Positions 1 through 64,000 of a stretch of 64,000 nucleotides of DNA are shown one piece after another. The stretch spans positions 16,769-80,768 of the forward strand of contig JACQKQ010000012.1 of the NCBI GenBank assembly GCA_016204465.1, in the 5' to 3' direction. The translations under genes were made by a program, and so were the position numbers. The notes beneath the pieces were generated by a model. That model saw only the letters and a list, made by a program, of their open reading frames with translations, was not told the origin of the DNA and made no database searches. The first letter of the stretch is position 1. Each line of letters starts with the position of its first letter. This stretch comes from Candidatus Levyibacteriota bacterium (GTDB taxonomy: Bacteria > Patescibacteriota > Microgenomatia > Levybacterales > UBA12049).

Positions 1-2746
1 AGCTTCAATTGTGATGACGGTTCTACCGGTTATTCCACCGGATCTTCGTCCAATGGTACAGCTTGTAGGAGGCCGTTTTGCCACATCGGATCTTAATGAT
101 TTGTACCGCAGAATTATTAACAGAAACAATCGCTTGCGACACCTTATTTCCCTTGGCGCACCGGAAATTATCCTTCGCAACGAAAAGAGAATGCTCCAGG
201 AATCGGTAGATTCGCTTATTGATATTTCGCAGCGAAGCCAAGTTGTAGCTTCTCCGCTAAGATCGTTGTCTGACATGCTTCGTGGAAAGCAGGGACGCTT
301 CAGGCAGAATTTGCTTGGAAAACGTGTTGATTACTCCGGACGATCAGTTATTGTTGTTGGACCGCAGCTTAACCTTACGCAGTGCGGGTTGCCAAAAGAA
401 ATGGCTCTGGAGATGTTTAAGCCATTTGTCCTTCGCGAAGTTATTGTTCGTAATTTAGCGCCCAACATCAAAAGCGCAAAGCGATACATTGAGAAAAGGC
501 CGCCACAGGTATTTGATATTCTTGAAGAGATTACTAAAAATCATCCAGTGCTTTTAAACCGTGCCCCAACACTTCACAAACTTGGCATTCAAGCATTTTA
601 TCCGGTACTTATTGAGGGAGCAGCGATTCAATTACACCCTTGTGTCTGTGCCGGTTATAACGCAGACTTTGACGGCGACCAGATGGCGGTACATATTCCC
701 CTTTCAAAAGAAGCGCAGTCAGAAGCAATAAATCTTATGTTGCCAAGCCACAACTTGCTTAAACCAGCAGACGGAAGTCCAATCACACTTCCAAACCGAG
801 AAATGGCTGTTGGGGTGTTTTTCCTTACTACTATTGACGAGCGGTTGCGCAAAGATGAGGTTTCTACGTTTAAGGACACAGGAGAAGCAATGCTTGCCTA
901 CTTGCTTAATAAAGTTGCGCTTCGTTCCCCTATAAAGGTTCGCATTGACAACGGTGAGAAGAAAGAGATAGTAGAAACTACCATAGGCCGGATCATCTTC
1001 AACGAGCGCTTGCCAAAATCGCTTGGATTTGTTAACGAGGCGGTGAAAGCATCTGGAATTAACCGGCTCGTTACCCAAGCACTTGCAAAGTGTAGCGATT
1101 CGGAAGTTGCAACGTTAATTGACGATATCAAAAATCTTGGGTTTTATGCAGCAACTATTTCGGGCGTTTCTGTTTCAGTTTTTGACAATGAGATGGTAGC
1201 AGAGAAGGATCATCTTATTGAGGAAGCGGAGAAGAAGGTATCGGAAATCGAAGACGAATACCAGCAGGGGCTTATTACTACCGAAGAGCGAAAACGGTTG
1301 ACAAACGATGTGTGGCTTAAGACGACAGATACGATTGCAGATATGACATGGAATAATCTAAAAGTTGTTAATGTCATAAGGATGCTTATTGACTCCGAAG
1401 GAGTTAGGGCAGGAAAAGATCAGTTAAAGCAACTTTCTGCGATGCGAGGGCTTATACTTGACCCACTTGGTAAAATTGTTGAGCTACCGATTAAATCAAA
1501 TTTTAGAGAAGGATTATCTATTTTTGAATACGTTGCATCGGCTCGCGGTTCTCGAAAAGGGCTTACCGATTCGGCGTTAAAAACCGCAAACGCAGGCTAC
1601 CTGACAAGACGACTTGTTGATGTTTCGCACGACGTGATTATTGTCGAGCAAGATTGTGGAACAACAGAGGGTATTGTCATTAGCGCAGCAGATGAGAGAT
1701 TGACACCGTTTACTTCCCGACTTGTTGGTAGGACATCAGCACATAAAATTGTGTCCAAAAAGACGCGAAAGACGATTGTGAATGAGGGAGCGGAAATTAC
1801 CCCTGAAAAAGCCCTTGAGATTGGTAAAAGCGGGATAAGCGAGACGACAGTTCGTTCTCCTCTTTTTTGCAAACTCAAGTATGGGCTTTGCACAAAGTGC
1901 TACGGATGGGATTTTTCAACTAGACGCAAGGTGGACCTTGGCGTTCCAATTGGTGTTGTTGCAGCGCAATCTATTGGGGAGCCTGGCACACAACTGACAA
2001 TGCGTGTCAGGCACTTTGGAGGCGTTGTTATGTCCGATGTGACGCAAGGATTGCCTAGGGTCGAAGAGCTTTTTGAGATGCGAACACCCAAGAACTTCTC
2101 GCCAATCTCTGAAATTACCGGTAGAGTCGGTGTGGAACAAACAGATGATGGCTACGTTGTTAGCGTACGAAACGCCAGAATTAAGCCGGTTGAAGAGCGG
2201 GAGTACTTTGTGCCACTGGCGTCAGAGCTTTTGGTTGCCGATGGAGACGAAATTATTGCTGGTACAGCATTTGCCAGAGGGTATCTGGATCCAAAAGAGC
2301 TTCTTAAAGTTAGAGGACTTCCGTTTGCGCAAAGCTATATTATCTCCGAAGCGCAGCGCGTGTACGAATCGCAGGGTATCGCAATTAACGACAAACACTT
2401 CGAGGTGATTGTTCGGAAGATGTCTGACAAGGTCATTGTAGAAACAGTTGGTAACACTTCCTTTATCCCAGGAGACTTTATTACAAAGCCAAAATTTGAG
2501 GAGATTAACGCCGAAATGCTTGCTCAAGGCGCAGAGCCTGCAACAGGACGGCGAATTATATTGGGTATCACAAAAGCAGCCCTCTTTTCTGACTCGTGGC
2601 TTTCGGCAGCATCGTTCCAGGAAACGACAAAGGTGCTTACCGAAGCAGCGCTTGAAGGAAAAGAAGATAAGCTCATTGGGCTTAAGGAGAATGTTATTAT
2701 TGGCCGCCTCATTCCTGTTGAAGGAAAGCCCCAAAATGAGGTATAA
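1..2746 (+). CDS. rpoC: DNA-directed RNA polymerase subunit beta' (C-terminal ~910 aa; 5' end outside window)
   Basis: ORF 11..2746 is open to the window edge. It contains the catalytic [12 protein letters not shown] motif and is followed by rpsL-rpsG. Confidence 0.95.
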
Positions 2747-2754
2747 TACCAAAT

Positions 2755-2799
2755 GCAAAATTCAAAAATTAAAATTCAAAAATTATTTTTGCTTTTTGC
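2755..2799 (+). repeat. AT-rich leader repeats upstream of rpsL (14-nt unit AAAATTCAAAAATT x2, then TTTTTGC x2)
   Basis: Perfect tandem duplication at 2757-2770 and 2771-2784. TTTTTGC occurs at 2786-2792 and 2793-2799 and is complementary to GCAAAA at 2755-2760. Confidence 0.8.
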
Positions 2800-2823
2800 T
2801 GTTTAATATTTAATTTTTCTATT

Positions 2824-3294
2824 ATGCCGACTTTGTCACAACTTGCAAAAAGAGGAAGAAAGAAAAAAATCAAGAAAAGTAGGTCAACTGGTTTGCGTCG
2901 TATATATAATGCGCGTGAGAGAAGCTATAAAACACATCTCTCACCACAAAAGCGTGGAGTTGTTACTTTGGTTAAGACAATGACCCCAAGAAAACCAAAC
3001 TCAGCCCTTCGAAAAGTTGCTCGGGTTAAGCTTTCCAATCGGACTGAAGTCACCGCATACATCCAAGGTATTGGTCACTCGCTTGCAGAGCACGGTATTG
3101 TTTTGGTCCGCGGCGGTAGGGTGAAAGATCTTCCCGGTGTAAAATACCACATTGTACGGGGAAAGTTTGATTTAATGGGCGTAGAGTCCAGGCGTACTTC
3201 TCGAAGCAAATATGGCACGAAGAAAGGAGAAAAAGGCGCGCGGGTAATAACTGGTGCAACTCCCAAATCGGCAGAGGCTCAACCTAGCGTTTAG
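2824..3294 (+). CDS. rpsL: 30S ribosomal protein S12 (with C-terminal extension)
   Basis: MPTLSQL...PQKRGV...[17 protein letters not shown]...[17 protein letters not shown] is the canonical S12 core. About 18 extra C-terminal residues. Confidence 0.95.
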
Positions 3295-3302
3295 TTTCAA
3301 AT

Positions 3303-3776
3303 ATGAGACACAAGAAAGTATCGGCACGAATTGTTGCTTTAGATAAGGTTTACAATAACCGTTTGGTTACAAAGTTTATTAACCGACTCATGCGAGACGG
3401 GAAAAAATCAGCTGCGCAGAGCGTTTTTTACGGTGCCTTTGCTATTTTAGATCAAAAACAGCAAAAACCTTTGGAGGTTTTTGAAAAAGCTGTGCAAAAC
3501 GTTGGACCAAAAACAGAGGTGAAGGCGCGGCGTGTGGGCGGTGCGTCGTACCAGGTGCCACAAGAAGTCCGTGCAGACAGACGAGTATCTTTGGCAATTC
3601 GATGGATTATTCAAGCCGCACGGGATCGTTCAAGCAAAGAATATCACACGTTTGCCGAGAAATTATCTGCAGAGTTCTTGGATGCAAGTCAAAACCAGGG
3701 AGCAGCTATTAAAAAGCGCGACACCGTGCATCGAATGGCAGAAGCCAATAGGGCATTTTCTCACTTCCGTTGGTAA
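3303..3776 (+). CDS. rpsG: 30S ribosomal protein S7
   Basis: 157 aa with GGASYQVPQEVR and NRAFSHFRW, S7 hallmarks. Lies immediately after rpsL. Confidence 0.95.
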   Translation: MRHKKVSARIVALDKVYNNRLVTKFINRLMRDGKKSAAQSVFYGAFAILDQKQQKPLEVFEKAVQNVGPKTEVKARRVGGASYQVPQEVRADRRVSLAIRWIIQAARDRSSKEYHTFAEKLSAEFLDASQNQGAAIKKRDTVHRMAEANRAFSHFRW

Positions 3777-3792
3777 ACGATTTTTGAGAACT

Positions 3793-4392
3793 CTACTTAA
3801 CCGTAATCCCTAAGATTTTGTCGCTGATTTCGATTGTATCCACCACGTCTATGCCTTTCTTCACTATACCAAAATTAGTGTATTGACCATTGAGCCAGGA
3901 AGCTTCCTTTTTGGTAATAAAAAACTGCGCGTCATTGGAAATTTTTATATCTTGTCCTCGCGCGACGCCTAATGAACCGACAATAAACGGTTTGTTGTTC
4001 AGCTCCGTTGCCATATCGCCGCCTCCCGTGCCATTGCCTTTTGGATCGCCGCCTTGCACCACCCAATCTTCAACGCGATGGAATGTTAAATCATCATAAA
4101 ATCCACTCTCGGCTTTTTTAATAAAGTTTGCCACAGTTTTTGGCGCAACGTCGGGGTAGAGGGTGAGTGTAATATCGCCTTTGCTTGTTTTAATGGTTGC
4201 TTCTTGTGTTGCAATTGTTTCTTTCATAACGAGTTCTTCATCTGGTGAAAGCTGCGGAGTTACCACTGGCGTAATGATTACTGCCGGTGTTGGCGATACT
4301 GCCTTTTGCGGCGCTTGTTGGGTGTTTACGACAACGACTGCCCCTAAGACCCCAAACGCAACAAAAATTGTAAACAACGCTAATTTTATCAT
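3793..4392 (-). CDS. Cyclophilin-type peptidyl-prolyl cis-trans isomerase with N-terminal membrane anchor/signal
   Basis: FHRVEDWVVQGGDPKGNGTGGG and FFITKK are cyclophilin motifs. Hydrophobic N-terminus. Confidence 0.85.
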   Translation of the reverse strand: MIKLALFTIFVAFGVLGAVVVVNTQQAPQKAVSPTPAVIITPVVTPQLSPDEELVMKETIATQEATIKTSKGDITLTLYPDVAPKTVANFIKKAESGFYDDLTFHRVEDWVVQGGDPKGNGTGGGDMATELNNKPFIVGSLGVARGQDIKISNDAQFFITKKEASWLNGQYTNFGIVKKGIDVVDTIEISDKILGITVK

Positions 4393-4451
4393 AAAAGCTA
4401 TTTTGTCAAGTTTTGCTTGGTTTTGTCAAGCCTTTCTGCTAGGATTGCACC

Positions 4452-4871
4452 ATGGATAGGAAAAATCAGATTCTTAATTTTCTAAAGAAGCATAACATTA
4501 TGGTTCTCGCAACCGCAAATAAAGAAAATAATCCAGAAGCTGCCGTACTTGAGTATGGCATAACGGATGATCTTGAAATTATTTTTGATACATTCATAGA
4601 TTCACGAAAATACAGAAATATACAATATAACAATAACGTGTCACTTGTTATTGGTTGGGATGAGGATGTCACTGTGCAGTATGAAGGACAAGCATTTGAG
4701 TTAAAGGGTAGTGATCAGGGAAAATATAAACGAACCTACTTTCGCCAAAATCCAAGGGCAAAGAAGTGGGAGAAGAAAGAAGGTATTTCCTATTTCAAAG
4801 TGACGCCAAAATGGATTCGATACTCCGATCTCACAAAAAGCCCTTGGGAGGTATTCGAGATAACGTTATAA
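4452..4871 (+). CDS. Pyridoxamine 5'-phosphate oxidase-like FMN-binding (split-barrel) family protein
   Basis: 139 aa. The N-terminal pattern MVLATANKENNPEAAVLEY...IFDT is typical of the PNPOx-like family. Recalled by eye only. Confidence 0.5.
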   Translation: MDRKNQILNFLKKHNIMVLATANKENNPEAAVLEYGITDDLEIIFDTFIDSRKYRNIQYNNNVSLVIGWDEDVTVQYEGQAFELKGSDQGKYKRTYFRQNPRAKKWEKKEGISYFKVTPKWIRYSDLTKSPWEVFEITL

Positions 4872-4906
4872 AAAAACCCGAGGTGTCTACGATGTACACC
4901 CCTGGT
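4870..4906 (-). terminator. Intrinsic terminator for the minus-strand transcript of 5015..5278
   Basis: The minus-strand RNA reads CCAGGGGTGT-ACATCGTAG-ACACCTCGGG followed by a run of 7 U. The plus strand has no U tract. Confidence 0.6.
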
Positions 4907-5014
4907 GTGGAATAGCTAGACACGTAAGGATTACAGGGTTTTGGAAAACCAGTCGGCCATCAAATCCGTATATTCTTTATTCCACTTTTAGTTGCGAGGG
5001 CGTGATTAGCGCAT

Positions 5015-5278
5015 CTAAACGTCGCCGTTTTCTTTTATTTTTGTATCTTCGTACGGGCCGACAACTCTGCGATAGAGCTCGTGCGTAATTGCAGTCAGGA
5101 CGCCAAGCGCGCGGTTGTAATGGAAATATTTTTGCGGATACAGCTGCTTAATGATTTTTGTGACAATGTAGTTGAGCGAGCCGTCTTGCTCTTCGGTAGG
5201 CAATTTCTTTAGATGGCTAATAAGCGGCTCAAGTAAACTATCAATTTGCGGACGTTGTTCATTCTTAATATATGGCAT
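5015..5278 (-). CDS. Small conserved hypothetical protein (87 aa)
   Basis: Clean ORF ending ...YRRVVGPYEDTKIKENGDV. I have seen this C-terminal pattern in small phage/CPR proteins but cannot name the family. Confidence 0.5.
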   Translation of the reverse strand: MPYIKNEQRPQIDSLLEPLISHLKKLPTEEQDGSLNYIVTKIIKQLYPQKYFHYNRALGVLTAITHELYRRVVGPYEDTKIKENGDV

Positions 5279-5317
5279 AAAACGTATTATACACCTCTTT
5301 TATCTGTAAAGAAAATA

Positions 5318-5326
5318 TGGTATACT
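5318..5326 (+). promoter_or_regulatory. Putative extended -10 promoter (TGgTATACT) for fusA
   Basis: TG at 5318-5319 and TATACT at 5321-5326. Same architecture as the infA promoter. Confidence 0.4.
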
Positions 5327-5335
5327 TAACACGAT

Positions 5336-5441
5336 CTCAAAGCTCAAAGCGAAAAGCGCAAAGCTACAGAAATTTACCCACAAGTTTTTAGTTTTTAGCT
5401 GTAATTTTGAGTTTTACCTTTTGAGTTTTGATTTTTTGTAT
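5336..5441 (+). promoter_or_regulatory. Imperfect-palindrome leader of fusA (homologous to the infA leader)
   Basis: The left arm CTCAAAGCTCAAAGCGAAAAGCGCAAAGCTACAG is complementary to the right arm CTGTAATTTTGAGTTTTACCTTTTGAGTTTTG. The element ends in TTTTTTGTAT immediately before the ATG. Confidence 0.65.
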
Positions 5442-7592
5442 ATGGTAGTTGCAACAACACAAACCCGAAAAGTACCACTCGATCACATCAGAAACATTGG
5501 CATTATTGCCCATATTGATGCTGGGAAAACCACGACAACCGAGCGTATCCTCTTTTACACCGGCAGAACCTACAAGATTGGTGACATTGACGAAGGCACA
5601 ACGGTTATGGACTGGATGGAAGAAGAACGAAAGCGCGGCATTACGATTGTGTCTGCTGCAACCACCGCATTCTGGATCCACACAAAAGACAAAGATACTG
5701 GGAAAGACGACCCCTACAGAATTAACATTATTGATACCCCAGGCCACGTAGATTTTACCGCAGAGGTTGAGCGTTCGCTTCGAGTTTTGGACGGAGGCAT
5801 CACGGTTTTGGATGCCGAGGAGGGCGTACAGTCACAATCCGAGACAGTGTGGCGCCAGGCAGACAAGTACAAAGTGCCGCGTATTTGTTTTATTAACAAA
5901 ATGGATAAATTAGGCGCAGACTTTTTGGCAACGATTAAAAGCATCGAAGATCGCTTAGGCGCAAACACGGCAATTATGGTGTTGCCCATTGGGTTTGAAG
6001 CATCGTTTAAGGGTGTTGTTGATCTTCTCAATAGAAAAGCATACGTGTGGGGTTCAGACGAGCTTGGCGCAAAGTACGACGTATCAGACGAAATTCCAGC
6101 AGACATGAAAACGCAGGTTGAGGAGTATAGACACAAACTTGTCGAAAAGATTGCCGAAACTGATGACAAGCTCATCGAAAAGTATCTTAACAATCAAGAA
6201 ATTTCAGTTGAAGAATTAAAGGCAGCGCTTCGCCGGGCTGTCATTGCCTACAAACTCGTGCCAATTTACGCCGGATCATCACTTCGCAATAAGGGAGTGC
6301 AACCCCTCCTCGATGCAGTTGTTGACTACCTTCCATCCCCGCCCGATCTTAAGGAAACAAAAGGTATTCATCCAAAAACAGGGCAAGAGGAAGTTCGGCA
6401 GCTGACACCAGAAGAATCTTTGAGTGGCCTTGCATTTAAGATTCAAAACGACCCGCATGTTGGAAAGCTTACCTACTTTCGCGTGTACTCGGGGAAAATT
6501 TCAGCCGGATCTTATGTATACAACAGTACCAAAAATATACAGGAGCGTGTTGGTAGACTTCTTTTAATGCACTCCAATCAGCGTGAAGAAATAAAAGTTG
6601 CAGAAGCTGGAGAAATTGTCGCAATTGTTGGGCTTAAGGATACGGGCACAGGAGATACGCTTTGCGACCAGGCAAAGCCGATAGTTCTTGAGAAAATTTC
6701 CTTCCCAGAACCGGTTATTTCCTTGGCAATTGAGCCAAAGACAAAATCCGACCAAGAAAAACTTGGGTATGCATTAAAACGGCTTATGGAAGAAGATCCA
6801 ACCTTCCAGGTTAAGACAAACCACGAGACAGGGCAGACGATTATTTCCGGTGTTGGCGAATTGCAGCTTGAGGTAAAGGTGCACCAGATGAAAAGCGACT
6901 TTGGCGTTGATGCAAACGTTGGCGCGCCGCAGGTTGCGTACAAAGAAACAATTAACCAAAAAGCGCAAGCAGAGGGAAAATACATTCGCCAATCCGGAGG
7001 ACGAGGCCAGTACGGGCACTGTTTTTTGCGCGTTGAGCCAAAGCCACGGGGCGAGGGATATGAATTTGTTGATGCAATTAAAGGTGGTGCAATTCCGGCA
7101 GAATTTGTCAAGGCAGTTGAAAAGGGTGTAGTTGATACTATGGAAAATGGTATTCTGCTTGGCTACCCATTGGTTGACATGACGGTTACCTGTTACGATG
7201 GGTCCTACCACGATGTTGACTCCTCTGAAATTGCTTTCAAAATTGCAGCATCGCAAGCGCTCCAGGCTGCTACAAAAAAAGCAAATCTTACCCTTCTTGA
7301 ACCAATCATGAAGGTGGAGGTTACGACTCCTTCTGAATTTATGGGAGACGTCATTGGCGATTTGTCTGCAAAACGGGCGCAGATTTTGGGAACAGAAGAA
7401 CGACACAAAGCAACCATTATTTTGGCCATGGTGCCGCTCGCCGAACTTTCCGGCTACGCAACCACTTTGCGCAGCATGACGCAAGGGCGAGCCAGCTACT
7501 ACATGGAGCCGTCCCACTACGAAGAAGTGCCCAAAAACATCCAAGAACAATTGCTTGCAAAATCAACATTTACTGGTCGAGTTTCTGCCTAA
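5442..7592 (+). CDS. fusA: Translation elongation factor G
   Basis: [18 protein letters not shown] and DTPGHVDF G-domain motifs, with full-length EF-G architecture. ATG 5442 is preferred over the TTG at 5421. Confidence 0.95.
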
Positions 7593-7601
7593 ACATTTTA
7601 T

Positions 7602-8231
7602 ATGGGAGATATACGAGAGGCAGGGAGGAAAGCTCCTGTTAACCATGATGATGAAGGGGATGCTGGTATTATTCGTCCACGAGAGCCTCAATTAACTTCT
7701 ATTTATTGGGAAACAATTTTTGGTCCTAACTGGCAGCAAGATGTTCAGGATATATTTAGACAAGGAATACTATGGTCTGATGTACTGCAATTCCGTGCAG
7801 AACCAGCACGACACATATATCCAGGCGTAAAAGCACCTGATACGTATTATTTTGTGGAGCAATTTGGCGGGCCAACGGGGGAGGATAAAATACATGTCTC
7901 GGCGATGACTCCTGGTGGTCAAAGTTCAAGACACCGCCACGAGCATTATGAAGGAAGAGAGGCGTATTATTTGGTAAGAGGTAAGGCTGTTCTTCTGCTT
8001 GGAGACGATGATGGGCTTAAGGTTGAGCCGTTGTCTGAAGGGGTATTTACAATGGTATACCCAAACACATGGCATCAAGTTCGAACGATAAAAAATCATG
8101 CATTATTAATTGTTATTAATTACAATGCAAGGGACGTAGAGCTTCTTCATAGTCTTCACCTAAATCAGCTTCGTGACTGGATGCTTCTTGAAGAGAAACC
8201 ACTACATCAAAACCCGTCGAGTAATCAGTGA
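7602..8231 (+). CDS. Cupin-domain protein
   Basis: SSRHRHEHYEGREAYYLVRG ... TWHQV resembles the two-motif cupin signature. Confidence 0.55.
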   Translation: MGDIREAGRKAPVNHDDEGDAGIIRPREPQLTSIYWETIFGPNWQQDVQDIFRQGILWSDVLQFRAEPARHIYPGVKAPDTYYFVEQFGGPTGEDKIHVSAMTPGGQSSRHRHEHYEGREAYYLVRGKAVLLLGDDDGLKVEPLSEGVFTMVYPNTWHQVRTIKNHALLIVINYNARDVELLHSLHLNQLRDWMLLEEKPLHQNPSSNQ

Positions 8232-8861
8232 GCAGCTAATAACCGCAATATCAATTCCAATTGGCAATAAGAGAAATAGATTGAGATTTTTGATTTGCTC
8301 ACTAATATCGATATTGAGAGTAATTGCCGGCGGAGAGAAACTAATACCCATAAGAAAACCTATTAAAAGAATTATACCGATGGTTGCAAAAAGTTCGAGG
8401 GCTCCTTCCATATCTTTTCTGCTTGAATACATCGTATTACCGATGACAAAGAGGATATAGCCAAAGAGGATTTGCTTCCACAATGTGTTCACGATTTGCA
8501 TTTCCAAAACAAGAAACGATCCCGCAATCAGCATAATACCAGCAATAATTGGCGCAGCGCCAATGAAAAAGCGGCGGATAGGATCGGTTTTGGCAATCGC
8601 AACGCTGCCAAGTTTTACTTCGTTTCCGTTCATTACCGGTAAAAACTCAATCTCGCCAGTTTTCACCAACAATAAATTTGCGACAATAAGGTGCGCGAGT
8701 TCATGCACCACTACTCCTGGAAAAAAGAGAATGGCCAAAATGGTAATTGTCAGCTTTTTGTTTTTCGTAATGCGATAGAGCATTTTTGATAGTTCGCGCG
8801 TGAGAAGAATTGAGAGGAAAAAGAGGAGTATAAGTTCAACAAAGACTAAAACGTATGCCAT
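8202..8861 (-). CDS. Polytopic membrane protein with HExxH zinc-metalloprotease motif
   Basis: Several hydrophobic helices and VVHELAHLIV. Family (M50-like or DUF3267-like) not resolved. Its 3' end overlaps the cupin gene by 30 nt. Confidence 0.55.
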   Translation of the reverse strand: MAYVLVFVELILLFFLSILLTRELSKMLYRITKNKKLTITILAILFFPGVVVHELAHLIVANLLLVKTGEIEFLPVMNGNEVKLGSVAIAKTDPIRRFFIGAAPIIAGIMLIAGSFLVLEMQIVNTLWKQILFGYILFVIGNTMYSSRKDMEGALELFATIGIILLIGFLMGISFSPPAITLNIDISEQIKNLNLFLLLPIGIDIAVISCSLITRRVLM

Positions 8862-8923
8862 AGAACAATCATACCATGGAGCTACAAAACTCTAACAAAG
8901 AAATATGGTAAAATGCAAAAACC

Positions 8924-9610
8924 ATGAAAACGATTGTTTGTATTTTTGCCCATCCGGATGATGAGGCGTTTGGGCCGGCAGGAACGATTGCCAAGCTGGC
9001 TAAAGAAAATGATGTATACATCCTTTGTGCGACAAAAGGAGAAGCAGGATTACAAAATAAAAAATTAGAAATTAAAAATCAAAATGACAAAGCAAAAATA
9101 AAAAAATTAGGAGAGATACGGGCAGATGAACTCCGTCAATCAGCAAAAGTACTCGGTGTGAAGGGTGTTTACTTTTTGGGATTTGAAGACGGAACGCTTT
9201 GTAATAACCTCTACCATAAGCTTACGGCAAAGATCAAAAGAAAGTTACTGCAGCTCAAACCGGAAATCATTCTCACATTTGAACCAAAAGGCATCTCCGG
9301 ACACATAGACCATATTACGGTTTCGATGGTTGCCTCGTTTTTGTTTTACAAGCTCTTATTTATCAAAGAGATGTGGCAGCATTGTTTGCTTAAAGAGTAC
9401 CAATACATGGTAGGGCAAAATTACTTTATCTACTTTCCGCCAGGGTACGATAGATCAGACGTTGACAAAACAATTGATGTTTCGGATGTATGGGAAACAA
9501 AGGTTGCGGCAATGTATTGCCATAAAACCCAACTAAAAGATATAAAGCGCATCTTGCGCTCGTACGCAAAACGGCCAAAAGAGGAAAACTTTCTTGTTGT
9601 CACGAAATGA
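8924..9610 (+). CDS. PIG-L / LmbE family deacetylase
   Basis: IFAHPDDEAFGPAG and GHIDHI motifs. Carries a heptamer-repeat-encoded Lys/Asn-rich insert (9060-9108). Confidence 0.8.
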   Translation: MKTIVCIFAHPDDEAFGPAGTIAKLAKENDVYILCATKGEAGLQNKKLEIKNQNDKAKIKKLGEIRADELRQSAKVLGVKGVYFLGFEDGTLCNNLYHKLTAKIKRKLLQLKPEIILTFEPKGISGHIDHITVSMVASFLFYKLLFIKEMWQHCLLKEYQYMVGQNYFIYFPPGYDRSDVDKTIDVSDVWETKVAAMYCHKTQLKDIKRILRSYAKRPKEENFLVVTK

Positions 9611-10668
9611 AATATATTGCTCTTCTTGTGCTTGCTTTTGGAATAGTTTTCTATTTTGGATTAAAAGCAAATCAATCTCTTCCATTACAACCGAGCGCAA
9701 CAGATATTCCTACACCTTCGCAATCACCAGTTCAAAAAGCAACATCAGCAATTTTTGTGCCGTATTGGAGTTTTACAAGAACTACAAATGCTGATGAGTT
9801 TGATCAGGTTTTTTATTTTGGCATTGCGGTAGATGAAACGGGAGTTAATACGCAAGAAATTGGATACAAAAAACTTGCACAATTTGCAAGTACGATTCCA
9901 AAAGAAAAAGAAACGCTTCTTGTTGTGAGAATGATTGATCAGGAAAACAATTTTGCGGTTCTTAAAAATCCTAAAGTGCAGGAAGAGATTATTAACCAAA
10001 CAACCACATTAGCAAAACAGTATAGTTTTGAAGGAATTGCGCTTGATTTAGAAGTATCGAGCCTTCCATTCGAATCAATAACAAAACAGATTACTACCTT
10101 TACGAAACTTTTTTACGATAAAGCAAAAAAAGAAAATCTGCAATTTAATGTACTTTTGTATGGAGATACATTTTCCAAAATTCGACCCTACGATGTTGTT
10201 GAGCTTCGAAATTATACCGACCACATTCTTTTAATGGCATATGATTTTCATAAAGCAAATGGAAATCCTGGCCCAAACTTTCCGTTCAGTGGTAAGGAAA
10301 CGTATGGGTATGATTTCCAGACAATGGTAACAGACTTTTTAAATCTCGTGCCAAAAGAAAAACTGGGCGTTGTGTTTGGGATGTTTGGGTATGATTGGAT
10401 AGTTGATGACCAGAATGAATCGGTAGGTCTTGCAACAAGCCTTAGTCTTAATCAAATGCAGCGGCGTTTTGTAGATGGTTGTAACTTTAGTGATTGTTCA
10501 GCTGTTCGAGATAGTACGTCAGCAGAGATGAAAGTTGAGTACATTGATCAAAGCGGAAAAAAGCATGTGGTTTGGTTTGAGGACAAAGAATCGTATCTAA
10601 AAAAGAAAGAATTTCTAGAGCAAAAAGGAATTACCAACATCTCCTTCTGGGCGTATTCGTATTTTTAG
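9607..10668 (+). CDS. Glycoside hydrolase family 18-like protein with N-terminal membrane anchor
   Basis: FEGIALDLE (degenerate DxxDxDxE region), LLMAYDFH, and a C-terminal block of the FWAY type. Recalled similarity only. Confidence 0.45.
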   Translation: MKYIALLVLAFGIVFYFGLKANQSLPLQPSATDIPTPSQSPVQKATSAIFVPYWSFTRTTNADEFDQVFYFGIAVDETGVNTQEIGYKKLAQFASTIPKEKETLLVVRMIDQENNFAVLKNPKVQEEIINQTTTLAKQYSFEGIALDLEVSSLPFESITKQITTFTKLFYDKAKKENLQFNVLLYGDTFSKIRPYDVVELRNYTDHILLMAYDFHKANGNPGPNFPFSGKETYGYDFQTMVTDFLNLVPKEKLGVVFGMFGYDWIVDDQNESVGLATSLSLNQMQRRFVDGCNFSDCSAVRDSTSAEMKVEYIDQSGKKHVVWFEDKESYLKKKEFLEQKGITNISFWAYSYF

Positions 10669-10889
10669 GTCAGCTTAAAAAAGAAGCCAGAAAGAATAAC
10701 AAGGAAAATGCCAAGAGCAATTGAAGCAATTGGGTCATTGAGAAGCGGCGTTGCGTCGGTAAGCGTCCAGATGCCTCGCCAGACAAGCACAACGCCAATA
10801 ATGCCAACTAGAGAAAAAAGTATTTTGTGGTGTGCCCGTGCACGAATCAGTCTTCTAGGTAAACTCTTTTCCGCAGATTTCTTCCTCAT
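10665..10889 (-). CDS. Small two-helix membrane protein
   Basis: MRKKSAEK... is followed by two hydrophobic segments. An internal Met is chosen so that the gene does not overlap nadE. Confidence 0.35.
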   Translation of the reverse strand: MRKKSAEKSLPRRLIRARAHHKILFSLVGIIGVVLVWRGIWTLTDATPLLNDPIASIALGIFLVILSGFFFKLT

Positions 10890-10912
10890 AAATTCAGTAT
10901 ATATGATGAGCA

Positions 10913-11680
10913 TTATAATGTATATGGTACGTGGTGTTTGAAGGAGTTGCGTTTGACCCAATCAAGAATTATCTCTGCGTTTGCAAGGCCTCGCCTTGCA
11001 AGCTCATCAATACTCACTTTTTTTTCAAAATGCAAGTACAGCACCTGGTCTGCTTCTTGGTAAGTAAATCCAAATTCTCCCTCATCCGTTTGCCTCTGCC
11101 AAAGCCCTGCAGTTGGTTTTTGTTCAATAATTTTTTTGGGGACACCAAGATACTTTGCAAGTTTGTACACTTGGATTTTGTACAAGTGGCGAATCGGTTC
11201 AATGTCCGATGCCTCGTCGCCAAAACGGGTAAAGTAGGCTAAATAATGTTCGGATTTATTCTCTGTTCCAACCACAAGCGCATTTTCTTTTTTGGCAAAA
11301 TCGTACAAAAAAATCATCCTCATTCGAGCCATAATGTTACCCAGCCGAGTATTATTGTTTCCTAATTCGTTATTCCTAATTCCTAATTCATTTGAAACCG
11401 TATCGACAGCGCTTTTAATAGAGATCATTTTCAGATTTACGTCAGGTATACCTGTATATCTTACAAATTCTTTAATTTCTTTTTTGTCAGGTTTATAATA
11501 ATATAAATGTATAGGGAAAATATGTTCTTTTGGCAGTGCGCGGGATAAAAGAAAAAGTGAGGTTGTTGAGTCAATGCCTCCCGAAATACCAATAACTGCT
11601 TTTTGAACACCTTGTTCTGCGAACGTTTTTTTCAGGAAATAAATGATCTGCTCTATTTCTTTTTTCGCGTCTATTTTCAT
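10913..11680 (-). CDS. nadE: NH3-dependent NAD+ synthetase
   Basis: GISGGIDS PP-loop and a conserved NadE C-terminus. Contains a heptamer-repeat insert (ELGIRNNELGNNN). Confidence 0.85.
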   Translation of the reverse strand: MKIDAKKEIEQIIYFLKKTFAEQGVQKAVIGISGGIDSTTSLFLLSRALPKEHIFPIHLYYYKPDKKEIKEFVRYTGIPDVNLKMISIKSAVDTVSNELGIRNNELGNNNTRLGNIMARMRMIFLYDFAKKENALVVGTENKSEHYLAYFTRFGDEASDIEPIRHLYKIQVYKLAKYLGVPKKIIEQKPTAGLWQRQTDEGEFGFTYQEADQVLYLHFEKKVSIDELARRGLANAEIILDWVKRNSFKHHVPYTL

Positions 11681-12246
11681 CTGTACAAATTATGCTCCAT
11701 TATATACTGTTCAACCCCAATTGGTACGAGATGCGTTATCGACTTACCCTTCTTCACCCTCTCTCGAATTATCGTTGAAGAGATGTTCGTTGTGATCAGG
11801 TTTTTGTCTGCAACGACTTCAAACCCTTGTGGAATAGTTTCTGGCAAGCGGTGCGGATCCCTGGGGAAAACGAGAAACGTTGCAAGACTAAGCAGTTGTT
11901 CGGTTTTTTCCCACCGTTCCCATTCGGACAAAATATCAGACCCGACAATAAAATAAAATGTATCGTTTGGCTGAAGTCTTTTAAGTTCCAAAAGAGTATC
12001 TATTGTATATTTTCCACCTCTTCGCTGCATCTCCATATCCGAAATCGTAACTTTTTCACTTTCTAAATAATGCAGCATGTTGAACCGATGTTCTGCTGAC
12101 GCTTGAATCGGTTTCCACTGATGCTCGTACGCTGGCATAAGAAGAATCTGGTTAATATTTTTTCGAATCTCTCTGATTTGCTCAATAACAAAGTAATGGC
12201 CGATGTGCGGCGGATCAAAACTTCCGCCTAAAACAGCAATACTCAT
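11677..12246 (-). CDS. nadD: Nicotinate-nucleotide adenylyltransferase
   Basis: MSIAVLGGSFDPPHIGHY (HxGH motif) and ISSTIIRE. The ORF-track start at 12435 is an upstream extension. Confidence 0.85.
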   Translation of the reverse strand: MSIAVLGGSFDPPHIGHYFVIEQIREIRKNINQILLMPAYEHQWKPIQASAEHRFNMLHYLESEKVTISDMEMQRRGGKYTIDTLLELKRLQPNDTFYFIVGSDILSEWERWEKTEQLLSLATFLVFPRDPHRLPETIPQGFEVVADKNLITTNISSTIIRERVKKGKSITHLVPIGVEQYIMEHNLYR

Positions 12247-12306
12247 CTGCCCAATTATAACAAATTGCAAAAGGATTGCTTTGGGTGTATAATCCGCCCT
12301 ACTTTT

Positions 12307-12900
12307 ATGGTGCAGCGGTTTATTTTGGGTATCATAACGGTTATCTTGGCGATTGTCATCGGCGTTTCTGTGTACAATTCGTTTAAAGAGAGAAATCAAA
12401 CCAAGATTTCTGGTACAATGCCTTTGCCCACGCAAACAGCATCAAAGTTTCCTTCGGTGACGGCGACGCAGCCGTCTCAAGCAACAGTCAGCAAAGTAAA
12501 ACTTTTTTTTGTGAAGCTTAACGACAATGGCCAGTCGGGGAAGCGTATTGGCTGCGGAGACAGTATTATTGCAGTCAACAAAGATATTGCGCCTTCGACC
12601 ATGCCGCTTACCGCAGCATACCAAGTGCTTCTTACAATGCGCGAGCAGTACTATGGCGAGTCTCGTCTCTATAATCCGCTCTACCAATCAGATATCACAC
12701 TTGAGAGCGCAGAGGTAGGCAAAGGCGGTACTGCGATTGTTAAACTGAAAGGAACGCAAGCCATGTCTGGAGTTTGTGATGACCCACGGCTTATAGCGCA
12801 ACTTCAAGAAACTGCGTTACAGTTTCCATCTGTAACAGGTGTTCAGATTTCTATCAATGGTTACCCAATCGAACAATTACTGTCCGGAAAAGGTCAGTAG
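12307..12900 (+). CDS. GerMN-domain (sporulation/germination-like) secreted or anchored protein
   Basis: N-terminal TM helix followed by VKLFFVK...GCGDSIIAV...LTMRE...NPLY..., typical of GerMN domains. Confidence 0.5.
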   Translation: MVQRFILGIITVILAIVIGVSVYNSFKERNQTKISGTMPLPTQTASKFPSVTATQPSQATVSKVKLFFVKLNDNGQSGKRIGCGDSIIAVNKDIAPSTMPLTAAYQVLLTMREQYYGESRLYNPLYQSDITLESAEVGKGGTAIVKLKGTQAMSGVCDDPRLIAQLQETALQFPSVTGVQISINGYPIEQLLSGKGQ

Positions 12901-12937
12901 CTATGGAAGATGACGAGTTCTGTTTTTAATTTGACCC

Positions 12938-12966
12938 TTGACTGATTTTAGTAAATAGTGTATTAT
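12938..12966 (+). promoter_or_regulatory. Putative sigma70-type promoter for tuf
   Basis: TTGACT (12938-12943), a 17-nt spacer ending in TG, and TATTAT (12961-12966). Confidence 0.45.
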
Positions 12967-13007
12967 GGCGTTAACCTTACAAGTTGTAGGGTGATTTTTT
13001 TAATATC

Positions 13008-14195
13008 ATGGCAGACGTTAAGAAATTTGTACGAACAAAACCACATGTAAATATCGGCACCATTGGCCACGTAGACCATGGTAAGACAACTCTTACAGCA
13101 GCAATCGCGACCGTCCTTTCCAAAAAGGGTATGGCGCAAGCAAAAAAATACGAAGATATTGACAATGCTCCAGAAGAAAAAGCACGCGGTGTTACGATTA
13201 ATATCACCCACATTGAATACGAGACCGAAAAGCGCCACTACGCGCACATTGACGCTCCAGGACATGCAGATTACATTAAGAACATGATTACAGGTGCTGC
13301 ACAAATGGATGGTGCAATTTTGGTAGTTTCGGCGCCAGACGGCCCAATGCCACAGACACGGGAGCATATTCTCTTAGCGCACCAGGTAGGAGTTCCGGTA
13401 ATTGTTGTATTTCTTAATAAAGTTGACATGGTGCAGGACGCAGAGCTTTTGGATCTTGTCGAGATGGAAGTAAGGGAGCTTTTAACCAAGTACCAATATC
13501 CAGGTAATGAAGTGCCAATTATTCGAGGGTCCGCTCTGAAGGCACTGGAAGGCGATGCCGAAGCAGAAAAACAAGTTATGCAACTTATGGATACGGTTGA
13601 TAGCTACATTCCAACACCTGCACGTGACGTTGATAAGCCCTTTATGATGGCAGTTGAGGACGTTTTTTCAATCAAGGGCCGAGGAACAGTTGTCACAGGC
13701 CGGGTCGAGAGAGGAAAAGTTAAGGTTAACGAAACAGTTGAGATAGTTGGTATCCGAAATACCAAATCAACTGTTGTTACAGGCGTTGAGATGTTTCGAA
13801 AGCAGCTTGATGAAGCGCAGGCAGGCGACAACGTTGGTTTACTGCTTCGCGGCATTGAAAAAACAGATGTTGAGAGGGGACAAGTTGTCGCAAAACCCGG
13901 CTCAATTACCCCCCACACTGAATTTGAGGCAGAAGTGTATATCTTGACCAAAGAAGAAGGTGGACGCCATACGCCATTCTTCACTGGGTATCGACCACAG
14001 TTTTACATTCGAACAACTGACGTAACAGCCGAGGTTGCCCTTCCGCAGGGTGTTGAGATGGTTATGCCGGGAGACAACACAAAAATGACAGTAAAACTTA
14101 TTGTGCCTGTTGCTTTAGAAGAAGGACTCCGATTTGCTATCCGCGAAGGCGGCAAAACAGTCGGCGCTGGAGTGATCAGTAAGATTATAAAATAA
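13008..14195 (+). CDS. tuf: Translation elongation factor Tu
   Basis: [21 protein letters not shown] and NKVD motifs; 395 aa. Confidence 0.97.
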
Positions 14196-14245
14196 GTGAC
14201 TTAGTTTACCTAGGTTGCTTAAGTACCTCGATAACTAAAACCAGG

Positions 14246-14554
14246 ATGTCAAAAGGAAGAATTAGAGTACGTTTAAAAAGCTACGATAGCCGCGTTATTG
14301 ACGCTTGCTGTCAACAAATCTTAGATACGGCAATACGCACCGGTGCTAAGGTTGTAGGTCCGATCCCCCTTCCTACTCAGCGAAGCGTCTATGCGGTAAA
14401 CAAATCTCCATTCATAGACAAAGATGCCAGAGACCATTTTGAAATTCGTGTCCACAAACGGCTTATAGATATTGTTTCACCAACAGATAAGACAATTGAT
14501 AGTCTCACGCACTTGGAGTTGCCGGCAGGGGTTGACGTTGAAATCAAAATGTAG
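14246..14554 (+). CDS. rpsJ: 30S ribosomal protein S10
   Basis: 102 aa with RIRVRLKSYD...PLPT...HKRLIDI. Confidence 0.95.
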   Translation: MSKGRIRVRLKSYDSRVIDACCQQILDTAIRTGAKVVGPIPLPTQRSVYAVNKSPFIDKDARDHFEIRVHKRLIDIVSPTDKTIDSLTHLELPAGVDVEIKM

Positions 14555-14653
14555 TTGTTTCTGCTCTCAAAGTATAGTATAATAGTAAGTAACCTATGGA
14601 GGTGATAACGGCCTAATTCCTATTTCACGGAATTCACACGAATGGTAAGGTGG

Positions 14654-14678
14654 GTAGCCGAAATAGGCTACTTTTTTT
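14654..14678 (+). terminator. Terminator-like hairpin between rpsJ and rplC
   Basis: GTAGCC-GAAATA-GGCTAC followed by T7, ending 3 nt before the rplC ATG. Confidence 0.5.
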
Positions 14679-14681
14679 GTT

Positions 14682-15314
14682 ATGATTACAGGGTTTATTG
14701 GAACAAAGATTGGACAGACACAAGGTTTTACACAAACTGGGGTACGTATTCCTATTTCCAAAGTGAGTGTAGTCTCACTGCCTATTGTTTCGATCAAGAC
14801 CAAAGAAAAAGACGGTTACACAGCGCTGCAGGTTAGTGTAGGAGCAAAGAAACGAGAAATTCCTATTAAAGAAGATAGTGTAACCATGCCAAACGTCGGT
14901 GACATTCTTAAAATAACAGAAGTAGTAAAACCAGGAGATATTGTTGACGTTACGGGTATTTCGAAGGGGAAGGGGTTTGCAGGAGTTGTCAAGAGGCATC
15001 ACTTTAAAGGTGGGCCGCGAACGCACGGCCAATCAGACAGGGAACGAGCGCCCGGATCAATCGGTCAAACAACAACACCAGGAAGAGTTTATAAAGGAAA
15101 ACGGATGGCTGGTCGAATGGGTCACAATAAGGTAACAGTAAAAAACCTTACGGTTATGGATGCAACAGACAACGAAATTGTCATTAAAGGGCTTATTCCT
15201 GGAATTATCAATGGTATCGTTATGATCAAAAAAGTCGGAGAAAGCAAGAAGTTTTCTCCGCTTTATAAAGTTCAGATTGAAGAAATAAAGGAAGGGATAA
15301 AAGATGCCAGCTAA
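14682..15314 (+). CDS. rplC: 50S ribosomal protein L3
   Basis: GKGFAGVVKRHHFKGGPRTHGQSDRERAPGSIG is the L3 signature. Confidence 0.95.
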   Translation: MITGFIGTKIGQTQGFTQTGVRIPISKVSVVSLPIVSIKTKEKDGYTALQVSVGAKKREIPIKEDSVTMPNVGDILKITEVVKPGDIVDVTGISKGKGFAGVVKRHHFKGGPRTHGQSDRERAPGSIGQTTTPGRVYKGKRMAGRMGHNKVTVKNLTVMDATDNEIVIKGLIPGIINGIVMIKKVGESKKFSPLYKVQIEEIKEGIKDAS

Positions 15315-16053
15315 ACCAAAGTCAAAAATCAAAAGTCAAAAATCAAAGACTAACAAAAAGCCTGTAGCCACTATTGGTACTGTCAAAAAACCTGTTCGCG
15401 CTGCAAAAGGATTGACGGTTGATGTGTACGACATCAAAGGGAGTGTTGCTGGAACTATTTCCTTGCCAAAAGAAATTTTTGCTGCAAAAGTAAACTCGAG
15501 ACTTATGACCCAAGCGGTTCGCGTGTACCTTGCCAATCAGCGAAAGGGTACAGTATCGACAAAAACGCGTGGAGAAGTTATAGGCTCAACGCGTAAAATC
15601 TACCGGCAAAAAGGAACAGGAAGAGCGCGACATGGCGCTATCACAGCCCCAATCTTCGTTGGCGGCGGCGTTGTTTTTGGGCCAAAGCCTCGGGATTATG
15701 CGCTCAAGTTGCCGCAGAAAATGAAAAGAGCAGCACTTTTTTCTGCCATCAGTGCTAAAGTAAGCGATAATGCTGTAAGGGTTATTGCAGACCTTGAGAA
15801 AATTGCACCAAAAACAAAATCAATGGCAGCACTCGTTGATAAATTGCAGCTTGATTCTAACAAGAAGGTGCTTTTGGTTCTTCCTCAAAATGTTGATAAT
15901 GTGCTTCGCGCAGCGCGAAACATTCCAAATATTGAGATCATGCATGTTACCCAGCTTACTACTTACAAAGTACTTGAGAGCGTTTACATTCTTTTTATGC
16001 AGCAAGCACTAGATGCATTTTTAAAGCTGCGCAAAAAGGAGGAGAAGCAGTAA
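15304..16053 (+). CDS. rplD: 50S ribosomal protein L4 (Lys-rich N-terminal extension)
   Basis: [13 protein letters not shown]...[10 protein letters not shown] is the L4 core. The N-terminal [12 protein letters not shown] is encoded by a 14-nt tandem repeat at 15321-15348. Confidence 0.93.
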
Positions 16054-16349
16054 TGCAACAAGATGTTATTATTCGGCCGCTTATTACCGAACAGGCAACA
16101 AAAAAAGCAGAAAAGGGAAAGTTTACGTTCCACGTTGAAATTGGCGCCAATAAAACGGCAATCAAAAAAGCAATCGAAAAATCATTCTTGGTTCATGTGA
16201 CCGACGTTGCGACAATTATAGTCAAAGGACGCACTAAACGCACTGGTATGCGAAGGACAGAAAAGAAGCTTTCACCCTGGAAAAAAGCTGTGGTCACACT
16301 TAAAAAAGATGAAAAGATCGATCTTTTTCATGTTGGAGTAGATAAATAG
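16053..16349 (+). CDS. rplW: 50S ribosomal protein L23
   Basis: 98 aa in the conserved position, with [10 protein letters not shown]... as the L23 N-terminus. Confidence 0.9.
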
Positions 16350-16350
16350 T

Positions 16351-17091
16351 ATGGTTAAGTTAAAAGTGATTAAAAAGAAAAAATCAGGAAGAGACAGAAG
16401 CGGACAGGTTGTGGTGCGCCATCAGGGCGGAGAGCATAAACGGTTTTTGCGGACAGTAGACTTCAAGCGCGATAAAATTGGCATCTTGGGCAAAATTGTT
16501 TCAATAGAATACGATCCAAACCGCACCGTATCAATTGCGCTTGTGCAATATGCCGACGGCGAGAAGCGGTACATACTTTGTCCGCAGGGGCTTGCGCTTC
16601 GGGACAAGGTTATATCTGGAAAAGACGCAGACATTAAGGTTGGTAACGCACTTGCCTTGTCGGCGATACCCCTTGGCACGGTCGTACACAATATTGAGTT
16701 AACACCTGGCCGAGGAGGGCAAATGGCACGAAGTGCCGGCACAGCAGCGACGGTTGCTGCTCATGAAGGCGGATATATACATCTTAAATTGCCATCTGGC
16801 GAGATTCGGCGAGTCAGTTCAGGCGGGTTTGCAACTATTGGACAACTTGGGAATATTAATTGGAAAGACAGGGTTATTGGCAAAGCAGGCCGCAGCCGAC
16901 GTATGGGTATTAGGCCGAAGGTTCGCGGTGTTGCAATGAATCCGCGCTCTCACCCACACGGTGGAGGAGAAGCACGAAGCGGCATTGGCATGACAACGCC
17001 AAAAACCTATGCAGGCAGACCTGCTGTTGGGAACACACGAAAAGCCAACAAATATTCGGACAAATACATTTTGCAAAGGAGAAAAAAATAG
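16351..17091 (+). CDS. rplB: 50S ribosomal protein L2
   Basis: [18 protein letters not shown] and [12 protein letters not shown] motifs. Confidence 0.95.
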
Positions 17092-17375
17092 TGAGTAGGA
17101 GTGCAAAGAAGGGTCCTTATGTAGATCAAAAGCTTCTAAAGAAGGTGCTCGTACAAAAGCAGGTAGGCGACCGTGGGTCTATAAAAACATGGGCAAGGGC
17201 CAGTCAAATTCCGCCTGAATTTGTAGGCCATACGATTGCAGTCCATAACGGCCGGATTTTTATCAACGTATTTGTTGTTGAGGCAATGGTTGGGTATAGG
17301 CTTGGTGAATTTGCGCCAACAAGGACATTTCGATCACATGGTAAAGTTGTTGCTAGGGAAATCTCTAAAACGTAA
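17091..17375 (+). CDS. rpsS: 30S ribosomal protein S19 (GTG start)
   Basis: [11 protein letters not shown]...GHTIAVHNG. Confidence 0.93.
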
Positions 17376-17417
17376 TTCCTAAAACAATGAACAAATAATT
17401 AATAACTTTTTTAGAGT

Positions 17418-17804
17418 ATGGAAGTTACAGCATATACAAAATCAGTTCGCATCAGTCCACGAAAGGTTCGGCTTATCGCCGATGTAATTCGGGAAAAAAC
17501 AGCAGATGATGCATTGCGGCTTCTTGCAGCGGTGCAAAAGCGCGCTGCCAACCCGCTTGAGAAAACGATAAAAAGTGCAATTGCAAATGCAGTGCATAAT
17601 AAAAAAATTGCAAAAGAGAACCTTGTTATAAAACGGCTTGAAGTAACAGAAGGAACTGCGCTTAAGCGCTACCATCCATCAACAAGAGGAAGGATTCATC
17701 CGTATAAAAAACGAAGCAGCCACATTAAAATTGTCTTAACAGACAACAAAAATCAAAAATCAAAAATCTCGCCTCGCGGCAAAGCAGGCAAATTGCAAAT
17801 ATGA
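17418..17804 (+). CDS. rplV: 50S ribosomal protein L22 (repeat-encoded C-terminal tail)
   Basis: RISPRKVRLIADVIR is the L22 core. The tail NKNQKSKISPRGKAGKLQI is encoded by CAAAAAT x3 plus a GC-rich element. Confidence 0.92.
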   Translation: MEVTAYTKSVRISPRKVRLIADVIREKTADDALRLLAAVQKRAANPLEKTIKSAIANAVHNKKIAKENLVIKRLEVTEGTALKRYHPSTRGRIHPYKKRSSHIKIVLTDNKNQKSKISPRGKAGKLQI

Positions 17805-17843
17805 GATTACGTATTGGAAATTCAGCGACGAAAGGAGCGTTAT

Positions 17844-18494
17844 ATGGGACAGAAAGTTAATCCGCAGTTGCTGCGGCTTGGCCCGGTATACAACTGGGAC
17901 AGCCGTTGGTTTGCAAAGAAGCGGTACAAGGACATTTTGCTTGAGGACTACCATATTCGAAAAGCATTGCTTGCGCGGCTAAGATTGGCCGGAATTTCCC
18001 GTGTTGAGATTGAACGTTCAATCAACAGTATCAAAATTACGGCATATGTCTCAAGGCCAGGTATTGTTATTGGTAGAGCTGGCAGCGGACTTGAAGAGTT
18101 AAAAAAGTTTCTCATAATAGTAATGGATCAGTTTCAAAAAAACGTAAAACAAAAGCCAAAGGTTGACATTCGAGTTGAACCGGTGAAAGAGCCTAATCTC
18201 GACGCATACTTGGTTGCTAAAAATATTGCAGACCAGTTGGTACGGCGTTTACCCTACAAGCGAATCCTCGCACAAGCATCTGAAAAAGTTATGACCTCTG
18301 GTGCCAAGGGCGTAAGAATTCTGCTGTCTGGAAGAATTGCGGGCGCAGAGATCGGAAGACGGGAAAAAATCCAGAAAGGAACCGTACCGCTCTCAACAAT
18401 ACGGGAGCATATCCAGTTTGCATCGGTTGCGGCGCTTACAAAAAAAGGATACATCGGTATTAAAGTTTGGATACATAGGCCGGAGGAAAAATAA
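17844..18494 (+). CDS. rpsC: 30S ribosomal protein S3
   Basis: MGQKVNPQLLRLG with an AAAGGAG SD sequence upstream. KH and S3-C domains. Confidence 0.95.
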   Translation: MGQKVNPQLLRLGPVYNWDSRWFAKKRYKDILLEDYHIRKALLARLRLAGISRVEIERSINSIKITAYVSRPGIVIGRAGSGLEELKKFLIIVMDQFQKNVKQKPKVDIRVEPVKEPNLDAYLVAKNIADQLVRRLPYKRILAQASEKVMTSGAKGVRILLSGRIAGAEIGRREKIQKGTVPLSTIREHIQFASVAALTKKGYIGIKVWIHRPEEK

Positions 18495-18527
18495 ATATAT
18501 GAATAATTACCGACTATTGGGAGGTTT

Positions 18528-18932
18528 ATGTTAGTTCCAAAACGAGCAAAATACAGAAAGCAAATGCGTGGGACAATGAAAGGTATTGCATATAGAGGCA
18601 CTAAAATTACATTTGGTGAATATGGCCTTTCGTCAACGACGGGAGGTTGGGTAACCGCCCATCAAATTGAGGCAGCACGGCGGGCAATTACCCATTTTAC
18701 GCAGCGTGGTGGAAGACTTTGGATACGGATTTTTCCTGATAAGCCTATTACCAAAAAACCTCCGGAAACGCGCATGGGCAGCGGTAAGGGAGACGTGTAC
18801 GAATACGTTGCGGTGGTAAAGCCGGGAAGGGTGCTTTTTGAAATTGGAGGGGTTCCAAAGACGATAGCCGAAGCCGCCTTACTACTTGCAGCACACAAAT
18901 TACCGGTACGAACCCGCTTTATTATGAAGTAA
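18528..18932 (+). CDS. rplP: 50S ribosomal protein L16
   Basis: [15 protein letters not shown]... with a GGGAGG SD sequence upstream. Confidence 0.95.
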
Positions 18933-18936
18933 ACAA

Positions 18937-19143
18937 ATGAAAACAAAAGACAAAAAAGACCTACATACAAAGACAGTAGAAGAATTGAGAGCAATACTCA
19001 AGGAGGCAAAAGCAGCGCTTTCGCTTATAAAACTTGAGAAAACGCAGCTCATGTTGAAAAACACAAGTTCGTACGCGCGAAAGCGAAAAGAAGTTGCTCA
19101 AATTGGTACAATATTGCGAGAAAAAGAGCTGACAAAAAAATAA
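18937..19143 (+). CDS. rpmC: 50S ribosomal protein L29
   Basis: 68 aa, helical and Lys/Glu-rich, in the conserved slot between rplP and rpsQ. Confidence 0.85.
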
Positions 19144-19146
19144 CCT

Positions 19147-19557
19147 ATGAAAAAATTTGATGGCATTGTTGTTTCGGCAAAAACACAAAATACAGCGATA
19201 GTTTCGGTGTCTCGAAAGATTAGGCATCCACTTTACAAGAAACTTTTAACAAGAACGAAAAATTTTAAGGCTGATACAGACGGTATTGCAGTTACAATTG
19301 GGCAAACAGTGCAGATTATGGAAACACGACCAATTTCTAAAGACAAACACTTTAAAATACTTAAAGTTGTTGATAAGACACCACGCATCAAACTTATAGG
19401 CGAAGAGAAAGCAATGCACGATGTATTGGGCGAGGACAAAAAGATTGCAATCAGTAAAGACGCTGTTTTACATACTGTTGACGCTAAAAAGAAAAAACAA
19501 AGAAGAACAACCCGCCTTGCCGCGAGGCAGGTGGTTGTAAGGAAAAGAAAGGAGTAA
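19147..19557 (+). CDS. rpsQ: 30S ribosomal protein S17 (about 60-aa C-terminal extension)
   Basis: The S17 core is GIVVSAKTQNTAIVSV...HPLYKK...ETRPISKDKHF. The extension contains the GC-rich element at 19511-19532. Confidence 0.9.
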   Translation: MKKFDGIVVSAKTQNTAIVSVSRKIRHPLYKKLLTRTKNFKADTDGIAVTIGQTVQIMETRPISKDKHFKILKVVDKTPRIKLIGEEKAMHDVLGEDKKIAISKDAVLHTVDAKKKKQRRTTRLAARQVVVRKRKE

Positions 19558-19562
19558 ATTTA

Positions 19563-19937
19563 ATGATTCAAACACGTACAGCACTCACCGTTGCAGATAA
19601 TTCAGGGGCCAAAAAGCTTGTCGTTATTCATATTTTTGGCGGATCGAAACGAAAGTACGGATATCCGGGAGATATGCTCAATTGCGTTGTTAAGCAAGCT
19701 TTGCCAACAGGTCAAGTAAAAGAGGGAGAGATGGTTAAGGCGGTTCTTGTTAGAGCAAGAAAAGAGTTTCGACGTCCGGATGGTTCATCTATTCGTTTTT
19801 CCGATAATGCGGGCGTTTTAATTGACAATCCAAAAGATAAAAATCCGCGAGGAACACGTATTTTTGGCCCGATCGCGCGTGAGGTTAAAAACAAAGGATA
19901 TGCTAAAATTGCCAGTATGGCAATAGAGATAGTATGA
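19563..19937 (+). CDS. rplN: 50S ribosomal protein L14
   Basis: MIQTRTALTVADNSGAKK... is canonical L14. Confidence 0.96.
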   Translation: MIQTRTALTVADNSGAKKLVVIHIFGGSKRKYGYPGDMLNCVVKQALPTGQVKEGEMVKAVLVRARKEFRRPDGSSIRFSDNAGVLIDNPKDKNPRGTRIFGPIAREVKNKGYAKIASMAIEIV

Positions 19938-20272
19938 AAAAAAGTTCAAAGTTCAAAGTTAAAAGTTCAAAGTTACAAAAGGGGGATGAGGTGAAGATTG
20001 TTCGAGGCAGGGATAAAGGGAAAACGGGAAAAATTAATAAGGTATTTCCCAGGGTATCTAAAGTGCTTGTCCCTGGGGTTAATGAGTTTAAGCGGCATTC
20101 GAAAGCTAGGACGCAGTCACAAAAATCTGAAATTATTACAATTGTTAAGCCACTCCCTATTGCAAGCGTAGCGCTTATCTGTCCTAAGTGTCACGAGCCA
20201 ACACGCGTTGGTTTTTCGATGCTGGAAGGAAAGAAAACACGTATTTGTAAAAAGTGCCAACAAACATTATGA
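19934..20272 (+). CDS. rplX: 50S ribosomal protein L24 (heptamer-encoded N-terminus)
   Basis: KGDEVKIVRGRDKGKTGKI is the KOW core. The N-terminal KKSSKFKVKSSKLQ is encoded by AAAGTTC/AAAGTTA x5. Confidence 0.9.
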   Translation: MKKSSKFKVKSSKLQKGDEVKIVRGRDKGKTGKINKVFPRVSKVLVPGVNEFKRHSKARTQSQKSEIITIVKPLPIASVALICPKCHEPTRVGFSMLEGKKTRICKKCQQTL

Positions 20273-20820
20273 CTAACCTGCAAAAAAAATACCATTCAGA
20301 TATCATTCCCGGTTTACAGGCAAAACTTGCTATCGAAAATTCGATGTCAGTACCTAAACTTTCTAAAATTGTTGTGAACGCGGGTGTAAAGGATGCAATT
20401 TCTGATAAGAGAAATATGGAAAGGGCGGTTGCAGTACTAACGCAAATAGCAGGTCAGAAACCAAAAATAGCGAAAGCAAAAAAATCAATCGCTACATTTA
20501 AGCTGCGCAAAGGAGATGCAATCGGGGCTTTTGTGACACTTCGGGGTAAGCGTATGTATGATTTTTTTGAGAAGTTAGTTTCTATTGTGCTTCCTCGACT
20601 TCGTGATTTCCACGGAGTTTCCAAAGATCAATTTGACGGACGTGGTAATTATACCATTGGGTTTTCAGAGCACACTGTATTTCCAGAGATTGACCCAGGG
20701 AAGGCTGATAAAATTGTTGGTCTTGAGGTAACCGTTGTTACAACAGCAAGAAATAATCAAGAAGGCAGCGCGCTTTTGGAAGCACTTGGCATGCCGTTTC
20801 AAAAAGGAGCTAAGGACTAA
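20269..20820 (+). CDS. rplE: 50S ribosomal protein L5
   Basis: LQKKYHSDIIPGL... and FDGRGNYTIGF. ATGA start/stop overlap with rplX. Confidence 0.94.
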   Translation: MTNLQKKYHSDIIPGLQAKLAIENSMSVPKLSKIVVNAGVKDAISDKRNMERAVAVLTQIAGQKPKIAKAKKSIATFKLRKGDAIGAFVTLRGKRMYDFFEKLVSIVLPRLRDFHGVSKDQFDGRGNYTIGFSEHTVFPEIDPGKADKIVGLEVTVVTTARNNQEGSALLEALGMPFQKGAKD

Positions 20821-20885
20821 AAGATTACAGAGATAAATAAGTTCTTTATCGCTCAAATCTTGTAATCTTTAAGTCTTAAAAAGTT

Positions 20886-21071
20886 ATGGCGAAAGTATCG
20901 GATATCGTAAAATTTAAAAAGAAACAAAAGTTTTCGGTTCGCAAGCGTAACCGTTGCAATATTTGTGGAAGGTCTCGCGGGTACATGCGAAGATTCGGTT
21001 TGTGCCGGATGTGTTTTCGAGAAATGGCAACTCGCGGTGAGCTTCCGGGGGTAAGAAAGGCGAGTTGGTAA
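20886..21071 (+). CDS. rpsN: 30S ribosomal protein S14, short zinc-ribbon (type Z) form
   Basis: 61 aa with CNICGRSRG...CRMCFRE (two CxxC pairs). Confidence 0.92.
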
Positions 21072-21075
21072 ATAT

Positions 21076-21462
21076 ATGTACACTATTGCTGATTTTGTAA
21101 TAAAAATAAAAAATGCCGCAAGAGCTGGGCGACAGGTAGTTACTATGCCCTACTCTTCTGCGACAGCGGAAATAGGTGCAATCCTTGTCAAGGAAGGGTT
21201 TCTAAAAAGTCTCAAAGAGGAAACAGCTAATAACAAGAAAGTTATTGTGGCGACCCTACAGTACGAAAAGCGCATTCCTGCGGTTTCCGACGTTGCTATT
21301 TTATCAAAACCATCTCATCATGTGTACATGAAGGCAAATCGAATAGGTGCGCTAAGACGATCGCTTGGAGTTGAAGTGCTTTCGACAAATCAAGGATACA
21401 TGAACGCAAGAGAAGCAAAAAAGAAAGGAGTAGGAGGAGAATTGCTCTTTAGGATATGGTAG
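21076..21462 (+). CDS. rpsH: 30S ribosomal protein S8
   Basis: 128 aa with IADFVIKIKNA... and GGELLFRIW at the C-terminus. Confidence 0.93.
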   Translation: MYTIADFVIKIKNAARAGRQVVTMPYSSATAEIGAILVKEGFLKSLKEETANNKKVIVATLQYEKRIPAVSDVAILSKPSHHVYMKANRIGALRRSLGVEVLSTNQGYMNAREAKKKGVGGELLFRIW

Positions 21463-21464
21463 CT

Positions 21465-22019
21465 ATGTCAAAGATAGGGAGAATACCAGTTATGATTCCG
21501 ACAGGCGTCACTGTTACTATAACTGGAAACACTTTGGAGGCAGTTGGCCCGAAAGGTACAATTACATATGTTATACCTGCTGGCACGACAGTAAAGGTTG
21601 ATGGCGACAAGATACAAGTTACGAACACAAAAGAAGCAGGAGAAAATGCAAGTGTTTTGCAGGGTTTAGTACGTGCATCAATAGCAAATCTTGTCAAAGG
21701 AGTAGAAACGGGATTTGAGAAGAAACTTGAGCTTTCTGGAGTTGGGTACAGGGCAAGCATCTTAGGGAAGGACATTACGCTTTCTGTTGGGTTTTCTCAC
21801 CAGGTAAAGGTAACCGCGCCAGAGGGTATTACCTATAGCATACATGAAAATATTATTAGTGTTTCTGGAACAAATAAGCAACTTGTTGGTGATATAGCAG
21901 CAAAGATTCGTGCAATCCGTCCGCCAGAGCCATACAAAGGTAAGGGAATACGCTATGTTGGTGAAGTGGTAAGAAGAAAAGCAGGAAAAGCAGCAAAACT
22001 TATCGGAGGAGTAAAATAA
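21465..22019 (+). CDS. rplF: 50S ribosomal protein L6
   Basis: MSKIGRIPV...GVGYRA...PEPYKGKGIRY. Confidence 0.93.
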   Translation: MSKIGRIPVMIPTGVTVTITGNTLEAVGPKGTITYVIPAGTTVKVDGDKIQVTNTKEAGENASVLQGLVRASIANLVKGVETGFEKKLELSGVGYRASILGKDITLSVGFSHQVKVTAPEGITYSIHENIISVSGTNKQLVGDIAAKIRAIRPPEPYKGKGIRYVGEVVRRKAGKAAKLIGGVK

Positions 22020-22023
22020 ATAT

Positions 22024-22371
22024 ATGAATAATAATCAGCCAGTAAAGAGAAGAAAAAAAAGGATAAGATCGAAAATTATAGGTACGTCAAAGAGACCGCG
22101 GCTTTCGGTGTTTAGGTCAAATAAATATATGTATGCACAGATTATTGATGACGAGAGGCAAAAGACAATTGTTGGCGTATCGGAAAAAGAGCTCGCACAA
22201 AAAGAAAAGGTAACAAAAGTGACTCGGGCGCAAGCGCTTGGAGAACAGCTTGCAAAAAAAGTAAAAAAATATAAGATTACAAGAGTTGTTTTCGACCGAG
22301 GAAGCTATAAGTATCACGGGAGAGTTAAGGCTGTAGCTCTTGGTGCGCAAAAAGGAGGATTGCAATTTTAA
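22024..22371 (+). CDS. rplR: 50S ribosomal protein L18
   Basis: RPRLSVFRSNKYMYAQIIDD...FDRGSYKYHGRVKA. Confidence 0.94.
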   Translation: MNNNQPVKRRKKRIRSKIIGTSKRPRLSVFRSNKYMYAQIIDDERQKTIVGVSEKELAQKEKVTKVTRAQALGEQLAKKVKKYKITRVVFDRGSYKYHGRVKAVALGAQKGGLQF

Positions 22372-22859
22372 TGGATAACAGATACAGACAGATACAAAGT
22401 GAATTTGAAGAAAAAATTGTGCAGGTAAACCGAGTTTCCAAAAAAACAAAAGGAGGCAACAAAATTGGTTTTTCGGTACTAGTTGTCGTTGGCGACAAAA
22501 AAGGACAGGTGGGAGTAGGGCTTGGAAAAGCCCCAGACGTTGCTTCGGCAATTAAAAAGGGTGTTGCTATTGCAAAAAAACATTTCATTAAAGTGCCAAT
22601 TGTTAGGGGAAGCATTCCTTTGGAAATTCGTATTAAGATTGGCGCCGCAAGGCTTCTTCTTAAGCCTGCACCGCCGGGAAGCGGAGTTATTGCAGGAGGG
22701 GCTGTCCGTAGCGTTGTTGAAGCTGCAGGTATACACAACATATCATCCAAGGTTCTTGGGACAAAAAACCAGGCTTCAAATGTATACGCAACCATTGAAG
22801 CGCTAAAGAGAATTGCGCATCGGCATAAACCCAGCACCTTTTACCAAAAGGAAGATTAA
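22371..22859 (+). CDS. rpsE: 30S ribosomal protein S5
   Basis: VNRVSKKTKGGN...VVVGDKKGQVGVGLGKA...PAPPGSGVIAG. Confidence 0.95.
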   Translation: MDNRYRQIQSEFEEKIVQVNRVSKKTKGGNKIGFSVLVVVGDKKGQVGVGLGKAPDVASAIKKGVAIAKKHFIKVPIVRGSIPLEIRIKIGAARLLLKPAPPGSGVIAGGAVRSVVEAAGIHNISSKVLGTKNQASNVYATIEALKRIAHRHKPSTFYQKED

Positions 22860-22912
22860 GTCGTATAATTTAGTTTGAAATTCTCAAAGGTGCTTAGTAA
22901 AGGAGAGTAATT

Positions 22913-23356
22913 ATGATTTCACTACACAGACTTTCTTCAACAACAAAGATAGGTAAAAGAAGACTTGGCCAGGGTCACGGTTCTGGCCGTGGGAAAACTG
23001 CCGGAAGAGGAACAAAAGGACAGAAGGCCCGCGGCAATATTCCACTATCCTTTGAAGGGGGAGCAGTTGCACTTATTAAACGCTTGCCGTTTAGGCGGGG
23101 AAAAGGACGAAATAAGGTATTTAAAAATAAACCGGTTGTAGTGCCGCTTGCAGCGCTTAATATTTTTAGAAAACAACAAACTGTTGATACACAGTCTCTC
23201 ATTGCTGCGCATATTGTTGACGAAAAAGATGCAAAAACGTACGGTGTAAAAGTTTTAAGTAATGGAACACTCAACGTACCAGTTATAGTAAAAGTGCCTG
23301 TTTCAAAGTCGGCGGCGAAAAAAATTGAAAAGATCGGTGGACGCGTTGAGACGTAA
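22913..23356 (+). CDS. rplO: 50S ribosomal protein L15
   Basis: GHGSGRGKTAGRGTKGQKAR. It follows rpsE directly after a 53-nt gap, so there is no L30 gene. Confidence 0.93.
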   Translation: MISLHRLSSTTKIGKRRLGQGHGSGRGKTAGRGTKGQKARGNIPLSFEGGAVALIKRLPFRRGKGRNKVFKNKPVVVPLAALNIFRKQQTVDTQSLIAAHIVDEKDAKTYGVKVLSNGTLNVPVIVKVPVSKSAAKKIEKIGGRVET

Positions 23357-23362
23357 TCGTTT

Positions 23363-24649
23363 GTGAATCATTTTTTATCCATCTTCAGAAATAGCTTTAG
23401 GACGCCTGAAATTCGGCGAAAAATACTCTTTACATTAAGTGTTCTTGTTGTTTTTAGGATATTTGCACATATACCTGTTGCTGGTGTAAACGTTGCCAGT
23501 TTAAAAGCTCTATTTTCGCAAAACCAATTTTTAGGACTACTTGATATTTTTTCAGGCGGCACATTAGCAAATTTCTCTGTTATGGCTTTAGGACTCAATC
23601 CCTACATTAACGCGTCAATTATTCTGCAGCTTTCAACTCTGGTATTTCCCAAGCTTGAGGCACTCTCAAAAGAAGGCGAAGCAGGCAGACATAAAATTAA
23701 TCAGTACACAAGAATGCTTACGGTACCGCTTGCAGTTCTGCAGGCATTTGGTATGTATGCGTTGCTTCGAAGCCAAAGCATAATTTCGCTCCTACCGCCA
23801 TCTGAACTTGCGTCATTTGTTGTCACGATGACTGCTGGTACGATGTTTCTGGTTTGGCTTGGAGAGTTAGTGACAGAGCGAGGGATAGGCAACGGTATAT
23901 CCATGCTCATATTTGCCGGTATTGTTGGAAGAATTCCGGTAGTTTTTGGCCAGACCATCGCGACTGCAACAGGAGAGAATCTCACAAATCTCATTATTTT
24001 TCTTATTATGAGTATTGTTGTTATTGCTGCAATTGTTTTCATGAATGACGCAACCCGCAAGATCACAGTATACTACGCAAGACGGGCTCGAGGGAATAGG
24101 CTATATGGAGGACAGTCGACTCACTTACCCCTGCGGCTTAACCAGGCTGGTGTTATTCCAATTATTTTTGCCGTTTCGCTTGTACTGTTACCCTCTCTTA
24201 TCTCCAACTATCTTAGCGGGTCGCCAAATGAACAAATCCGTAATGTTGCATTTTCTATTGGCGCGCTTTTTAATCCGTCCAGTTTTACTTATAATGCGGT
24301 GTATTTTCTGCTTGTTGTCGGTTTCACGTACTTTTACACAGCAGTTATCTTTAATCCGAAAAAAATCGCGGAGGAAATTCAAAAATACGGCGGATTTATT
24401 CCGGGCGTTAGGCCGGGCAGCCCAACAGCAAAATTTCTTACATACGTTTTAACACGGATTACGCTTGTTGGAGCTTTTTTCTTAGGATTTATTGCTATCT
24501 TACCAACGATAGCGCAATCAATAACAGAAGTGCAAACGCTTCTGCTTGGCGGGACGGGAATTCTTATCGTTGTTTCTGTTGTATTGGAAACGATTAGAAG
24601 TCTTGAGGCGCAGCTGGTGATGCGCAGTTACGATGTGTATACTAAATAA
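23363..24649 (+). CDS. secY: Preprotein translocase subunit SecY (GTG start)
   Basis: 428 aa, 10-TM pattern, [23 protein letters not shown] motif. Confidence 0.95.
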
Positions 24650-24656
24650 GAAACTT

Positions 24657-25202
24657 ATGAAAATTGTGATTATTGGCATACAAGGTGCAGGAAAATCAAC
24701 ACAGGGAAATCTTCTTTCTGAAAAATTGAAAGTTCCATACCTTTCCACAGGACACATTTTCCGTCAGCTTGCAAAGGAGAAAACAAAGTTGGGGCGTTAC
24801 ATAAAGGAAGTGATGAATGCTGGATATTTAATTCCCGATAAAAAGACAATTGCTATTGTAAATGAATATCTTACACGTCCGGAGTATAAAAAAGGGTATA
24901 TACTCGATGGTTTTCCTCGAACAATAGCGCAAGCAAAGGCATTTACCCAGGTAATTGATAAAGTAGTGCATCTTAATGTCTCGGACAAGGAAGCGCTTTG
25001 GAGGCTTGCCTATAGAAATGGAGAGATTAGAGAAGACGACACCCTTGCGGCGATTAAAAAGCGCATAGACCTCTTTCACAGGTTCACAAAGCCTGTGCTT
25101 AACTACTACCGCAAGAAAGAAATTCTTATAGAAGTAAACGGCGAGCAGTCTATCCAAGACATTCACCACGAAATCATGCACAAGATTGGAAATCAGGCAT
25201 GA
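24657..25202 (+). CDS. adk: Adenylate kinase
   Basis: MKIVIIGIQGAGKSTQG P-loop, GYILDGFPRT, and the conserved position after secY. Confidence 0.9.
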   Translation: MKIVIIGIQGAGKSTQGNLLSEKLKVPYLSTGHIFRQLAKEKTKLGRYIKEVMNAGYLIPDKKTIAIVNEYLTRPEYKKGYILDGFPRTIAQAKAFTQVIDKVVHLNVSDKEALWRLAYRNGEIREDDTLAAIKKRIDLFHRFTKPVLNYYRKKEILIEVNGEQSIQDIHHEIMHKIGNQA

Positions 25203-25762
25203 AAGTACTTTTGGCGATTGTTGGCATGCCCGGTGCAGGGAAAAGCGGGGCAGTTTCGTATATTCAAAAGAAAGGAATACCATTTGTTAGATTTGGACAA
25301 GTTACCGATGAAGGTTTACGTGCACAAGGTTTGACATTAACGCCAGAAAATGAGAAGGCCTTCCGTGAGAACCTACGAGCACAGCTTGGTATGGCTGCTT
25401 ATGCAATTGCCTCAAAATCAAAAATAGAAGAATTATTAAAAGCCAACGCTGTCGTAGTAATAGATGGTCTTTACTCATGGGAGGAATACCTATTCTTAAA
25501 AAAAGAATTTCCTAACTTACTGCTCATTCATGTCTACGCAGAGCCACAAATCCGCTACAAGAGGCTTTCAGAACGGCTCGTTCGTCCTATTTCCTTTGAA
25601 AAGTCACGAGAACGAGACATGGCGGAGATTGAAAATCTCAATAAAGGAGGTCCAATCGCAATTGCAGATTATCTTATTGATAACAATAGTAGTAATATCC
25701 AAGATTTATACAAAAAGATTGATGAATTATTAGATCATTTAAAAATTGAAAAATATGATTAA
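25199..25762 (+). CDS. P-loop kinase of the archaeal UPF0200 / dephospho-CoA-kinase-like type
   Basis: IVGMPGAGKS...FVRFGQVTDEGL...VVIDGLYSWEEY...IAIADYLIDN closely parallels archaeal UPF0200 proteins as I recall them. Confidence 0.55.
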   Translation: MKVLLAIVGMPGAGKSGAVSYIQKKGIPFVRFGQVTDEGLRAQGLTLTPENEKAFRENLRAQLGMAAYAIASKSKIEELLKANAVVVIDGLYSWEEYLFLKKEFPNLLLIHVYAEPQIRYKRLSERLVRPISFEKSRERDMAEIENLNKGGPIAIADYLIDNNSSNIQDLYKKIDELLDHLKIEKYD

Positions 25763-26600
25763 TATTAAGACTAAAGAAGAAATCGAAGCTATGGCAGAGG
25801 GAGGAAAGATCTTGTCTGAAGTTCTCCATACGGTCTTAGCACATATAAAGCCGGGCGTTTCGGAATTAGAACTTGATGCGGTTGCAGAAAAACTCATTTA
25901 CGATAGGGGGGCAGAAGTTGGGTTTAAGAAGGTACCAGGGTATAAGTACACGGTTTGTGTTTCAACAAACGATGTTGTGGTGCATGGGGTGCCAACAGCG
26001 TATCGGTTTAAGGAAGGCGACATTATTGGTATTGATTGCGGTGTTTTCTATAAGGGATTCCATACGGATATGGCGGAAACAATTCAAGTTCAAAATTCAA
26101 AGTTCCCGCCAAAGGCGAGGCTCGCCACAGACGGCAAAATTCAAAATGACCCCCCCGTTAATGCTCTGCATAGGCAAGTGCAGGCGGGCAATGAAAATAT
26201 AAAAAAATTTTTGGAGATTGGTAAGCATGCATTGAACGAGGCGATAAAGCAGGCAAAGACGGGAAGTCGGATCGGAAATATCTCAAAAACAATTCAAGAG
26301 ATCGTAGAAGGTGCAGGATATTCAGTGGTACGTAGCTTAGTTGGTCATGGTGTTGGTAGACAATTACATGAAGAGCCAGAGGTTCCGGGATTCTTAGTAA
26401 AAGGGGATATTGATAAAACGCCTCTTCTGAGGGTAGGAACGACTATTGCAATCGAAGTTATTTATAACATGGGTAAACCAGATGTAAAATACTCAACAGA
26501 TGACGAATGGACGATTAAAAGCGCCGATGGGAGTTTATCGGGGCTATTTGAACGGACAGTCGCCATTACCAAAAATGGTCCGCTTATCCTGACAAGATAG
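25755..26600 (+). CDS. map: Methionine aminopeptidase type I with ~40-aa repeat-derived insertion
   Basis: MINIKTKEEIE..., DIIGIDCGV, HTDMAETI, GHGVGRQLHEEP and IAIEV metal-ligand blocks. The insert is QNSKFPPKARLATDGKIQNDPP... Confidence 0.92.
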   Translation: MINIKTKEEIEAMAEGGKILSEVLHTVLAHIKPGVSELELDAVAEKLIYDRGAEVGFKKVPGYKYTVCVSTNDVVVHGVPTAYRFKEGDIIGIDCGVFYKGFHTDMAETIQVQNSKFPPKARLATDGKIQNDPPVNALHRQVQAGNENIKKFLEIGKHALNEAIKQAKTGSRIGNISKTIQEIVEGAGYSVVRSLVGHGVGRQLHEEPEVPGFLVKGDIDKTPLLRVGTTIAIEVIYNMGKPDVKYSTDDEWTIKSADGSLSGLFERTVAITKNGPLILTR

Positions 26601-26606
26601 CACTTA

Positions 26607-26635
26607 TTGCTCTCTATGTGTAGATTTGCTATAAT
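26607..26635 (+). promoter_or_regulatory. Putative promoter for infA (TTGCTC, 17-nt spacer with TGc, then TATAAT)
   Basis: -35-like TTGCTC at 26607-26612 and extended -10 TGCTATAAT at 26627-26635. Confidence 0.5.
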
Positions 26636-26640
26636 ACTTT

Positions 26641-26748
26641 TAAGTTAAAAGTTCAAGGTTAAAAATGTAAAGTTACAATTGCGAGTTGACAGTTTTTAAT
26701 TTTGCATTGTAATTTTGCACTTTACATTTTGAATTTTTAACTTTTTTG
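26641..26748 (+). promoter_or_regulatory. Imperfect-palindrome leader of infA (homologous to the fusA leader)
   Basis: The heptamer-period left arm (26647-26681) is complementary to the T-rich right arm. TTACAAT(T)GC pairs with GCATTGTAA at the apex. The element ends in TTTTTTGTATG. Confidence 0.7.
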
Positions 26749-26749
26749 T

Positions 26750-26968
26750 ATGTCGCATCAGGGATCATTTGAAGTAGATGGCGTTGTAAAAGAATCGTTG
26801 CCAAATACGCTGTTTCGCGTACAGCTTCCTGATGGCAGTATCGTTTTGTGTCATTTGTCCGGCAAGATGAGAATGAATTTTATTAAAATCTTGCCGGGAG
26901 ATAAGGTTCGTATTGAGATGACACCGTACGATAGAACAAAAGGGAGAATCGTGTTTAGATTTAAGTAA
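26750..26968 (+). CDS. infA: Translation initiation factor IF-1
   Basis: 72 aa S1-fold with [16 protein letters not shown]...[16 protein letters not shown]...YD. Confidence 0.95.
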
Positions 26969-26989
26969 TCTAGGTTATTTAAATTAACT

Positions 26990-27103
26990 ATGAAAGTTCA
27001 GGCAAGCATTAAAAAAAGATGTGTAAAATGTAAGATTATTAGAAGGCGTGGAGTCGTTAGGATTGTCTGTGATAATCCGCGACATAAGCAGCGACAAGGG
27101 TAG
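26990..27103 (+). CDS. rpmJ: 50S ribosomal protein L36
   Basis: Hand-translated as [37 protein letters not shown]. Falls below the ORF-track length cutoff. Lies in the conserved slot between infA and rpsM. Confidence 0.93.
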
Positions 27104-27163
27104 CAGTCGTTGGTCGTTAGACCCTAGCTATTAGCTAACGATCAAAGACCAAAGACAAATATT

Positions 27164-27589
27164 ATGAGGATTGCAGGAATAACTATACCAGACGAAAAAC
27201 GAGTAGATATTGCACTCACGTATTTATATGGTATTGGGCGGAGTAATGTATCAGGTCTCTTGAAAAAGGCACAGATTGACGGTGCAAAGCGTGTTAAGGA
27301 GCTTACTGAAATGGAGCAGAAGAATATCCAAAAAGCGCTTGAGATATATAAGATTGAGGGAGACTTGCGAAGTGAAGTGATGGGAAATATTAAGCGACTC
27401 AAAGAGATTGGCGCGTATCGAGGCGTTAGGCATAGTAGAAATTTGCCAGTACGTGGTCAACGGACACGCTCAAATGCTCGTACCAAACGCGGAAAGCGCG
27501 TAACAATTGGTGCCATTAAGAAAGAAGTAGCGCAAAAAATGGGCTTGATTGAGAAAGAGCCCGCAAAGGGGGCTTCGGAAAAGAAGTAA
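27164..27589 (+). CDS. rpsM: 30S ribosomal protein S13
   Basis: [25 protein letters not shown]...YRGVRH. Confidence 0.95.
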
Positions 27590-27596
27590 TAATACT

Positions 27597-27998
27597 ATGG
27601 AGACAAAAGCAATAAAAATAGCGCCGGCAAAACAGAAAAAGCAGTTAGTGGTATCTCAGCAGGGAAAAGTGTACATCACGGCAACATTTAATAACACTTT
27701 GGTCACTATTACAAACGACAAGGGAGAGATAGTTGCGTGGAGCTCTGCGGGCGCGCGGGGCTTTAAGGGAACACGAAAATCAACTCCATACGCTGCTTCT
27801 TTGGCTGTAGAGAGCGCTGCTAAGAAAGCAGTAGAACGCGGTATGAAGTCAGTTGAGGTCTTTGTAAAGGGTCCGGGATCCGGGAGAGATTCAGCACTGC
27901 GTGCAATTAAGTCGGCAGGATTGTCTATCTCAATGATTGCGGATATAACACCCATGCCGCATAACGGCCCAAGAGCAAAGAAGAAACGGAGGGTGTAA
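27597..27998 (+). CDS. rpsK: 30S ribosomal protein S11
   Basis: G(K)[16 protein letters not shown]-type core and [12 protein letters not shown]. The internal ATG at 27597 avoids overlap with rpsM. Confidence 0.93.
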
Positions 27999-28003
27999 TG
28001 AAA

Positions 28004-28079
28004 ATATCAAATTTCAAATATCAAATTTCAAATATCAAACCATTAGAAATTAGAAATTGGAAATTAGAAATTAGAAATT
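28004..28079 (+). repeat. Two 5 x 7-nt heptamer arrays (ATATCAA/ATTTCAA, then AGAAATT/GGAAATT) in the rpsD leader
   Basis: Arrays at 28004-28038 and 28045-28079. AATTTC words of the first array are complementary to GAAATT words of the second. Confidence 0.85.
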
Positions 28080-28100
28080 CCATAGATTGGAGGGTAATCT

Positions 28101-28691
28101 ATGGGTAGGTATACAGGACCAAAACACAGAATAGCAAGACGCGAAGGGGTAAATTTGCTCGACAAGCAGTCGGGATCTCTTTTACGGCGGCTTAATATTC
28201 CACCGGGAGTCCATGGTAAAAAGCGAAAAAGGGCATTGTCAGAATTTGGTGTCCAGCTGCGAGAAAAACAAAAAGCAAAAGCAATATACGGTCTTCTGGA
28301 AAAGCAGTTTAAACGACTTGTAACCTCTGTTCAGAAGAAAAAAGGCGAAACAGGCGAAATGCTTATCGCGCTTTTAGAGACCCGGCTTGATAATCTTCTC
28401 TACCGTCTTGGACTTGCAAAGACGCGCTTTCAGGCAAGACAGTTTGTTACGCATGGACACGTCTTGGTAAATGGAAAAAAAGTTTCTATCCCTTCATACC
28501 AGGTGAATGTTGGTGATGAGATTGCTTTATCGCCTCATATGCAGGAAAAAGTTGTTCTAGAAAAAGAGCAGGCTTTTTTACCTTTTGTTGTCCAAGAAGG
28601 CGGTAAGGGAAAACTGCTTCATATGCCAAAACGCGAAGAAGTCCAGGTTCCGTTCGATACGCAGTTGATTATTGAATATTATTCAAGATAG
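28101..28691 (+). CDS. rpsD: 30S ribosomal protein S4
   Basis: MGRYTGPKHRIARREG... and an S4 RNA-binding domain (RLDNLLYRLGLA). GGAGGG SD sequence upstream. Confidence 0.95.
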   Translation: MGRYTGPKHRIARREGVNLLDKQSGSLLRRLNIPPGVHGKKRKRALSEFGVQLREKQKAKAIYGLLEKQFKRLVTSVQKKKGETGEMLIALLETRLDNLLYRLGLAKTRFQARQFVTHGHVLVNGKKVSIPSYQVNVGDEIALSPHMQEKVVLEKEQAFLPFVVQEGGKGKLLHMPKREEVQVPFDTQLIIEYYSR

Positions 28692-28733
28692 TGATATAAT
28701 ACTTTCTTCTGCTTTGTTAGGAGTAGATGTTTT

Positions 28734-29660
28734 ATGATCGAGCCGAATTTTAAGATAAAAGAAGAAAAAATTACCGATGGTTATGGTAAGTTTGGCATAG
28801 AACCACTTGAGCCGGGATATGGACATACTATCGGTAATGCGCTTCGTAGAGTTCTGCTTACATCTATTCAGGGATTTGCTGTGACATCTGTGAAAATTGC
28901 CGGAGTAAAACACCGCTTCTCTGCCATTGCGGGGGTTAAAGAAAATGTTGTTGATCTTCTTTTGAACATTAAAGGTTTGCATATTAATCTTGCCGATTCG
29001 AAAACAGAAGCAACAGCGCGAATTGATGCAAAAGGTCCGAAAGAAGTTACCGCAGCAGATATTGAAGTATCCGACGGGGTTGAAATTGTAAATCAAGATC
29101 ACTATCTTTGCGCTTTATCAGATAAAAAGGCAAGACTTGAGATGGAATTAACGATTGAAAGAGGTTTTGGATACGCGCTTGCTGAGGATCGAAAAGGAGG
29201 TTCTGTGGGTGTTATTCCAACAGATGCGATTTTTTCTCCAATCCATCGTGTCAACTACAATGTTGAGGCAACTCGTGTTGGACGACAGACAAACCTTGAT
29301 AAGCTTGTATTGGAGGTATGGACAAACGGAACTATTTCTCCAAGTGACGCAGTTACTCAAGCAGCAAAGATACTCTCATCGTACTTTTTGCAAATCTATG
29401 AACCAAAGATTTCGGTGTTACCAACGGAAAGCGTTGCAATTAACCCTTCAGTTTCAGAAGATCTTCTTAAAGTTACTATTGACGAACTAGATTTACCAAC
29501 CCGAATTTACAATAGCCTGCGAAATGGCGGCGTTGAAACCATAGGCCAGCTTCTAGGAACAACAAAGAGAGACCTTATGGCTATGCGTAACATGGGAGGA
29601 AAGTCAATTGCAATCATAGAAGAAAAGCTGCGGGAAAAGGGAATATCACTTACAGTGTAA
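28734..29660 (+). CDS. rpoA: DNA-directed RNA polymerase subunit alpha
   Basis: GYGHTIGNALRRVLL N-terminal domain and a C-terminal domain with LDLPTRIYNSL. Confidence 0.95.
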   Translation: MIEPNFKIKEEKITDGYGKFGIEPLEPGYGHTIGNALRRVLLTSIQGFAVTSVKIAGVKHRFSAIAGVKENVVDLLLNIKGLHINLADSKTEATARIDAKGPKEVTAADIEVSDGVEIVNQDHYLCALSDKKARLEMELTIERGFGYALAEDRKGGSVGVIPTDAIFSPIHRVNYNVEATRVGRQTNLDKLVLEVWTNGTISPSDAVTQAAKILSSYFLQIYEPKISVLPTESVAINPSVSEDLLKVTIDELDLPTRIYNSLRNGGVETIGQLLGTTKRDLMAMRNMGGKSIAIIEEKLREKGISLTV

Positions 29661-29733
29661 TACGAATGTATGCGAATGATCGATTATTCGAATTGATTCG
29701 AATACTTCAAATTCGTATGAATTCGTATTTTTT
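29661..29733 (+). repeat. CGAAT/ATTCG palindromic repeat cluster between rpoA and rplQ
   Basis: TACGAAT, GCGAAT, then ATTCG x4, ending ATTCGTATGAATTCGTATTTTTT. Confidence 0.8.
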
Positions 29734-29735
29734 AT

Positions 29736-30233
29736 ATGAGGAAGCGGGTTTTTGGAAGACAATTTAAACGAGATACAAATGAGCGTAAAGCCTTGTTTAA
29801 GGGTCTTATGAGTTCATTGGTGCTAAACGAGCGAATAACAACAACAATTGAGAAGGCAAAAGCAATCCGTCCTAAGCTTGAGAAACTCGTGACAAAAGCA
29901 AAAAAGGGAAACGGAGCTTCGTACCGCATAATCGTTCCATACCTTACCGCTTCAGCTATAAAAAAATTTATGGGCGAAGTTGCGCCTCGGTTTATAAATC
30001 GTCCGGGAGGCTACACGCGAATCATCCGTGTTGGAAACAGAATTAAAGATAATGCGCAAATGGCAATAATGGAATGGACGGAAAAGCCTGCAGCCATTGA
30101 ACACACTGTCAAAAAAACAGTTCGCACTACAAAAAACAGTGGTAAACAGCCCGTCTTGACGCGAGGCAGGCGGTCGCAAGACGGTGCAAAGACAGTGGTT
30201 GCAAGAAAACCGATAATTCGAAAAGCAAAGTAA
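29736..30233 (+). CDS. rplQ: 50S ribosomal protein L17 (basic C-terminal extension)
   Basis: GRQFKRDTNERKALFKGL...GGYTRI core plus about 50 extra residues. Confidence 0.9.
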   Translation: MRKRVFGRQFKRDTNERKALFKGLMSSLVLNERITTTIEKAKAIRPKLEKLVTKAKKGNGASYRIIVPYLTASAIKKFMGEVAPRFINRPGGYTRIIRVGNRIKDNAQMAIMEWTEKPAAIEHTVKKTVRTTKNSGKQPVLTRGRRSQDGAKTVVARKPIIRKAK

Positions 30234-30234
30234 C

Positions 30235-30660
30235 ATGCAAACACTCTCAACACGATCAACAAAAGCAAGTTCCATCAAACGAGTCTGGCACCTTATTGAT
30301 GTTAAAGACAAGGTGTTGGGTAGAGTAGCAACAGGAATTGCGAAACTGCTTATGGGGAAAGCAAAGCCGTATTTTGTACGGCATCTTGACTGCGGGGACT
30401 ATGTTATTATTATCAATGCCAAACACATTAAGGTTACGGGTAAGAAAGAATCAGATAAAAAATATTTTACCTATTCTGGTTTTCCAGGTGGACTTCATGT
30501 GCGCACGCTCGCAAACTTTCGTTTGCAAAAACCAGAAGAAATTATTGTGCATGCGGTAAAAGGTATGCTTCCACAAAATAAATTGCGAGACCGCATGCTT
30601 TCTAGACTTTTTGTATTTCCAGAAGCAGAACATCCATACCAAGATAAAATAAAAAATTAA
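30235..30660 (+). CDS. rplM: 50S ribosomal protein L13
   Basis: WHLIDVKDKVLGRVAT...YFTYSGFPGG. Confidence 0.94.
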   Translation: MQTLSTRSTKASSIKRVWHLIDVKDKVLGRVATGIAKLLMGKAKPYFVRHLDCGDYVIIINAKHIKVTGKKESDKKYFTYSGFPGGLHVRTLANFRLQKPEEIIVHAVKGMLPQNKLRDRMLSRLFVFPEAEHPYQDKIKN

Positions 30661-30669
30661 AGATCAAAA

Positions 30670-31074
30670 ATGAAAAAAGACTATATTTTTGCCGTTGGTC
30701 GAAAAAAAGAATCTTCCGCGAGAGTCAGACTGTATCCAAGCGGTGAAAAAGGGGTAATAACGGTTAACGGCCAGCCGATTGAGACCTATTTTCCGGGAAA
30801 TGTTGCAAAAGCACAATACATGGCGCCTTTTTTTCTTACAAAGACAAATGATGTATTCATGGTAACAGTTAAAGTTGCTGGGGGAGGCAAGAGTGGGCAG
30901 CTATCTGCAGTAACGCACGGTATCGCTCGGGCACTAGCATTGTATAGCAAAGATGCATTTCGGCCAATTTTGAAGCTCCATGGACTACTTACACGGGATG
31001 CTCGTGTTAGAGAACGTCGCAAGGTAGGAACAGGCGGAAAAGCACGGCGCCAAAAACAGTCGCCAAAGCGGTAA
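30670..31074 (+). CDS. rpsI: 30S ribosomal protein S9
   Basis: GRKKESSARVRL...GGGKSGQ...LTRDARVRERRKVG...KRQKQSPKR. Confidence 0.95.
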   Translation: MKKDYIFAVGRKKESSARVRLYPSGEKGVITVNGQPIETYFPGNVAKAQYMAPFFLTKTNDVFMVTVKVAGGGKSGQLSAVTHGIARALALYSKDAFRPILKLHGLLTRDARVRERRKVGTGGKARRQKQSPKR

Positions 31075-31081
31075 AAAACCT

Positions 31082-31753
31082 ATGGATAAAAGCGTTTTTA
31101 CGCTTGTCTTCGGTTTCCTTCTTGGCGTTAAGCACGCATTTGAAACAGATCACATTATAGCGGTTTCAAATATCCTTGCCGAACAGAAGAGTTCTCTGAA
31201 AGCTGCATTGGTAGGCACTTTTTGGGGTATCGGGCACACGACAACCATTTTTGTAATTGGCGTTTTTGTTCTTTTGTTAAGAATATCTATTACGGCAGAA
31301 ATTAGCAATCTATTGGAATTTGGCGTTGGGATTATGCTTGTGTTTATTGGAATACAAAACATTGTACAAGGAAGAGTTATGTTCCATACTCACCCTCATA
31401 CGCACGAGGGCAAATCACACACGCACGCGCACCCACATGTTAGAGAAAAAACGCTTCATGCACACCACAAGTCATTTATTATTGGCATAATACATGGGCT
31501 TGCAGGCAGCGGCGCGTTGATGCTGTTGGTGCTTTCAACGATTTCTTCTCCTTTGCAAGGAATGTACTATATTGCCGTTTTTGGCATCGGATCAATTTTG
31601 GGGATGACCATATCAAGTTTTATCCTTGGAACCCCTTTTGTTTACGGTGTTAACAAGTTTCCTAATATAGAAAAATATATCCGTATTACTGCCGGAACCG
31701 TAAGCCTGCTTTTTGGTATTTTTTTACTAATCAATAGGATTTATTTTTCCTAG
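31082..31753 (+). CDS. NiCoT-like (HoxN/NixA-type) nickel/cobalt transporter family membrane protein
   Basis: KHAFETDHI matches the HX4DH signature of NiCoT TM2. His-rich loop HTHPHTHEGKSHTHAHPH and multiple TM helices. Confidence 0.55.
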   Translation: MDKSVFTLVFGFLLGVKHAFETDHIIAVSNILAEQKSSLKAALVGTFWGIGHTTTIFVIGVFVLLLRISITAEISNLLEFGVGIMLVFIGIQNIVQGRVMFHTHPHTHEGKSHTHAHPHVREKTLHAHHKSFIIGIIHGLAGSGALMLLVLSTISSPLQGMYYIAVFGIGSILGMTISSFILGTPFVYGVNKFPNIEKYIRITAGTVSLLFGIFLLINRIYFS

Positions 31754-32212
31754 CGCTTCAATGTCCTTTTTGAGGATTTCGGTTGGCACTTTCGCCGGAT
31801 CAAGACCCTCTTTGAGCAAGAGCATTAAACCTAAGATGAGAGATCGTGCTTTCGTTGCCTCACTCTTTTTGAGAAACTTGATAACAATTGGTTCTCCCGG
31901 ATATCCATCTGGTACGAGCTTGAACGTGGCAAAAAGGGGCGAACATTCTATAGCAACGTCTTTAATCATTTTTATCATAATACTGTGCGTGTGAGCTGAA
32001 AAGAAAAACTGCCGAATAATCAAATTGACCTTATTTTCATCAATAATAATTTCATCCGGAAAAAAGTCAAAAGGGAACACAGCCGAAATTTTGAGTAAAA
32101 CCTTCTCGGTTCGCGCAACCAGTGCTTGCAGTTTTCGTTCCTCTCCATTCCTTTCTGGCGGGCCATTGTCTCGCACGTGCTCTTTTTGAAAAAATGTGTG
32201 TTTGTCTGCCAT
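31727..32212 (-). CDS. Hypothetical protein (161 aa)
   Basis: Clean ORF with no motif I can name. Its 3' end overlaps the convergent transporter gene by 27 nt. Confidence 0.45.
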   Translation of the reverse strand: MADKHTFFQKEHVRDNGPPERNGEERKLQALVARTEKVLLKISAVFPFDFFPDEIIIDENKVNLIIRQFFFSAHTHSIMIKMIKDVAIECSPLFATFKLVPDGYPGEPIVIKFLKKSEATKARSLILGLMLLLKEGLDPAKVPTEILKKDIEALGKINPID

Positions 32213-32546
32213 AGCCGTTAGACCTTACACAAGTAGTATGAAAATGGAGTAATGAATCAACAAAAAAGCGGTAAGAGGTATATAAAACCCCGCAAGAAGC
32301 CTTTTGGAGAAAAGATTCATTACTGTCTTACCCCCGTTCTGTTTTAAGATATCTCTATCGTACGGAGCGGGGCGTGTTTGTCAAGAAGCTGTTTAAGAAG
32401 TCGGTAAGAAATAGAAAGCTTGCGGGTCTAGTGAATTTAGCCGACCTTTTTAAAAAATCTGGATTCCGCAGACTTCCAAACGTTAGGGAGCCAATCGGCC
32501 AATTTCCACCCCTCCAGAGGCGGACATGCATTCTGGCCAATCCTAT

Positions 32547-33380
32547 CTATTTCTCGATCAGTTTTTTATTTTGTGGTTCGGTCAGGTAGTTTTTTCTTGT
32601 TGAGACTTTCTTACCGGATTCCTTTTCGAGCTTCTGTCTTGCTTCTCCGGCAATTCTGCCCCCTTTTTGCGCAGCAGTTTTATTTTCTGTAAATCCTTTT
32701 GTATTTCTATTTCTGGTAATTTCCGTAGTAGATGCTTCCCCAAGCATAGAGAAAATCAATTCCAAATCATTCATGTGATCTCGTAGATTTTCTCTTTTTA
32801 ATTTCTTGAACTTTTTATATTGGCTTGGGGTCATCCCAAAAGTAGCTTTGGAAATTTCAGCAGTTAAAATGGCATATTCTCTATCTCCACCAACATCTCT
32901 ATTTTTCCATTCGTTGGTTAGCTGTTCTCTAACTTGGATACCTCGCATTCTTTTTTCAATCCAATCATCAGAATATCCTTTGGCTTTGTACAAAGCTCTT
33001 GTCCTTTTGGTGGCTAGTTCCGGGTCTTCTATTTCCTGTATCCTTTCATAACCAACTCTTGCTAACCATCGTTTAAATGGTTCTGCTTTAGGAGATGGAA
33101 TAGTTTGGATAATTCGAAATATAGTTTCAGTATTAGCACAATCTGTTTCTCTTAACTTTCCGTCAGGAGCTTCTAATTTCAACTGTCCGATTTTTTCGGA
33201 CACTTCAGCGTAACCTTCTTTGACAAGCTTTTTCTTTAAGTCATTCCAGTACTTTCGGGGTCTATCGGTTTCGGTTAATACCTCAACAACATCAATAACT
33301 GAAAACCACCATTCGCTTTTGTATATGATTTTTCTGATTCCCTTGCCTTTGAAGACTGCAATTTTGGTAGTTTCTTCCAT
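32547..33380 (-). CDS. Bro-N domain protein (DinD-like / phage antirepressor-like)
   Basis: The N-terminal IRKIIYKSEWWFSVIDVVEVL pattern is typical of Bro-N. The helical Lys/Arg-rich C-terminal half resembles proteins annotated as DNA-damage-inducible protein D. Confidence 0.7.
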   Translation of the reverse strand: MEETTKIAVFKGKGIRKIIYKSEWWFSVIDVVEVLTETDRPRKYWNDLKKKLVKEGYAEVSEKIGQLKLEAPDGKLRETDCANTETIFRIIQTIPSPKAEPFKRWLARVGYERIQEIEDPELATKRTRALYKAKGYSDDWIEKRMRGIQVREQLTNEWKNRDVGGDREYAILTAEISKATFGMTPSQYKKFKKLKRENLRDHMNDLELIFSMLGEASTTEITRNRNTKGFTENKTAAQKGGRIAGEARQKLEKESGKKVSTRKNYLTEPQNKKLIEK

Positions 33381-33477
33381 GCCTTAATTTGTATCAGGTT
33401 TTGTCATTCTTTGCAATTAAAATTTTCGTATTAGCGTTGTAGCATAGTACAACGATAGAAGGGTACAATGATAAAAT

Positions 33478-33661
33478 TTAGAATGGTAATAAGTCAGAGG
33501 CTGAAACTTTTAGTGCTTTTGCAATTTTATAAAGGTTCTGATAGTTGGATTTCTTTTTCCTCTTTCAATAAACCTAACCTTCCATCCGCTTCGCGGATTC
33601 ACTTTCTGTCGAGTTATATCGAAAAATTCGAACTCGTTTTCTCTCTAATTAATCGACGCAT
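33478..33661 (-). pseudogene. Frameshifted XRE-family helix-turn-helix regulator remnant
   Basis: Minus-strand hand translation gives MRRLIREK in one frame, FIERGKRNPTIRTFIKL in a second, and AKALKVSASDLLPF-stop in a third. Together these form an XRE HTH signature broken by two frameshifts. Confidence 0.6.
33584..33598. repeat. GC hairpin ATCCGC-TTC-GCGGAT (inside the HTH pseudogene)
   Basis: Perfect 6-bp inverted repeat. Related hairpins: GGCCGC-TTT-GCGGCC near 33679-33693 and TTCTGC-GAA-GCAGAA at 35937-35951. Confidence 0.7.
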
Positions 33662-33752
33662 CGTATCGTTCTCCGCTCGGCCGCTTTGCGGCCTCGCTCT
33701 ATGCATTTTTTGCAAAGACAGAAGACAAGTGCGCGAGATTTTTATTATTATA

Positions 33753-33769
33753 GTCCGCCTTTGGCGGAC
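33753..33769. repeat. GC hairpin GTCCGCC-TTT-GGCGGAC
   Basis: Perfect 7-bp inverted repeat. The same arms recur at 63929-63944, and a degenerate copy lies at 26105-26120. Confidence 0.75.
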
Positions 33770-33822
33770 AGAAATACAAAAACAATTTAATGTTTTCTTT
33801 GCCCACCCCCTTCCCAGGAGTT

Positions 33823-33845
33823 TACCCTGAGTTTACCGAAGGGCG
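33823..33845 (+). repeat. CTGAG-N5-CGAAG hairpin repeat, copy a
   Basis: TACCCTGAGTTTACCGAAGGGCG. Shares its loop and flank consensus with copies at 35793 and 35845. Confidence 0.65.
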
Positions 33846-33982
33846 AAAACTTATTACTCCCTTATTATACAGAAAATTTAGAAAGGGTCAAAGCAATCGG
33901 CCAAAATGGTGGAAACTGGCTAATTTTACTAAAACTTCTTTATTGAGAATATGGTAAACCATATTGATGTATACTAAAATTA

Positions 33983-35449
33983 ATGACTAAATGGCCTTTA
34001 ATATTGGCAGTGCTTTTTGCTTGTTTACAAATTGCACCCGTAATGCTTATCTTCTCGTTCCTAATTGGAGTGGCACATTTTGGATTTGTAAGCGGATCAG
34101 TTGCGACTCCTCTAAGTTGGATTAGTTATTTCATATTTACAGTTCCGGCAATGGTGGCTTTTGCCGCATATCGAATTAGAGCTGTTGTTCAAAAAAGAAC
34201 AGATCGTAATCTCACTATAGAACAATCCCTGGTAGTAGTTTTACCAGCAATAGTTAGCATTCATATAGCAGAAGCGATCATTACTTTATACCAATTTGGA
34301 GATGATACTACTACATTTATTACAGCTTTATTATTTGCAATATTATCTACCATAATTCTCACTTATTTATTAAGCAACCCCTCCACCAGAGAAGTATTCT
34401 GGCCTACTCCTATTGCCCAGAATATAAAGAAGATTAGAATTTGGATTACAGTAATTACTCTTTTTCTTCTATGTGCTTCTTTTCCTGCTCAAATCTGGCT
34501 TACTGAGTATTCCTACTATATTGGTATTACTAGTCTTCCTCCTAGTAAGTTATTTCCAATATTTCCAATATTACTACTACCATTTTTTGTATTTTTTGCA
34601 AAATATTTAGCTACTAAATTGGCTGAACGAAACCTCAAAGCTTTGTTGTTGACAACGGTAATCGTAGTTATTTTAAGTTTAATAACTGCTGGCTCTTTGG
34701 CTATTCTTTTACCAAAGGATATACCTCAAGAGCTTTCTGAAATTGCAGATAAACATTTTATAAGTGGTAATTACGATAAAGCAATCGCAAGATATGAGCG
34801 AATACTAAAAGAATATCCTGACTTTGCTAAAAAGAACCCTAATATTCAATCTCGTCTTGGTCTAAGCTATTTAGCTGAAGCCCAGCCATATATAGATGCG
34901 TATAACAATGGTAAGGGAGATATCTATTTTGACTTATCAACAGAATTTCTCAATAAGGCAATTAGTATCTATCCTCAGAATTTAAAAGCTTACATTGAAT
35001 TGGGAGTTGTGTACAGTGAACACGGCGATAAATCTCTAGCGATAGAGACTTATAGAAAAGGGTTGGAGTTGGATCTTTCTTCAAAAGATCCTAAAGATGT
35101 AGGCATGATCTATGAAAACTTTGGGTTGGCTTATTACGATACTAACCAGTTAGATAATGCTATTGATTCTTTTAGAAAAGCAATACAATATGATCCAAAA
35201 CAGCAAACAATCTATATCAATTTGGGAGCCACTTATGACAAGAAAAAAATGTTTGATGAATCAATAAAACAATACACGATAGCATTACAGATAAATCCGA
35301 ATGATGCTTTGGCTCACAATAACTTGGGCTATGCGCTTGCCCAAAAAGGAAATATAAATGATTCAATTGCAGAATTTAATAAAGCATTGGAAATTGATCC
35401 TAACTTAAAAATTGCCAAAGAAAATCTGGGGCGTTATAAGAACAAGTAG
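33983..35449 (+). CDS. Polytopic membrane protein with C-terminal TPR repeats
   Basis: About 230 aa of TM helices, then at least 5 TPR-like repeats (GNYDKAIARYERILK..., AYIELGVVY..., LAHNNLGYALAQKGN...). Confidence 0.75.
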   Translation: MTKWPLILAVLFACLQIAPVMLIFSFLIGVAHFGFVSGSVATPLSWISYFIFTVPAMVAFAAYRIRAVVQKRTDRNLTIEQSLVVVLPAIVSIHIAEAIITLYQFGDDTTTFITALLFAILSTIILTYLLSNPSTREVFWPTPIAQNIKKIRIWITVITLFLLCASFPAQIWLTEYSYYIGITSLPPSKLFPIFPILLLPFFVFFAKYLATKLAERNLKALLLTTVIVVILSLITAGSLAILLPKDIPQELSEIADKHFISGNYDKAIARYERILKEYPDFAKKNPNIQSRLGLSYLAEAQPYIDAYNNGKGDIYFDLSTEFLNKAISIYPQNLKAYIELGVVYSEHGDKSLAIETYRKGLELDLSSKDPKDVGMIYENFGLAYYDTNQLDNAIDSFRKAIQYDPKQQTIYINLGATYDKKKMFDESIKQYTIALQINPNDALAHNNLGYALAQKGNINDSIAEFNKALEIDPNLKIAKENLGRYKNK

Positions 35450-35493
35450 TTATTAATTAAAGTTCTTTAAAATTTTTGCGTTTGGGGTATATT

Positions 35494-35748
35494 CTATAAA
35501 ATTGGCTTGCCGAATTTGATAAGGTTTTCTTTCTTTTCTCTGCGCCAGCCCTTAATTTGTTTCTCGCGTCTTCTAGCTTCCAAAAGGGTAGAAAAATGTT
35601 CTGAGTAAACAAGGACGAACGTTTTGTTTCGTTTTGTAAACTCTGCCCCGTCTCCTCTTTGATGTCTTGAAATGCGTTTATTAAAATTGTTCGTTACTCC
35701 AACATAAAGATGGTTTTTGGGGCCACGAAAGAAATAAACAGTAAACAT
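35494..35748 (-). CDS. GIY-YIG nuclease superfamily protein (small UPF0213/YhbQ-like)
   Basis: FTVYFFRGPKNHLYVGVTNNFNKRISRH...EARRREKQIKGWRREKK is a GIY-YIG core. Confidence 0.85.
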   Translation of the reverse strand: MFTVYFFRGPKNHLYVGVTNNFNKRISRHQRGDGAEFTKRNKTFVLVYSEHFSTLLEARRREKQIKGWRREKKENLIKFGKPIL

Positions 35749-35792
35749 TTTTTTGCCCTTCAGTAGACTCACCTTTCGATTTTACTCAAGGT

Positions 35793-35815
35793 GATCCTGA
35801 GTCCATCGAAGGATC
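35793..35815 (+). repeat. CTGAG-N5-CGAAG hairpin repeat, copy b
   Basis: GATCCT-GAGTCCATCGA-AGGATC with a 6-bp stem. Confidence 0.75.
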
Positions 35816-35844
35816 AGGGCTCTTCGTCTGCGCATATCGTCGGA

Positions 35845-35867
35845 GACTCTGAGCTTGTCGAAGAGTC
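35845..35867 (+). repeat. CTGAG-N5-CGAAG hairpin repeat, copy c (abuts the tRNA-Pro 3' end)
   Basis: GACTCT-GAGCTTGTCGA-AGAGTC. The stem differs from copy b by two compensatory base-pair changes. Confidence 0.75.
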
Positions 35868-35936
35868 GGGATGCCGTGAATCGAACACGGACTACCGCAC
35901 CCCCAGCGCGGCGTACTACCACTATACTACATCCCG
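35866..35936 (-). tRNA. tRNA-Pro (anticodon GGG)
   Basis: Hand-folded minus strand: CGGGATG TA GTAT AGTGGTA GTAC G CCGCG CTGGGGG TGCGG TAGT CCGTG TTCGATT CACGG CATCCCG A. The acceptor stem pairs perfectly (7 bp), the T-loop is TTCGATT, and no CCA is encoded. Confidence 0.9.
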
Positions 35937-35967
35937 TTCTGCGAAGCAGAATAATTAAAACTGACCC

Positions 35968-35995
35968 TTGCATTATAGCAGAAAGGTGTTACAAT
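35968..35995 (+). promoter_or_regulatory. Putative promoter for recA
   Basis: TTGCAT (35968-35973), a 16-nt spacer ending TGt, and TACAAT (35990-35995). AAAGGAG SD sequence before the ATG at 36016. Confidence 0.45.
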
Positions 35996-36015
35996 TTGAG
36001 CGAAAGGAGCGCGAT

Positions 36016-37107
36016 ATGGCAAGAGGAAAAGGGAATGGTGAAGTTAAAACCGCACATGGGCCCCAAGCAGATTCCGCAGCAAAACTGCAAGCAATACGCA
36101 TGGCCATGGATCAAATCGAAAAACAGTATGGTAAAGGTTCAATAATGCGATTTGGTGAAGCAGCAGATAAACTTGATATTTCGGTTATCTCAACCGGCTG
36201 TTTGCCGCTGGATATTGCTTTGGGTGTTGGGGGACTTCCTCGGGGAAGAATTGTTGAGGTGTTTGGTCCTGAAGCATCTGGGAAAACTACCATTTGTTTG
36301 TCTGTTATTGCCCAGGCGCAAAAACACGGCGGTGTGGCAGCTTTTATTGACGCAGAGCATGCCCTTGATCCTATTTGGGCAGAAAGAGTTGGTGTTAAGC
36401 TTGAGGATCTTCTCATTTCACAACCTGATACCGGCGAGCAGGCACTGGAGATTGCAGAAAGCCTTATAAGGAGTGGAGGTATAGATGTTTTAGTCATAGA
36501 CTCTGTTGCAGCCCTTGTTCCGAGAGCCGAAATTGAAGGAGAAATGGGAGACGCAATGATTGGCTTGCAAGCCCGTCTCATGTCGCAGGCCTTAAGAAAG
36601 CTTACCGGCGTTATTTCAAAATCCAAAACCATTGCCATTTTCACCAACCAGTTGCGCCAAAAAATCGGCATCATGTTTGGCAATCCAGAGACAACAACCG
36701 GCGGATTGGCTCTTAAATTTTACGCGTCGGTTCGTCTGGATGTTAGGAAAATAGAAACGCTTAAAGACGGCGACAAGGCAATAGGTTCGCGGCACAGAGT
36801 AAAAATTGTTAAAAATAAAGTGTCTTCGCCGTTTCGCATCGCGGAGTTTGATGTGACAGGGCAAGAAGGTATTTCTCGAGAAGGCGGTATTATTGATGTT
36901 GGTTTGGAAATGGGAATTCTACAAAAGTCCGGCGCGTTCTACCGGTACGGAGAGACAATGATTGGCCAGGGTAAAGAAGCATCAAAAATATTTCTTAAGG
37001 AAAAACCGGATATTGCCAAAAAAATCGTTGACGATATCCTCAAGCACAACAAAACAGGTGGCACGCCTGTTGCGGTTGGCATTGAAGAACAAGAATTAGC
37101 TTCGTAA
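36016..37107 (+). CDS. recA: Recombinase RecA
   Basis: [16 protein letters not shown] Walker [13 protein letters not shown], and the L2 region GNPETTTGG. Confidence 0.97.
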
Positions 37108-37307
37108 GTCTTAAAATTTCGTATATTTCCTCTTGATCTATTCGATTTCATTCAGGTCATAGACTCTGAGGTCTGACGACCTCGTCGCTCAGACTCGCAG
37201 AGATCAATACTGAATGAAATTGAAGTATTGACACCCAACTATATAGTCAGTTAAGATAATTTCAATTAACAAGAGAGGGCAATGGATGCCTGTTTCCTAA
37301 ATTGTAT

Positions 37308-38903
37308 ATGCCAACAATTATGCAACAGACAAAACAACTCTTAACAATCAAAGAAGCCAGTCGTTGGGCGAGCGGCTTTCTCAAGAAGGATGTTAGCGAC
37401 TCCAATATCTCCTATTTGGTGCAATACGGAAAAATTAAAAAGCACAACTGGAATAATTCAGTTTTTATTGATGTAAATGATCTCAAGAATTATTATGACT
37501 CATATCGAGGCCAGCGAGAGGTGAACTGGAAAAAGCGGCTTGGTAATGATTTGAACTGGCTATTGTCTTTTGATCATTTGCGCGAGAAGGACACAACTAA
37601 GCATGTCCACAGGCTTCACCCATACAAAGGAAAATTTATTCCGCAACTTGTCGAGTATTTTATTGATAGCCACACTGACGATTTCAAAACAAGTGCGTAT
37701 TTCAAAACAGGCGATATTATTCTTGATCCTTTTTCCGGCTCCGGCACAACACTTGTGCAAGCTCATGAAATAGGAATACATTCCATCGGGATTGATGTCT
37801 CTCGCTTCAATTGCATGATTACGGAAATAAAGTTGTTGAATTATGACATGGGCGCGCTTGAGGAAGAAATCAAAAGAATAAAAAATGCAATTATAAACCA
37901 CGAAGCAGATAGCAAAACTACTGTGTTTGAGCGCGAGCTATTAGAGTGCTTGGCTGATTTTAATAATCAATATTTTCCAAGCCCGTCATTCAAATACAAC
38001 GTGCTACAAGGACACAGCAACGAAAGTAAATATGTCGAAGAAAAGGAAAAAGAATTTCTCAAAATCTACAATAATCTTGTCAAAAAATACGAAATTGAAC
38101 TAAACCATTCTACCGGCAAAACCTTTTTGGAAAAATGGTTTATCAGAAATGTTCGAAAAGAGATTGATTTTGCCTTTGAACAAGTCAAGACAATAAAGGA
38201 TGTAAAAAATAAGAAAATCATTGCAGTAATTTTGAGCCGCACTATTAGATCGTGTCGTGCAACTACTCATTCGGATTTAGCGACGCTAAAAGAGCCACAA
38301 TTGACTACTTATTATTGCTGGAAACACAAAAAAATCTGTAAGCCGCTTTTTTCTATCAAGACATGGTTTGATCGCTATGCGAGTGATACAGTTTATCGGC
38401 TCAAAACTTTTGCGCGACTTAAAACGAGTACTCACTATTCAGTTATTCCTGCTGACTCCCGAACAGTTAATATTTTCAAAGAAGTTGAGAGGCGAAATAA
38501 ACGGTTTCACGAAATACTGCAAAAACAAAAGATACGGGGAATTTTCACTTCGCCACCGTATGTCGGGCAAATTGATTATCACGAGCAACATGCTTACGCA
38601 TACGACCTCTTTGGTTTTGAACGTCGAGATGAGTTTGAAATTGGGCCGTTATATAAAGGGCAGGGTGCAGAAGCACGCGCGTCTTATGTTGATGGCATTT
38701 CAAAAGTTTTACTCAATTGTAAAAAGTTTTTGGCGGATAATTTTGATATATTTCTTGTGGCAAACGACAAGTATAACCTTTATCCCGCAATTGCCGAACA
38801 ATCTGGAATGAAAATAATCAATCAGTTTAAGCGGCCAGTACTAAACAGAACCGAAAGGGACAAATCTCCTTATTCGGAAATAATTTTTCATTTGAAGGGA
38901 TAA
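37308..38903 (+). CDS. Type II DNA methyltransferase (N6-adenine or N4-cytosine; SAM motif precedes SPPY)
   Basis: HPYKGKFIPQLV...ILDPFSGSGTT (motif I region, residues ~105-150) and FTSPPY (motif IV, residue ~417). Possible N-terminal HTH. An alternative TTG start lies at 37302. Confidence 0.85.
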   Translation: MPTIMQQTKQLLTIKEASRWASGFLKKDVSDSNISYLVQYGKIKKHNWNNSVFIDVNDLKNYYDSYRGQREVNWKKRLGNDLNWLLSFDHLREKDTTKHVHRLHPYKGKFIPQLVEYFIDSHTDDFKTSAYFKTGDIILDPFSGSGTTLVQAHEIGIHSIGIDVSRFNCMITEIKLLNYDMGALEEEIKRIKNAIINHEADSKTTVFERELLECLADFNNQYFPSPSFKYNVLQGHSNESKYVEEKEKEFLKIYNNLVKKYEIELNHSTGKTFLEKWFIRNVRKEIDFAFEQVKTIKDVKNKKIIAVILSRTIRSCRATTHSDLATLKEPQLTTYYCWKHKKICKPLFSIKTWFDRYASDTVYRLKTFARLKTSTHYSVIPADSRTVNIFKEVERRNKRFHEILQKQKIRGIFTSPPYVGQIDYHEQHAYAYDLFGFERRDEFEIGPLYKGQGAEARASYVDGISKVLLNCKKFLADNFDIFLVANDKYNLYPAIAEQSGMKIINQFKRPVLNRTERDKSPYSEIIFHLKG

Positions 38904-38908
38904 GAATC

Positions 38909-39724
38909 ATGAGTTTACCCCAAGAAAAAAAAGAAAGGATATCAGAGGTTATTAAAACCATCCTTGTTTCAAGGATAGATAACTTTCCGGAACTAAATCA
39001 TCAAAATAGAAATGCGCCATTTCATGATTTAATTCTAGAGGCGTTCGAGAAGCAGCTGAAACCAATAAATGTACCTACGCCCTACTTAGTCGCAATAGCA
39101 AGTTGGATGCATGGTTTAAACACCTCGCTAGGTAGTGGATTTGAATCTTTAGCACATATTTTATCTGGAGGATATAAAAGAAATTTTACCCAAAAATTCA
39201 CGTTAAAAGTTAAAAAATCTCAAGCTGAAAATATAGGGAACATAATTGTGGAGTTAAAAAGCGGAATAAAACCTGCAACACAACGAGAAAATGAAGCCAT
39301 ATTTAAATTTAACAAGGGAGAAACGGAAGTAAATGCACTGGAGTTTACAGTAGACAATTATATTGAGACAGCAAATCTAATCGAGGGGATAGAATTGAAG
39401 TCGGTTAGACCAAACTCTGGCGAAGGGAGAGGAGAGAAGCAAAAAATATTATATGCAAAAGCTGCTTTTAAATTATTACACCCTGAAAAAGAAATCAAAT
39501 ATTATATTGGGTTTCCATTTGATCCAACTTCAAAAACAGCAATTGGATATGATAAAGAAAGATTCTTTAATTATTTAGTAGAATTTAAAAAATTCTTCAC
39601 CTTTAATGAAGTTTTATTATCATCAGAATTATGGGATCATCTATCAGAGCAGAAAAATACAATGGAAGAAATTTTTGAGATTATAAGCAAAACTATCGAG
39701 GTAGTAAAAGCCTCTAATTCATAA
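38909..39724 (+). CDS. Putative type II restriction endonuclease (PD-(D/E)xK-like; possibly TdeIII-like)
   Basis: Starts 5 nt after the methyltransferase stop. VDNYIETANLIEGIELKS gives a D-x12-E-x-K arrangement. The family assignment is from memory only. Confidence 0.5.
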   Translation: MSLPQEKKERISEVIKTILVSRIDNFPELNHQNRNAPFHDLILEAFEKQLKPINVPTPYLVAIASWMHGLNTSLGSGFESLAHILSGGYKRNFTQKFTLKVKKSQAENIGNIIVELKSGIKPATQRENEAIFKFNKGETEVNALEFTVDNYIETANLIEGIELKSVRPNSGEGRGEKQKILYAKAAFKLLHPEKEIKYYIGFPFDPTSKTAIGYDKERFFNYLVEFKKFFTFNEVLLSSELWDHLSEQKNTMEEIFEIISKTIEVVKASNS

Positions 39725-39769
39725 ACCTACATTTAAAGTCGGCAGAAATAGCAACTGTAGAGGAAAAAA

Positions 39770-40015
39770 ATGAAAGCAATTAATTTACAGCAAGAGTTGA
39801 ACTTTATTCACTCTGAAAAAATGAATATTTCTAACAAAGATAGTTTATATTTTGAAATGTTAAATATTGCCCATGTTTTAATTTCAAATTACGCTAACGC
39901 AGAAACGAGGAAATTAAAATCTTTCTACGCAATAGTTTATTGGAAGACAAAAAATTTTATGTTGAGCATTGTAAATAACCCAAATACTAACGGGCACATA
40001 AAAAGGACAAGATAA
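39770..40015 (+). CDS. Hypothetical small protein (81 aa)
   Basis: GAGG SD sequence 7-8 nt upstream. AT-rich, with no recognisable motif. Confidence 0.4.
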   Translation: MKAINLQQELNFIHSEKMNISNKDSLYFEMLNIAHVLISNYANAETRKLKSFYAIVYWKTKNFMLSIVNNPNTNGHIKRTR

Positions 40016-40041
40016 GGATTTAGTTTTTGGAGGTAAGATGT

Positions 40042-40581
40042 ATGAATGAGCAGGAAAAAGAATTTTGGGAAAAATTTAAAAGGTGGAATCTTGATGATAT
40101 TGAAAGAACTATCAAGACTGAAGCCTATGTTGGTGCCGCAAAATTAATTTGTTGTGTGATTGACGCACTCGCAGGTTTTAGATTTGGAGCTGTTAGTAAT
40201 CAAGGATCAAAGTTTAGATTTATTAGTTTCGTGAAAGAGTTCATGCCAAAATTTAAGTATAGACTGCTTGCGAAAAGAAACGGGATAGTTATTTATAAAC
40301 GAAGCATTTTAGAGATGCTTTATAACAATTTTAGATCTGGATTAATTCATGAGGGGTTGCCAGGAATAGGAACGGGTATATTTAGAGACGAAAATATACA
40401 CTCACTTTTTAGAATACCAAAACCAGACAAATTAGAAATTAATGTTTTGGGTTTATTTGAATACTTAAAATTTGCATTATCTGAATATGAAGGGAAGCTC
40501 AATAAAGGAATATTTTTGAACGAATTTCGTGAAAGACTAAATTTTATTGGTGACAAAAGAAGAATACCAAAAATATCATGA
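40042..40581 (+). CDS. Hypothetical protein with HEPN-like Rx4H motif
   Basis: GGAGG SD sequence before the ATG at 40042. Appears alpha-helical by composition. FRSGLIHEG fits R-x4-H, the minimal HEPN RNase motif. This is weak evidence. Confidence 0.4.
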   Translation: MNEQEKEFWEKFKRWNLDDIERTIKTEAYVGAAKLICCVIDALAGFRFGAVSNQGSKFRFISFVKEFMPKFKYRLLAKRNGIVIYKRSILEMLYNNFRSGLIHEGLPGIGTGIFRDENIHSLFRIPKPDKLEINVLGLFEYLKFALSEYEGKLNKGIFLNEFRERLNFIGDKRRIPKIS

Positions 40582-40691
40582 ATTATTCAATAATCCAAAA
40601 ATCTAGACTTCGAGAAAGAAATCAAAGGAGCTTTTGGGGCAAGCAAAAAGGAAAGTTGAAGCGATGATTGAGCAAAACTCTTAAGGCAATT

Positions 40692-41201
40692 ATGGATCAG
40701 CTCGACGTACTGTACAACAAGGCACTCCGTTTTCTCTCCTTTCGTCCTCGTTCAGAAAAAGAAGTTCGCGACAATCTCCTCAAGAGTAGGAAAAGTATAA
40801 AGAAGGTAGAAATAGATCAAAAAGTTATTGATCAAGTAATTACAAAACTTAAAGAGCAACACTTTGTTAACGATGAAGAATTCACAAAGTGGTGGATTGA
40901 ACAGCGGACAAAGTTTCGACCGAAAGGAAAACGGCTTATTCAGATTGAACTGAAGCAAAAAGGAATAGCGCAAGAGACAATAGAAAGAATAGTTGAAAGT
41001 TCAGAGTTGAAAGTTGAAAATGAATTAGAACGAGCCAAGGTGTTAGTTCAAAAAAAGTTACGAAAATATAAAAATCTTCCTCGATTTGAGCAGTATCAGA
41101 AATTAGGCGCAATGCTGGGGCGGTTTGGATTCGATTATGACATAATCAAGCAGAGTATTGACGAGGTTTTAAGAGGGGAGTATAATACATCTAAAGACTG
41201 A
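40692..41201 (+). CDS. recX: Recombination regulator RecX
   Basis: ALRFLSFRPRSEKEVRDNLLK and repeated three-helix modules. An alternative TTG start lies at 40668. Confidence 0.8.
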   Translation: MDQLDVLYNKALRFLSFRPRSEKEVRDNLLKSRKSIKKVEIDQKVIDQVITKLKEQHFVNDEEFTKWWIEQRTKFRPKGKRLIQIELKQKGIAQETIERIVESSELKVENELERAKVLVQKKLRKYKNLPRFEQYQKLGAMLGRFGFDYDIIKQSIDEVLRGEYNTSKD

Positions 41202-41303
41202 AGAAGTCAGATGTTTATTGTATGGAACGCGTTATAACGTCAGCCTCACATACACCATCTGTAAAGCGGTAAAATCGCTTTCTTCTCGTGTCTTCATATT
41301 ATT

Positions 41304-42569
41304 ATGACAGTAACGGATCAAGATCTCATTACGCTTGAGAAGAAGCTTCTTGAAAGAGAGGAGAAAATTGACCGCGAGAGAGATCAGCTTGAAAAAGAAA
41401 GAGAACATCTACAAGACTTAAAAGAAGACTACCGCAATAAACTGCAGGATGTATCGGGTTTAACAACTGACGAAGCAAAGCAAGAGCTTCTTGCCGAAGT
41501 AGAAGCGCAGGAGGCAAAAGTGATTGCGCGCATTATTAAAGAGCGAGAGGAAGAAGCAAAACGCACAGCAGACAAAAAAGCACAAGAGATTCTGTTGGAT
41601 AGCCTCAAGCACGGCGCGCTTAATTATATTGCGGAATATACTGTTTCAACCGTAAAAGTTGCCGATGAAGACATGAAGGGCCGTATTATTGGCAAAGAAG
41701 GTCGCAACATCCGGGCATTCGAGCAGGCAACAGGTGTTGACGTTGATTTAGACGAAGAGGGTATTATTCGGATTTCATCGTTTGACCAAGTTCGCCGCGA
41801 AATTGCAAGGCGTGCGCTTGAGACGCTGCTTAAAGATAACCGTATCCAGCCGTTTCGGATAGAAGAAGTTGTCGAACAGACCAAAAAAGAAGTTGAAAAA
41901 ATTATGCTGGAGGAAGGTGAAAAGTTGGCACACGAAGCAGGAGCTTACAACATACCAGCAGAGCTTTTATCAATACTTGGTCGTTTTAAGTTTCGTACAT
42001 CTTATGGTCAGAATTTGATCGTTCACACCCTTGAAGAAACAAAAATTGGTGTGCATATTGCTAAGGAGATTGGTGCGGATGCAAATATAGTGCGTCTAGG
42101 TTGCTTGTTCCACGACATTGGCAAAGTTATCGAGGGTGAGGGAAGCCATGTAAAACTTGGCGTTGATCTTTTGAAGCGATTTAATATTCCAGAGCCAATT
42201 GTCAACTGTGTTGCAGAGCATCACGAAGATAAGCCTTTCTCATCTGTTGAGTCAGTTATTGTTGCGATTGCCGATGCAATTTCTGGCGCCCGGCCGGGTG
42301 CTCGATACGAGGATTTTGAAGAGTACGCAAAACGCTTAACCGAAATGGAAAAAATTGCAAAAAAGCACGAAGGCGTTGAAGATGCATACGCGTTTGAGGC
42401 CGGACGCGAGCTTCGGGTAATTATTAACCCGGGCAAACTCGACGATGCGCAGACAACGCTTGTTGCACACAAAATTCGAGAAGAGGTAAGCAGAAGTTTA
42501 GCTGTCCCCGGCGAGGTAAAAGTAACTGCAATTCGCGAATTCCGCGCCGTATCTACAGAATCTAACTAG
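41304..42569 (+). CDS. rny: Ribonuclease Y (no N-terminal membrane helix)
   Basis: Coiled-coil N-terminus, KH domain (GRIIGKEGRNIRAFE), and HD domain (HDIGK...HH). Confidence 0.9.
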   Translation: MTVTDQDLITLEKKLLEREEKIDRERDQLEKEREHLQDLKEDYRNKLQDVSGLTTDEAKQELLAEVEAQEAKVIARIIKEREEEAKRTADKKAQEILLDSLKHGALNYIAEYTVSTVKVADEDMKGRIIGKEGRNIRAFEQATGVDVDLDEEGIIRISSFDQVRREIARRALETLLKDNRIQPFRIEEVVEQTKKEVEKIMLEEGEKLAHEAGAYNIPAELLSILGRFKFRTSYGQNLIVHTLEETKIGVHIAKEIGADANIVRLGCLFHDIGKVIEGEGSHVKLGVDLLKRFNIPEPIVNCVAEHHEDKPFSSVESVIVAIADAISGARPGARYEDFEEYAKRLTEMEKIAKKHEGVEDAYAFEAGRELRVIINPGKLDDAQTTLVAHKIREEVSRSLAVPGEVKVTAIREFRAVSTESN

Positions 42570-42656
42570 TCCTTTTTGATTTTGCTATCTTGACAACCTA
42601 TTTAATTCTCTGTATTTTTATTGTGAATCTTCTGCCCAGAAGGTGGTGAAAAAATC

Positions 42657-42929
42657 TTGACAAAAAGAGACCTCATTCAACTCGTCGCAAAGAAAGCAAA
42701 CCTTACGAATAAAGCAGCAAGCGACTCGGTCACCGCCTTTTTGAATGCAGTCCGTGATTCACTCAAAAGAGGAGAAAAGGTTGTAATCACCGGATTTGGC
42801 ACATTTAGCGTTCGACAACGGGCGACACGGCCAGGACGCAATCCAAAAACAGGGGAGCGGATTACGATTGCTGCTCGCAAAGCACCTGGATTTACGCCAG
42901 GGAAAACACTTAAGAAAATCGTTCGGTAA
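42657..42929 (+). CDS. hup: Nucleoid protein HU (TTG start)
   Basis: GFGTFSVRQRATRPGRNPKTGERITIAARKAPGFTPGKTLK. Confidence 0.92.
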   Translation: MTKRDLIQLVAKKANLTNKAASDSVTAFLNAVRDSLKRGEKVVITGFGTFSVRQRATRPGRNPKTGERITIAARKAPGFTPGKTLKKIVR

Positions 42930-42934
42930 GACGC

Positions 42935-43072
42935 GAATACACACGAATTTTGCTTACTGTTTTCTTATTCGTGATAATTCGCATTGTGAGTACAGCTTAT
43001 AAAATCAATTCCAGCATGCGAATTTATGCGAATATTATATAATAGCATTGCTGATTCGTGTGAATTCGTATT
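42935..43072 (+). repeat. Two CGAAT/ATTCG palindromes between hup and the ABC ATPase gene
   Basis: GCGAATACACACGAAT...ATTCGTGATAATTCGC and GCGAATTTATGCGAAT...ATTCGTGTGAATTCGTATT, with the latter abutting the ATG at 43073. Confidence 0.8.
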
Positions 43073-44047
43073 ATGGCAGTCATTTCTGTTTCACATTTAC
43101 AAAAATACTACCAATTACACCAAAAAGAACCAGGATTTTCCGGTTCAGTAAAGTCTTTGTTTTACCGCAAGTATTACGATGCAAAAGCGGTTAATGATAT
43201 CTCATTTGCAATTGAGGAGGGCGAACTTGTTGGATTTATTGGGCCAAACGGTGCCGGGAAAACAACAACGCTTAAGTGTCTCTCCGGGCTTCTCTATCCA
43301 ACAAGCGGCAACGTTTTCGTTCTGGGATACACGCCATTTGATAGAAATAATGCATTCCTTAAGCAAATATCCCTTGTCATGGGGCAGAAAAACCAACTCT
43401 GGTGGGACTTGCCTGCGATGGAATCATTTTTGCTCAATAAGGAAATCTACGAAATTTCAGATGCTCAATTTAAAAAAACACTTAAGGAACTCACCGAGCT
43501 TTTAGATATTTCAGACGTTCTCAATGTGCAAGTTCGAAAACTCTCTTTGGGACAGCGGATGAAATGCGAGCTTATAGCTGCGCTTATTCATAGTCCAAAA
43601 GTATTATTTTTAGATGAGCCAACCATTGGTCTTGATGTCGTTATGCAAAAAAACCTTCGCGATTTTATCCGCTCGTACAATCAAAAATACAAGGCTACTA
43701 TTTTACTCACAAGCCATTACATGCAGGATGTACGCGAGCTTTGTAAACGAGTCATTATCATAGACCATGGAAAAATTCTTTACGACGGATTATTATCTGA
43801 TATTGTCAAACGGTATACAAAAAATAAGTTTCTGACAATTGAGCTTGAGGAAGATATTGGAAGAGAAAAACTTGAGAAACTTGGAAAAGTAACAAATTAC
43901 CAATTTCCCAAAGTTTCTCTTGCAGTGCCCAAAGCATTGTCAAATAAAATCGCAGCGACATTGCTTGACTCATTTCCAGTCACAGACCTTAACATAGAAG
44001 AGCCGCAGATTGAAGCAATCATTCGCGACGTCTTTTCGAAACAATGA
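43073..44047 (+). CDS. ABC transporter ATP-binding protein
   Basis: GPNGAGKTT Walker A, LSLGQRMK signature, LFLDEPT Walker B. Confidence 0.92.
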   Translation: MAVISVSHLQKYYQLHQKEPGFSGSVKSLFYRKYYDAKAVNDISFAIEEGELVGFIGPNGAGKTTTLKCLSGLLYPTSGNVFVLGYTPFDRNNAFLKQISLVMGQKNQLWWDLPAMESFLLNKEIYEISDAQFKKTLKELTELLDISDVLNVQVRKLSLGQRMKCELIAALIHSPKVLFLDEPTIGLDVVMQKNLRDFIRSYNQKYKATILLTSHYMQDVRELCKRVIIIDHGKILYDGLLSDIVKRYTKNKFLTIELEEDIGREKLEKLGKVTNYQFPKVSLAVPKALSNKIAATLLDSFPVTDLNIEEPQIEAIIRDVFSKQ

Positions 44048-44838
44048 AAAAATATCTTCGGGTTTTAAGCAACACATGGGAAGAAATGGTAACCTACAGG
44101 CTTAATTTTGTAATGTGGCGAGTGCGTACCGTTTTGCAGTTTCTAACAATGTACTTTTTGTGGTTGGCGCTTATCCCCAAAGGCACAATACTTTTTGGCT
44201 ATTCCCAAACACTTATGCTTACGTACATTTTAGGAACATCAATTTTAAGCGCAGTGGTTTTGTCAACCCGAACCCATGAGATTGGCGAGCATATTTACAG
44301 GGGAGATTTGTCAATTTTCTTGATTCGACCTATAAATTATTTTTTGTATTGGTTCTCACGAGACGTCGGCGATAAACTGTTTAATATCTCCTTTTCTGTT
44401 GTTGAAATAATGATTCTGCTTTTTCTGTTAAAACCACCGATATTTTTACAAACAGAGATTATATTTATTGCTCTTGCTATTTTAGCCACAGCATTGGCAG
44501 TGGTACTCTATTTTTTGTTCGGAGCAATACTTGGGATGCTTGGCTTTTGGAGCCCGGATGTGTGGGCGCCGAGGTTTATCCTTTTTATTTTGCTGCAATT
44601 TTTCGCCGGTTCGTTATTTCCACTAGACATCTTGCCAAAATCACTCTACGAAGCATTTCAGCTTACACCCTTCCCGTATTTGCTCTATTTCCCGCTAAAA
44701 ATCTACCTGGGACAGCTTCCTTTTTCTACTATCTCCACCGGCTTTTTAATCGATGTGATTTGGATTTTGATCATTGCACTTTTTTTGCAATTTATATGGC
44801 ATAAGGGACTTCGGTTATACACTGCTGTTGGAAGATAG
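44044..44838 (+). CDS. ABC-2 family transporter permease
   Basis: Six-helix hydrophobic profile. Translationally coupled to the ATPase gene. Confidence 0.75.
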   Translation: MKKYLRVLSNTWEEMVTYRLNFVMWRVRTVLQFLTMYFLWLALIPKGTILFGYSQTLMLTYILGTSILSAVVLSTRTHEIGEHIYRGDLSIFLIRPINYFLYWFSRDVGDKLFNISFSVVEIMILLFLLKPPIFLQTEIIFIALAILATALAVVLYFLFGAILGMLGFWSPDVWAPRFILFILLQFFAGSLFPLDILPKSLYEAFQLTPFPYLLYFPLKIYLGQLPFSTISTGFLIDVIWILIIALFLQFIWHKGLRLYTAVGR

Positions 44839-44839
44839 C

Positions 44840-45622
44840 ATGAAACGGTATTTTGTTATTTGGCTTAAGCTTACCGGCATTACAACACAAATTGCGTTTC
44901 AGTCGCGGTTTGGCGCAATTGTGTTTTTGCTTGGGAAAATCCTGCGTTTTGCGTTTTTTCTCTTCTTTTTGGTTCTTGTTACGCAAAAAACACAGCTTAT
45001 TGCTGGCTACACCACATGGCAAATACTTTTTTTCTACGCAACGTTTAACCTTATTGATACGCTGCCACAGTTTTTCCTGCGTGAAGTGTACCGGTTTCGC
45101 TGGCAGGTAGTTTCGGGGCATTTTGACACAATTCTTACACGGCCAATCTCTCCACTTTTTAGAAGTCTTTTTGGTGGAAGTGATGTGCTTGATATTTCGA
45201 TACTCTTTCTCTCGATCATTTTTATCTTTATCGCCGGATCGCACATTGGTCAAATCACCGGCATACAAATCCTGTTGTATATAATGCTTATCATCAATGC
45301 GTTCATCATCGCGCTTGCGTTCCATATTACTGTGTTGGGCATGGGTATTCTCACCACCGAAGTTGATAATACAATCATGCTATATAGGGATTTAACGCAG
45401 ATGGGGAGAGTGCCGATTGATGTCTACTTGGAGCCGCTTCGGGGGCTTATTACCTTTATTATTCCAGTTGGCATCATGATGACATTTCCGGTAAAAGCGA
45501 TGATGGGGTTGCTCTCGCCCGAGACTATTGTGATCTCTTTTGCTATTGCGGCAGTGTTTTTGCTCTTAAGCCTTCAGTTTTGGAACTATTCCCTCAAACA
45601 CTACGCCAGCGCGAGTAGCTAA
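44840..45622 (+). CDS. ABC-2 family transporter permease (second subunit)
   Basis: MKRYFVIWLK... with multiple TM helices. The ATG at 44840 lies immediately after the upstream stop. Confidence 0.75.
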   Translation: MKRYFVIWLKLTGITTQIAFQSRFGAIVFLLGKILRFAFFLFFLVLVTQKTQLIAGYTTWQILFFYATFNLIDTLPQFFLREVYRFRWQVVSGHFDTILTRPISPLFRSLFGGSDVLDISILFLSIIFIFIAGSHIGQITGIQILLYIMLIINAFIIALAFHITVLGMGILTTEVDNTIMLYRDLTQMGRVPIDVYLEPLRGLITFIIPVGIMMTFPVKAMMGLLSPETIVISFAIAAVFLLLSLQFWNYSLKHYASASS

Positions 45623-45633
45623 TAAACAAAAAG

Positions 45634-46036
45634 TGTCCTAGGAAGCGAGTAAGCCAGATTCTGTTTTGCAACCGCAATCTCTCTCAATGTGATGTTTTTC
45701 GCTCACACCGCCCGCCTTTTACGGCGAGGTGCCCTCATGCCTTGACACTCTCGTAAAGTAGATGTTCGTCCGCCTTGACTTGCGCTTCGGCGAGACGAGC
45801 GTGTCGCTCGGAGGTTGCAGCGGGTAGGATTGCCCGTTTCACTCCCACTCGTCTCTGTTGCTCTCAGGTCCTGTTATTTCAGAACTTGTTCGCAGCTTCA
45901 CATGTGGGTAAAAAGCTGCGACACTAGGGCTTTCGCTTCGGAGCTTATGCTCCGTCCCCGACTTTACACCTGTCTGGACTTTCCTCCCTCCTTCGCACAA
46001 AGCTACGGAAGGGAAGCGGTCCTGCTTCCCAGGACA
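45634..46036 (-). ncRNA. rnpB: RNase P RNA, bacterial type
   Basis: The minus strand contains GAGGAAAGTCCAGAC (CR-I/P4) and ACAGAATCTGGCTTA (CR-V/P4). P1 pairs TCCTGGGAAGC with GCTTCCTAGGA. Length is about 400 nt and the ends are approximate. Confidence 0.9.
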
Positions 46037-46094
46037 TTAGCATTCTATCAAAACAACTGCTAGCTGTCAACCTTAGTATGATATACTAAACGTT

Positions 46095-46682
46095 ATGCCA
46101 GAGGCTAAAAAACAGCATCCTCCTCATATACCAGGACTCCGGTGTTTTGAATGTGGGCAGATTGAACCAATTCGTGTTTCCGAAACTCCAGAAGAGCTTA
46201 AAAATATCTCTTCAAGCAACTGCGAAAAGATTCCTACTGAAAAACTTCGTGATGTATCAGCAGTGACGCTAAAAAATGGAGAAACTATCCTCCCGCGACT
46301 TCAGGATGGTAAGGATAACTGTGGGCAAACTGCATTGTCTATGTTAGGGTACGATAAGCAAGAAATTGAAACAATCATTCAAGGAGAAGAAAGACTTAGC
46401 ACGCATCATGTGTATCTCGGACTTCCCAAAGCAAAATGGATTAAGGAAGCACAGCCGGAATCAACGGCAGATGTTATGCTTTCGTTAGTGAAAATGAAGA
46501 CAGGGAGCAATCATTGGATACTTGACGTGCTTGGTCGGGATGATAAAAGACAGGTAATATGTCCAGCAAATGGCGTTTTGAGCGCAGAAGAGTATTTTAC
46601 GCAAAGAGCAGATGCAGTTCTCTTTGAATTTGCAGTTCCTTTGCGGTCGCAGGTTGGTTTGCAAATGCAACGCGACGCGTAG
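46095..46682 (+). CDS. Papain-fold cysteine peptidase-like protein (C39-like)
   Basis: GKDNCGQTALSMLGY (catalytic Cys context) and SNHWILDV (His). N-terminal CFECG may be half of a zinc ribbon. Confidence 0.5.
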   Translation: MPEAKKQHPPHIPGLRCFECGQIEPIRVSETPEELKNISSSNCEKIPTEKLRDVSAVTLKNGETILPRLQDGKDNCGQTALSMLGYDKQEIETIIQGEERLSTHHVYLGLPKAKWIKEAQPESTADVMLSLVKMKTGSNHWILDVLGRDDKRQVICPANGVLSAEEYFTQRADAVLFEFAVPLRSQVGLQMQRDA

Positions 46683-46708
46683 TTAATTTGTTGTTTGACA
46701 GAGCCGCG

Positions 46709-49660
46709 TCAAACGCGGCAAAGCATTTTGTATTCACAATCGCGGCAGAAGATGCCGCTAGAACATGCAAAATCACTTTTTTCAATTTCTTCAACCTTCT
46801 TAAAGATTACTTCTTTTGCCGCTTCAAGCTGCTCACGTGTTCGTGTGGTGCTTATTTTCTTATCTTCTTCAATGTAATACAACGAGAGTGTGACATCATC
46901 AGGATTTCTGTTAAAAAGCGTGTCGTTTACGTTTGCTGCTGCAAGTGCGTACATGGTTAACTGTAAATTGTCAACAAGATCACCTTCATCTGGGATATTG
47001 CTGCCGGTTTTATAGTCAATAATTTCAATTGTGTTTTCGCCGACTTTATCAACCCTGTCAATCCGTCCTGCAAGTTTGAGACTTCGTTTGCGCAAGGCTC
47101 GATCAGTAACGTAAAATTGGAATGGCACTTCAACGCCAATTGGGTACCTGCCATGTTCCAAATGGCTGTGTTTGTCAAAATACTGGGCAAGGATTTCTTG
47201 TGCGCGCTGTCTTGCCTGGCTTTGGTGCGCTTTACTTGTGTATCCTTCATCAACCCAGCGATTTTCAAGAAATTTTAGTAGATCATTCTTTGTCGGTTTC
47301 CTGCCCGCGATTACCTCTTGATAAAAATCTTTGAGCGTCAAGTGGATACTTGAGCCAAAGCTTAACGCCGCTATCGGCTGGGGAGGAATTTTAAGAATGT
47401 ATCGAAGTTTATAGTGTAAGGGACAAAGGTCAAAACATTGTATCTGCGAAAATGAGAGGTAAGTGATGGGAACAGAGGTTTGAGGCTTGAGGTTAGAGGT
47501 TAGCTTTGATTGTCGTTCTGCCCAGTCCAAAAGCGATGGTTGGACAACGGCGCTTTGGGCTTTTTGTCTCAAGATTGCATCGTTTACTGCTTTCTCACCA
47601 AGCGCCTCGTAGACAAACGGCGAGATTTTTCGCTCCCGTTTTCCCTCTCCGTAAAAATTTGCAGCGGTAAAAAAGAGATAGTCGCAAGACCTTGTCATGC
47701 CAACGTAGAAAAGCCGTCGTTCCTCTTGCATATGGAAGTCGCCTTCGGGCAAAATCTCTTTAATAAGCTCTTGTGGAATAGGAATTTGCTCTTTGCGCTC
47801 GCGTGTTGGAAAGCGCTGTGAAACCAAATTGACTAAAAACACGATAGGAAACTCAAGGCCTTTGCTTGCATGGATTGTCAGAATATTCACCGCATTGTTT
47901 TCGTTCCAGTCCATGTCTGTTGCAAGTGGGCTTTCTCCCATTTGCATAGAAAGGTCAATCCAATCAACAACTGCAAATACACTCGCATCTTCGTGTTCTG
48001 CCTCATACGATTTGAGTTTTTCAAAAAACTTTGCGATGTTTTGGTAGCGCTTCATTTCGTATTCGCTTTTAGGCTCAAGAAACTTTTTAAGAAGACCAGA
48101 GTCCTGCAGAAAGTAGTACAAAATTTGTCCGGCTGTCTCTTTTGGAACAAGGTTAAGATGGCGCTTGAGCATACTGTAGATTTTTTGCAGTTCTTCAATA
48201 GTTTTCTCGTGGATTGGGAGAGAATCTGCGACCCTTTTTTGCACAACTTTTTCCAGCGCTTCAAAAAGCGTAAGGTTTTTACGCCTGGCAAGATTAAGTA
48301 GTGCCGCGATGTCGCGCATCTCAAGCAAAAACACTGGCATGGTAAGCACTCGATAAAGCGACGTTGTATCCTCGAAACTATAAAGGACCTTTAAGTAAGC
48401 AATTAGGTCTTTTATTTCGTCTTGATGAAACAGTTTTCCTGGTCCTAAAAATTGGAATGGAATATTATGCCTTAATAGCGCTCGTACAAACGCTTGCGCA
48501 TGGTCGTTTGCACGAATAAGAATTGCAATATCTTTATATTCATACTGTTTTTTTGCCAAAAGTAATTGAATTTTTTTGGCAACGCAATCAGCCTCATCCT
48601 CAACTCGCGTTCCCCACAAGAGTTCAATTTCTTTTCCTTTCACTTTTCGCATCGCTCTAAGCTTTTTTACAACCTTCTCTTTTACTTCGAGCCTATCAGG
48701 ATTATTGTGTTGTATTAAAGTATATGCGCTGTCTAATATTTCTTGCGTTGAGCGGTAATTTCCTGTAAGCGCTATGATTTTAGTATCTGGAAATTGTTTA
48801 CGAAATTGGATAATGTTGGAAATTGCGGCACCTCGCCAGCGGTAGATTGCCTGGTCGTCATCGCCAACAACAGTAATGTTTTTTCGCTTACCGGTAAGGA
48901 GTACAGCTAACTGATTTTGTGCAAAGTTAGTATCTTGGAATTCGTCAACAAGTATATAGTGAAATTGCTCTTGGTACTGGCGCAAGATATTTTTTCGCTC
49001 TCGGAAAAGCTTTAATGTGTTCGTTATTAGATCGGAAAAATCCATAACACCCTCTCGCGCTTTCAGCTCCTCATATTTTAGGTACATATTCGCTAATTCC
49101 AGCGTCTTTTTTGCTTCAATCTTATCAGCGTCTAGCGATAAGCGTTTAGCGTTTAGTTTTGCAGCATATTTTAGATAATCAGTAGGGCTCACATCTTCAT
49201 CTGCAAGCCGGCTAAAGTGCTGGAGGAGGCCTTCTAAAAATTTATTCGGGTTACCAAGCGGCCGAAAGTAGTCAAGCTTGAAAGCAAAAATATTTTTGCG
49301 CAAAAACATAACTGTTTCTGCTTCGGTCATAAGCTTATACGAGGGGTTAAGGCCAATATGAATTGCCTCTGTGCGCAAGATTCGATCGCAAAATGCATGG
49401 AACGTTGCAATCCACATCTGCGTGTAGCCATACGGCATTGCAATATCAACGCGCTCTTCCATTTCACGGGCTGCTTTATCAGTAAAAGTGAGGGCTAAAA
49501 TTTGCGAATGGTGAATATTCTTTTTAAGAATAAGGTGCTTTATGCGTTCTGTAACAACTGTTGTTTTGCCTGTACCAGCGCCGGCAATGATAATAAGCGG
49601 ACCTTCACCGTGGGTTACCGCATCGTGTTGCGCATCATTAAGAATTATAGCCTGCGGCAT
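46709..49660 (-). CDS. UvrD/PcrA-type helicase fused to a C-terminal PD-(D/E)xK nuclease with Fe-S cysteines (AddA/AddB-like)
   Basis: AGAGTGKTT Walker A, DEFQDT, further UvrD motifs, and a C-terminal domain with CPLHYKLRY ... IDYKTG ... CSSGIFCRDCEYKMLC. Confidence 0.88.
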   Translation of the reverse strand: MPQAIILNDAQHDAVTHGEGPLIIIAGAGTGKTTVVTERIKHLILKKNIHHSQILALTFTDKAAREMEERVDIAMPYGYTQMWIATFHAFCDRILRTEAIHIGLNPSYKLMTEAETVMFLRKNIFAFKLDYFRPLGNPNKFLEGLLQHFSRLADEDVSPTDYLKYAAKLNAKRLSLDADKIEAKKTLELANMYLKYEELKAREGVMDFSDLITNTLKLFRERKNILRQYQEQFHYILVDEFQDTNFAQNQLAVLLTGKRKNITVVGDDDQAIYRWRGAAISNIIQFRKQFPDTKIIALTGNYRSTQEILDSAYTLIQHNNPDRLEVKEKVVKKLRAMRKVKGKEIELLWGTRVEDEADCVAKKIQLLLAKKQYEYKDIAILIRANDHAQAFVRALLRHNIPFQFLGPGKLFHQDEIKDLIAYLKVLYSFEDTTSLYRVLTMPVFLLEMRDIAALLNLARRKNLTLFEALEKVVQKRVADSLPIHEKTIEELQKIYSMLKRHLNLVPKETAGQILYYFLQDSGLLKKFLEPKSEYEMKRYQNIAKFFEKLKSYEAEHEDASVFAVVDWIDLSMQMGESPLATDMDWNENNAVNILTIHASKGLEFPIVFLVNLVSQRFPTRERKEQIPIPQELIKEILPEGDFHMQEERRLFYVGMTRSCDYLFFTAANFYGEGKRERKISPFVYEALGEKAVNDAILRQKAQSAVVQPSLLDWAERQSKLTSNLKPQTSVPITYLSFSQIQCFDLCPLHYKLRYILKIPPQPIAALSFGSSIHLTLKDFYQEVIAGRKPTKNDLLKFLENRWVDEGYTSKAHQSQARQRAQEILAQYFDKHSHLEHGRYPIGVEVPFQFYVTDRALRKRSLKLAGRIDRVDKVGENTIEIIDYKTGSNIPDEGDLVDNLQLTMYALAAANVNDTLFNRNPDDVTLSLYYIEEDKKISTTRTREQLEAAKEVIFKKVEEIEKSDFACSSGIFCRDCEYKMLCRV

Positions 49661-49683
49661 GCAGCTATTTTAGCACACTTCTT

Positions 49684-50103
49684 TCACTCTACCACTACCG
49701 TTCCGGTTCTCTCTGGACCTAGATGGTTGTGGTATAGGTACTTACCAGGCTTATCAAACACCAGTTCTAAAGATTCATTGTTTGCAAACTGTCCTAGATT
49801 GAGTGGAAGATAGACACGGTGGGCTGGATGGTCGGCAGAATCAACGGTTGCAAGCTCACCGCTTTTATTTGTCCACTTCACTTTTGTTCCCGTTTTGACA
49901 GTAACTGTTTTTGGTAAGAAACTAGCGTTTGTTAGGGTTATGGTAGTGACGTTTTGTGTGTCTTTAGCGTTTGTCGGTGCAGTTTGAACGGGAATTGGCG
50001 TGTTTTGTTTTGGCGCCGATGAATTACCAAGAATCAATACTGCTCCGATAATAAGGATAAGAGCTAAAAAACCTAGTGCTAATTTATTCCCCATGTGTTT
50101 CAC
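49684..50103 (-). CDS. Cupredoxin-like domain protein with N-terminal membrane anchor
   Basis: VTVKTGTKVKWTNKS...DSADHPAHR...YHNH... resembles plastocyanin/EfeO-type cupredoxin folds. Confidence 0.5.
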   Translation of the reverse strand: MKHMGNKLALGFLALILIIGAVLILGNSSAPKQNTPIPVQTAPTNAKDTQNVTTITLTNASFLPKTVTVKTGTKVKWTNKSGELATVDSADHPAHRVYLPLNLGQFANNESLELVFDKPGKYLYHNHLGPERTGTVVVE

Positions 50104-51112
50104 CTCCTTTCTTTACTTCTAAATGGCGAGTCGTTTGCAGCTTATGCCCCATTTGCAGGAAAACGGTTGATACATTGCTAAATTGAGAGGTTGCATTTGT
50201 GAGGTGTTTTCCAAGTGTTGCTAAATTTTCCTGGACCTTTTCGTAGTCAATCGTAAGCGATCTAAGCACGCGAAACACTTCACGGGACTGCGTTTCTATT
50301 TTTCTTCCTTCAAACGACAAGAGAATGGTTTGCAAATGGGCGTAAAGCGTGCTTGGACAAACAACATAGACGCGGTTTCTCTTGGCATAGTCCATGAGTT
50401 CTGGAATATTTACCACTTCGTAATAAACTGATTCGCTTGGCACATACATAAGGGCAAAATCCATAGTTCCTTCATCGGGAAGCACGTATTTTTTGGCGAT
50501 TGCGTCAATGTGTTTTTTAATATCCCGCACAAATTCTTTCTGCAAAGCAGCATAATCTTGATTATGTTCGCCTATTTTCATCATTCGCTGAAAATTTTCC
50601 ATAGGGAATTTTGCATCAATTGGTAAAATGCCGGCATCGGTTTTTATTGCCGCGTCAACCCGATCACCGGACTTGAATTGGTATTGAAGGTTGAAGCTAT
50701 TTTTTGGAAACATTTGCGAAATGAGGTCTTTTAAAACATGCTCGCCAATGTTGCCGCGAATCTTTGGGCTTTTTAAAAACTCCTGCAAATCTTTCATGCT
50801 GCGGCCAATTTCGCTCATTTGGCCAACTTCTTTTCCAACTTCCCGAATCACCATTGCCGCGCGGTCCAACCGTTCATTTAGATGTTTCGTATTCTCTTGC
50901 AATACTTTTGTCATGTCGGTTGAGGAGCTGCGCATTGCTTCGTTGAGTGTTCTATTTGTTATTTCAAGTGACGATTGCATGCTCTTGAGCCACTCCAAAA
51001 GCGTGCCGTTGTCTTTTTGGTTATTCATCTGTGCTATTTTTCGATTAAGGAGAAAAAAGAGGAGCAAAAATCCGGCGATAATGAGCAAAATAAGGGGCAG
51101 CTGACTTTCCAT
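50084..51112 (-). CDS. rmuC: DNA recombination protein RmuC
   Basis: N-terminal TM helix and coiled coil. The C-terminal block DFALMYVPSESVYYE...VVCPSTLYAHL is typical of RmuC. Confidence 0.8.
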   Translation of the reverse strand: MESQLPLILLIIAGFLLLFFLLNRKIAQMNNQKDNGTLLEWLKSMQSSLEITNRTLNEAMRSSSTDMTKVLQENTKHLNERLDRAAMVIREVGKEVGQMSEIGRSMKDLQEFLKSPKIRGNIGEHVLKDLISQMFPKNSFNLQYQFKSGDRVDAAIKTDAGILPIDAKFPMENFQRMMKIGEHNQDYAALQKEFVRDIKKHIDAIAKKYVLPDEGTMDFALMYVPSESVYYEVVNIPELMDYAKRNRVYVVCPSTLYAHLQTILLSFEGRKIETQSREVFRVLRSLTIDYEKVQENLATLGKHLTNATSQFSNVSTVFLQMGHKLQTTRHLEVKKGGETHGE

Positions 51113-51130
51113 GGGGATTATTATAACACG

Positions 51131-51673
51131 TTATGGCAATGCAAGGATGCGGTCGCGAAGGCGTGGGTAGGCAAAGATTGCATGCATATCGTTAATGTGG
51201 CCGGCGTTGTGTTCGACAATTAGTTTGGTGTCGAGGTGTTTTGCGAAATCTTTGCCGATTGAAAGGGGAATATACGGATCATTATCGGAATTAATCACAA
51301 CAAAATGTTTGCAAACTGATTTTATCTTTTCCCAATCAAACGGTTTATTGACAAAGTTTTCAATTTCGACAATAGTAAGTGACCGCTCAAAACCGGAAAC
51401 CAAAAACGCTGCCTTTATTTTCTCTTTAGATTGTTCAAGTAAGCGGAGAATAAACGGCACGCCAAGACTATGGCCAATAAGGATTGAATCTTGATCAATA
51501 GTTACATTCTTTTGAAAATACTCCAGCCATTCTGTAAGAATTGGATTCTCGCTATTTGGAAAATCAGGAACTGTTGCTCGCCAGCCTTTTTGCTCCAACT
51601 CATTTGCAAGCCAAGGAAACCAATTACTTTCTGAATTCGCCCCCCATCCATGAATGATAACCGCATTTTTCAT
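51131..51673 (-). CDS. Alpha/beta serine hydrolase (YdeN/RBBP9-like)
   Basis: IIHGWGANSESNWFPWL and the GHSLG nucleophile elbow. Confidence 0.7.
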   Translation of the reverse strand: MKNAVIIHGWGANSESNWFPWLANELEQKGWRATVPDFPNSENPILTEWLEYFQKNVTIDQDSILIGHSLGVPFILRLLEQSKEKIKAAFLVSGFERSLTIVEIENFVNKPFDWEKIKSVCKHFVVINSDNDPYIPLSIGKDFAKHLDTKLIVEHNAGHINDMHAIFAYPRLRDRILALP

Positions 51674-52407
51674 AGTGAGGTTTTTTGTTCTAATGTGGAA
51701 TGGATTTGTTCTTTTGTGTAGGCTGGACGTTCAGGCTTATATCCTAATATCTGTTTGGCTTTTGAAGTATCAATGTGATTTACATCATCAACAATGCTAA
51801 ATGCTTCGTACCAAAGTTCCCCTTTATAGTTTAGGGCAAGCTGTATTGCCTGCGCTGCGTTGTTACTGCTGACACTCGTTCCCAAAAAAACCTTATCAAT
51901 TGGGCCAAAGCGCAAGGCAATGGTTTGTATTTTCTTTCGAAGCCCGTACCATGCCAATACCTGTTCTGCCATGACTTTACTCATGTGATACGAAAGGTCT
52001 GCATCGCGGCAAGAAAGATTTTCAGCTTTTAAATATTGAGAAACAAATGGTTGGTCTTCTTTTATTGGCGTTTTGAACGGTATGCCTTTTTCGATGCCAT
52101 AAATTGTTGTCGAGCTTGCGTAAATAACTCTTTTCACTTTGTTTTCGTATGCAGCTTTTACTGTGTTGAGCGTTCCTTGCACATTAATTGCAACATATTC
52201 CTCAAAAGGGATATTTTCAACCGGTTTTGGAATTGCGGCAAGGTGGACAACCTGCTCGCATCTGCTCATTTTGTCCTTGAGGTGTTTGTAATCTAAGATA
52301 TTGTCGCCTTCTGCCTTGTCGTAGCCAACAATTTCATAATCATTCCCAAACCGATTTATAAACGCATTCCCCAAATATCCTCTGTGTCCAGTAATAAATA
52401 TTTTCAT
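51670..52407 (-). CDS. NAD-dependent epimerase/dehydratase family protein
   Basis: MKIFITGHRGYLGNAF Rossmann motif and YHMSK (YxxxK). The upstream extension in the ORF track overlaps tsaD. Confidence 0.8.
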   Translation of the reverse strand: MKIFITGHRGYLGNAFINRFGNDYEIVGYDKAEGDNILDYKHLKDKMSRCEQVVHLAAIPKPVENIPFEEYVAINVQGTLNTVKAAYENKVKRVIYASSTTIYGIEKGIPFKTPIKEDQPFVSQYLKAENLSCRDADLSYHMSKVMAEQVLAWYGLRKKIQTIALRFGPIDKVFLGTSVSSNNAAQAIQLALNYKGELWYEAFSIVDDVNHIDTSKAKQILGYKPERPAYTKEQIHSTLEQKTSL

Positions 52408-52408
52408 A

Positions 52409-53443
52409 TTAATCAAAATACAATTCTGGATTGGCGGTGATATTTTGCCAGTTAACTGGATTGTAGTTGAAAAAGGCGGCTGTGGCAATCATGGCGCCAT
52501 TGTCGGTGCAGAGAAATTTTTGTGGAACAAAAATTTCAGCGTTTATCGTATAGCGTTTAGCAGTTAGTTCAAATTGATTACGAAGTGCTTCATTCGCCGC
52601 AACGCCGCCCCCGAGGAGAATTGATTTTGCGTTGTACTTTTGCGCAGCGTTTAATGTTTTCTTTACGAGCACGTCAATGATTGCTTGTTGGACGGAGGCG
52701 GATATGTCCGCAATTGTTACATTGTTACATTGTTCTATTGTTTTTGTTAAACGAAGGGCTGCGGTTTTTAGTCCTGAAAACGAGAAGTCATAATCATCTG
52801 AATCTATCATTGGACGAGGAAAACGAAATGCCTTTGGATTTCCTTGCTTTGCCAGTTTTTCTATTGTCGGGCCCGCTGGGTATGGCAAGTTAAAGAGTCG
52901 TCCAATTTTGTCAAAGGCCTCACCAGCTGCATCATCACGAGTCCCCCCAAGCCAGACTATATCACCATGTTTCTTCATCAGAACAAGGTCGGTGTGGCCG
53001 CCGGACACAACCAGCGCAAGCGCTGGAAATTTCGAATTTCGAATTTCGAATTTCGAATTTGCGCGAACGAAGTTCGCGTAGATGTGGCCGATCAAATGAT
53101 TCACTGGGACAATTGGCTTTTTCCAAATATACGAAAGCGTTTTGGCTGTTTCAACGCCAACGAGAAGCGATCCAATGAGTCCGGGGCCATTTGTTACTGC
53201 AATTGCATCTATTTCCTTCTCATTGAAATTTGCATCTTTTAGGGCTTTTTTAATAACCGGAAGAATATATTCTATTTGCGCTCGAGCAGCAACTTCGGGA
53301 ATAATACCGCCGGTTTTTGCGTGCAAGGGCAATGACGAGCTCATAAAATTGGAAAGAAGAGCAACACGCGATGCGTTCTGTGTTCCTTTGACAACTGCTG
53401 CCGCTGTTTCGTCGCAAGAGGTTTCTATGCCAAGAATTACCAT
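52409..53443 (-). CDS. tsaD: tRNA N6-adenosine threonylcarbamoyltransferase TsaD with heptamer-encoded insert
   Basis: ILGIETSCDETAAAVV, HLIGHIYA, VVSGGHT and GGGVAAN motifs. The insert is NSKFEIRNSKF. Confidence 0.93.
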   Translation of the reverse strand: MVILGIETSCDETAAAVVKGTQNASRVALLSNFMSSSLPLHAKTGGIIPEVAARAQIEYILPVIKKALKDANFNEKEIDAIAVTNGPGLIGSLLVGVETAKTLSYIWKKPIVPVNHLIGHIYANFVRANSKFEIRNSKFPALALVVSGGHTDLVLMKKHGDIVWLGGTRDDAAGEAFDKIGRLFNLPYPAGPTIEKLAKQGNPKAFRFPRPMIDSDDYDFSFSGLKTAALRLTKTIEQCNNVTIADISASVQQAIIDVLVKKTLNAAQKYNAKSILLGGGVAANEALRNQFELTAKRYTINAEIFVPQKFLCTDNGAMIATAAFFNYNPVNWQNITANPELYFD

Positions 53444-53448
53444 GAGTC

Positions 53449-53919
53449 TTAAAGATTTTCAAAACGCACTTCGTCTCCAATTTTTATGTCGTATTCTTTT
53501 GACAATCCAGCATTAATTTCCAGTACCCTATTTGCCTCTTTCTGTGGGCGATAAATCGGAGGATTGTTATCACCTTCTACTGCAGGTTGTACGTTGTCAT
53601 AGATAGTGACAATTTTATTTTCTTTAATAAAGAGCATATCTATTGGGATTTTCATATTTTTCATCCAGAATGGATGGTAGTCTGCCGACGCAAAAATAAA
53701 GAGCATCCCTTGATCCTTTGGAAATGATTTATGTTCTGATAGGCCGATTTGTTGCTGTTCCGGCGTTTTTGCAAGAAGCAGTTGGAAAGTGCGGTCTTTG
53801 ATTGTCGCGGTTGATTTTTTCGCAAAAGGGTTGGGGTTGTTTTTGAGATAGTTTTGGGAAAATGGAATCGCCGCAACAACAGCGACAAGCAATGCAAAGA
53901 GCGCAAGTATTATTTTCAT
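53449..53919 (-). CDS. DUF192-domain protein with signal/anchor
   Basis: GMLFIF...FWMKNMKIPIDMLFI...LEINAG pattern. Confidence 0.65.
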   Translation of the reverse strand: MKIILALFALLVAVVAAIPFSQNYLKNNPNPFAKKSTATIKDRTFQLLLAKTPEQQQIGLSEHKSFPKDQGMLFIFASADYHPFWMKNMKIPIDMLFIKENKIVTIYDNVQPAVEGDNNPPIYRPQKEANRVLEINAGLSKEYDIKIGDEVRFENL

Positions 53920-53921
53920 TT

Positions 53922-54410
53922 CTAATACAACCTTTCTGCTAGTAGTTGGGCAAGCTTGCTTGTTGACGTGTCAGCTAAAGGCGCAATAACTTCAATTACT
54001 TTTGCTCCAGTTTTTTCAGCCTGCCTTTGTTTTTGTTTTTTAAATGGATCGTGTTTTGTGATTGCTATTATAGCAGGTTTTATTTGCTGCGTCAGGCGAT
54101 CATAGCTTATATCATCCAGTTTTTTGGGTAGTGGTATAACAGTATCAACAGTTCGTAATGCCGAAAGGACATGCGCCCGGTTATCTTGTGTATTAATTGG
54201 CCGATCACTGCCCTTGAGTGCCCGTACCGATTCATCGTGCTCCAAAAGAACAAAAAGGAAATCGCCCTGCTTTTTTGCGTTTTCCAAAAAAGCAATATGG
54301 CCAATATGGAGGATATCAAAACAACCACCAACTAGGACGATGCGCTTGTGTTGACCTCGTAACTTTTCGGCTAGTTTAACGGCTTCTTCGGTTGTTAAAA
54401 TTTTCTTCAT
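53922..54410 (-). CDS. Cytidylyltransferase-like nucleotidyltransferase (RfaE-II/RibL/TagD type)
   Basis: VLVGGCFDILHIGHIAFL (HxGH). Confidence 0.7.
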   Translation of the reverse strand: MKKILTTEEAVKLAEKLRGQHKRIVLVGGCFDILHIGHIAFLENAKKQGDFLFVLLEHDESVRALKGSDRPINTQDNRAHVLSALRTVDTVIPLPKKLDDISYDRLTQQIKPAIIAITKHDPFKKQKQRQAEKTGAKVIEVIAPLADTSTSKLAQLLAERLY

Positions 54411-54496
54411 AAATTTCTAATTATTCTAATCAAATCCCAATTTCGAAATTTGGAAATTCATTAGAAATTAGGTCAATTAGACCAATTAGGTCAATT
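54411..54496. repeat. AT-rich word repeats and palindrome (CCCAATTTCGAAATTTGG; CAATTAG units)
   Basis: Shares the words GGAAATT and TTAGAAATTAG with the rpsD leader arrays at 28045-28079. Confidence 0.75.
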
Positions 54497-55942
54497 TTCT
54501 TTTGTTCCTCTTAAGTAAACTGCTTGCCAGGGTCGGTAGTTTGAAACAAATTTATCAGAGAGCATAGTCTTTCCGTTTTTTTTTACCTCTCGAGTAAAAA
54601 CTACTATTGCTCCTGCTGCAGCAAAATCCACCTGCTTTACCTCTCCTTTTGGCAAGGTGGGATCGTCTTGGTACAGCGGCTCCGGAGCAGGTATTTGATT
54701 TGTTATAGCAGGTTTTGAGAGAGTAACTTCACGTCCATCCGAAGTTCCATATAAATTGAATGTAAGCTCTGCATTGGTCTGGTCTACGACACTTTGGATA
54801 AGAATATATTTTCCCGTGTCGTTTTTAAACCGAAAATCAACAGAGGGAACGTAAATCGTCGCATCAAATCCCGGTGGAGAATCTTGTTCATAATAAGCAA
54901 CTCGATACGCATGAGCATTGCGTTCGACGATTGGGAGGCCTGCGTTAAGGACGGCGCGGAAAAATGTTGTTGAAACTTGGCAAACTCCACCACCGTCTCC
55001 TAAGACTGTCCGGCCATTTTGGATAATGTAGGCTTGTTTATAGCCGGTGAATTCAGATATATCGCCAAGCACTTTGTTAAACGAGAATATTTCGTCTGGT
55101 GCAACCAGCACGCCGTTAATGCGAGATGCAGCAAGGCTAATGTTGTAGGTTCTAGTTGCAATGGATCCGCGATACAAAGATGTACCGCTTCCGATAAGCT
55201 CCTCAATGCCAAGGTTATTCACCTTGTCCGTCGTAATTTTTGGTTTGAGAATTTTGACTGGAATAGGAATAGTAATTGCTTGTGGCTCTTTTGCTGTCAA
55301 AATAAGCACACGCTTTGTACTAATATCCTTTTTTAACTTTTCCATGTCAAGTTCCTGTCCTTCCTGCGAAGGTCTAAACGTAATAACACGGCCGTTTTCA
55401 AAAGAAAAAAGCGCCTCCACAGGTTCGGCATAAATCTCTTTTGCAATCGGGTCAAGCAGCTCCTTTAGAGTATTTTCTGAAAATGTATATGATGCCGGAA
55501 AATAGATACCATTAAGGTATGCTTGGAAAATAAGGCTTCCATTCGAGAGCGGATCGTTCGATCTCCCTACGCTGTATGCTTGCAATGCCAGAAGCTTGCC
55601 GTCAAAACCAATGCCAAGCGTTTCCGCTGTTGTTGCGACTGTTTTATCCTTATGGGTAAAAATAAGCTTTTTTTCTCCAAGCCTAGCGTTTTTTTCAGCA
55701 AAGATTTTTTCTATTTCCTCCTGCGTTTTTCCTCCTACCTCAATTCCGGCTACAAGGATTCCAGGATATACAGCATGCGCAAAGAGTTTCTGAAAGAGAA
55801 TAAATGCAAAACTAATAAACAGAAAAAATCCCAGGCTTACACCGACAGTAAACCAAAAAAAAATCCTTAATATTGCTTTTACCTTACTTCGTTTAGTATC
55901 TTTGTTTGGATTATGGTGGCCTACCTGTTTACGTTTGATCAT
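54491..55942 (-). CDS. VanW-family protein with N-terminal membrane anchor
   Basis: INGVLVAPDEIFSFNKVLG...GYKQAYII...GGGVCQVSTTFF is a VanW core. Confidence 0.8.
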   Translation of the reverse strand: MIKRKQVGHHNPNKDTKRSKVKAILRIFFWFTVGVSLGFFLFISFAFILFQKLFAHAVYPGILVAGIEVGGKTQEEIEKIFAEKNARLGEKKLIFTHKDKTVATTAETLGIGFDGKLLALQAYSVGRSNDPLSNGSLIFQAYLNGIYFPASYTFSENTLKELLDPIAKEIYAEPVEALFSFENGRVITFRPSQEGQELDMEKLKKDISTKRVLILTAKEPQAITIPIPVKILKPKITTDKVNNLGIEELIGSGTSLYRGSIATRTYNISLAASRINGVLVAPDEIFSFNKVLGDISEFTGYKQAYIIQNGRTVLGDGGGVCQVSTTFFRAVLNAGLPIVERNAHAYRVAYYEQDSPPGFDATIYVPSVDFRFKNDTGKYILIQSVVDQTNAELTFNLYGTSDGREVTLSKPAITNQIPAPEPLYQDDPTLPKGEVKQVDFAAAGAIVVFTREVKKNGKTMLSDKFVSNYRPWQAVYLRGTKEN

Positions 55943-55995
55943 TTGCCTTAAGTCTTTGTGGTATTATACTATAAAAGCATATCGTAATATACGAG

Positions 55996-57441
55996 ATGAG
56001 CGAAGAAACAGTATTCCAAAGCAACCAAGAGCAAAAACCCTCACCCACTCCGCCTGTGGCGCCCCGCGTGCTCGTGCCACAAGCGCCAAGCCAAGGTGGG
56101 TCGTATAAGGAGTATACGCGATCCGGTCCGCCCCTTGTTCTTGGCGCAAATTTCTTAACAATGATAAAACTTATTGTTTTTGGATTACTGCTAATTATTG
56201 TTGCATTTGTGGCGTACCGGTTTATTACCCCGCTTTTTATGAAAAAAGACGAAGCAGTAACCATCTCGTACTGGGGTTTATGGGAAGACAATAAGACAAT
56301 GCAGGGGATTATCGAAGAATTCCAAAAGGAGCATCCAACGATTCAAGTCGTCTACACAAAATCAGATATCAAACAATATCGTGAACGTCTTCTTGCAAGA
56401 ACCGAATCAGGCAAAGGCCCCGACGTATTTCGTTTCCATAATACTTGGCTACTACAGCTTAAATCTTTACTCTTGCCGCTGCCTAAAGAGGTGATAACAA
56501 AAGAAGAGTTGCAGTCTATGTACTACCCTGTTGTGCAGCAGGACGTTATTCTAAATGGCGCAATCTACGGCATACCGCTTGAAGTAGATACGCTTGCCCT
56601 TTTTACCAATAAAGATATATTTGATGCAGCAGGTGTGTCGGTACCAACAAATTGGAATGATTTCGACAGCGTTGCGCGAACACTCACAGTAAAAGACGGT
56701 GAAGGTAATATAAAAACAGCAGGAGCTGCAATGGGAACTTTTGATAATATTTCCCACGCTTCCGATATTATTTCGTTGCTTTTTGCACAAAACGGAGCGG
56801 AAACACGAAATTTATCCGGTACATTACAAGATGCCTCCGATGCGCTGGATTTCTACACATCATTTGCGAAGGGAGATGGAAAGGTGTGGGATGAAACTCA
56901 AGATATGTCACTGTTTTCATTTGCCAAGGGAAACCTTGCGATGTACTTTGGGTATTCCTGGGATATCTTTTTGCTACAAGCAGTTAACCCTAATTTATCA
57001 TTTGCCGTTTATCCTGTACCTTATTTGCCAGACAGGAAGATGACTATTGCAAGTTACTGGGTGGAAGGTGTTTCAACTGCAAGCAGAAATCAGAAAGAAG
57101 CACTCCTTTTTTTACAATTCCTAACAAGTAGGGAAACAGTGCAAAAATTATTTACAGAACAAGCAAAAACACGTTCCTTTGGCGAGCCATACGCACGGGT
57201 TGACCTTGCCGAAACCGCAAAGGATAATTCTCTTCTTTATCCGTTTGTCTCCCAAGCACCAAATGCAGTGTCAACATTTTTTGCAAGCGATACATTCGAT
57301 AACGGATTTAACGCACAGATGAACGGTTATTTGGGAAATGCAGCTCGTTCTGTATTGGGGAATACATCCTCACAGACTGCGGTAGAAATACTTTCCCAAG
57401 GCATCTCAAAAGTACTGGAACAATACGAAGCAAACAAGTAA
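55996..57441 (+). CDS. Extracellular solute-binding protein (ABC sugar-binding family) with N-terminal anchor
   Basis: ISYWGLWED..., GKGPDVFRFHNTW, YGIPLEVDTLALFTNKD. Confidence 0.8.
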   Translation: MSEETVFQSNQEQKPSPTPPVAPRVLVPQAPSQGGSYKEYTRSGPPLVLGANFLTMIKLIVFGLLLIIVAFVAYRFITPLFMKKDEAVTISYWGLWEDNKTMQGIIEEFQKEHPTIQVVYTKSDIKQYRERLLARTESGKGPDVFRFHNTWLLQLKSLLLPLPKEVITKEELQSMYYPVVQQDVILNGAIYGIPLEVDTLALFTNKDIFDAAGVSVPTNWNDFDSVARTLTVKDGEGNIKTAGAAMGTFDNISHASDIISLLFAQNGAETRNLSGTLQDASDALDFYTSFAKGDGKVWDETQDMSLFSFAKGNLAMYFGYSWDIFLLQAVNPNLSFAVYPVPYLPDRKMTIASYWVEGVSTASRNQKEALLFLQFLTSRETVQKLFTEQAKTRSFGEPYARVDLAETAKDNSLLYPFVSQAPNAVSTFFASDTFDNGFNAQMNGYLGNAARSVLGNTSSQTAVEILSQGISKVLEQYEANK

Positions 57442-57462
57442 CCTCCGTAGTATAATTGCTCC

Positions 57463-58344
57463 ATGTCCGACGCGATCCAACGTGCAATTCTTCGTACCCT
57501 TATATACGCAGATATTTTTAGCTATCCGCTCACTCTTGCCCAGCTGCATAAGTTTCTTATTTTTAACCGGCCGGTTTCTAAAAAAAATATTAAAAACATA
57601 TGTCAACAAATGTCTTCTGTACGAAAGGAGGATGATTTCTATATGTTAAAAAAAAGCAGGATAAATATTGCCATTCGTAAGATAAAAGAAGCGTCAAGCA
57701 ACGAAAAAATTGCATTTGCAAGGCAGTTGACGCGTATTTTTCGAATTATCCCTTGGGTGCTTTTTGTTGGAATAAGCGGTGCAGTTGCTGCAGGGAATGC
57801 TAGAAAAAAAGACGATATTGATTTCTTTGTAATTGCCAAGCGAAAAAGACTTTGGCTTACGAGGTTTTTTCTTGTTATACTTTTACAGATCTTTGGACTT
57901 AGGAGAAAACGATTAGAGAAAAAAGTTATGAATACGATTTGCCTCAATATGCTTCTTGATGAACGTTGCCTTTTGCTTGGCAGCAAAAGGCAAGACGTAT
58001 ATACCGCTCATGAGATTGTTCAGATGCTGCCGATTTTTGATCGTGGAGATACATATAGCCGGTTCCTTATGGCAAATAAATGGGTAAGAGGATATTTACC
58101 CAATAGCATAGATACTAAAATATTAAGATATTACGATATTAAGAAAAAATCACCTAATATCCCAATATTTCAATATTTTAGTATCATAGAATTAATTGCA
58201 AAACAATTACAGCTGTGGTACATGAGAAAACATAGAACGCATGAAATAATAACCGATAACATGCTTGCTTTTCACCCAGTTGATTATAGAAAAAAGGTAC
58301 TTTTTTTATACACAAAAAGACTTAAGCAGTATGGCATTGTATAA
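57463..58344 (+). CDS. Hypothetical protein, possible pol-beta-like nucleotidyltransferase fold
   Basis: GISGAVAAGNARKKDDIDFFV resembles the GS...DxD NTase motif. Weak evidence. Confidence 0.35.
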   Translation: MSDAIQRAILRTLIYADIFSYPLTLAQLHKFLIFNRPVSKKNIKNICQQMSSVRKEDDFYMLKKSRINIAIRKIKEASSNEKIAFARQLTRIFRIIPWVLFVGISGAVAAGNARKKDDIDFFVIAKRKRLWLTRFFLVILLQIFGLRRKRLEKKVMNTICLNMLLDERCLLLGSKRQDVYTAHEIVQMLPIFDRGDTYSRFLMANKWVRGYLPNSIDTKILRYYDIKKKSPNIPIFQYFSIIELIAKQLQLWYMRKHRTHEIITDNMLAFHPVDYRKKVLFLYTKRLKQYGIV

Positions 58345-59344
58345 GTTTTCAGTCTGCGGTGGAACATTCGACCTTTTGCATAAAGGGCATAAAGATTTCC
58401 TTAAGGCAATTTGCGCCAGGAGCGAAAAAGTGCTTGTCGGTATTACTTCAGACGTTTATGTTCGCAAAAAAAGCAAGTTAACAGTACAGTCATACAAGAA
58501 GCGAGAGAAAGCTTTAATTTCGTTTGCCAAAAAAGAAAAGCTGTTAAAAAAGATTGTGCATAGAGCAATTGATACATTGTATATACCATTACAGTGGGAA
58601 TCCTTACCAATAGAGGCCATTTTTGTTTCACAAGAAACGAAATTTGGTGCAGATGCGATTAACGGAAAAAGAAAAAAAGAAAAAAAACAGCCTATTGAAG
58701 TAGTTATAGTTCCATTTAGCCTTGCTGAAGATGGAAAACCAATATCGGCGTCTCGGATTCGTGAGGGGACTATTGACAGTAATGGCTTGCTGTACATTCG
58801 ACCTGATTGGCTCTCGGAAAAAAGAAAGCTTCCCGAAAGTCTTCGTCATATATTTCAAAAACCGTTTGATACGCTCATTACCAATTTTTCCTCTTGGTTT
58901 TTTACAGCAAACATTAATCCGAAAATGCTAATATCTGTTGGCGACGTCGCCACAAAGTCGCTTAATGCGGAAAACCTAAAACATGCAATTTCGATTATTG
59001 ATTTTTTGGTAAGACGCAAGGAGCAATTTTACAGTATCCGCGATCATGGGTTTTTGGGAGACGAAAAAGTTTTAACCGTAGAAAATCCAGCTGGTTTTGT
59101 TACACCTTCGCTGCTTAAAGCTGTTATGCAGGCGTTTAGTCTTGTAAAAGAACATGGGCGTGTAGTTATTAGAATCGTTGGAGAAGAAGATCTGGCCGTT
59201 TTGCCAGTTCTCGTGTCAGCTCCGCTTGATTGGACGATTATCTACGGCCAACCAAATCAGGGAATTGTTGTAGTTAGGGTTACCGAAGAAAACAAAGCAC
59301 GTGCAAGATCCCTTTTTGCTCAATTTCTACCCTCATCTGTGTAA
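58331..59344 (+). CDS. Fusion of phosphopantetheine adenylyltransferase-like cytidylyltransferase domain and DUF359 (archaeal GTP-dependent dephospho-CoA kinase) domain
   Basis: The N-terminal half has CGGTFDLLHKGHKDFL (HxGH). The C-terminal half has SVGDVATKS...IDFLVRRKE...GEEDLAVLPVL...IYGQPNQGIVVV, as in DUF359 proteins. Confidence 0.7.
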   Translation: MALYKFSVCGGTFDLLHKGHKDFLKAICARSEKVLVGITSDVYVRKKSKLTVQSYKKREKALISFAKKEKLLKKIVHRAIDTLYIPLQWESLPIEAIFVSQETKFGADAINGKRKKEKKQPIEVVIVPFSLAEDGKPISASRIREGTIDSNGLLYIRPDWLSEKRKLPESLRHIFQKPFDTLITNFSSWFFTANINPKMLISVGDVATKSLNAENLKHAISIIDFLVRRKEQFYSIRDHGFLGDEKVLTVENPAGFVTPSLLKAVMQAFSLVKEHGRVVIRIVGEEDLAVLPVLVSAPLDWTIIYGQPNQGIVVVRVTEENKARARSLFAQFLPSSV

Positions 59345-59360
59345 GATATACTAGAGGTCA

Positions 59361-59389
59361 TTGACAAAGAGGAAAGGATGGTTTAATAT
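59361..59389 (+). promoter_or_regulatory. Putative promoter upstream of greA
   Basis: TTGACA (59361-59366), a 17-nt spacer, and TAATAT (59384-59389). Confidence 0.5.
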
Positions 59390-59412
59390 GCTTTTTGCTT
59401 TAATAAAACACC

Positions 59413-59447
59413 CCCTCAAACCGTAAAAAGATGAGGGTTTTTATTTT
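59413..59447 (+). terminator. Intrinsic terminator-like hairpin in the greA leader
   Basis: CCCTCA-13 nt-TGAGGG followed by TTTTTATTTT, ending 7 nt before the greA ATG. Confidence 0.55.
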
Positions 59448-59453
59448 GAAAAC

Positions 59454-59930
59454 ATGAAAAACGGAAAAAAGATCTATTTAACAAAGGAAGGCTTAACAGA
59501 GCTAAAACATGAGCACGAAGAGCTGATAAAAGTAAAACGGCCTGATGTTCTTGAGCGAGTTTCACAAGCGCGGAATTTAGGCGACCTTTCCGAGAATGCC
59601 GAGTATGTTGCAGCGCGCGATGAACTATCGTTTATTGACGGAAGAATTAGTGAGCTTGAAGAACTTATCGGCCAAGCAAGCCTTATTCACGCAGGAGGAA
59701 AAAACAGCAATAACAAAACAATTAAGCTTGGTTCAAAAGTTACCTTACACCACAAAGGTAAAAAAGACGATTATATGGTTGTTGGCGAGTGGGAGGCAGA
59801 TCCGAAGGAAAAGAAAATCTCACACGAATCCCCTCTTGGCAAAGCACTAATTGGGAAAAAAGTCGGCGATAGTATTGAAGTCGAAGCCCCCGCTGGAAAA
59901 CTCCTCTATACGATTATCTCCTTAGGATAA
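59454..59930 (+). CDS. greA: Transcription elongation factor GreA
   Basis: LTKEGL..L..E...L...RP.....V..AR..GDLSENAEY.AAR.E coiled coil plus a C-terminal FKBP-like domain. Confidence 0.92.
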   Translation: MKNGKKIYLTKEGLTELKHEHEELIKVKRPDVLERVSQARNLGDLSENAEYVAARDELSFIDGRISELEELIGQASLIHAGGKNSNNKTIKLGSKVTLHHKGKKDDYMVVGEWEADPKEKKISHESPLGKALIGKKVGDSIEVEAPAGKLLYTIISLG

Positions 59931-59936
59931 GCCTTA

Positions 59937-60902
59937 ATGAAAATCTACCAAGATTTTCCTCTATCAAAGATTCTCTACTATCGAATTGGTGGCACTGCGC
60001 GGTACGTTATTAATGTCCAGTCAATAGACGATGTAAAGGAGGCTCTTGTCTTCATTAAACAAGAAAATATTCCGCGCGTAATGCCGATTGGGCTTGGCGC
60101 AAATATTCTTGTAAACGACACACCGTTTGACGGCGCTATACTTTGGTTTAAAAAATCTAATTCTCGAAAGATTAGATTAACAAAAGAGGGTTTAATTGAG
60201 GCGTTTGCTTCAGAAATGCTTGACGAGCTTATTCAGTTTTCTTTTGCAAATAGCTCTGTCGGACTTGAATGGGCAGGAGGCTTGCCCAGCACTATTGGCG
60301 GAGCAATTAGGGGCAATGTAGGAGCGTATGGGGGAGAAATTAAAGACAACGTTGTGAAGGTCGAGGTGTTAGAGGTTGCACAAAACGGAGTAAATCAAAG
60401 AATAATGGCTCTTCAAGATTGTGATTTTTCTTACAGGAGCAGTTTCTTTAAAAAGAATAAAAATGTCTTTATCGTAGCCGGGTACTTTTCTCTTAAAAAG
60501 GGAAACAAGAAGGACGTAAAGGAAGCCAGAAGTATCTACGCTTCCCACATTGTTGAGAGAAAGGTAAATCATCCTCTTGAGTATCCAAATTGCGGATCGG
60601 TGTTTAAAAATATTGTTGAGACCAAAAAAGTTGCGAAAATTATTTCTGTCTGGCCTGAAGTTACAGAGTTTTCAGAGAATAAATGGCATGGTAAGATTGC
60701 CATGGGATACGTTATTAAACGACTTGGGTTTAGTGGATATCAAGTAGGCGGCGCGCAAGTTTCTGAAAAACATGCAAATTATATTATCAATATAAAAAAA
60801 GCTCGTTTTTCCGATGTAGTCGCAATCATAGAAACAATAAAAAGGACTTTTTATCAAACATTTGGTTTTTACCCAGATACTGAAGTAGAAATTATCTACT
60901 AA
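59937..60902 (+). CDS. murB: UDP-N-acetylenolpyruvoylglucosamine reductase
   Basis: YRIGGTARY, GLGANILV, GGAIRGNVGAYGGE, GSVFKN motifs. Confidence 0.9.
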   Translation: MKIYQDFPLSKILYYRIGGTARYVINVQSIDDVKEALVFIKQENIPRVMPIGLGANILVNDTPFDGAILWFKKSNSRKIRLTKEGLIEAFASEMLDELIQFSFANSSVGLEWAGGLPSTIGGAIRGNVGAYGGEIKDNVVKVEVLEVAQNGVNQRIMALQDCDFSYRSSFFKKNKNVFIVAGYFSLKKGNKKDVKEARSIYASHIVERKVNHPLEYPNCGSVFKNIVETKKVAKIISVWPEVTEFSENKWHGKIAMGYVIKRLGFSGYQVGGAQVSEKHANYIINIKKARFSDVVAIIETIKRTFYQTFGFYPDTEVEIIY

Positions 60903-60918
60903 GTGCTATAATGCAAAT

Positions 60919-62412
60919 ATGTTTTGGGCAGATGCACTGTTAGAAAAGCTTTCTGGCAAACAACGTATCAATGATTCTTTCACACCTTCGGGGCCTGTGC
61001 ATATGGGATCCCTTAAGGGGCCAATTCTTCATGACACTTTGTATAGGATATTAAAATCACAAAATAAAGAAGTTGAATTTTGGTACGGGTTTGATGATGC
61101 AGATCCAATCGATGGCTTACCAAAAGAACTACAGGAGTCGCATGAAAAATATTTAGGAGTGCCTCTTTTCCTTGCTCCTTCTCCAGAGAAAAAAGGATCA
61201 TTTGCGGATTATTTTATTAATAGGATGAAAAAGCTATTAGACCAGCTTGACATTCATCCAAAATATTACCGGACGAGTGAATTATATAAGGAAGGAATGT
61301 TTAATAATGCAATACAATTTATCTTAGATCATAGGCAAGAAGTAAGAGGTGTATATAGTAAAGTGTATAAAAAGGAGATAGCAAAAGATTGGTATCCCCT
61401 TCAGGTAATTTGTCCAAAGTGTGGAAAATTAGGAACAACAAAAGTGGTTAAGTGGGATGGAAAAGAAATTTCTTTTTTATGTGAAGAAAATCTGGTGAAA
61501 TGGGCAAAAGGTTGCGGATTTTCAGGAAAAGTATCGCCGTTTAATGGCACAAGCAAAATGCCCTGGAAGGTTGAATGGGCTGCAAAGTGGTGGACATTTG
61601 GCGTAACAATAGAGGGTGCAGGGAAGGATCATGCTTCGGCTGGAGGTTCTTACGATATTGCTATGAAGCTTACTAGCGAAGTATTTCGCACAAAACCGCC
61701 ATTAAAATTTGCATATGAATTTTTTCTTTCAGGAGGCAAAAAAATGTCATCTTCAAAAGGCCTTGGTCTTTGGGGAAATCAGTTATTGGAGGTTCTTCCA
61801 CCAGAAATAGTACATTTTCTTATGATTTATCTAAATCCTAATATCGCGGTTGAATTTAGTCCTACTGAAACAATACCAAAAATTTATGACTTGTACTCAC
61901 TTGCGGGACAAGATTATTTTTTTGATAAAAAAGATAAGAGATTGCCAATAATAAGAGCATATGAACTTTCGCAGTTAAAGAGTTTAAAAAAACCGCCAGC
62001 AGTTAGGTTTACAACGCTTGCACAATGGGCACAAATGCCGAATATGGAACAAAAAATAAAAGAAGAACATTTGGAGAGATGGGTAAAGTACGCACGAACT
62101 TGGGTTGACCGTTTTGCGCCGGAATCGGACAAATTTACTGTGCAAAAAAATGTTCCCGATGCTGTAAAAGAATTAACTGATGATCAAAAAAGATATCTCA
62201 AAAACGTTGTGCAACAACTAGAAAAAAAATGGGAGCCAGAAGATTTTCAAAAAAATCTCTATAATCTTGCAAAAAAAATTGGCATTTCTTCAAAAGACGC
62301 GTTCGCTGCGATATACCTTTCGCTGCTTGGAAAAAATCACGGCCCAAAAGCCGGCTGGCTTATTCTTTCATTGGATAATGAATTTGTTAAAAAGAGGTTT
62401 AATGAAATTTAG
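60919..62412 (+). CDS. lysS: Lysyl-tRNA synthetase, class I (archaeal type)
   Basis: TPSGPVHMGSLKG (HIGH-like) and KMSSSKG (KMSKS). The overall layout matches class I LysRS. Confidence 0.85.
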   Translation: MFWADALLEKLSGKQRINDSFTPSGPVHMGSLKGPILHDTLYRILKSQNKEVEFWYGFDDADPIDGLPKELQESHEKYLGVPLFLAPSPEKKGSFADYFINRMKKLLDQLDIHPKYYRTSELYKEGMFNNAIQFILDHRQEVRGVYSKVYKKEIAKDWYPLQVICPKCGKLGTTKVVKWDGKEISFLCEENLVKWAKGCGFSGKVSPFNGTSKMPWKVEWAAKWWTFGVTIEGAGKDHASAGGSYDIAMKLTSEVFRTKPPLKFAYEFFLSGGKKMSSSKGLGLWGNQLLEVLPPEIVHFLMIYLNPNIAVEFSPTETIPKIYDLYSLAGQDYFFDKKDKRLPIIRAYELSQLKSLKKPPAVRFTTLAQWAQMPNMEQKIKEEHLERWVKYARTWVDRFAPESDKFTVQKNVPDAVKELTDDQKRYLKNVVQQLEKKWEPEDFQKNLYNLAKKIGISSKDAFAAIYLSLLGKNHGPKAGWLILSLDNEFVKKRFNEI

Positions 62413-63871
62413 AACAATCCCCATTCTACTCCTACTTCTTTTCCTATTTTCGCGATTATACAATCTCACTTTACTTCCAATTTTTACCGATGAGTCAATT
62501 TATATTTACTGGGCAAAGTATATTGCGGTACACAATTCAAATTTTTTCATTTCACTTACCGATGGAAAGCCGCCGCTTTTCATTTGGATAATCACCCTGT
62601 TTGTCAAAATTTTTCCATCAACGTGGTATCTTGTTGCAGGCAGATTTGTTTCGGTGCTTGCCGGTGCCATCACCTTATTTGGCATGTATAAACTCTCACT
62701 GCTTCTTTTTAAATCACAGAGAATTGCATTGACAGCCGCATTTTTGGGGATCATCAATTCATTCATGCTCTTCTATGATCGCTTGGCACTTTACGATTCG
62801 TTTCTTTCTGCGATGCTAATTTGGGGTGTATATTTTGCGCTTAGAACTTCACAAACATTAAGAAAACGTGATGCTTTTTTGTGGGGACTGTTTTTAGGAT
62901 TAGCGCTTTTAACAAAACCGCCGGCAATTATTTTTTTATTCCTTACTCCAATTTGTTTTCTACTTGTTTCTAAGAAAAAGAATTTCATACTTCCTGCGAG
63001 TGCAGTAATCATTGGAGTATTTATGCAGAGTATTCAAAAACTTTCAGAGAACTTTCAAAAAATTCAGACAAAGAACGAGCAGTTTCAGCTTCCTTTCGCT
63101 ATATTACTCACAAGTCCGTTTCTTATGTTTGGAAAAAATATTGCTGAAATTGCACAATGGATGATTGCTTACTATACTCTGCCGTTTTTCGTTTTTGGTG
63201 TTATTGCTATTCTTTTTCTGTTCTACAAAAACAAAACAAACGGTGCTATCTTATTGCTACTTTGGTTGGTACCAATTTTTATTTTTGCATTTGTCGGAAA
63301 AATTATTTTTCCCCGATACATTTTATTCACAACGCCGTATTTTCTTATTGCTTGCGCATTTGCAGTCGAGCTTTTGTTCTTTAGCAAATATCTCAATGTA
63401 TTGTTGAAAGTTATTGTGGCTGTTGTTCTGTTTTTTTTAATGCTTCGTTTTGATTATTATATCCTCACGAATCCTTCATTCGCGCCGTTTCCTAAGGCCG
63501 AATATAATCAATACATTTCCGGTAAACCTTCGGGTTACGGACTTGATGAGGTGTTTGCTTTTTTAGAGAAAGAGCTTGATCAAGGCCCTCGCATTACACT
63601 TGTAACGCAGGGAAAATTTGGCCTTTTTCCTTATGCGTTTATGCTCAAATACTGGGGTGACAAACGAATCGAAGTTATGCCAAGCTGGATTCCAGAAAAG
63701 CACGACTTTGATTTGTATGCGCTTTCGAAATCAAGTAAGGTGTATGTTGTTTTTTGGGAAGAAAAGATAATACCGAAAGACTTGCCGCTTCGTCTTGTTC
63801 TAGAGGCGAAAAAACCCAGTAGTGAACACTCAATATTACTCACGGCATTGGAGGATTGGAAAAGTGAATAA
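62402..63871 (+). CDS. GT39/ArnT-like membrane glycosyltransferase
   Basis: About 12 TM helices and an early FTDESIYIYWA loop (DE motif) typical of the PMT/ArnT family. The ATG at 62402 overlaps the lysS stop region. Confidence 0.7.
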   Translation: MKFRTIPILLLLLFLFSRLYNLTLLPIFTDESIYIYWAKYIAVHNSNFFISLTDGKPPLFIWIITLFVKIFPSTWYLVAGRFVSVLAGAITLFGMYKLSLLLFKSQRIALTAAFLGIINSFMLFYDRLALYDSFLSAMLIWGVYFALRTSQTLRKRDAFLWGLFLGLALLTKPPAIIFLFLTPICFLLVSKKKNFILPASAVIIGVFMQSIQKLSENFQKIQTKNEQFQLPFAILLTSPFLMFGKNIAEIAQWMIAYYTLPFFVFGVIAILFLFYKNKTNGAILLLLWLVPIFIFAFVGKIIFPRYILFTTPYFLIACAFAVELLFFSKYLNVLLKVIVAVVLFFLMLRFDYYILTNPSFAPFPKAEYNQYISGKPSGYGLDEVFAFLEKELDQGPRITLVTQGKFGLFPYAFMLKYWGDKRIEVMPSWIPEKHDFDLYALSKSSKVYVVFWEEKIIPKDLPLRLVLEAKKPSSEHSILLTALEDWKSE

Positions 63872-64000
63872 GATTCTCATTGGGTCTTACAACAAAGGAA
63901 AGCAACAGGAGATAAAAATTTTTTTATCTCCGCCAGCTGGCGGACTGCCTTTGCATTTTATTTTTCCGCAGGATTTAGGTATTACAGAAGATGTTGAAGA
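63864..64000 (+). CDS. rdgB: Non-canonical purine NTP pyrophosphatase RdgB/HAM1 (5' part; runs off window; GTG start)
   Basis: Hand translation gives VNKILIGSYNKGKQQEIKIFLSPPAGGLPLHFIFPQDLGITEDVE. SYNKGKQQE matches the T/S-x-N-x-GK-x-x-E N-terminal motif. Confidence 0.6.
   Translation, partial: MNKILIGSYNKGKQQEIKIFLSPPAGGLPLHFIFPQDLGITEDVE
63929..63944. repeat. Perfect 16-nt GC palindrome TCCGCCAGCTGGCGGA inside rdgB
   Basis: Shares its arms (TCCGCC/GGCGGA) with the hairpin at 33753-33769. Encodes SPPAGG in frame. Confidence 0.8.

Follow-up and report, generated by a model that had tools for sequence, protein, structure and literature searches.

In the Candidatus Levybacteria genome studied here, fusA and infA begin with related RNA hairpins of about 110 nt, which very probably form their 5′ untranslated leaders. 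The hairpins consist of inverted arrays of 7-nt units. Arrays and hairpins of this heptad type occur throughout this genome and in other Microgenomates. The hairpins of fusA and infA are therefore a local variant of a more general design of leaders and do not constitute a switch reserved for translation factors. The likeliest role of these leaders, proposed tentatively and with slightly less than even confidence, is that of a protective or insulating stem at the 5′ end combined with a U-rich tract on which the ribosome would load. All coordinates refer to the window, i.e. the 64 kb stretch of DNA that was analyzed, and the features lie on its plus strand unless stated otherwise.

Anatomy and folding of the two leaders

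The left arm of the fusA leader (5336..5369) is an A-rich heptad array of CTCAAAG-type units that ends in TACAG, as delimited by TRF, the MFE fold and the consensus structure. It is followed by an apical region (5370..5398) that is mostly unpaired in the fold and of which both the length and the sequence vary in the alignment of relatives. The right arm (5399..5431) is a U/G-rich heptad array (CTGTAATTTTGAGTTTTACCTTTTGAGTTTTGA) with a TRF period of 7, and it pairs to the left arm through many G-U pairs in both the fold and the consensus structure. A T6 (U) tract, read directly from the sequence (5432..5437), abuts the stem and is located 4 nt before an ATG that lacks a Shine-Dalgarno sequence (SD). 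In infA, the left arm (AAGTTAAAAGTTCAAGGTTAAAAATGTAAAGTTACAAT, 26642..26679) and the right arm (ATTGTAATTTTGCACTTTACATTTTGAATTTTTAACTT, 26706..26743) were recognized from the fold and from an inverted repeat of 38 nt that is 79% complementary. Here the T6 tract (26742..26747) is found 2 nt before the SD-less ATG.

A 7-nt periodicity is detected by TRF in both fusA arms, with CTCAAAG x4.3 at 5336-5365 and AGTTTTT x8 at 5383-5437. This periodicity is absent from the earlier note on this DNA, which had described the leaders as palindromic.

The leaders were also described in that note as long imperfect hairpins, and folding of the plus strand bears this out: fusA reaches -28.4 kcal/mol (z -3.0) and infA -37.1 kcal/mol (z -6.1). 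The reverse strands are less stable (-20.8 kcal/mol for fusA and -21.0 kcal/mol for infA), leaving the plus strand better by 8-16 kcal/mol. They fold much less well because many of the pairs are G-U. The hairpins of the window contain 23-31% GC.

The pair that had been proposed to covary between the two copies, G5369-C5399 in fusA against A26678-T26707 in infA, is real. Pairing is maintained in the related copies, with compensatory changes at nine pairs of the leader alignment. The paired cells amount to 91.6%, compared to 86.0 ± 1.2% in 500 shuffles, none of which comes up to this level, and sliding the pairing register by 1-3 columns leaves only 22-57% paired. Among the pairs of the leaders, G-U is common and A-C is rare. 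The covariation could also originate from a DNA-level homogenization of the two arms instead of RNA selection. Similarly, the enrichment in G-U could be caused by a C-to-T mutation bias on the leading, non-template strand; the GC skew is positive throughout the window.

Promoters and predicted transcript starts

The fusA leader is preceded by the extended -10 promoter TGgTATACT (5318..5326) and the infA leader by TGcTATAAT (26627..26635). Both were read from the sequence, and both carry the TGn upstream of the hexamer that the earlier note had reported. Rechecking of the coordinates confirmed the distance from the start of the -10 hexamer to the ATG, which is 121 nt for fusA (ATG at 5442-5444) and 120 nt for infA (ATG at 26750-26752). 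The two genes are indeed SD-less, as neither ATG has GGAG, GAGG or AGGA upstream. In about 35 relatives TGnTATACT is kept upstream of fusA, while infA of the relatives displays TGnTATAAT at the position equivalent to the -10 of infA in the window.

Elsewhere in the window, the motif TGnTAnAAT is located 6-9 nt 5′ of the ATG in at least nine leaderless genes, including those at 8924, 46095, 60919, 51112 (minus), 49660 (minus) and 5278 (minus), and it is found 9 nt upstream of the RNase P RNA (45634-46032). The spacing at these genes predicts that transcription of fusA and infA starts 6-9 nt past the hexamer, right at the hairpin base, so that both hairpins are very probably part of the 5′ UTR. 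The stems begin at 5337 (fusA) and 26642 (infA), at about +1 to +4 of the predicted transcript, and would thereby come within the approximately 4 nt of the transcript 5′ end that characterize a 5′-terminal stabilizer.

Other assignments of the hairpins were considered and rejected. An alternative promoter within the hairpin does not fit, as no TAnnnT hexamer with TGn is located 6-9 nt before the ATG of fusA or infA. The fusA hairpin is not the terminator of the upstream gene, which is divergent and leaderless (5015-5278, minus strand). For the gene upstream of infA, a distinct hairpin that resembles a terminator precedes the infA promoter in L096.

Relatedness of the leaders and probable copying between loci

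The similarity between the fusA and infA leaders goes beyond composition (z about 8.5), so that this claim of the earlier note withstands a low-complexity-aware test. The alignment is almost gap-free and has a local score of 54. Shuffles made arm by arm, with the dinucleotides preserved, average 22.5 (sd 3.7), and 0 in 2000 attain the score of the real pair. The infA leader of the window shares 86% identity with the fusA leader of the relative L023 and 61% with the fusA leader of its own genome, which points to leader copying between loci. The likeness of the two leaders would then be that of a leader copied or converted between loci, not that of a shared ancient riboregulator.

No third full copy was found in the 64 kb window by nhmmer or by a covariance model, and the tally of the fusA/infA element stands at two full copies and one half copy. 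As the covariance model scores any long AT-rich hairpin, its weaker matches indicate membership of the hairpin class and not homology.

Conservation and turnover in relatives

The earlier note had made its element dependent on conservation in relatives. Such conservation was found for fusA: orthologous leaders are kept where EF-G is about 80% identical, and they are themselves 74-83% identical, with compensatory changes. Among 35 fusA leaders, the stem starts at most 9 nt past the -10 hexamer and the T-run starts 0-2 nt past the stem in 29. Of the fusA leaders scored for an SD, only 2 possess one, and the distance between the U-tract and the AUG ranges from 2 to 47 nt. In most Levybacteria a short GC hairpin replaces the heptad hairpin at fusA; the close relatives L002, L008, L018 and L027 have a GC-rich stem followed by T6-T8. 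Leaderless fusA genes are found in L053, L072 and L036, with empty fusA sites occurring only in more distant relatives.

At infA, the hairpin of the relatives consists of unrelated repeat units or is missing. Behind a similar promoter region, the infA site of L101 is filled and that of L106 is empty and leaderless. The order of promoter, hairpin, U-tract and SD-less start can be observed at infA of relatives as well. The rpsL sites are empty (short leaders) in six relatives and filled in four, and the rpsL leader of L013 contains a one-armed array, (CAATTTT)5. Orthologous sites are thus polymorphic for the presence of the hairpin at both infA and rpsL. The tuf gene keeps the same layout (promoter, hairpin, U-tract, SD-less ATG) in Levybacteria, while distant relatives with AAGGAGG lack it. 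Overall, about 35 relatives retain the order of the leader at fusA, and it can be seen at tuf and infA as well, but the hairpin sequence turns over.

The earlier note had offered a mobile hairpin that supplies 5′ UTRs as a second interpretation. This fits better than a leader specific to translation factors, as far as the filled and empty sites and the 86% versus 61% identity are concerned; no hallmarks of a transposon were found.

Heptad arrays and hairpins at other loci

In total, 17 period-7 arrays were detected in the window by TRF, compared to 0-2 in shuffles, and 7 is the commonest repeat period in the relatives. Heptad arrays are also present within coding DNA, including rplX and rplD. 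The array inside rplX, (AAAGTTC)x5.4 at 19941..19979, resembles the left arm (nhmmer E 1.7e-4, TRF) and lacks a partner arm. It adds MKKSSKFKVKSS to the N-terminus of the protein, while L24 of the relatives starts with MKLKKGDEV.

Hairpins of the same class as those of fusA and infA are found in the rpsL leader (2751..2827, AAATTCA and TTTTTGC heptads), leading into an SD-less ATG at 2824, and, with different units (AAATATC and ATTAGAA heptads, by TRF), in the rpsK-rpsD spacer (28002..28079). The tuf leader (12974..13001) contains a short hairpin and T7. Its sequence is unrelated to fusA and infA but its layout is the same: the hairpin is preceded by the promoter TTGACT-N17-TATTAT and followed by an SD-less ATG at 13008. 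Further hairpins of the window are located at 29661-29729, 42930-43072, 54411-54470 and 58111-58185. A-rich/T-rich heptad hairpins also precede rpsL, rpsC, rpsM and rpsG, and in metagenomes they precede rpsB, atpA, purE, purQ, nth, murG-like and tRNA-synthetase genes. The metagenome matches number more than 120 and occur in unrelated contexts and in both orientations, with 23 of 80 falling within crudely called ORFs. The idea of the earlier note that the leader is specific to translation factors finds no support; against it stand these hairpins in front of ribosomal protein genes and many unrelated genes, the unrelated or absent hairpins at infA of the relatives, and the short GC hairpin at fusA of most Levybacteria.

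A fold z of -3 or lower was obtained for 17 of 135 co-directional spacers. Before MFE z-scores were adopted for judging the folding of spacers, the pair counts in the largest hairpin domain of each spacer had been compared, and by this measure real sequence could not be distinguished from shuffled sequence. U-runs go together with promoter-proximal hairpins (11 of 21 against 17 of 190, p = 4.7e-6). The sense-strand bias, clear for the fusA and infA leaders, is weak in the 135 spacers (76:58, p = 0.03). For 43 metagenome hairpins, sense versus antisense stability shows no bias (21:22), in a set whose search pattern itself favors the G/T-rich strand. Given this weak or missing sense bias, RNA-level selection on the hairpin class as a whole is not established. 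A contingency test of SD presence against hairpin plus U-run had no power, the sample containing only 4 SD-led promoters.

Possible roles of the leader hairpin

For the protective stem with a loading tract, the following mechanism can be proposed. The layout runs from the extended -10 to a hairpin 0-4 nt from the predicted 5′ end, then to an abutting U-tract and an SD-less AUG, with the heptad hairpin filling the hairpin slot of this conserved layout at fusA and infA. The 5′-terminal stem would shield the mRNA against 5′-end-dependent decay (an RNase Y gene is present in the window) and would locally sequester the A-rich and U-rich sequence. The short, U-rich and unstructured stretch ahead of the AUG may then allow SD-independent ribosome loading on the first cistron. 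What the analysis shows directly is how the leaders are built, that they are homologous, that their pairing is kept, and that the layout persists as the sequence turns over; the transcription start (from promoter spacing), the mRNA stabilization and the ribosome loading are what we infer. The abutting U-tract, at 2-47 nt from the AUG, has the geometry of an intrinsic terminator and therefore counts against a ribosome-loading tract, which would more likely be expected at a position set relative to the AUG. In addition, the empty or leaderless sites (infA of L106; fusA of L053, L072 and L036; the short rpsL leaders) imply that the long hairpin is dispensable for expression.

A promoter-proximal intrinsic terminator that serves as attenuator is a serious rival to the protective stem, although we regard it as doubtful. 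The hairpin and U-tract would stop some of the RNA polymerases once they have moved 30-120 nt from the start site. How much EF-G, IF-1, EF-Tu and rplC-operon product is made would depend on read-through, which NTPs, elongation rate or Nus/antitermination factors would adjust, resulting in a coordinated growth-rate control of translation genes. This would account for the position of the U-tract (T5-T8), which follows the stem by 0-2 nt in 29 of 35 fusA leaders whatever the distance to the ATG (2-47 nt), and for an enrichment in U-runs (p = 4.7e-6) that is specific to promoter-proximal hairpins. The module at tuf, fusA, infA and rplC would make a coherent regulon. Hairpin-plus-U-run elements are also found away from an extended -10, so that the RNA polymerase probably uses them as terminators, and a 2026 preprint reports, in its accessible part, a wide coupling of promoters and terminators. 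However, an attenuator does not need a stem at the 5′ end, yet the stem lies at most 9 nt past the -10 hexamer in 35 loci. The genes are essential and highly expressed, leaderless variants occur, and neither an alternative antiterminator structure nor a leader peptide is visible. The nature of the stem argues in both directions. In the window the stem-loop is directly followed by the T6 tract in both leaders, and the close relatives L002, L008, L018 and L027 have a textbook GC-rich stem with T6-T8. A G+C-rich stem beside the U-tract is absent from the window hairpins but present in the short orthologous hairpins of relatives. The long heptad stems are AU/GU-rich (23-31% GC), also beside the U-tract, so that termination would be expected to be weak. 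A generic terminator scan does not detect the window hairpins.

Another reading, which we consider unlikely, is that of non-adaptive repeat DNA. Heptad arrays would expand by slippage or template switching, form palindromes like those of STRR, REP and MITE, and pile up at any site that tolerates them (short 5′ UTRs, spacers between cistrons, protein termini); the hairpins of fusA and infA would have no function of their own. The frequent period-7 arrays in coding and non-coding DNA agree with this, as do the one-armed arrays of the L013 rpsL leader and of rplX, (AAAGTTC)5, and the filled and empty sites behind orthologous promoters. The patchy spread of the hairpin family over loci and genomes, its metagenome matches (over 120, in unrelated contexts and both orientations, 23 of 80 in crudely called ORFs) and its lack of a general sense-strand bias point the same way. 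By contrast, a hairpin and U-tract persist at fusA in about 35 genomes, with empty sites only in more distant relatives. This suggests that a hairpin at this position has a function, even if its repeat sequence has none. The fusA leaders also keep 74-83% identity and compensatory changes at about 80% EF-G identity, the -10-to-ATG distance is preserved between the fusA and infA copies, and the 64 kb window revealed neither terminal inverted repeats nor target-site duplications nor a high copy number.

A dedicated riboregulator, in which a common protein, sRNA or ribosome would bind the shared leader sequence to co-regulate EF-G and IF-1, is already largely refuted and highly improbable: the two leaders of this genome share sequence beyond chance and belong to SD-less translation-factor genes, but infA leaders of relatives have unrelated repeat units or are absent, most fusA leaders are short, unrelated hairpins, tuf of the window has a different hairpin, the family precedes many non-translation genes, and there is no Rfam match. 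With Rfam 15 at gathering score, the whole window yields one tRNA only, and the E-value mode gives nothing relevant for both leaders and the tuf-rplC region; the matches of the leaders are weak (14-23 bits) and concern eukaryotic miRNA-precursor models with gathering scores of 48-95 bits.

Significance

Almost nothing is known about how expression is started and controlled in uncultivated CPR bacteria. From the present analysis, a single small genome seems to combine three start modes: leaderless, SD-led, and hairpin plus U-tract without SD. The third of these would be found above all at those translation genes that are expressed most highly. Should the module act on mRNA stability, on ribosome loading or on premature termination, the whole lineage would have in it a simple point at which to control its translation machinery. 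In a much bolder version, to which we give little credence, the core translation genes (tuf, fusA, infA, rplC operon) would be expressed via a shared, undescribed module of a terminator-like 5′-end hairpin and U-tract. Taking the place of the SD, this module would serve either for adjustable attenuation or for loading of the ribosome, in Levybacteria and perhaps in the wider CPR. A lineage-specific process that generates heptads and moves leaders would continually rebuild its stem.

For annotation, heptad hairpins matter as they lengthen called ORFs, give ribosomal proteins lysine-rich tails and mimic miRNA-like or terminator-like structures. The parallel with STRR, of which the function has remained unknown for decades, offers a second independent system for studying how and why 7-nt repeats arise.

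Comparison with known systems

Several families of intergenic palindromes can be compared to the heptad hairpins. ERIC/IRU, Correia/NEMIS, REP/BIME, RUP and the Rickettsia RPE are imperfect intergenic palindromes; they measure about 35-150 bp, are co-transcribed and form hairpins in the RNA. Their sites may be filled or empty, and RPE may be located within genes. The heptad hairpins share the imperfect intergenic palindrome, the filled and empty sites and the occurrence inside genes. In contrast to these families, they are low-copy per sequence type, have an internal 7-nt periodicity and locus-specific units, and are fixed in position with respect to the -10 box and the ATG. Surveys of stem-loop families are available (PMC1590033, PMC2267715, PMC3733652). 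The many near-identical copies of MITE, REP, ERIC and Correia elements are not found within the 64 kb window. Inspection of the fusA and infA flanks revealed no target-site duplication, and the whole element is a palindrome.

The 5′ stabilizer stem-loops (E. coli ompA 5′ UTR, B. subtilis aprE, ermC) are located a few nt from the mRNA 5′ end of highly expressed genes, and their sequence is free as long as the stem is kept. They have a normal SD, however, whereas the fusA and infA leaders have an abutting U-tract and no SD. In leader terminators and attenuators (S10 operon leader with L4, pyrBI, lambda PR′-tR′), a hairpin and abutting U-tract precede the first gene, and some of the operons concerned are ribosomal or serve translation. 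In the fusA and infA leaders, no antiterminator fold that would compete with the hairpin is visible, nor a leader peptide or the site of a known factor; their hairpin starts at the predicted 5′ end, and its long versions are AU/GU-rich. Judging from the sequence, the SD-less AUG after a short U-rich single-stranded stretch beside a stable hairpin would also resemble the sites of SD-independent or standby initiation (for non-SD initiation see, e.g., PMC5397173). In this case the variable distance between the U-tract and the AUG of fusA (2 to 47 nt) marks a difference.

The closest known analogue of the heptad hairpins is formed by the cyanobacterial STRR hairpins, of which they are an analogue and not a member. 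STRR consensus units include CCCCAGT, and the Levybacteria units differ from such units. As described in PMC2670836, STRRs are tandem repeats of about 7 bp found at many intergenic sites and capable of forming hairpins, e.g. in the hupS-hupL spacer and the hoxW promoter. Their function is unknown, with transcript stability and translational coupling having been suggested (PMC2670836), and the accessible part of Vioque (1997) places them inside an RNA gene too. The earlier note knew of no described leader of this kind, but this analogue has been described. The likeness consists of tandem arrays of 7-nt units, present in both fusA arms and in 17 arrays of the window, and of dispersed, mostly intergenic inverted arrays that are able to form hairpins. 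The differences lie in the host, which belongs to the CPR Microgenomates (Candidatus Levybacteria) and not to the cyanobacteria, and in the units, which are AT-rich in Levybacteria (AAAGTTC, AAAATTC, TTTTGAA) and vary between loci. Moreover, the Levybacteria arrays are tied to a fixed layout of promoter, hairpin, U-tract and SD-less ATG, and they extend into protein N-termini.

Structure and homology of the fusA and infA leaders

By its EF-G and IF-1, the window belongs to Candidatus Levybacteria (Microgenomates, CPR/Patescibacteria). Its genes include rpoC, rpsL and rpsG, then five unrelated genes and fusA; beyond further genes come tuf, the ribosomal clusters S10/spc/alpha, and map and infA. 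The closest match to the EF-G is 87% identical, and the IF-1 is identical to the protein of a Levybacteria MAG. Upstream of fusA there is a divergent DUF6899 gene (5015-5278, - strand), itself leaderless. The leaders lie between the -10 box and the ATG: in fusA, TGgTATACT has its last nucleotide at 5326 and the ATG is at 5442; in infA, TGcTATAAT has its last nucleotide at 26635 and the ATG is at 26750. An earlier note had described these leaders as homologous, palindromic and devoid of a Shine-Dalgarno (SD) sequence. Its coordinates are all correct, the SD is absent at both genes, and the leaders can be aligned nearly without gaps. The local alignment score of 54 was reached by none of 2000 arm-wise, dinucleotide-preserving shuffles (22.5 ± 3.7), so the similarity is not a composition artefact.

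Both leaders fold into a long imperfect hairpin (fusA: -28.4 kcal/mol, z -3.0; infA: -37.1 kcal/mol, z -6.1), and the covarying closing pair is real (G5369-C5399 in fusA, A26678-T26707 in infA). The consensus hairpin of nine homologous leaders comprises 28 pairs, with compensatory changes at nine of them. Here, 91.6% of the cells are paired compared to 86.0 ± 1.2 after shuffling (0/500), with a covariation score of 0.26 versus 0.17 (0/500); sliding the register by 1-3 columns lowers the paired share to 22-57%. Arm-to-arm homogenisation at the DNA level could produce such covariation. The + strand of both leaders folds far better than the - strand because of G-U pairs. As the GC skew is positive across the window, this asymmetry could stem from a C-to-T mutation bias on the leading, non-template strand. 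Over the hairpin class as a whole, the sense bias is weak or absent.

Heptad arrays

The leader arms are heptanucleotide tandem arrays, a feature absent from the earlier note. In the fusA leader, the tandem-repeat program TRF finds CTCAAAG x4.3 and AGTTTTT x8. Such arrays are genome-wide in character: the window holds 17 of period 7 versus 0-2 in five shuffled windows, and 7 is the most frequent period both in Levybacteria loci (0.5 Mb) and in loci of other Microgenomates (0.6 Mb). Other heptad units build spacer hairpins in the rpsL leader (2751-2827) and between rpsK and rpsD (28002-28079), with further ones at 29661-29729, 42930-43072, 54411-54470 and 58111-58185. Among 135 co-directional spacers, 17 have a folding z-score of -3 or below and 34 of -2 or below, where about three would be expected by chance at the latter threshold. 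The 5' end of rplX (19934-19979) carries (AAAGTTC)5 at 19941-19979, nearly identical with the infA left arm. Through it, L24 gains an N-terminal MKKSSKFKVKSS; in relatives, L24 begins with MKLKKGDEV.

Several other observations concern these repeats and the spacers. The hairpin at 42930-43072 is a nested double one of CGAAT-type units, 5' of the ATPase gene of an ABC transporter; between its inner hairpin and outer right arm lies a TATAAT box, and transcripts starting there would therefore be without the left arm. The rplD 5' end also holds a heptad array (15313-15348), and KVKSS-type motifs occur at the L4 N-termini of several relatives. Period-7 arrays also lie within protein-coding genes at 53028-53060 (-), 47474-47503, 49127-49156, 40991-41019, 11359-11389 and 9049-9084 (for example, AATTTCG x4.7 at 100% identity). 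The 143-nt spacer of a convergent gene pair (4872-5014) folds at -38.9 kcal/mol without a terminator-like U-tract. The other convergent pairs of the window mostly overlap or sit less than 45 nt apart, leaving no space for intrinsic terminators.

Two ribosomal protein genes carry structures of another kind. The rpsJ-rplC spacer (14555-14681) holds a TATAGTATAAT promoter and, behind it, a structured leader (about 80 nt), which ends in a canonical terminator (GGGTAGCC-GAAATA-GGCTAC + T7) 3 nt 5' of the SD-less rplC ATG. It is conserved in three loci of relatives (L001, L021, L022), has no Rfam match and may be an attenuator under ribosomal-protein control. At the rpsD start (28080-28104), the heptad hairpin is followed by a second, small one, CCATAGATT-GGAGGG-TAATCTATGG, whose loop contains the SD and whose stem contains the ATG; this may be an S4 autoregulatory site.

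Promoters and initiation

TGnTAnAAT lies 6-9 nt upstream of the ATG in at least nine genes, which are therefore taken as leaderless; this motif or TATAAT is so placed at 8924, 46095 and 60919 (+) and at 51112, 49660, 5278 and 8861 (-). Many genes thus look leaderless. A divergent bacterial RNase P RNA (45634-46032, -) begins 9 nt after an extended -10 box, TGATAGAAT (46042-46050). At 39 bits (E 7.6e-11), it is far under the Rfam gathering score of 100 and is missed by a default scan. These cases make it very probable that TGnTAnAAT is the promoter and that transcription begins about 7-9 nt past the hexamer. The predicted position of the hairpin bases (5337 and 26642) in the transcripts is hence about +1 to +4. 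Since roughly one gene in three has an SD-like motif, the genome uses at least three modes of initiation side by side.

The same loci in relatives

About 35 relatives have a TGnTATACT promoter of their own 5' of fusA, followed within 9 nt by a hairpin. The T-run begins 0-2 nt past the stem in 29 of 35, and the SD-less ATG lies 2-47 nt beyond it. In most relatives, this hairpin is short and GC-rich, like a terminator stem. L003, L005, L009, L011, L012, L016 and L023, and the metagenome locus L180, have instead a long heptad hairpin that is homologous to those of the window. In L036, L053 and L072, three relatives at a greater distance, fusA is leaderless. Other Microgenomates have fusA immediately after rpsG, and a motif resembling an SD is present in some of them (e.g. 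L060, L043).

In the fusA leaders of L001 (9800-9990) and L007 (20-150), another small palindrome family (GTCATCCCGAA...TTCGGGATC; ATTCCGGATCAAGTCCGGAATGACA) replaces or interrupts the heptad hairpin, and only the initial part of the left arm is left (ATCTCAAAGCTCAA / AGTTAAAAGT). A GC-rich palindrome, GCCCGCTTCGCCAAAGC...GCGAGGCGAGC, lies within the heptad-hairpin right arm in L005 (4225-4262) and in the unrelated contigs L136 and L114, which suggests a second small element nesting in heptad repeats.

The map-infA gap of relatives measures 116-141 nt and starts with TGnTATAAT. Its hairpin units, ATTGTTGC/GCAAT (L081, L088, L096), AATTCGAAA/TTCGGAT (L091) and CTAATTyC/ATTAGGTC (L101), are unrelated, and after each hairpin come a U-rich tract (T5-T8) and an ATG that has no canonical SD. 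The layout is therefore conserved, the sequence is not. In L106, the promoter region is similar, the hairpin is absent and the -10 hexamer is 8 nt from the ATG. The same layout is seen at tuf in Levybacteria (TTGACG-N17-TGTAnTATnnT, short hairpin, T5-T9, SD-less ATG); it is absent in distant relatives whose tuf has AAGGAGG. The rpsL site holds heptad hairpins in the window, L001, L002 and L016, a one-armed (CAATTTT)5 array in L013, and a short SD-less leader in six relatives.

Possible function

The hairpin lies at the predicted extreme 5' end, its position tightly constrained, which is how a 5' stabiliser is designed; the window encodes RNase Y (41304-42569). U-tracts accompany promoter-proximal hairpins in 11 of 21 cases versus 17 of 190 (p = 4.7e-6), and several of the ten scored as lacking one do have a T-run, taken into the predicted stem; long inter-cistron hairpins usually lack a U-tract. 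This pattern is consistent with a first-cistron signal for new, SD-free ribosome loading. Variation in the hairpin sequence is tolerated, and the existence of empty sites makes the long version dispensable; any function would thus reside in the leader position, not in the heptad sequence. We tentatively favour a leader in which the 5'-terminal stem would protect or insulate the transcript, and the U-rich tract 3' of it would load ribosomes on the first cistron independently of an SD.

The main rival is attenuation, less probable but a serious contender. A promoter-proximal terminator fits the U-tract pattern equally well, because the tract abuts the stem and is not placed relative to the AUG. 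Non-adaptive repeat DNA comes next and is rather unlikely. A riboregulator dedicated to translation factors is essentially excluded; kindred heptad hairpins stand at many other genes.

Spread of the hairpin family

In other genomes, a covariance model of the nine leaders also matches A-rich/T-rich heptad hairpins just 5' of rpsL, rpsC, rpsM and rpsG, as well as within the spacers rplM-rpsI and rpoA-rplQ. An exact search of metagenomes with the right-arm pattern returned at least 120 matching stretches. Among the matches listed, the adjoining genes include rpsB, atpA, purE, purQ, nth, tatD, and murG-like, cytidylyltransferase and tRNA-synthetase genes; these matches occur in both orientations, often 1-9 nt past a stop codon. 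The infA leader of the window is 86% identical to the L023 fusA leader and 75% to that of L005, but only 61% to the fusA leader of the window, which groups with L011 and L012 (74-75%). It follows that leaders moved from one locus to another or underwent conversion. What stands of the earlier interpretation is a real, homologous, structured 5' leader, now without its restriction to translation factors. This wider pattern is of more interest than the fusA/infA pair that led to it.

Comparison with known systems

The fusA and infA leaders match no Rfam family, and no description of such hairpins or of the leader layout in CPR bacteria was found in the literature searched. The ERIC, Correia, REP and RPE elements share the transcribed palindrome and the filled and empty sites, but unlike the heptad hairpins they have no internal periodicity, their termini are defined, and their copy number is different. 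Closest among described systems are the short tandemly repeated repetitive sequences (STRR) of cyanobacteria. These are usually 7-bp tandem repeats, hairpin-capable and located in intergenic or promoter regions. Their function is not known, with transcript stability or translational coupling suggested as roles (PMC2670836). The elements described here are best classed as STRR-like heptad hairpins that a conserved SD-less leader module of Levybacteria has taken up.

Follow-up and report, generated by a model that had tools for sequence, protein, structure and literature searches.

The analysed stretch of DNA (hereafter, the window) is 64 kb long and belongs to a metagenome-assembled genome of Candidatus Levybacteria, a lineage of the Candidate Phyla Radiation (CPR). 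The genome has ~41% GC and A-rich coding strands. The spacer between the ribosomal protein genes rpsK and rpsD holds two consecutive arrays of 7-nt units, and similar arrays occur in other leaders and spacers as well as within genes. The identities of PIG-L, NadE, L4, L22, L24, L13, S9, RecX, the UvrD/PD-(D/E)XK helicase and TsaD were verified with Pfam. The features are as follows.

2751–2781, plus strand: 5′ arm of the rpsL leader, AAATTCA-type, 4.4 copies, starting 4 nt past a TTGAAG-18-TATAAT promoter-like site (2718–2747)
2786–2804, plus strand: 3′ arm of the rpsL leader, TTTTTGC, 2.7 copies, pairing with the 5′ arm (fold z = −2.8)
5336–5364, plus strand: 5′ arm of the fusA leader, CTCAAAG, 4.3 copies, directly downstream of a TATACT box
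5383–5437, plus strand: T-rich arrays of the fusA leader, AGTTTTT / TTTTGAG, complementary to the 5′ arm and followed by TTTTTTGTAT and the fusA ATG at 5442
9049–9104, plus strand: degenerate in-frame array in the PIG-L deacetylase gene, aa 44–54, QNKKLEIKNQN
11359–11389, minus strand: in-frame array in nadE, sense unit GAATTAG, aa 98–106
15318–15347, plus strand: in-frame array in the N-terminal extension of rplD, perfect 14-nt alternation of AAAGTCA/AAAATCA, aa 5–15 (L4 domain from aa 52)
17747–17768, plus strand: in-frame AAAATCA array in the C-terminal tail of rplV, 3.1 copies, 100%, aa 110–117 (L22 domain ends at aa 108)
19941–19979, plus strand: AAAGTTC array in rplX, 5.4 copies, an 11-aa insertion after Met-Lys
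26085–26105, plus strand: units AAGTTCA AAATTCA AAGTTCC in the hypervariable loop of map
26642–26745, plus strand: infA leader hairpin, 5′ arm at 26642–26679 (AAGTTAAAA-type, period 7/14) pairing with the 3′ arm at 26697–26745
28002–28039, plus strand: first focal array, AAATATC/AAATTTC, 5.4 copies, period 7, 87% matches, beginning 4 nt past the rpsK stop codon
28042–28079, plus strand: second focal array, ATTAGAA = GAAATTA, 5.4 copies, period 7, 93% matches
28080–28104, plus strand: small hairpin CCATAGATT-GGAGGGTA-ATCTATGG with the Shine-Dalgarno sequence in its loop and the rpsD ATG in its stem, conserved in relative L002
29661–29738, plus strand: structured rpoA–rplQ spacer with CGAAT/ATTCG words, ending in TTTTTTATATG (z = −5.7)
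30646–30677, plus strand: degenerate AAAATAA-type array, 4.6 copies, covering the last codons of rplM, a 9-nt spacer and the first codons of rpsI
40991–41019, plus strand: in-frame AAAGTTG-type array in the RecX linker, 4.1 copies, between HTH2 (ends at aa 106) and HTH3 (from aa 117)
47474–47503, minus strand: in-frame array in the helicase linker, sense unit AAACCTC, 4.3 copies, between UvrD_C (to aa 667) and PD-(D/E)XK (from aa 735)
49127–49156, minus strand: in-frame array in the N-terminal region of the helicase, sense unit AAACGCT, 4.3 copies, aa 169–176
53028–53060, minus strand: in-frame array in the TsaD hypervariable loop between YANF and FPAL, sense unit AAATTCG, 4.7 copies, 100%, NSKFEIRNSKF
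54439–54496, unstranded: spacer between two minus-strand genes with the words GGAAATT and TTAGAAATTAG and periods of 8–9, a relative rather than a strict member

The first-pass annotation of this DNA had described heptamer microsatellites dispersed in leaders and, in frame, in conserved genes, and Tandem Repeats Finder, lag statistics and Pfam confirmed this description; its assumption of a CPR genome was also correct. According to Tandem Repeats Finder and our own scan, the units stand head to tail in arrays longer than expected by chance. At a score of ≥12 the scan of the window found 10 arrays at lag 7, 6 at lag 14 and 3 at lag 21, and 0–3 arrays at each of the other lags between 2 and 22. 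A genome-wide excess at lag 7 over shuffled sequence had been proposed as the test of the description, and such an excess was observed in the window: global lag-7 identity was 0.2665 vs 0.2589 ± 0.0016 in 100 dinucleotide shuffles (z = 4.8), and shuffled windows contained ~0.01 long lag-7 runs vs 4–10 arrays in the real sequence (10 in the scan above). Lag 8 was also elevated in the same shuffle test (z = 3.0), and lags 4, 5, 10 and 11 were at the background level of global identity. Chance low complexity could be suspected in an AT-rich genome with A-rich coding strands, but it is refuted by the shuffles, the near-zero counts at other periods and the clade survey. An assembly artefact is argued against by the same feature being found at orthologous sites of dozens of independent assemblies. 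CRISPR was correctly excluded earlier, since the arrays are contiguous 7-mers without spacers, while CRISPR repeats are 23–50 nt long and alternate with unique spacers; the exclusion of codon-level low complexity as an account of the arrays was also upheld.

Most of the arrays listed in the first-pass annotation (rpsL, PIG-L, nadE, rplD, rplV, rplX, both helicase arrays and tsaD) were recovered by Tandem Repeats Finder and our scan. The infA leader array is present, but with a period of 14 (75% matches) instead of a strict period of 7, and the map array exists merely as three imperfect copies. The consensus RAAAWTY turned out to be too narrow, the common trait being an AAA run plus four variable bases, and the diversity of units across the clade (see below) is incompatible with a single sequence family. 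Words are shared between distant loci: TTAGAAATTAG occurs at 28043, 28064 and 54461 (three times in the window vs 0.06 expected), the third site lying in the spacer with periods of 8–9. Arrays at 2786–2804, 5336–5364, 5383–5437, 30646–30677, 40991–41019 and 44943–44957 were absent from the earlier list.

The 622 kb of Levybacteria DNA contained 111 period-7 arrays and 2–22 arrays at each other period from 4 to 12, corresponding to 178 arrays per Mb at period 7 vs 3–35 per Mb at the other periods from 4 to 13. The density of period-7 arrays was 70 per Mb in the next-closest loci by S4 identity, mostly from other Microgenomates, and 17.5 per Mb, without a period-7 excess, in the same gene neighbourhood of unrelated bacteria. 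Except for the 64-kb window and one tsaD locus, the DNA compared was the ribosomal-protein neighbourhood, with 20–64 kb per genome. Heptamer arrays are real and typical of the whole Levybacteria lineage. They comprise 44 canonical units, AAA being present in nearly all of them; therefore, it is the periodicity that is conserved and not the sequence. With a density approximately ten times that of unrelated bacteria, Levybacteria offer a clean natural setting in which the reason for a 7-nt period can be studied. Searches for a close strain suitable for copy-number comparison, by S4 in genome and metagenome contigs and by TsaD in proteins, found nothing above ~71% identity. A literature search for simple sequence repeats (SSRs) in CPR/Patescibacteria returned no relevant report.

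Heptamers are described as the most abundant class of long SSRs in most prokaryotic genomes (Mrazek et al. 2007, as summarized in PMC4679880 and PMC4692102). The arrays of Levybacteria, in which period 7 is over-represented relative to neighbouring unit lengths, agree with these summaries in the 7-nt excess, mainly intergenic location, few copies and phylogenetically patchy occurrence, and are a new example of the known bacterial heptamer excess, not a new kind of system. This extends to the CPR a bias towards 7-nt microsatellites that is unexplained in bacteria. Two properties differ from what the two summaries present: most intergenic arrays of Levybacteria form hairpin pairs, and in-frame arrays inside conserved genes make up a third of the total, while coding regions were reported to be avoided by units whose length is not a multiple of 3.

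The survey found 61 intergenic and 30 coding arrays, which corresponds to 0.90 vs 0.056 per kb, a 16-fold difference. The intergenic ones mostly consist of two complementary arrays forming a hairpin that fills the spacer or leader, as at rpsK–rpsD, infA, rpsL and fusA; this pairing had been missed by the first-pass annotation. About 60% of array pairs lie within 1–11 nt of the next ATG, and they start directly after promoters or stop codons. The hairpin often precedes a run of 5–8 U, and the start codon that comes next then lacks a Shine-Dalgarno sequence. Long A/U-rich stems followed by T5–8 precede infA, fusA and rplQ, and none of them was called by a consensus terminator scan requiring ≥3 G-C pairs; the consensus promoter/terminator scan recovered the rpsL promoter but not the A/U-rich hairpins, and so does not bear on whether these stems are terminators. 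Intrinsic terminators consist of a G+C-rich stem-loop and a U run. The Rfam scan of the whole window yielded one tRNA and no match in the leaders. Among the adjacent array pairs that fold (n = 40), a test of G-U vs A-C asymmetry showed that the sense RNA was more stable than the antisense RNA in 26 pairs vs 13, a weak bias (p ~0.05).

The infA hairpin begins ~7 nt past a TATAAT box (26629–26634), and downstream of it come TTTTTTGT and the ATG at 26750. The hairpin was also detected as an inverted repeat, and the leader fold has z = −6.55. In deeper lineages infA is apparently leaderless, with the arrangement TATAAT-N6-8-ATG, while in the subclade of the window a hairpin of 70–120 nt separates the −10 box from the ATG. 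This hairpin is present throughout the subclade, with its sequence turning over completely. In the rpoA–rplQ spacer, where relatives carry (AAATTCG)/(AAATCCG) arrays, the hairpin was kept in 32 of 33 loci despite complete sequence turnover (fold z-scores for relatives were obtained with mononucleotide shuffles here and at rpsK–rpsD).

Persistence of a fold under changing sequence, together with the position of the arrays relative to promoters, stop codons and the next ATG, the U-run and start codon without Shine-Dalgarno sequence, and the sense-strand bias, could be explained by a selected cis-regulatory RNA. The arrays would then be a lattice for a single-stranded RNA binder with a footprint of ~7 nt (cold-shock-domain, S1 or HutP-like), whose binding opens or closes the hairpin and so affects termination, stability or translation of the genes of the translation apparatus. 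HutP- and TRAP-type arrays are regularly spaced UAG/GAG triplets to which an oligomeric protein binds. The second focal array reads UAGAAAU repeated, which fits the UAG-N4 spacing of HutP sites; it is the only array of the window with UAG at 7-nt spacing. Binding of one heptamer per molecule by CspB has been raised for TAACTGA repeats (PMC4679880) and also fits. Such a role is nevertheless quite unlikely. Leaders of the same genome carry different unit sequences, which does not fit one specific binder; a third of the arrays lie within coding sequence and have no apparent regulatory role there; the rpsK–rpsD element is missing from most relatives; Rfam gave no match, and the strand bias is weak.

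The coding arrays are direct repeats of 15–56 nt, with units differing from gene to gene. All 30 have more A than T on the sense strand, including the four in minus-strand genes of the window. Those of the window sit in tails, linkers and loops, mostly beyond the limits of Pfam domains or between two of them, and in-frame insertion occurred at tolerant sites such as the L24 N-terminus, the TsaD and Map loops, and the RecX and helicase linkers. The rplX products of relatives begin with MKLKKGD. The Map loop of relatives contains related array-encoded peptides, for example RNSKFEIRN in L085. At the TsaD loop, a 68%-identical homologue (L161) has a perfect (AAATCCG)4.5 array at the same site and in the same register as (AAATTCG)4.7 of the window, and this sequence pair indicates concerted evolution. 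No complementary partner array was found for either of these two TsaD arrays, the coding arrays examined in this respect. In other CPR homologues the TsaD loop hosts different translated palindromic elements. Coiled-coil heptads were rejected as a reading of the arrays, since the arrays encode just 1–2 peptide repeats.

The earlier observation that arrays within essential genes keep the frame was corroborated: the orthologues of tsaD, map and rplX are all in frame, and units that would create stop codons are avoided, as in nadE, where the third unit is GAATAAC and an in-frame TAG is thereby avoided. The contingency behaviour suggested at the same time found no support. Gain or loss of one 7-nt unit could in principle switch genes by phase variation, since a unit that is not a multiple of 3 shifts the frame upon a single-unit change, and host-adapted pathogens are well known to vary phase through SSRs (PMC4692102, PMC4679880). 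However, the genes concerned are housekeeping or essential ones (ribosomal proteins, TsaD, Map, NadE), with no surface, restriction-modification or virulence genes among them; every orthologue examined is in frame, and the arrays occupy tolerant tails, loops and linkers. We therefore consider contingency loci highly improbable.

The two focal arrays are partly complementary and form an imperfect hairpin (z = −2.73). Read as a 14-nt alternation of AAATATC/AAATTTC, the first of them comprises 2.7 copies with 100% matches (Tandem Repeats Finder). The rpsK–rpsD spacer is ≤22 nt long in 33 of 46 Levybacteria loci and 64–114 nt in 12 of 46, and 11 of the 12 long spacers fold with z < −2. The arrays at this site are insertion-like: most relatives have no insert. 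At least eight unrelated cassette sequences occupy the site across relatives. Closely related genomes differ in whether they carry an insert: a cassette is present in L099 and absent from L011, although the DNA is 86.6% identical, and the cassette of L102 is unrelated.

Presence and absence among such close genomes could mean that the hairpins are small palindromic cassettes of the REP/BIME, MITE or Rickettsia type, mobile or spread by conversion, which enter spacers and also genes, there in frame, and in which the heptamer arms are incidental and slippage is secondary. Identical copies of a cassette were found in two spacers of L006 and in three spacers of L092, and 66 nt of the cassette are identical in the two genomes, whose flanks are ~80% identical. 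In L021, CTGATAG arrays stand at three sites spread over 11 kb. In the window, the rplX array and the 5′ arm of the infA leader share 92% identity over 24 nt. The other palindromic elements translated in the TsaD loop of CPR homologues point in the same direction, and in-frame insertion of palindromes is known for the Rickettsia elements (PMC10969869). On the other hand, the clade has 44 units and the rpsK–rpsD site its many unrelated cassettes, and the window contains no multi-copy cassette, each leader having a different unit. An unsystematic look at cassette ends revealed no apparent terminal inverted repeats or target-site duplications. The TsaD arrays of the window and L161 lack a complementary partner, and a single-base difference between them recurs in each unit, in keeping with evolution in place. 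Mobile cassettes as the main cause are possible but doubtful.

The explanation that we favour, with a probability of roughly 55%, is that Levybacteria accumulated heptanucleotide SSRs through slippage and a selective filter, possibly complemented by copy-paste of cassettes. Its observed basis is the period-7 excess, its clade distribution, the hairpin architecture, insertion polarity, orientation bias and concerted evolution; we infer the slippage mechanism and the function of the hairpins. Slipped-strand mispairing at replication would create and homogenise the arrays in steps of one, two or three units, and the perfect 14-nt super-periods point to putative multi-unit slips. Complementary arms may be made or maintained by fold-back (quasi-palindrome) template switching or by selection for pairing. 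Selection would then filter the sites where arrays survive, which is partly shown by the data above. In leaders and intercistronic spacers survival appears to be almost confined to two complementary arrays forming a hairpin. By extruding the 60–110 inserted bases, the hairpin keeps the flanking signals adjacent, i.e., the stop codon or transcription start and the next start codon. Insertions of this length, when folded into a hairpin, are tolerated where two cistrons are tightly coupled and where a leaderless AUG would otherwise follow the transcription start. Other probable roles of the hairpins, at the mRNA level, are stabilisation of the 5′ or 3′ end, processing and attenuation. Within genes, arrays would survive only with an A-rich sense strand, without in-frame stops and with the frame kept, giving hydrophilic Lys/Asn/Ser/Glu peptides, located in the window at tails, linkers and surface loops. 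There also seems to be copying of entire hairpin cassettes from one spacer to a neighbouring one within a genome.

A 7-nt slip in an essential gene is a frameshift, so internal coding arrays need 21-nt steps or one-step insertions; these are required by slippage plus selection and were not observed directly. That frame-breaking repeats in essential genes (tsaD, map, ribosomal proteins) evolve in concert constrains models of expansion. Slippage alone does not account for the complementary pairing of arrays, for the identity of the 66-nt cassette despite its diverged flanks, or for the vocabulary common to several spacers of one genome (TTGAGAR in L006/L092, CTGATAG three times in L021, TAGGT/ACCTA in L102 and L106). 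Nor does it account for the period of 7 itself, for which a polymerase footprint is a published hypothesis only. Loss of mismatch repair as the cause was set aside, since 7-nt loops are not known to be MutS substrates. Polymerase slippage has been proposed as the cause of the heptamer excess, according to the passages of PMC4679880 and PMC4692102 that cite Mrazek 2007.

A bolder and rather improbable proposal is that the hairpin cassettes are an active class of CPR elements, either self-propagating, with copying from spacer to spacer and from genome to genome and the ability to enter essential genes in frame, or forming a lattice to which an RNA chaperone with a footprint of 7 nt binds. If it were true, the operons of the translation apparatus would have a lineage-wide post-transcriptional layer, and a leaderless infA mRNA would have been converted into one with a 5′-terminal hairpin.

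Several known repeat systems share some of these traits. The defined STRR units, CCCCAGT, TTGGTCA and CAACAGT, belong to heterocystous cyanobacteria, while the units of Levybacteria are AT-rich and contain AAA. Cyanobacterial heptamers (STRR of Calothrix/Nostoc, GGGGAYT, (TTCAAAA)3, GACYAAT x8) resemble the Levybacteria arrays in their location in operon spacers and near start codons or promoters (PMC4692102; bioRxiv 10.1101/2022.06.06.494920). Some of them form inverted pairs, and TTCAAAA is a unit shared with locus L001 of Levybacteria. STRR differ in having few fixed, G/C-containing units in another phylum, as opposed to 44 AT-rich units with no fixed consensus. The repeats TAACTGA of Beggiatoaceae (PMC4679880) and GGGAATC of Xanthomonas (PMC4692102) also stand directly upstream of start codons, in 2–6 copies, and vary in length and sequence at the same intergenic site among close relatives; proposals for them include involvement in translation and cold-shock protein binding (PMC4679880, PMC4692102). 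Unlike the diverse and systematically paired arrays of Levybacteria, they have one dominant unit per genome and are mostly unpaired direct repeats, the Xanthomonas unit being moreover G-rich and quadruplex-prone.

REPs have a dedicated RAYT (IS200/IS605-like) transposase. The spacer hairpins of Levybacteria are imperfect extragenic palindromes like REP/BIME, and a multi-copy consensus was absent from the window and partly present in L006/L092 (2–3 copies). REP/BIME and the Rickettsia palindromic elements are likewise lineage-specific extragenic palindromes of operons with several copies per genome, and the latter are also inserted in frame in housekeeping genes at structurally tolerant sites (PMC10969869). 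However, REP (~35 nt) and Rickettsia elements (~150 bp) have a conserved consensus and a defined length, whereas the arms of Levybacteria cassettes are internally periodic, their sequence varies between sites, and the coding arrays examined are not palindromic. Neither the conserved palindrome of ~100–150 bp nor the conserved peptide of Rickettsia elements and MITEs was found, the TsaD arrays examined being non-palindromic.

In practical terms, annotation errors, misassembly and spurious "hypervariable loops" of CPR genomes concentrate at such arrays. A scan of viral contigs did not reveal (AAATTCG)4, and the TTGAGAR cassette arm was found in it as a plain array in two unrelated viral contigs, which we read as convergence, uninformative on mobility.

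Tandem Repeats Finder and a lag-k scan recovered all but two of the period-7 arrays listed for the window in the first-pass annotation, together with several arrays beyond that list; the array in map was confirmed by eye. The array reported in the infA leader is present, but its period is 14 rather than a strict 7. Arrays scoring at least 12 in the lag-k scan numbered 10 for lag 7, 6 for lag 14, and 3 for lag 21; each of the other lags in the range 2–22 yielded 0–3. Dinucleotide shuffles produced about 0.01 long lag-7 runs, and the global lag-7 identity gave z = 4.8. The repeat signal of the window is specific to period 7. Pfam confirmed the gene assignments, and the coding arrays are in frame, as claimed.

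The S4 protein assigned the host to Candidatus Levybacteria (Microgenomates, CPR), with 71% identity to the nearest species representative; an identical TsaD protein occurs once in the databases, in an NCBI MAG. In the window and 46 Levybacteria loci (622 kb in total, mainly the ribosomal-protein region), 111 arrays had period 7, while each other period from 4 to 12 was represented by 2–22. The period-7 density was 178 per Mb. It fell to 70 per Mb in the loci ranking next by S4 identity, mostly from other Microgenomates, and to 17.5 per Mb in the same gene neighborhood of unrelated bacteria, where period 7 showed no excess over other periods. Since the Levybacteria arrays used 44 distinct canonical units, with AAA present in nearly all of them, the heptamer periodicity is a property of the lineage with no conserved sequence behind it. 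In this sample, lineages rich in heptamers were not confined to the CPR: some Chloroflexi loci, from Anaerolineae, carry G+C-richer heptamer arrays (CTAGTAG, CCCATCA, CCAGTAA; locus L028, 9519–9573; locus L068, 1856–1885 and 7888–7916).

The Levybacteria arrays belong among the heptanucleotide long SSRs of prokaryotes, the best-described cases being cyanobacterial STRR and related heptamers, Xanthomonas GGGAATC, and Beggiatoaceae TAACTGA (PMC4692102, PMC4679880, bioRxiv 10.1101/2022.06.06.494920). All of them share an intergenic location near start codons, are occasionally paired in inverted orientation, and vary among close relatives. In contrast to these systems, the Levybacteria arrays have no fixed unit, pair systematically into spacer-filling hairpins, and lie to a substantial extent in frame within housekeeping genes. 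The latter property is shared with Rickettsia palindromic elements (PMC10969869), from which the arrays differ in lacking a conserved consensus. No description of such heptamer repeats in CPR bacteria was found in the literature.

With genes called by a greedy ORF approximation, array density was 0.90 per kb in non-coding and 0.056 per kb in coding DNA, a 16-fold difference. Most intergenic arrays form adjacent pairs in which the second array is an imperfect reverse complement of the first, yielding a hairpin, as in the rpsK-rpsD spacer of the window:

27996–27998: rpsK stop codon, preceding the arrays
28002–28039: array 1, AAATATC/AAATTTC, 5.4 copies (Tandem Repeats Finder)
28042–28079: array 2, ATTAGAA, 5.4 copies (Tandem Repeats Finder)
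After the arrays: small hairpin whose loop contains the rpsD Shine-Dalgarno sequence and whose stem includes the rpsD ATG (28101)

Fold z-scores in the window were −6.55 for the infA leader, −2.8 for rpsL, −2.7 for rpsD, and −1.8 for fusA. Among 40 foldable pairs in the clade, the sense-strand RNA was the more stable in 26 and the antisense in 13 (p about 0.05). Typically, a few nucleotides separate a stop codon or −10 box from the first array; a loop, the complementary array, and 1–11 nt, often a T run, then lead to the ATG. An Rfam scan matched no family to the rpsK-rpsD, infA, or rpoA-rplQ hairpins. A start context that lacks a Shine-Dalgarno sequence, T5-8 (G)TAT..ATG, recurs after hairpins in the window, while rpsD differs in having a strong GGAGG:

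5427–5444: fusA
12996–13010: tuf
14672–14684: rplC
26741–26752: infA
29728–29738: rplQ

The rpsJ-rplC spacer (14555–14684) contains a promoter-like box, TATAGTATAAT, followed by a structured leader without an Rfam match; it ends directly 5′ of the rplC ATG in a G+C-rich hairpin (GTAGCC-GAAAT-AGGCTAC) and T7, which resembles a terminator or attenuator. Within the ORF at 57463–58344, arrays of period 8 (AGATATTA) form an inverted repeat (58111–58185) with 31-nt arms that are 87% complementary.

The spacer hairpins behave like insertions. The rpsK-rpsD spacer is at most 22 nt long in 33 of 46 Levybacteria loci, 13 of which have genes overlapping by one base, and 64–114 nt in 12; 11 of these 12 fold with z < −2 (mononucleotide shuffles, also used for rpoA-rplQ), and at this one site the 12 long spacers hold eight or more unrelated sequences of repeat hairpins. 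In deeper Levybacteria (loci L011, L014, L015, L097, L098, L102–L104, L106, and L108), infA is apparently leaderless, with TATAAT 6–8 nt before ATG and a conserved promoter, TTGCTCTTT..GGCTAGTTTG.TATAAT, at about 8.7–8.8 kb in the 20-kb loci. In the subclade of the window, a hairpin of 70–120 nt with highly variable sequence, usually followed by a U run, lies between the −10 box and ATG. A long, structured rpoA-rplQ spacer was present in 32 of 33 loci. In another Microgenomates locus (L020, about 40–170), the rpsK-rpsD spacer holds a long hairpin of 10–11-nt repeats (ATAAATCTACAA / TTTGTAGATTT), matching the heptamer cassettes in architecture but not in period.

Within genes, the A-rich strand was the sense strand in all 30 coding arrays of the clade, including four window arrays in minus-strand genes; array orientation therefore follows the gene rather than the chromosome strand. 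Most coding arrays of the window fall outside Pfam domains or in the gaps between them:

L4: N-terminal extension
L22: C-terminal tail
L24: N-terminus, an 11-residue insertion relative to relatives starting MKLKKGD
RecX: HTH2-HTH3 linker
Helicase: linker between UvrD_C and PD-(D/E)XK

In nadE, a perfect third GAATTAG unit would place TAG in frame; the actual unit is GAATAAC. Among Levybacteria homologues of TsaD, the loop that follows YANF shows hypervariable length, and the Map loop behaves similarly. The window TsaD carries (AAATTCG)4.7 and a 68% identical homologue (L161) carries (AAATCCG)4.5 at the equivalent site and in the same register. Perfect arrays in two genes that diverged long ago amount to concerted evolution within an essential gene. 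Other CPR homologues (P0011, P0053, P0062, P0066) have inserts of the type SLRAKRSN...EIASS...PRNDK in the TsaD loop, which look like the translated product of another palindromic repeat, richer in G+C (CGCAATGAC type); a viral contig (L162, 930–960) also has this repeat adjoining a heptamer array. Lys-rich tails are encoded by two 53-nt segments of the window, 77% identical, in the rplD N-terminal (15356–15408) and rplQ C-terminal (30082–30134) extensions.

The simplest common cause of the coding and non-coding periodicity would be mutational, namely slipped-strand mispairing favoring 7-nt registers. Slippage has already been proposed for the general prokaryotic heptamer excess (Mrazek et al. 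2007, as cited in PMC4679880 and PMC4692102). Tandem Repeats Finder detected perfect 14-nt super-periods, so multi-unit steps occur and 21-nt steps in genes are plausible. Selection would then filter the arrays: in genes, only hydrophilic, stop-free, frame-neutral arrays in tolerant segments would survive, and in spacers only self-folding ones, thereby keeping stop and start codons, or transcription start and AUG, adjacent. This role of folding is suggested by the bimodal spacer lengths and by the infA relatives that lack a leader. The hairpins may additionally stabilize or process mRNA or attenuate transcription.

Slippage leaves several observations unexplained. Two spacers of one Levybacteria locus (L006) and one of another (L092) share an identical 66-nt cassette whose arms are (TTGAGAR)3 and (TTTCMAC)3, and near-identical copies are present in two further L092 spacers, while the flanking genes are only about 80% identical between the loci. 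Other genomes likewise repeat one unit vocabulary over several spacers, and the rplX array of the window is 92% identical to the infA leader arm. These sequence matches suggest that entire cassettes are copied and pasted or converted, or that selection acts on specific sequences, and they keep alive the readings of the arrays as a mobile element or a protein lattice, neither of which is exclusive of slippage. A 9.5-copy array of TTGAGAA/TTGAGAG, the unit of the L006/L092 cassette, was also found in an IMG/VR contig (L163, 7110–7175), 8 nt upstream of a minus-strand phage gene start and adjoining portal and head-morphogenesis genes.

Follow-up and report, generated by a model that had tools for sequence, protein, structure and literature searches.

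A hairpin-associated GIY-YIG nuclease gene behind tRNA-Pro in Candidatus Levybacteria: a probable CPR relative of the Ssn modules

Introduction

Do a tRNA-Pro gene, a set of hairpins and a small GIY-YIG nuclease gene that lie side by side on one strand belong together and, if so, what do the hairpins serve? The question is raised by a 64-kb window (the whole stretch of DNA analysed) of a contig of Candidatus Levybacteria (CPR). A sequence-only reading had grouped these elements into one unit, had offered for the hairpin the roles of recognition site, tRNA 3'-processing or terminator element, or mobile hairpin mobilised by the nuclease, and had taken the association to be uncharacterised. This last point no longer stands, since the Ssn family has already been published (Chenal et al., Nat Commun 2025, PMC11893778).

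The Ssn proteins, which correspond to CDD family cd10448, are small GIY-YIG nucleases whose genes are flanked by cognate NTS/SRM hairpin repeats, such repeats being present in the flanks of 71% of the homologue genes. SsnA of N. meningitidis binds the hairpin repeats and cuts upstream of them, in a directional manner and on ssDNA only; the pairing of nuclease and repeat has been shown biochemically for four members, and the characterised members do not touch RNA. The roles of Ssn outside Neisseria are yet to be elucidated, and an analogy with insertion sequences has been raised as a hypothesis only (PMC11893778). Here we argue that the region is probably a compact cassette, made of a CPR relative of Ssn and its own hairpin repeats, which is located immediately 3' of tRNA-Pro(GGG) and behaves as a selfish mobile unit.

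Results

The tRNA-Pro(GGG) gene, the hairpins and the 84-aa GIY-YIG gene constitute one real unit, all of it on the minus strand (Table 1). The co-oriented unit that had been described is present where it had been placed, and its motif is much more frequent than chance would allow: CTGAGN5CGAAG is matched exactly three times in the window, always on the same strand, with ~0.1 expected from base counts, and five are found against 2.3 expected when one mismatch is allowed. CCA is not encoded in the tRNA gene. The extended -10-like element TGCTATAAT went unreported by a promoter consensus scan because no -35 element matches; judged by its sequence, it is likely the promoter of the tRNA and, through read-through, of the nuclease gene. 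In terminator and promoter scans, the minus strand was free of promoter- and terminator-like sites from the tRNA to the ATG. The tRNA was the sole Rfam family to pass the gathering threshold in the whole window; at E<=10, positions 35400-36100 gave no credible match, and no Rfam family was found over the hairpins in 40 related loci at either gathering or permissive thresholds. The open reading frame 35782..35973, which had been called spurious and carries LFDKLRV, is indeed so. Neighbouring genes in the window encode ribosomal proteins, RpoA, RecA and an R-M system; a Bro-N gene is located near the cassette in the window and in the related locus L203.

Table 1. Features of the cassette and of related repeats in the window
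Feature	Coordinates	Strand	Basis and remarks
Extended -10-like promoter element TGCTATAAT	35972..35980	minus	by reading the sequence; ~36 nt upstream of the tRNA
tRNA-Pro(GGG)	35865/35866..35936	minus	ARAGORN; Rfam RF00005, 60 bits
Repeat D (hairpin c of the sequence-only reading), GACTCT-TCGACAAGCTC-AGAGTC	35845..35867	minus	covariance model, 34.8 bits
D-P spacer TCCGACGATATGCGCAGACGAAGAG	35820..35844	minus	sequence reading
Repeat P, gene-proximal hairpin GCCCTGA^GTCTACTGAAGGGC	35755..35820	minus	alignment with L201, L127 and L203
Head of the intact P unit in L201, GACGAAGA			
Hairpin b	35816..35792	minus	GATCCT...AGGATC stem; half of the twin insertion
Hairpin a, TCACCTT-GAGTAAAATCGA-AAGGTGA	35794..35769	minus	loop orientation opposite; missed by the sequence-only reading
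Twin-hairpin insertion (b + a), 45 nt	35769..35813	minus	indel in alignment A3
GIY-YIG nuclease gene, single-domain, 84 aa, Ssn-like/UPF0213-related	35494..35748	minus	ATG 35748, stop 35494; Pfam PF01541, E 2e-16
3'-flank motif GCAAAAATTTTAAAGAAC	35462..35479	minus	also 3' of the gene in L202, L203 and L141
Solitary family hairpin CCCT-GAGTTTACCGA-AGGG	33822..33846	plus	26.5 bits, E 1e-4
Imperfect 35-nt palindrome GACTCTGAGGTCTGACGACCTCGTCGCTCAGACTC	37162..37196	plus	directly after recA

The Pfam GIY-YIG domain spans residues 2-75 of the 84-aa protein, which contains no other domain, and residues Y5, Y15, R25, H29 and E62 are invariant in 20 members of its clade. SsnA of N. gonorrhoeae shares 37% identity with it at a pairwise E of 8e-14; the score of 47 bits would probably fall short of the database-wide cutoff of E<1e-10 used in PMC11893778. 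YhbQ of E. coli, at 31% identity and E 7e-13, is almost as similar. The best PDB matches, 1zg2 (BH0048) and 1ywl (EF2693), belong with YhbQ to the UPF0213/bacterial Slx1-like proteins, which have the same minimal GIY-YIG fold. A profile of the CPR clade scores Ssn-type proteins at 52-60 bits, whereas YhbQ reaches 43 bits, and no repeats flank E. coli yhbQ, which sits in a tight housekeeping context.

Some tRNA clusters contain free-standing GIY-YIG homing endonuclease genes, phage T4 SegB being an example, and SegB-like genes, which lie among or behind tRNA genes, show the presence/absence polymorphism and decay typical of selfish genes. Seg and I-TevI-type enzymes cut dsDNA and have a C-terminal DNA-binding domain, and to our knowledge their genes are not embedded in hairpin repeats. 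A homing endonuclease of this type was rejected for the present locus: the 84-aa protein is, unlike these enzymes, a bare catalytic domain lacking the C-terminal DNA-binding domain. The NCBIfam model for group I intron endonucleases gives it 17.8 bits, against a cutoff of 56.

Repeat D is the tRNA-proximal repeat of the cassette, and a D-type hairpin abuts the 3' end of tRNA-Pro in relatives too. The position reported earlier for hairpin c (35867..35845) was correct, but its first base is G72, one base ahead of the discriminator A73 at which it had been said to start; D thus overlaps both bases of the tRNA. When read on the plus strand, D is an oriented unit with the tag CGTCGGA followed by GACTCT-GAGCTTGTCGA-AGAGTC. 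The 5' end of the spacer, TCCGAC, is the reverse complement of the D tag (GTCGGA), and its 3' end, GACGAAGAG (35828..35820), is the tag of P.

Repeat P is found intact, as GCCCTGAGTTTAYCGAAGGGC, in L201, L127 and L203. In the window it is interrupted by the twin insertion, which is bordered by TGA on either side, and the 3' half of its loop has decayed, with CTGA where TCGA is expected; this decay suggests that the local system may be partly defunct. The twin b + a is an insertion into the older hairpin P: alignment A3 shows it in the window, L139 and L142 and not in the closer relatives L201, L203 and L127. The protein of L201 is 85% identical to that of the window, and their tRNAs are near-identical (one base differs). 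Hairpins b and c had been treated as like units, a view that does not survive, since b is part of the inserted twin and is missing from the closest relative.

When a covariance model was run over the whole window with filters off, only the known copies were recovered at E<=1e-4; a fourth, at 35769-35794 on the minus strand, scored E 1.8. With only four hairpins in 64 kb, there is no sign of genome-wide amplification here. The third copy claimed earlier, at 33823-33845, was found at 33822-33846; it is ~2 kb from the unit and has no GTCG tag. The half-motif GACTCTGAG that had been noticed after recA at 37162 also exists, and it lies inside the 35-nt imperfect palindrome, which resembles D/spacer fragments (..GGTCTGACGAC..) and is probably a relic. 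Its likeness to L130 and L137 was judged by eye. On the other side of the gene, GCAAAAATTTTAAAGAAC, variants of which are found 3' of the gene in L121, L123, L125, L129 and L154, probably marks the right edge of the cassette. Both units of the window lie upstream of the gene; relatives have an additional hairpin downstream, between the stop codon and the GCAAAAATTTTAAAGAAC-type motif, which the window does not have.

The two compensatory swaps between the stems of b and c are real, and the selection on structure claimed from them is borne out by related loci, in which the stems covary with up to four pair types per position. The stem pairs comprised 364 Watson-Crick pairs, one G-T and one A-C, and a single G-U pair was present among 275 cells. 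This near absence of G-U pairs points to selection on DNA rather than on RNA structure. Because the stems are almost purely Watson-Crick, the asymmetry between G-T and A-C was uninformative as a test for the transcribed strand. The hairpin units are directional: of 68 hairpins, 36 are preceded by the tag G.CG.A at 10 nt or less and one is followed by it. The tag is missing from hairpins b and a and from the copy at 33822.

An alternative is that these structures act as RNA, namely as a 5'-UTR in a tRNA-Pro/GIY-YIG co-transcript that would protect the mRNA or gate translation; the 5' end made by RNase Z, CTCTTCGAC, would pair with GACGAAGAG, and P would sequester the ribosome-binding region. 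All elements from the tRNA to the ATG are on the coding strand, where neither a promoter nor a terminator separates them, P lies at a nearly fixed distance of 5-30 nt from the ATG, and the leader RNA folds with z = -2.76. Furthermore, GACGAAGAG is complementary at 8/9 positions to CTCTTCGAC (35865..35857), which begins at the first base past the discriminator, and this pairing of the D 5' arm with the distal segment is locus-specific, with 7.56 of 9 positions matched at the own locus and 6.82 across loci (permutation p 0.0005). However, the two segments no longer match in L201, and G-U pairs are virtually absent; similar hairpins are found in either orientation, as well as 3' of the gene and in contexts unrelated to it; the tag is strand-specific and that of D is on the antisense strand; and characterised Ssn members leave RNA untouched (PMC11893778). 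We therefore regard an RNA-level leader as unlikely.

The link between hairpin and gene was evaluated in 46 related (CPR-like) loci and in the loci of 34 more distant homologues. In the former, hairpin density is 3.33/kb from -250 to +150 nt around the gene and 0.025/kb elsewhere, a 133-fold enrichment (60 near vs 7 far; p 2e-65), which supports the widespread link that had been supposed. The gene is located 50-250 nt behind tRNA-Pro in 28 of the 46 loci and behind tmRNA in six. The distant homologues carry GTCATYYCGA upstream and TCGRRATGAC downstream of the gene; these 10-mers occur 125 times in the 34 loci, where ~2 are expected, and 79 of them are within 200 nt of the ORF. Hairpin or palindromic repeats also flank the homologous gene in N. 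gonorrhoeae, A. lipoferum, S. meliloti and N. aromaticivorans, and are CGTC-tagged in all but S. meliloti, which has composite palindromic repeats without a clear CGTC tag. The motif type follows the nuclease clade: GAG..CGA in CPR, GTCATTTCGA in Bacteroidota and CGTCATTCCC in Neisseria. The remark of the sequence-only reading on FDKLR-like N-terminal peptides is confirmed: N-terminal extensions of homologue ORFs translate hairpins as PELVEG, LSLSKG and FRQAQ. A literature search for hairpin DNA and peptide strings (CTGAGCTTGTCGAAG, GTCATTTCGA, FDKLR, PELVEG etc.) returned nothing relevant.

Outside these loci, b-like twins occur in 78 metagenome loci of unrelated contexts, with a GIY-YIG gene near the hairpin in three of them, and neither single-sequence nor profile searches of 1.1 Mb of viral contigs found a GIY-YIG gene close to the 15-mer core. 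Most hairpins of the wider family are far from any such gene, and a tRNA lies within 600 nt in only 3 of 120 loci. It could be argued that the hairpins are independent REP-like repeats, a dispersed palindrome family kept by some other factor, which gathers beside the GIY-YIG gene only because insertions are tolerated or attracted there, and on which the nuclease does not act. This would fit the wide spread of both the 15-mer core and the b-type twin away from any GIY-YIG gene, the insertion of twins into hairpin loops and the very few copies in the window. It does not account for the enrichment by the gene, for fixed positions and orientations across phyla, for motif variants that change together with the nuclease clade, or for the biochemical pairing shown for four Ssn members (PMC11893778), and we consider it improbable.

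Several loci bear signs of movement and decay. Direct repeats of tRNA ends surround the cassettes in L128 and L203b (17 nt), and L147 has such a repeat of ~110 nt; in Azospirillum, the insertion is between sufB and sufC. The nuclease is a pseudogene in L150, L185 and L195, and gene-less left-right pairs in L182 and L197 look like internal deletions of a gene-bearing element. The ~400-bp cassette remains constant while the downstream genes vary between loci. A more far-reaching reading, which we put forward only tentatively, is that the CPR Ssn-like cassettes are active mobile elements and not domesticated genes: by nicking single-stranded hairpin DNA adjacent to the GTCG tag, the bare nuclease would drive the copying of a ~400-bp cassette to 3' ends of genes for tRNA-Pro, tmRNA and further tRNAs, with a duplication of ~17 nt that would keep the target RNA gene intact, and the tag-less twins and gene-less pairs would be non-autonomous derivatives. 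If true, this would provide direct comparative evidence for IS-like Ssn modules, and no autonomous mobile element of bacteria that has a defined target would be smaller than this cassette.

The position at tRNA and tmRNA 3' ends, the tRNA-end direct repeats in L128 and L147 and the Bro-N genes close by in the window and L203 would also be compatible with a scar, the unit being the attL of a larger element inserted at the tRNA-Pro 3' end by a tyrosine integrase, with att-associated hairpins. This is very improbable: Pfam found no integrase among the 14 larger flank ORFs tested, the tRNA end occurs once in the window with no duplicate, and it is the cassette, not the downstream genes, that is shared between loci. 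Least credible is the proposal that hairpin c is a terminator or 3'-processing signal of tRNA-Pro beside an unrelated nuclease gene: the hairpin does cover the two final bases of the tRNA, both in the window and in all relatives linked to tRNA-Pro, but there is no T-run or terminator-like site, the module is also found behind tmRNA and tRNA-Leu, where its stem is adapted to CCA, and the nuclease-less tRNA-Pro genes of L131, L155 and L158 have unrelated trailers without the hairpin, which is thus linked to the gene and not to the tRNA.

Discussion

The preferred reading is that of an Ssn-like nuclease with its own repeats. Between the tRNA and the gene, two oriented units are arranged head to head, and in each of them the 5' tag G.CG.A precedes a covarying stem that encloses the loop GAG-N5-CGA. 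Unit D, read on the plus strand, overlaps the tRNA end; unit P, read on the minus strand, lies just ahead of the ATG, and the 45-nt twin mini-element (b + a) has split it in this genome. If it acts as SsnA of N. meningitidis does, the 84-aa protein should bind these hairpins only as single-stranded DNA, a state that arises in replication, transformation, repair or cruciform extrusion, and should place its nick at or close to the tag, a few nucleotides 5' of the stem. In CPR, the module of gene and repeats would have spread to the 3' ends of tRNA-Pro and tmRNA genes and, on occasion, to those of other tRNA genes, its expression probably being ensured by read-through from the stable-RNA promoter. 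The recognition-site role suggested by the sequence-only reading agrees with the published Ssn biochemistry, and mobilisation of the hairpin by the nuclease is compatible with it, although less directly (PMC11893778).

The cassette and the Ssn modules (PMC11893778) have in common a lone GIY-YIG protein of ~90 aa, a gene flanked by short inverted-repeat hairpins, directional repeats with a conserved 5' head containing GTC, head-to-head repeat pairs, and repeats that also occur away from the gene; the directional G.CG.A tag parallels the HGTC head of the published Ssn repeat. By its general definition, an Ssn repeat is a directional inverted-repeat hairpin of 20-50 nt whose 5' head is conserved; hairpins of this kind are present at the CPR loci, and the 84-aa protein agrees with the description of a ~90-100-aa single-domain GIY-YIG protein with conserved catalytic Tyr, Arg and Glu. 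The cassette differs in its GAG-N5-CGA loop and stem and its GTCGAA head, which the published SRM search pattern (HGTCWYN(0-2)YYVSBRHN(0-5)WNVSBRGN(0-2)RNCYNB) misses: it finds nothing in the window, nor within 300 nt of the gene at any of the 46 CPR-like or 34 distant loci, whereas the Neisseria (6) and Azospirillum (4) controls are hit. It also differs in its CPR/Patescibacteria host, unmentioned in PMC11893778, in being anchored at tRNA-Pro and tmRNA 3' ends, in its few local repeat copies, and in that its activity is predicted.

The CGTC-tagged REPs, which include Neisseria dRS3 and Rickettsia RPE-4/6 (Di Nocera et al. 2013, PMC3733652), resemble the CPR units as well, being short palindromes, mostly head-to-head dimers, with an unpaired 5' tag ending in GTC and no associated tyrosine transposase. 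A. lipoferum, N. aromaticivorans and Neisseria generally are named hosts of these REPs; the equivalence of the flank repeats with these families rests on the text description in that paper. The CPR units have stems of 5-6 bp and an 11-nt loop bracketed by G.A/A.G, compared with 8-9 bp and 4-5 nt for the CGTC REPs, and their tag is GTCG.A where that of the REPs is CGTC followed by AT (PMC3733652).

The REP/REPIN-RAYT systems, too, have one nuclease gene bracketed by hairpin repeats thought to be its targets, inverted doublets, an ssDNA hairpin substrate, and signs of domestication or vertical persistence. Bracketing by inverted repeats is clear in the distant homologues; in the window, both units are upstream and there are four copies per 64 kb. 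RAYT is an HUH/Y1 transposase with a covalent intermediate, whereas the cassette enzyme is a GIY-YIG hydrolase and its repeats have no GTAG tag; we know of no strand-transfer chemistry for GIY-YIG enzymes. Membership was rejected, as the sole gene of the unit is GIY-YIG and there is no IS200-like Y1 (HUH) transposase gene. A categorically new GIY-YIG analogue of RAYT/REPIN has been overtaken by the published Ssn family (PMC11893778).

In summary, what is new here is the CPR lineage, a motif that escapes the published search pattern, and anchoring at tRNA-Pro and tmRNA with signs of mobility. The results explain an annotation artefact that is common, in that the PELVEG, LSLSKG, FDKLR and FRQAQ N-termini of "hypothetical" and GIY-YIG proteins are translated hairpins, and every new pair of nuclease and hairpin is a candidate reagent for site-specific ssDNA cutting. 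The Ssn system probably extends to CPR/Patescibacteria and, with another motif, to Bacteroidota, and, since the motifs of both escape the published pattern, the Ssn repeat repertoire is probably broader than reported. Anchoring at the 3' ends of tRNA-Pro and tmRNA in CPR offers a concrete, testable target together with an expression route, and the indels, tRNA-end duplications, pseudogenes and deletion derivatives provide comparative support for the mobility of these modules.

Hairpins at the tRNA-Pro/GIY-YIG unit

The sequence-only reading had described a minus-strand unit of a tRNA-Pro gene, two hairpins and a GIY-YIG nuclease gene. The hairpins are real and not a product of chance: the motif CTGAGN5CGAAG has three exact matches in the 64 kb, all on the plus strand, where ~0.1 would be expected, and a covariance model derived from 55 family hairpins, with which the whole window was scanned with filters off, returned only 35844-35868, 35792-35816 and 33822-33846 at E<=1e-4, with 35769-35794(-) additionally matched at E 1.8. 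The interpretation that had been given to them held in part; the anatomy needed correction (see table), and the core association was already in the literature. GenBank lists a 'GIY-YIG nuclease family protein' with 100% identity to the 84-aa protein for Candidatus Levybacteria, the CPR taxon to which the window belongs. Below, D denotes the tRNA-proximal and P the gene-proximal hairpin repeat.

Layout of the unit in the window, in minus-strand order
Feature	Position	Strand	Remark
Extended -10-like TGCTATAAT	35980..35972	-	First element of the unit
tRNA-Pro(GGG)	35936..35866	-	
Hairpin c (D), GACTCT-TCGACAAGCTC-AGAGTC	35867..35845	-	Starts at G72, one base ahead of the discriminator
Spacer of 25 nt, then GCCCTGA	Between hairpins c and b	-	
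Hairpin b, TGATCCT-TCGATGGACTC-AGGATCA	35816..35792	-	
Hairpin a, TCACCTT-GAGTAAAATCGA-AAGGTGA	35794..35769	-	Loop orientation opposite; absent from the sequence-only reading
GTCTACTGAAGGGC, then six A residues	Ahead of ATG	-	
Single-domain GIY-YIG ORF	ATG 35748, end 35494	-	

The cassette in related genomes

Hundreds of CPR homologues share 70-85% identity with the 84-aa protein, and many are annotated with N-terminal extensions (SPEPVEG, PEFTEG, TFRQAQ, ALSLSKG) that are translated hairpins, as are those in ~16 of 50 extended cluster representatives (identity 50% or less). Our comparison set consisted of 80 loci (L-numbers) from species-representative genomes, 46 of them CPR-like and 34 more distant. 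With family hairpins counted as GAG-N4-6-CGA with at least 5 Watson-Crick pairs, the proposed enrichment near GIY-YIG genes was borne out in the 46 CPR-like loci, which carry 3.33 hairpins/kb within -250..+150 nt of the ORF versus 0.025/kb elsewhere (60 versus 7 hairpins, binomial p 2e-65).

The order is constant across loci: stable RNA 3' end, D, short spacer, P, 5-30 nt, ATG. In the relatives, the D 5' arm covers the last 2-4 bases of the stable RNA gene, the spacer starts with T.CGAC and finishes with G.CGAA plus three bases complementary to the D 5' arm, and P is composed of stem, GAG-YTTRY-CGA and stem. A co-oriented tRNA-Pro (anticodon GGG, TGG or CGG) is located 48-245 nt upstream in 28 of the 46 CPR-like loci (ARAGORN), and a tRNA 3' end is recognisable in 3 further loci, though no tRNA was called there. 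The RNA gene is tmRNA in 6 loci (Rfam) and tRNA-Leu in 1, and at these loci the stem accommodates the encoded CCA (CCAT/ATGG). In a Parcubacteria-type clade of ~50% identity, tmRNA precedes the nuclease gene by 100-170 nt (ssrA; L156, L157, L158, L161, L164, L166 and, by sequence, L165), and the encoded CCA forms part of the stem of the first hairpin (CCAT..ATGG).

The sequence (C)GCAAAAATTTT(A)AAGAAC recurs 15-120 nt past the GIY-YIG stop, at 35462-35479 (-) in the window and in L202, L203, L141, L121, L123, L125, L129 and L154, where the downstream genes differ; it may mark where the cassette ends on the right, or serve as a signal for protein binding or termination. CPR-type tRNA-Pro/GIY-YIG cassettes with 54-76% identity are also present in MAGs titled 'uncultured Gammaproteobacteria bacterium' (L125, L136, L137, L144, L149, L150, L153, L159), whose taxonomy may have been mis-assigned.

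The 34 distant homologue loci (Bacteroidota, Parcubacteria and others) have a different motif, typically GTCATYYCGA..GAGAAATC 60-80 nt upstream of the gene and GATTTCTC..TCGRRATGAC 18-30 nt downstream of it, so that the gene lies inside an inverted repeat. These 10-mers occur 125 times in the 34 loci versus ~2 expected, 79 of them within 200 nt of the ORF. Gene-less left-right pairs near such genes at L182 and L197 keep the leader start and the tail end, and look like internal deletions of a gene-bearing element. No Rfam family covers the hairpins of the window or those of 40 related loci.

Relationship to CGTC-tagged repeats and the Ssn family

The sequence-only reading had regarded the hairpin/GIY-YIG association as uncharacterised; it has been published for the family by Chenal et al. 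(Nat Commun 2025, PMC11893778), who report that the 94-aa SsnA of N. meningitidis (CDD cd10448) binds the repeat CGTCATTCCCGCGMAVGCGGGAATCYRG and cuts upstream of it, on ssDNA only and on one strand only, being inactive on dsDNA and RNA. Three more homologues, each tested on its own repeat, cleave ssDNA specifically near it; flanking repeats accompany 71% of the homologue genes, on both sides in 42%, and the repeat-gene-repeat layout is likened to insertion sequences and RAYT/REP. That paper makes no mention of Patescibacteria, Bacteroidota or tRNA. 'CGTC-tagged' REPs, among them Neisseria dRS3, are the subject of Di Nocera et al. 2013 (PMC3733652), according to whom these repeats 'apparently lack a dedicated transposase'. 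Querying plasmid and megaplasmid records by tblastn with a family member, we found that CGTC-tagged hairpins flank the homologous gene in N. gonorrhoeae, A. lipoferum and N. aromaticivorans, and that the repeats flanking it in S. meliloti are composite palindromes with no clear CGTC tag. On the Azospirillum lipoferum 4B plasmid AZO_p3 (L287, 254918-256378), the GIY-YIG gene forms an insertion between sufB and sufC, and head-to-head CGTC-type hairpin pairs lie at both sides of it.

The window protein shares 37% identity with gonococcal SsnA (E 8e-14) and 31% with E. coli YhbQ (E 7e-13), a profile of the CPR clade gives four Ssn-type proteins 52-60 bits and YhbQ 43 bits, and the flanks of E. coli yhbQ contain no repeats. 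As in Ssn systems, the window gene is flanked by directional 20-50-nt hairpins with a GTC-containing 5' head, in agreement with the general definition of the repeats. The window/CPR motif escapes the published repeat (SRM) pattern, which matches the Neisseria and Azospirillum controls but occurs nowhere in the window, nor close to the gene at any of the 80 loci. Based on the homology, the profile scores and the general repeat definition, and with the published pattern unmatched, we classify the locus as one that would work like Ssn and as a probable divergent member of that family.

Stem constraint and directionality of the hairpins

The stems covary freely: as many as four pair types occur at a single position. 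The hairpins were preselected for at least 4 Watson-Crick pairs, which makes the percentage paired high by construction; the CPR-set stems contain 364 Watson-Crick pairs, 1 G-T and 1 A-C, and there is 1 G-U among 275 cells. Because structured RNAs normally tolerate G-U, we take its near absence as evidence that the stems are constrained at the DNA level.

With the loop read as GAG..CGA, a directional 5' head, G.CG.A, abuts the stem (agtcgaa-GACTCT and gtcgaagg-GAGCT, for example; cgtcgga-GACTCT and gacgaaga-GCCCT in the window). Of 68 hairpins, 36 have G.CG.A within 10 nt upstream and 1 has it downstream. The head positions imply that D reads on the plus strand of the window and P on the minus strand, giving a head-to-head pair. 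Complementarity between the D 5' arm and the pre-P segment is locus-specific (7.56 versus 6.82 of 9, permutation p 0.0005), which is explained by the repetition of the head-plus-stem sequence; L201, a close relative, breaks it.

The main alternative is that the hairpins act as an RNA leader or processing element, a role that their position, a long-range pairing starting at the RNase Z site and a fold z of -2.76 would suit, but against which stand the stems without G-U, the D head on the antisense strand and the inactivity of the family on RNA. Unrelated REP-like repeats may merely accumulate at this spot; this reading fits poorly with a motif that changes together with the nuclease clade. An integrase-type scar is unlikely, as no recombinase turned up in Pfam scans of 14 larger flanking ORFs, which comprise ribosomal-protein genes, rpoA, recA, an R-M system and other non-recombinase genes. 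The earlier idea of a tRNA terminator or 3'-processing element is contradicted by three tRNA-Pro genes without a nuclease gene in the compared loci, whose trailers are unrelated and lack the hairpin, which is therefore a part of the cassette rather than of the tRNA.

In the DNA-based mechanism that we favor, the nuclease would bind D and P when these are extruded or single-stranded, and would then nick close to the GTCG head, immediately 5' of the stem. The tRNA promoter probably drives transcription of the cassette; a scan between the tRNA and the ATG found no promoter-like or terminator-like site.

The twin insertion and probable traces of mobility

Hairpin b is a real hairpin at the site where it had been placed, but alignment with the closest relatives, L201 (85% protein identity to the window; tRNA-Pro near-identical, with one base differing), L203 (80%) and L127 (73%), revealed it to be part of an insertion in P. 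The P hairpin is intact in all three (GCCCTGAGTTTAYCGAAGGGC), and in the window 45 extra nt (35813..35769; hairpins b and a, the twin), flanked by TGA on either side, separate GCCCTGA from a right half that has decayed. The more distant L139 (65% identity) and L142 (64%) carry this insertion at the same point, inside P hairpins whose stems differ. This distribution, which is at odds with protein relatedness, fits site-specific insertion or precise loss. Metagenomes scanned for the b-type hairpin yielded 78 loci in many unrelated contexts, where it is almost always directly followed by an opposite-loop hairpin (adjacency 16:1), and only 3 of the 78 have a homologous nuclease gene anywhere in the locus. 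Thus, the twin is an independent small dispersed element.

The twin indel, direct repeats, partial tRNA copies, tandem duplications and pseudogenes argue that the cassette is, or was, mobile. Direct repeats surround it at L128 (17 nt, of tRNA ends) and L147 (~110 nt), and partial tRNA 3' copies precede D at L135, L141 and L151. Tandem duplications of 22-55 nt at L121, L123, L134 and L199 have their borders at the GTC|T.CGAC junction between D and spacer, which suggests a recurrent break or slippage point. Pseudogenes are present at L150, L185 and L195, and tandem or fragmentary copies at L152. The window system itself looks partly eroded, since P is split, its CGA is mutated, the downstream hairpin of the relatives is missing and few copies are left: elsewhere in the window there is just a single distant copy (33822), along with what is probably a relic (37162-37196).

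L203 contains a second, divergent GIY-YIG gene (98-600 (-), 88 aa), at a distance of 2 kb from the one linked to tRNA-Pro. On one side of it stands a complete tRNA-Gln (anticodon TTG) and on the other a copy of the first 17 nt of this tRNA, so that 17-nt direct repeats flank this insertion.

Neighbourhood and other dispersed hairpins

Between recA and the RNase Y region, positions 37302-39724 (+) encode a DNA methylase (PF01555) together with a restriction endonuclease of TdeIII type (PF09520). This R-M pair looks like an insertion, since recA of the syntenic L202 is directly followed by recX and RNase Y; a 35-nt palindrome (37162-37196) lies at its recA-side junction. In the 600-bp intergenic region between the Bro-N and TPR genes (33380-33983), the solitary family hairpin (33822-33846) is accompanied by several G+C-rich mini-hairpins whose loops are three bases long (GGCCGCAAAGCGGCC, ATCCGCGAAGCGGAT, GTCCGCCAAAGGCGGAC), and Rfam gave no match better than E 0.34 for this region. 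The Bro-N gene (32547-33380 (-)) lies 2 kb from the cassette, with the TPR gene in between, and in L203 (2852-3766) directly after the cassette, which may reflect an ancestral neighbourhood in common, or a small island.

Viral contigs (L001-L120, e.g. L053, L101, L001, L073, L050) carry the 15-mer core CTGAGCTTGTCGAAG in a G+C-rich hairpin, CCGTTCGNN-CTGAGCTTGTCGAAG-NNCGAACGG, often with an inverted partner, GGTTCGACAAGCTCACCACGAACGG, at variable spacing. These loci have no GIY-YIG gene nearby and no Rfam family, and the hairpin is the source of 'PFALSLSKGE / VRQAHHER'-type spurious peptides.

Conclusions

The core hairpin/GIY-YIG association was already known (Chenal et al. 2025, PMC11893778). 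What is new is the CPR variant, with its different repeat motif, its tRNA-Pro/tmRNA anchoring and its nested twin elements, together with the comparative evidence of its mobility.
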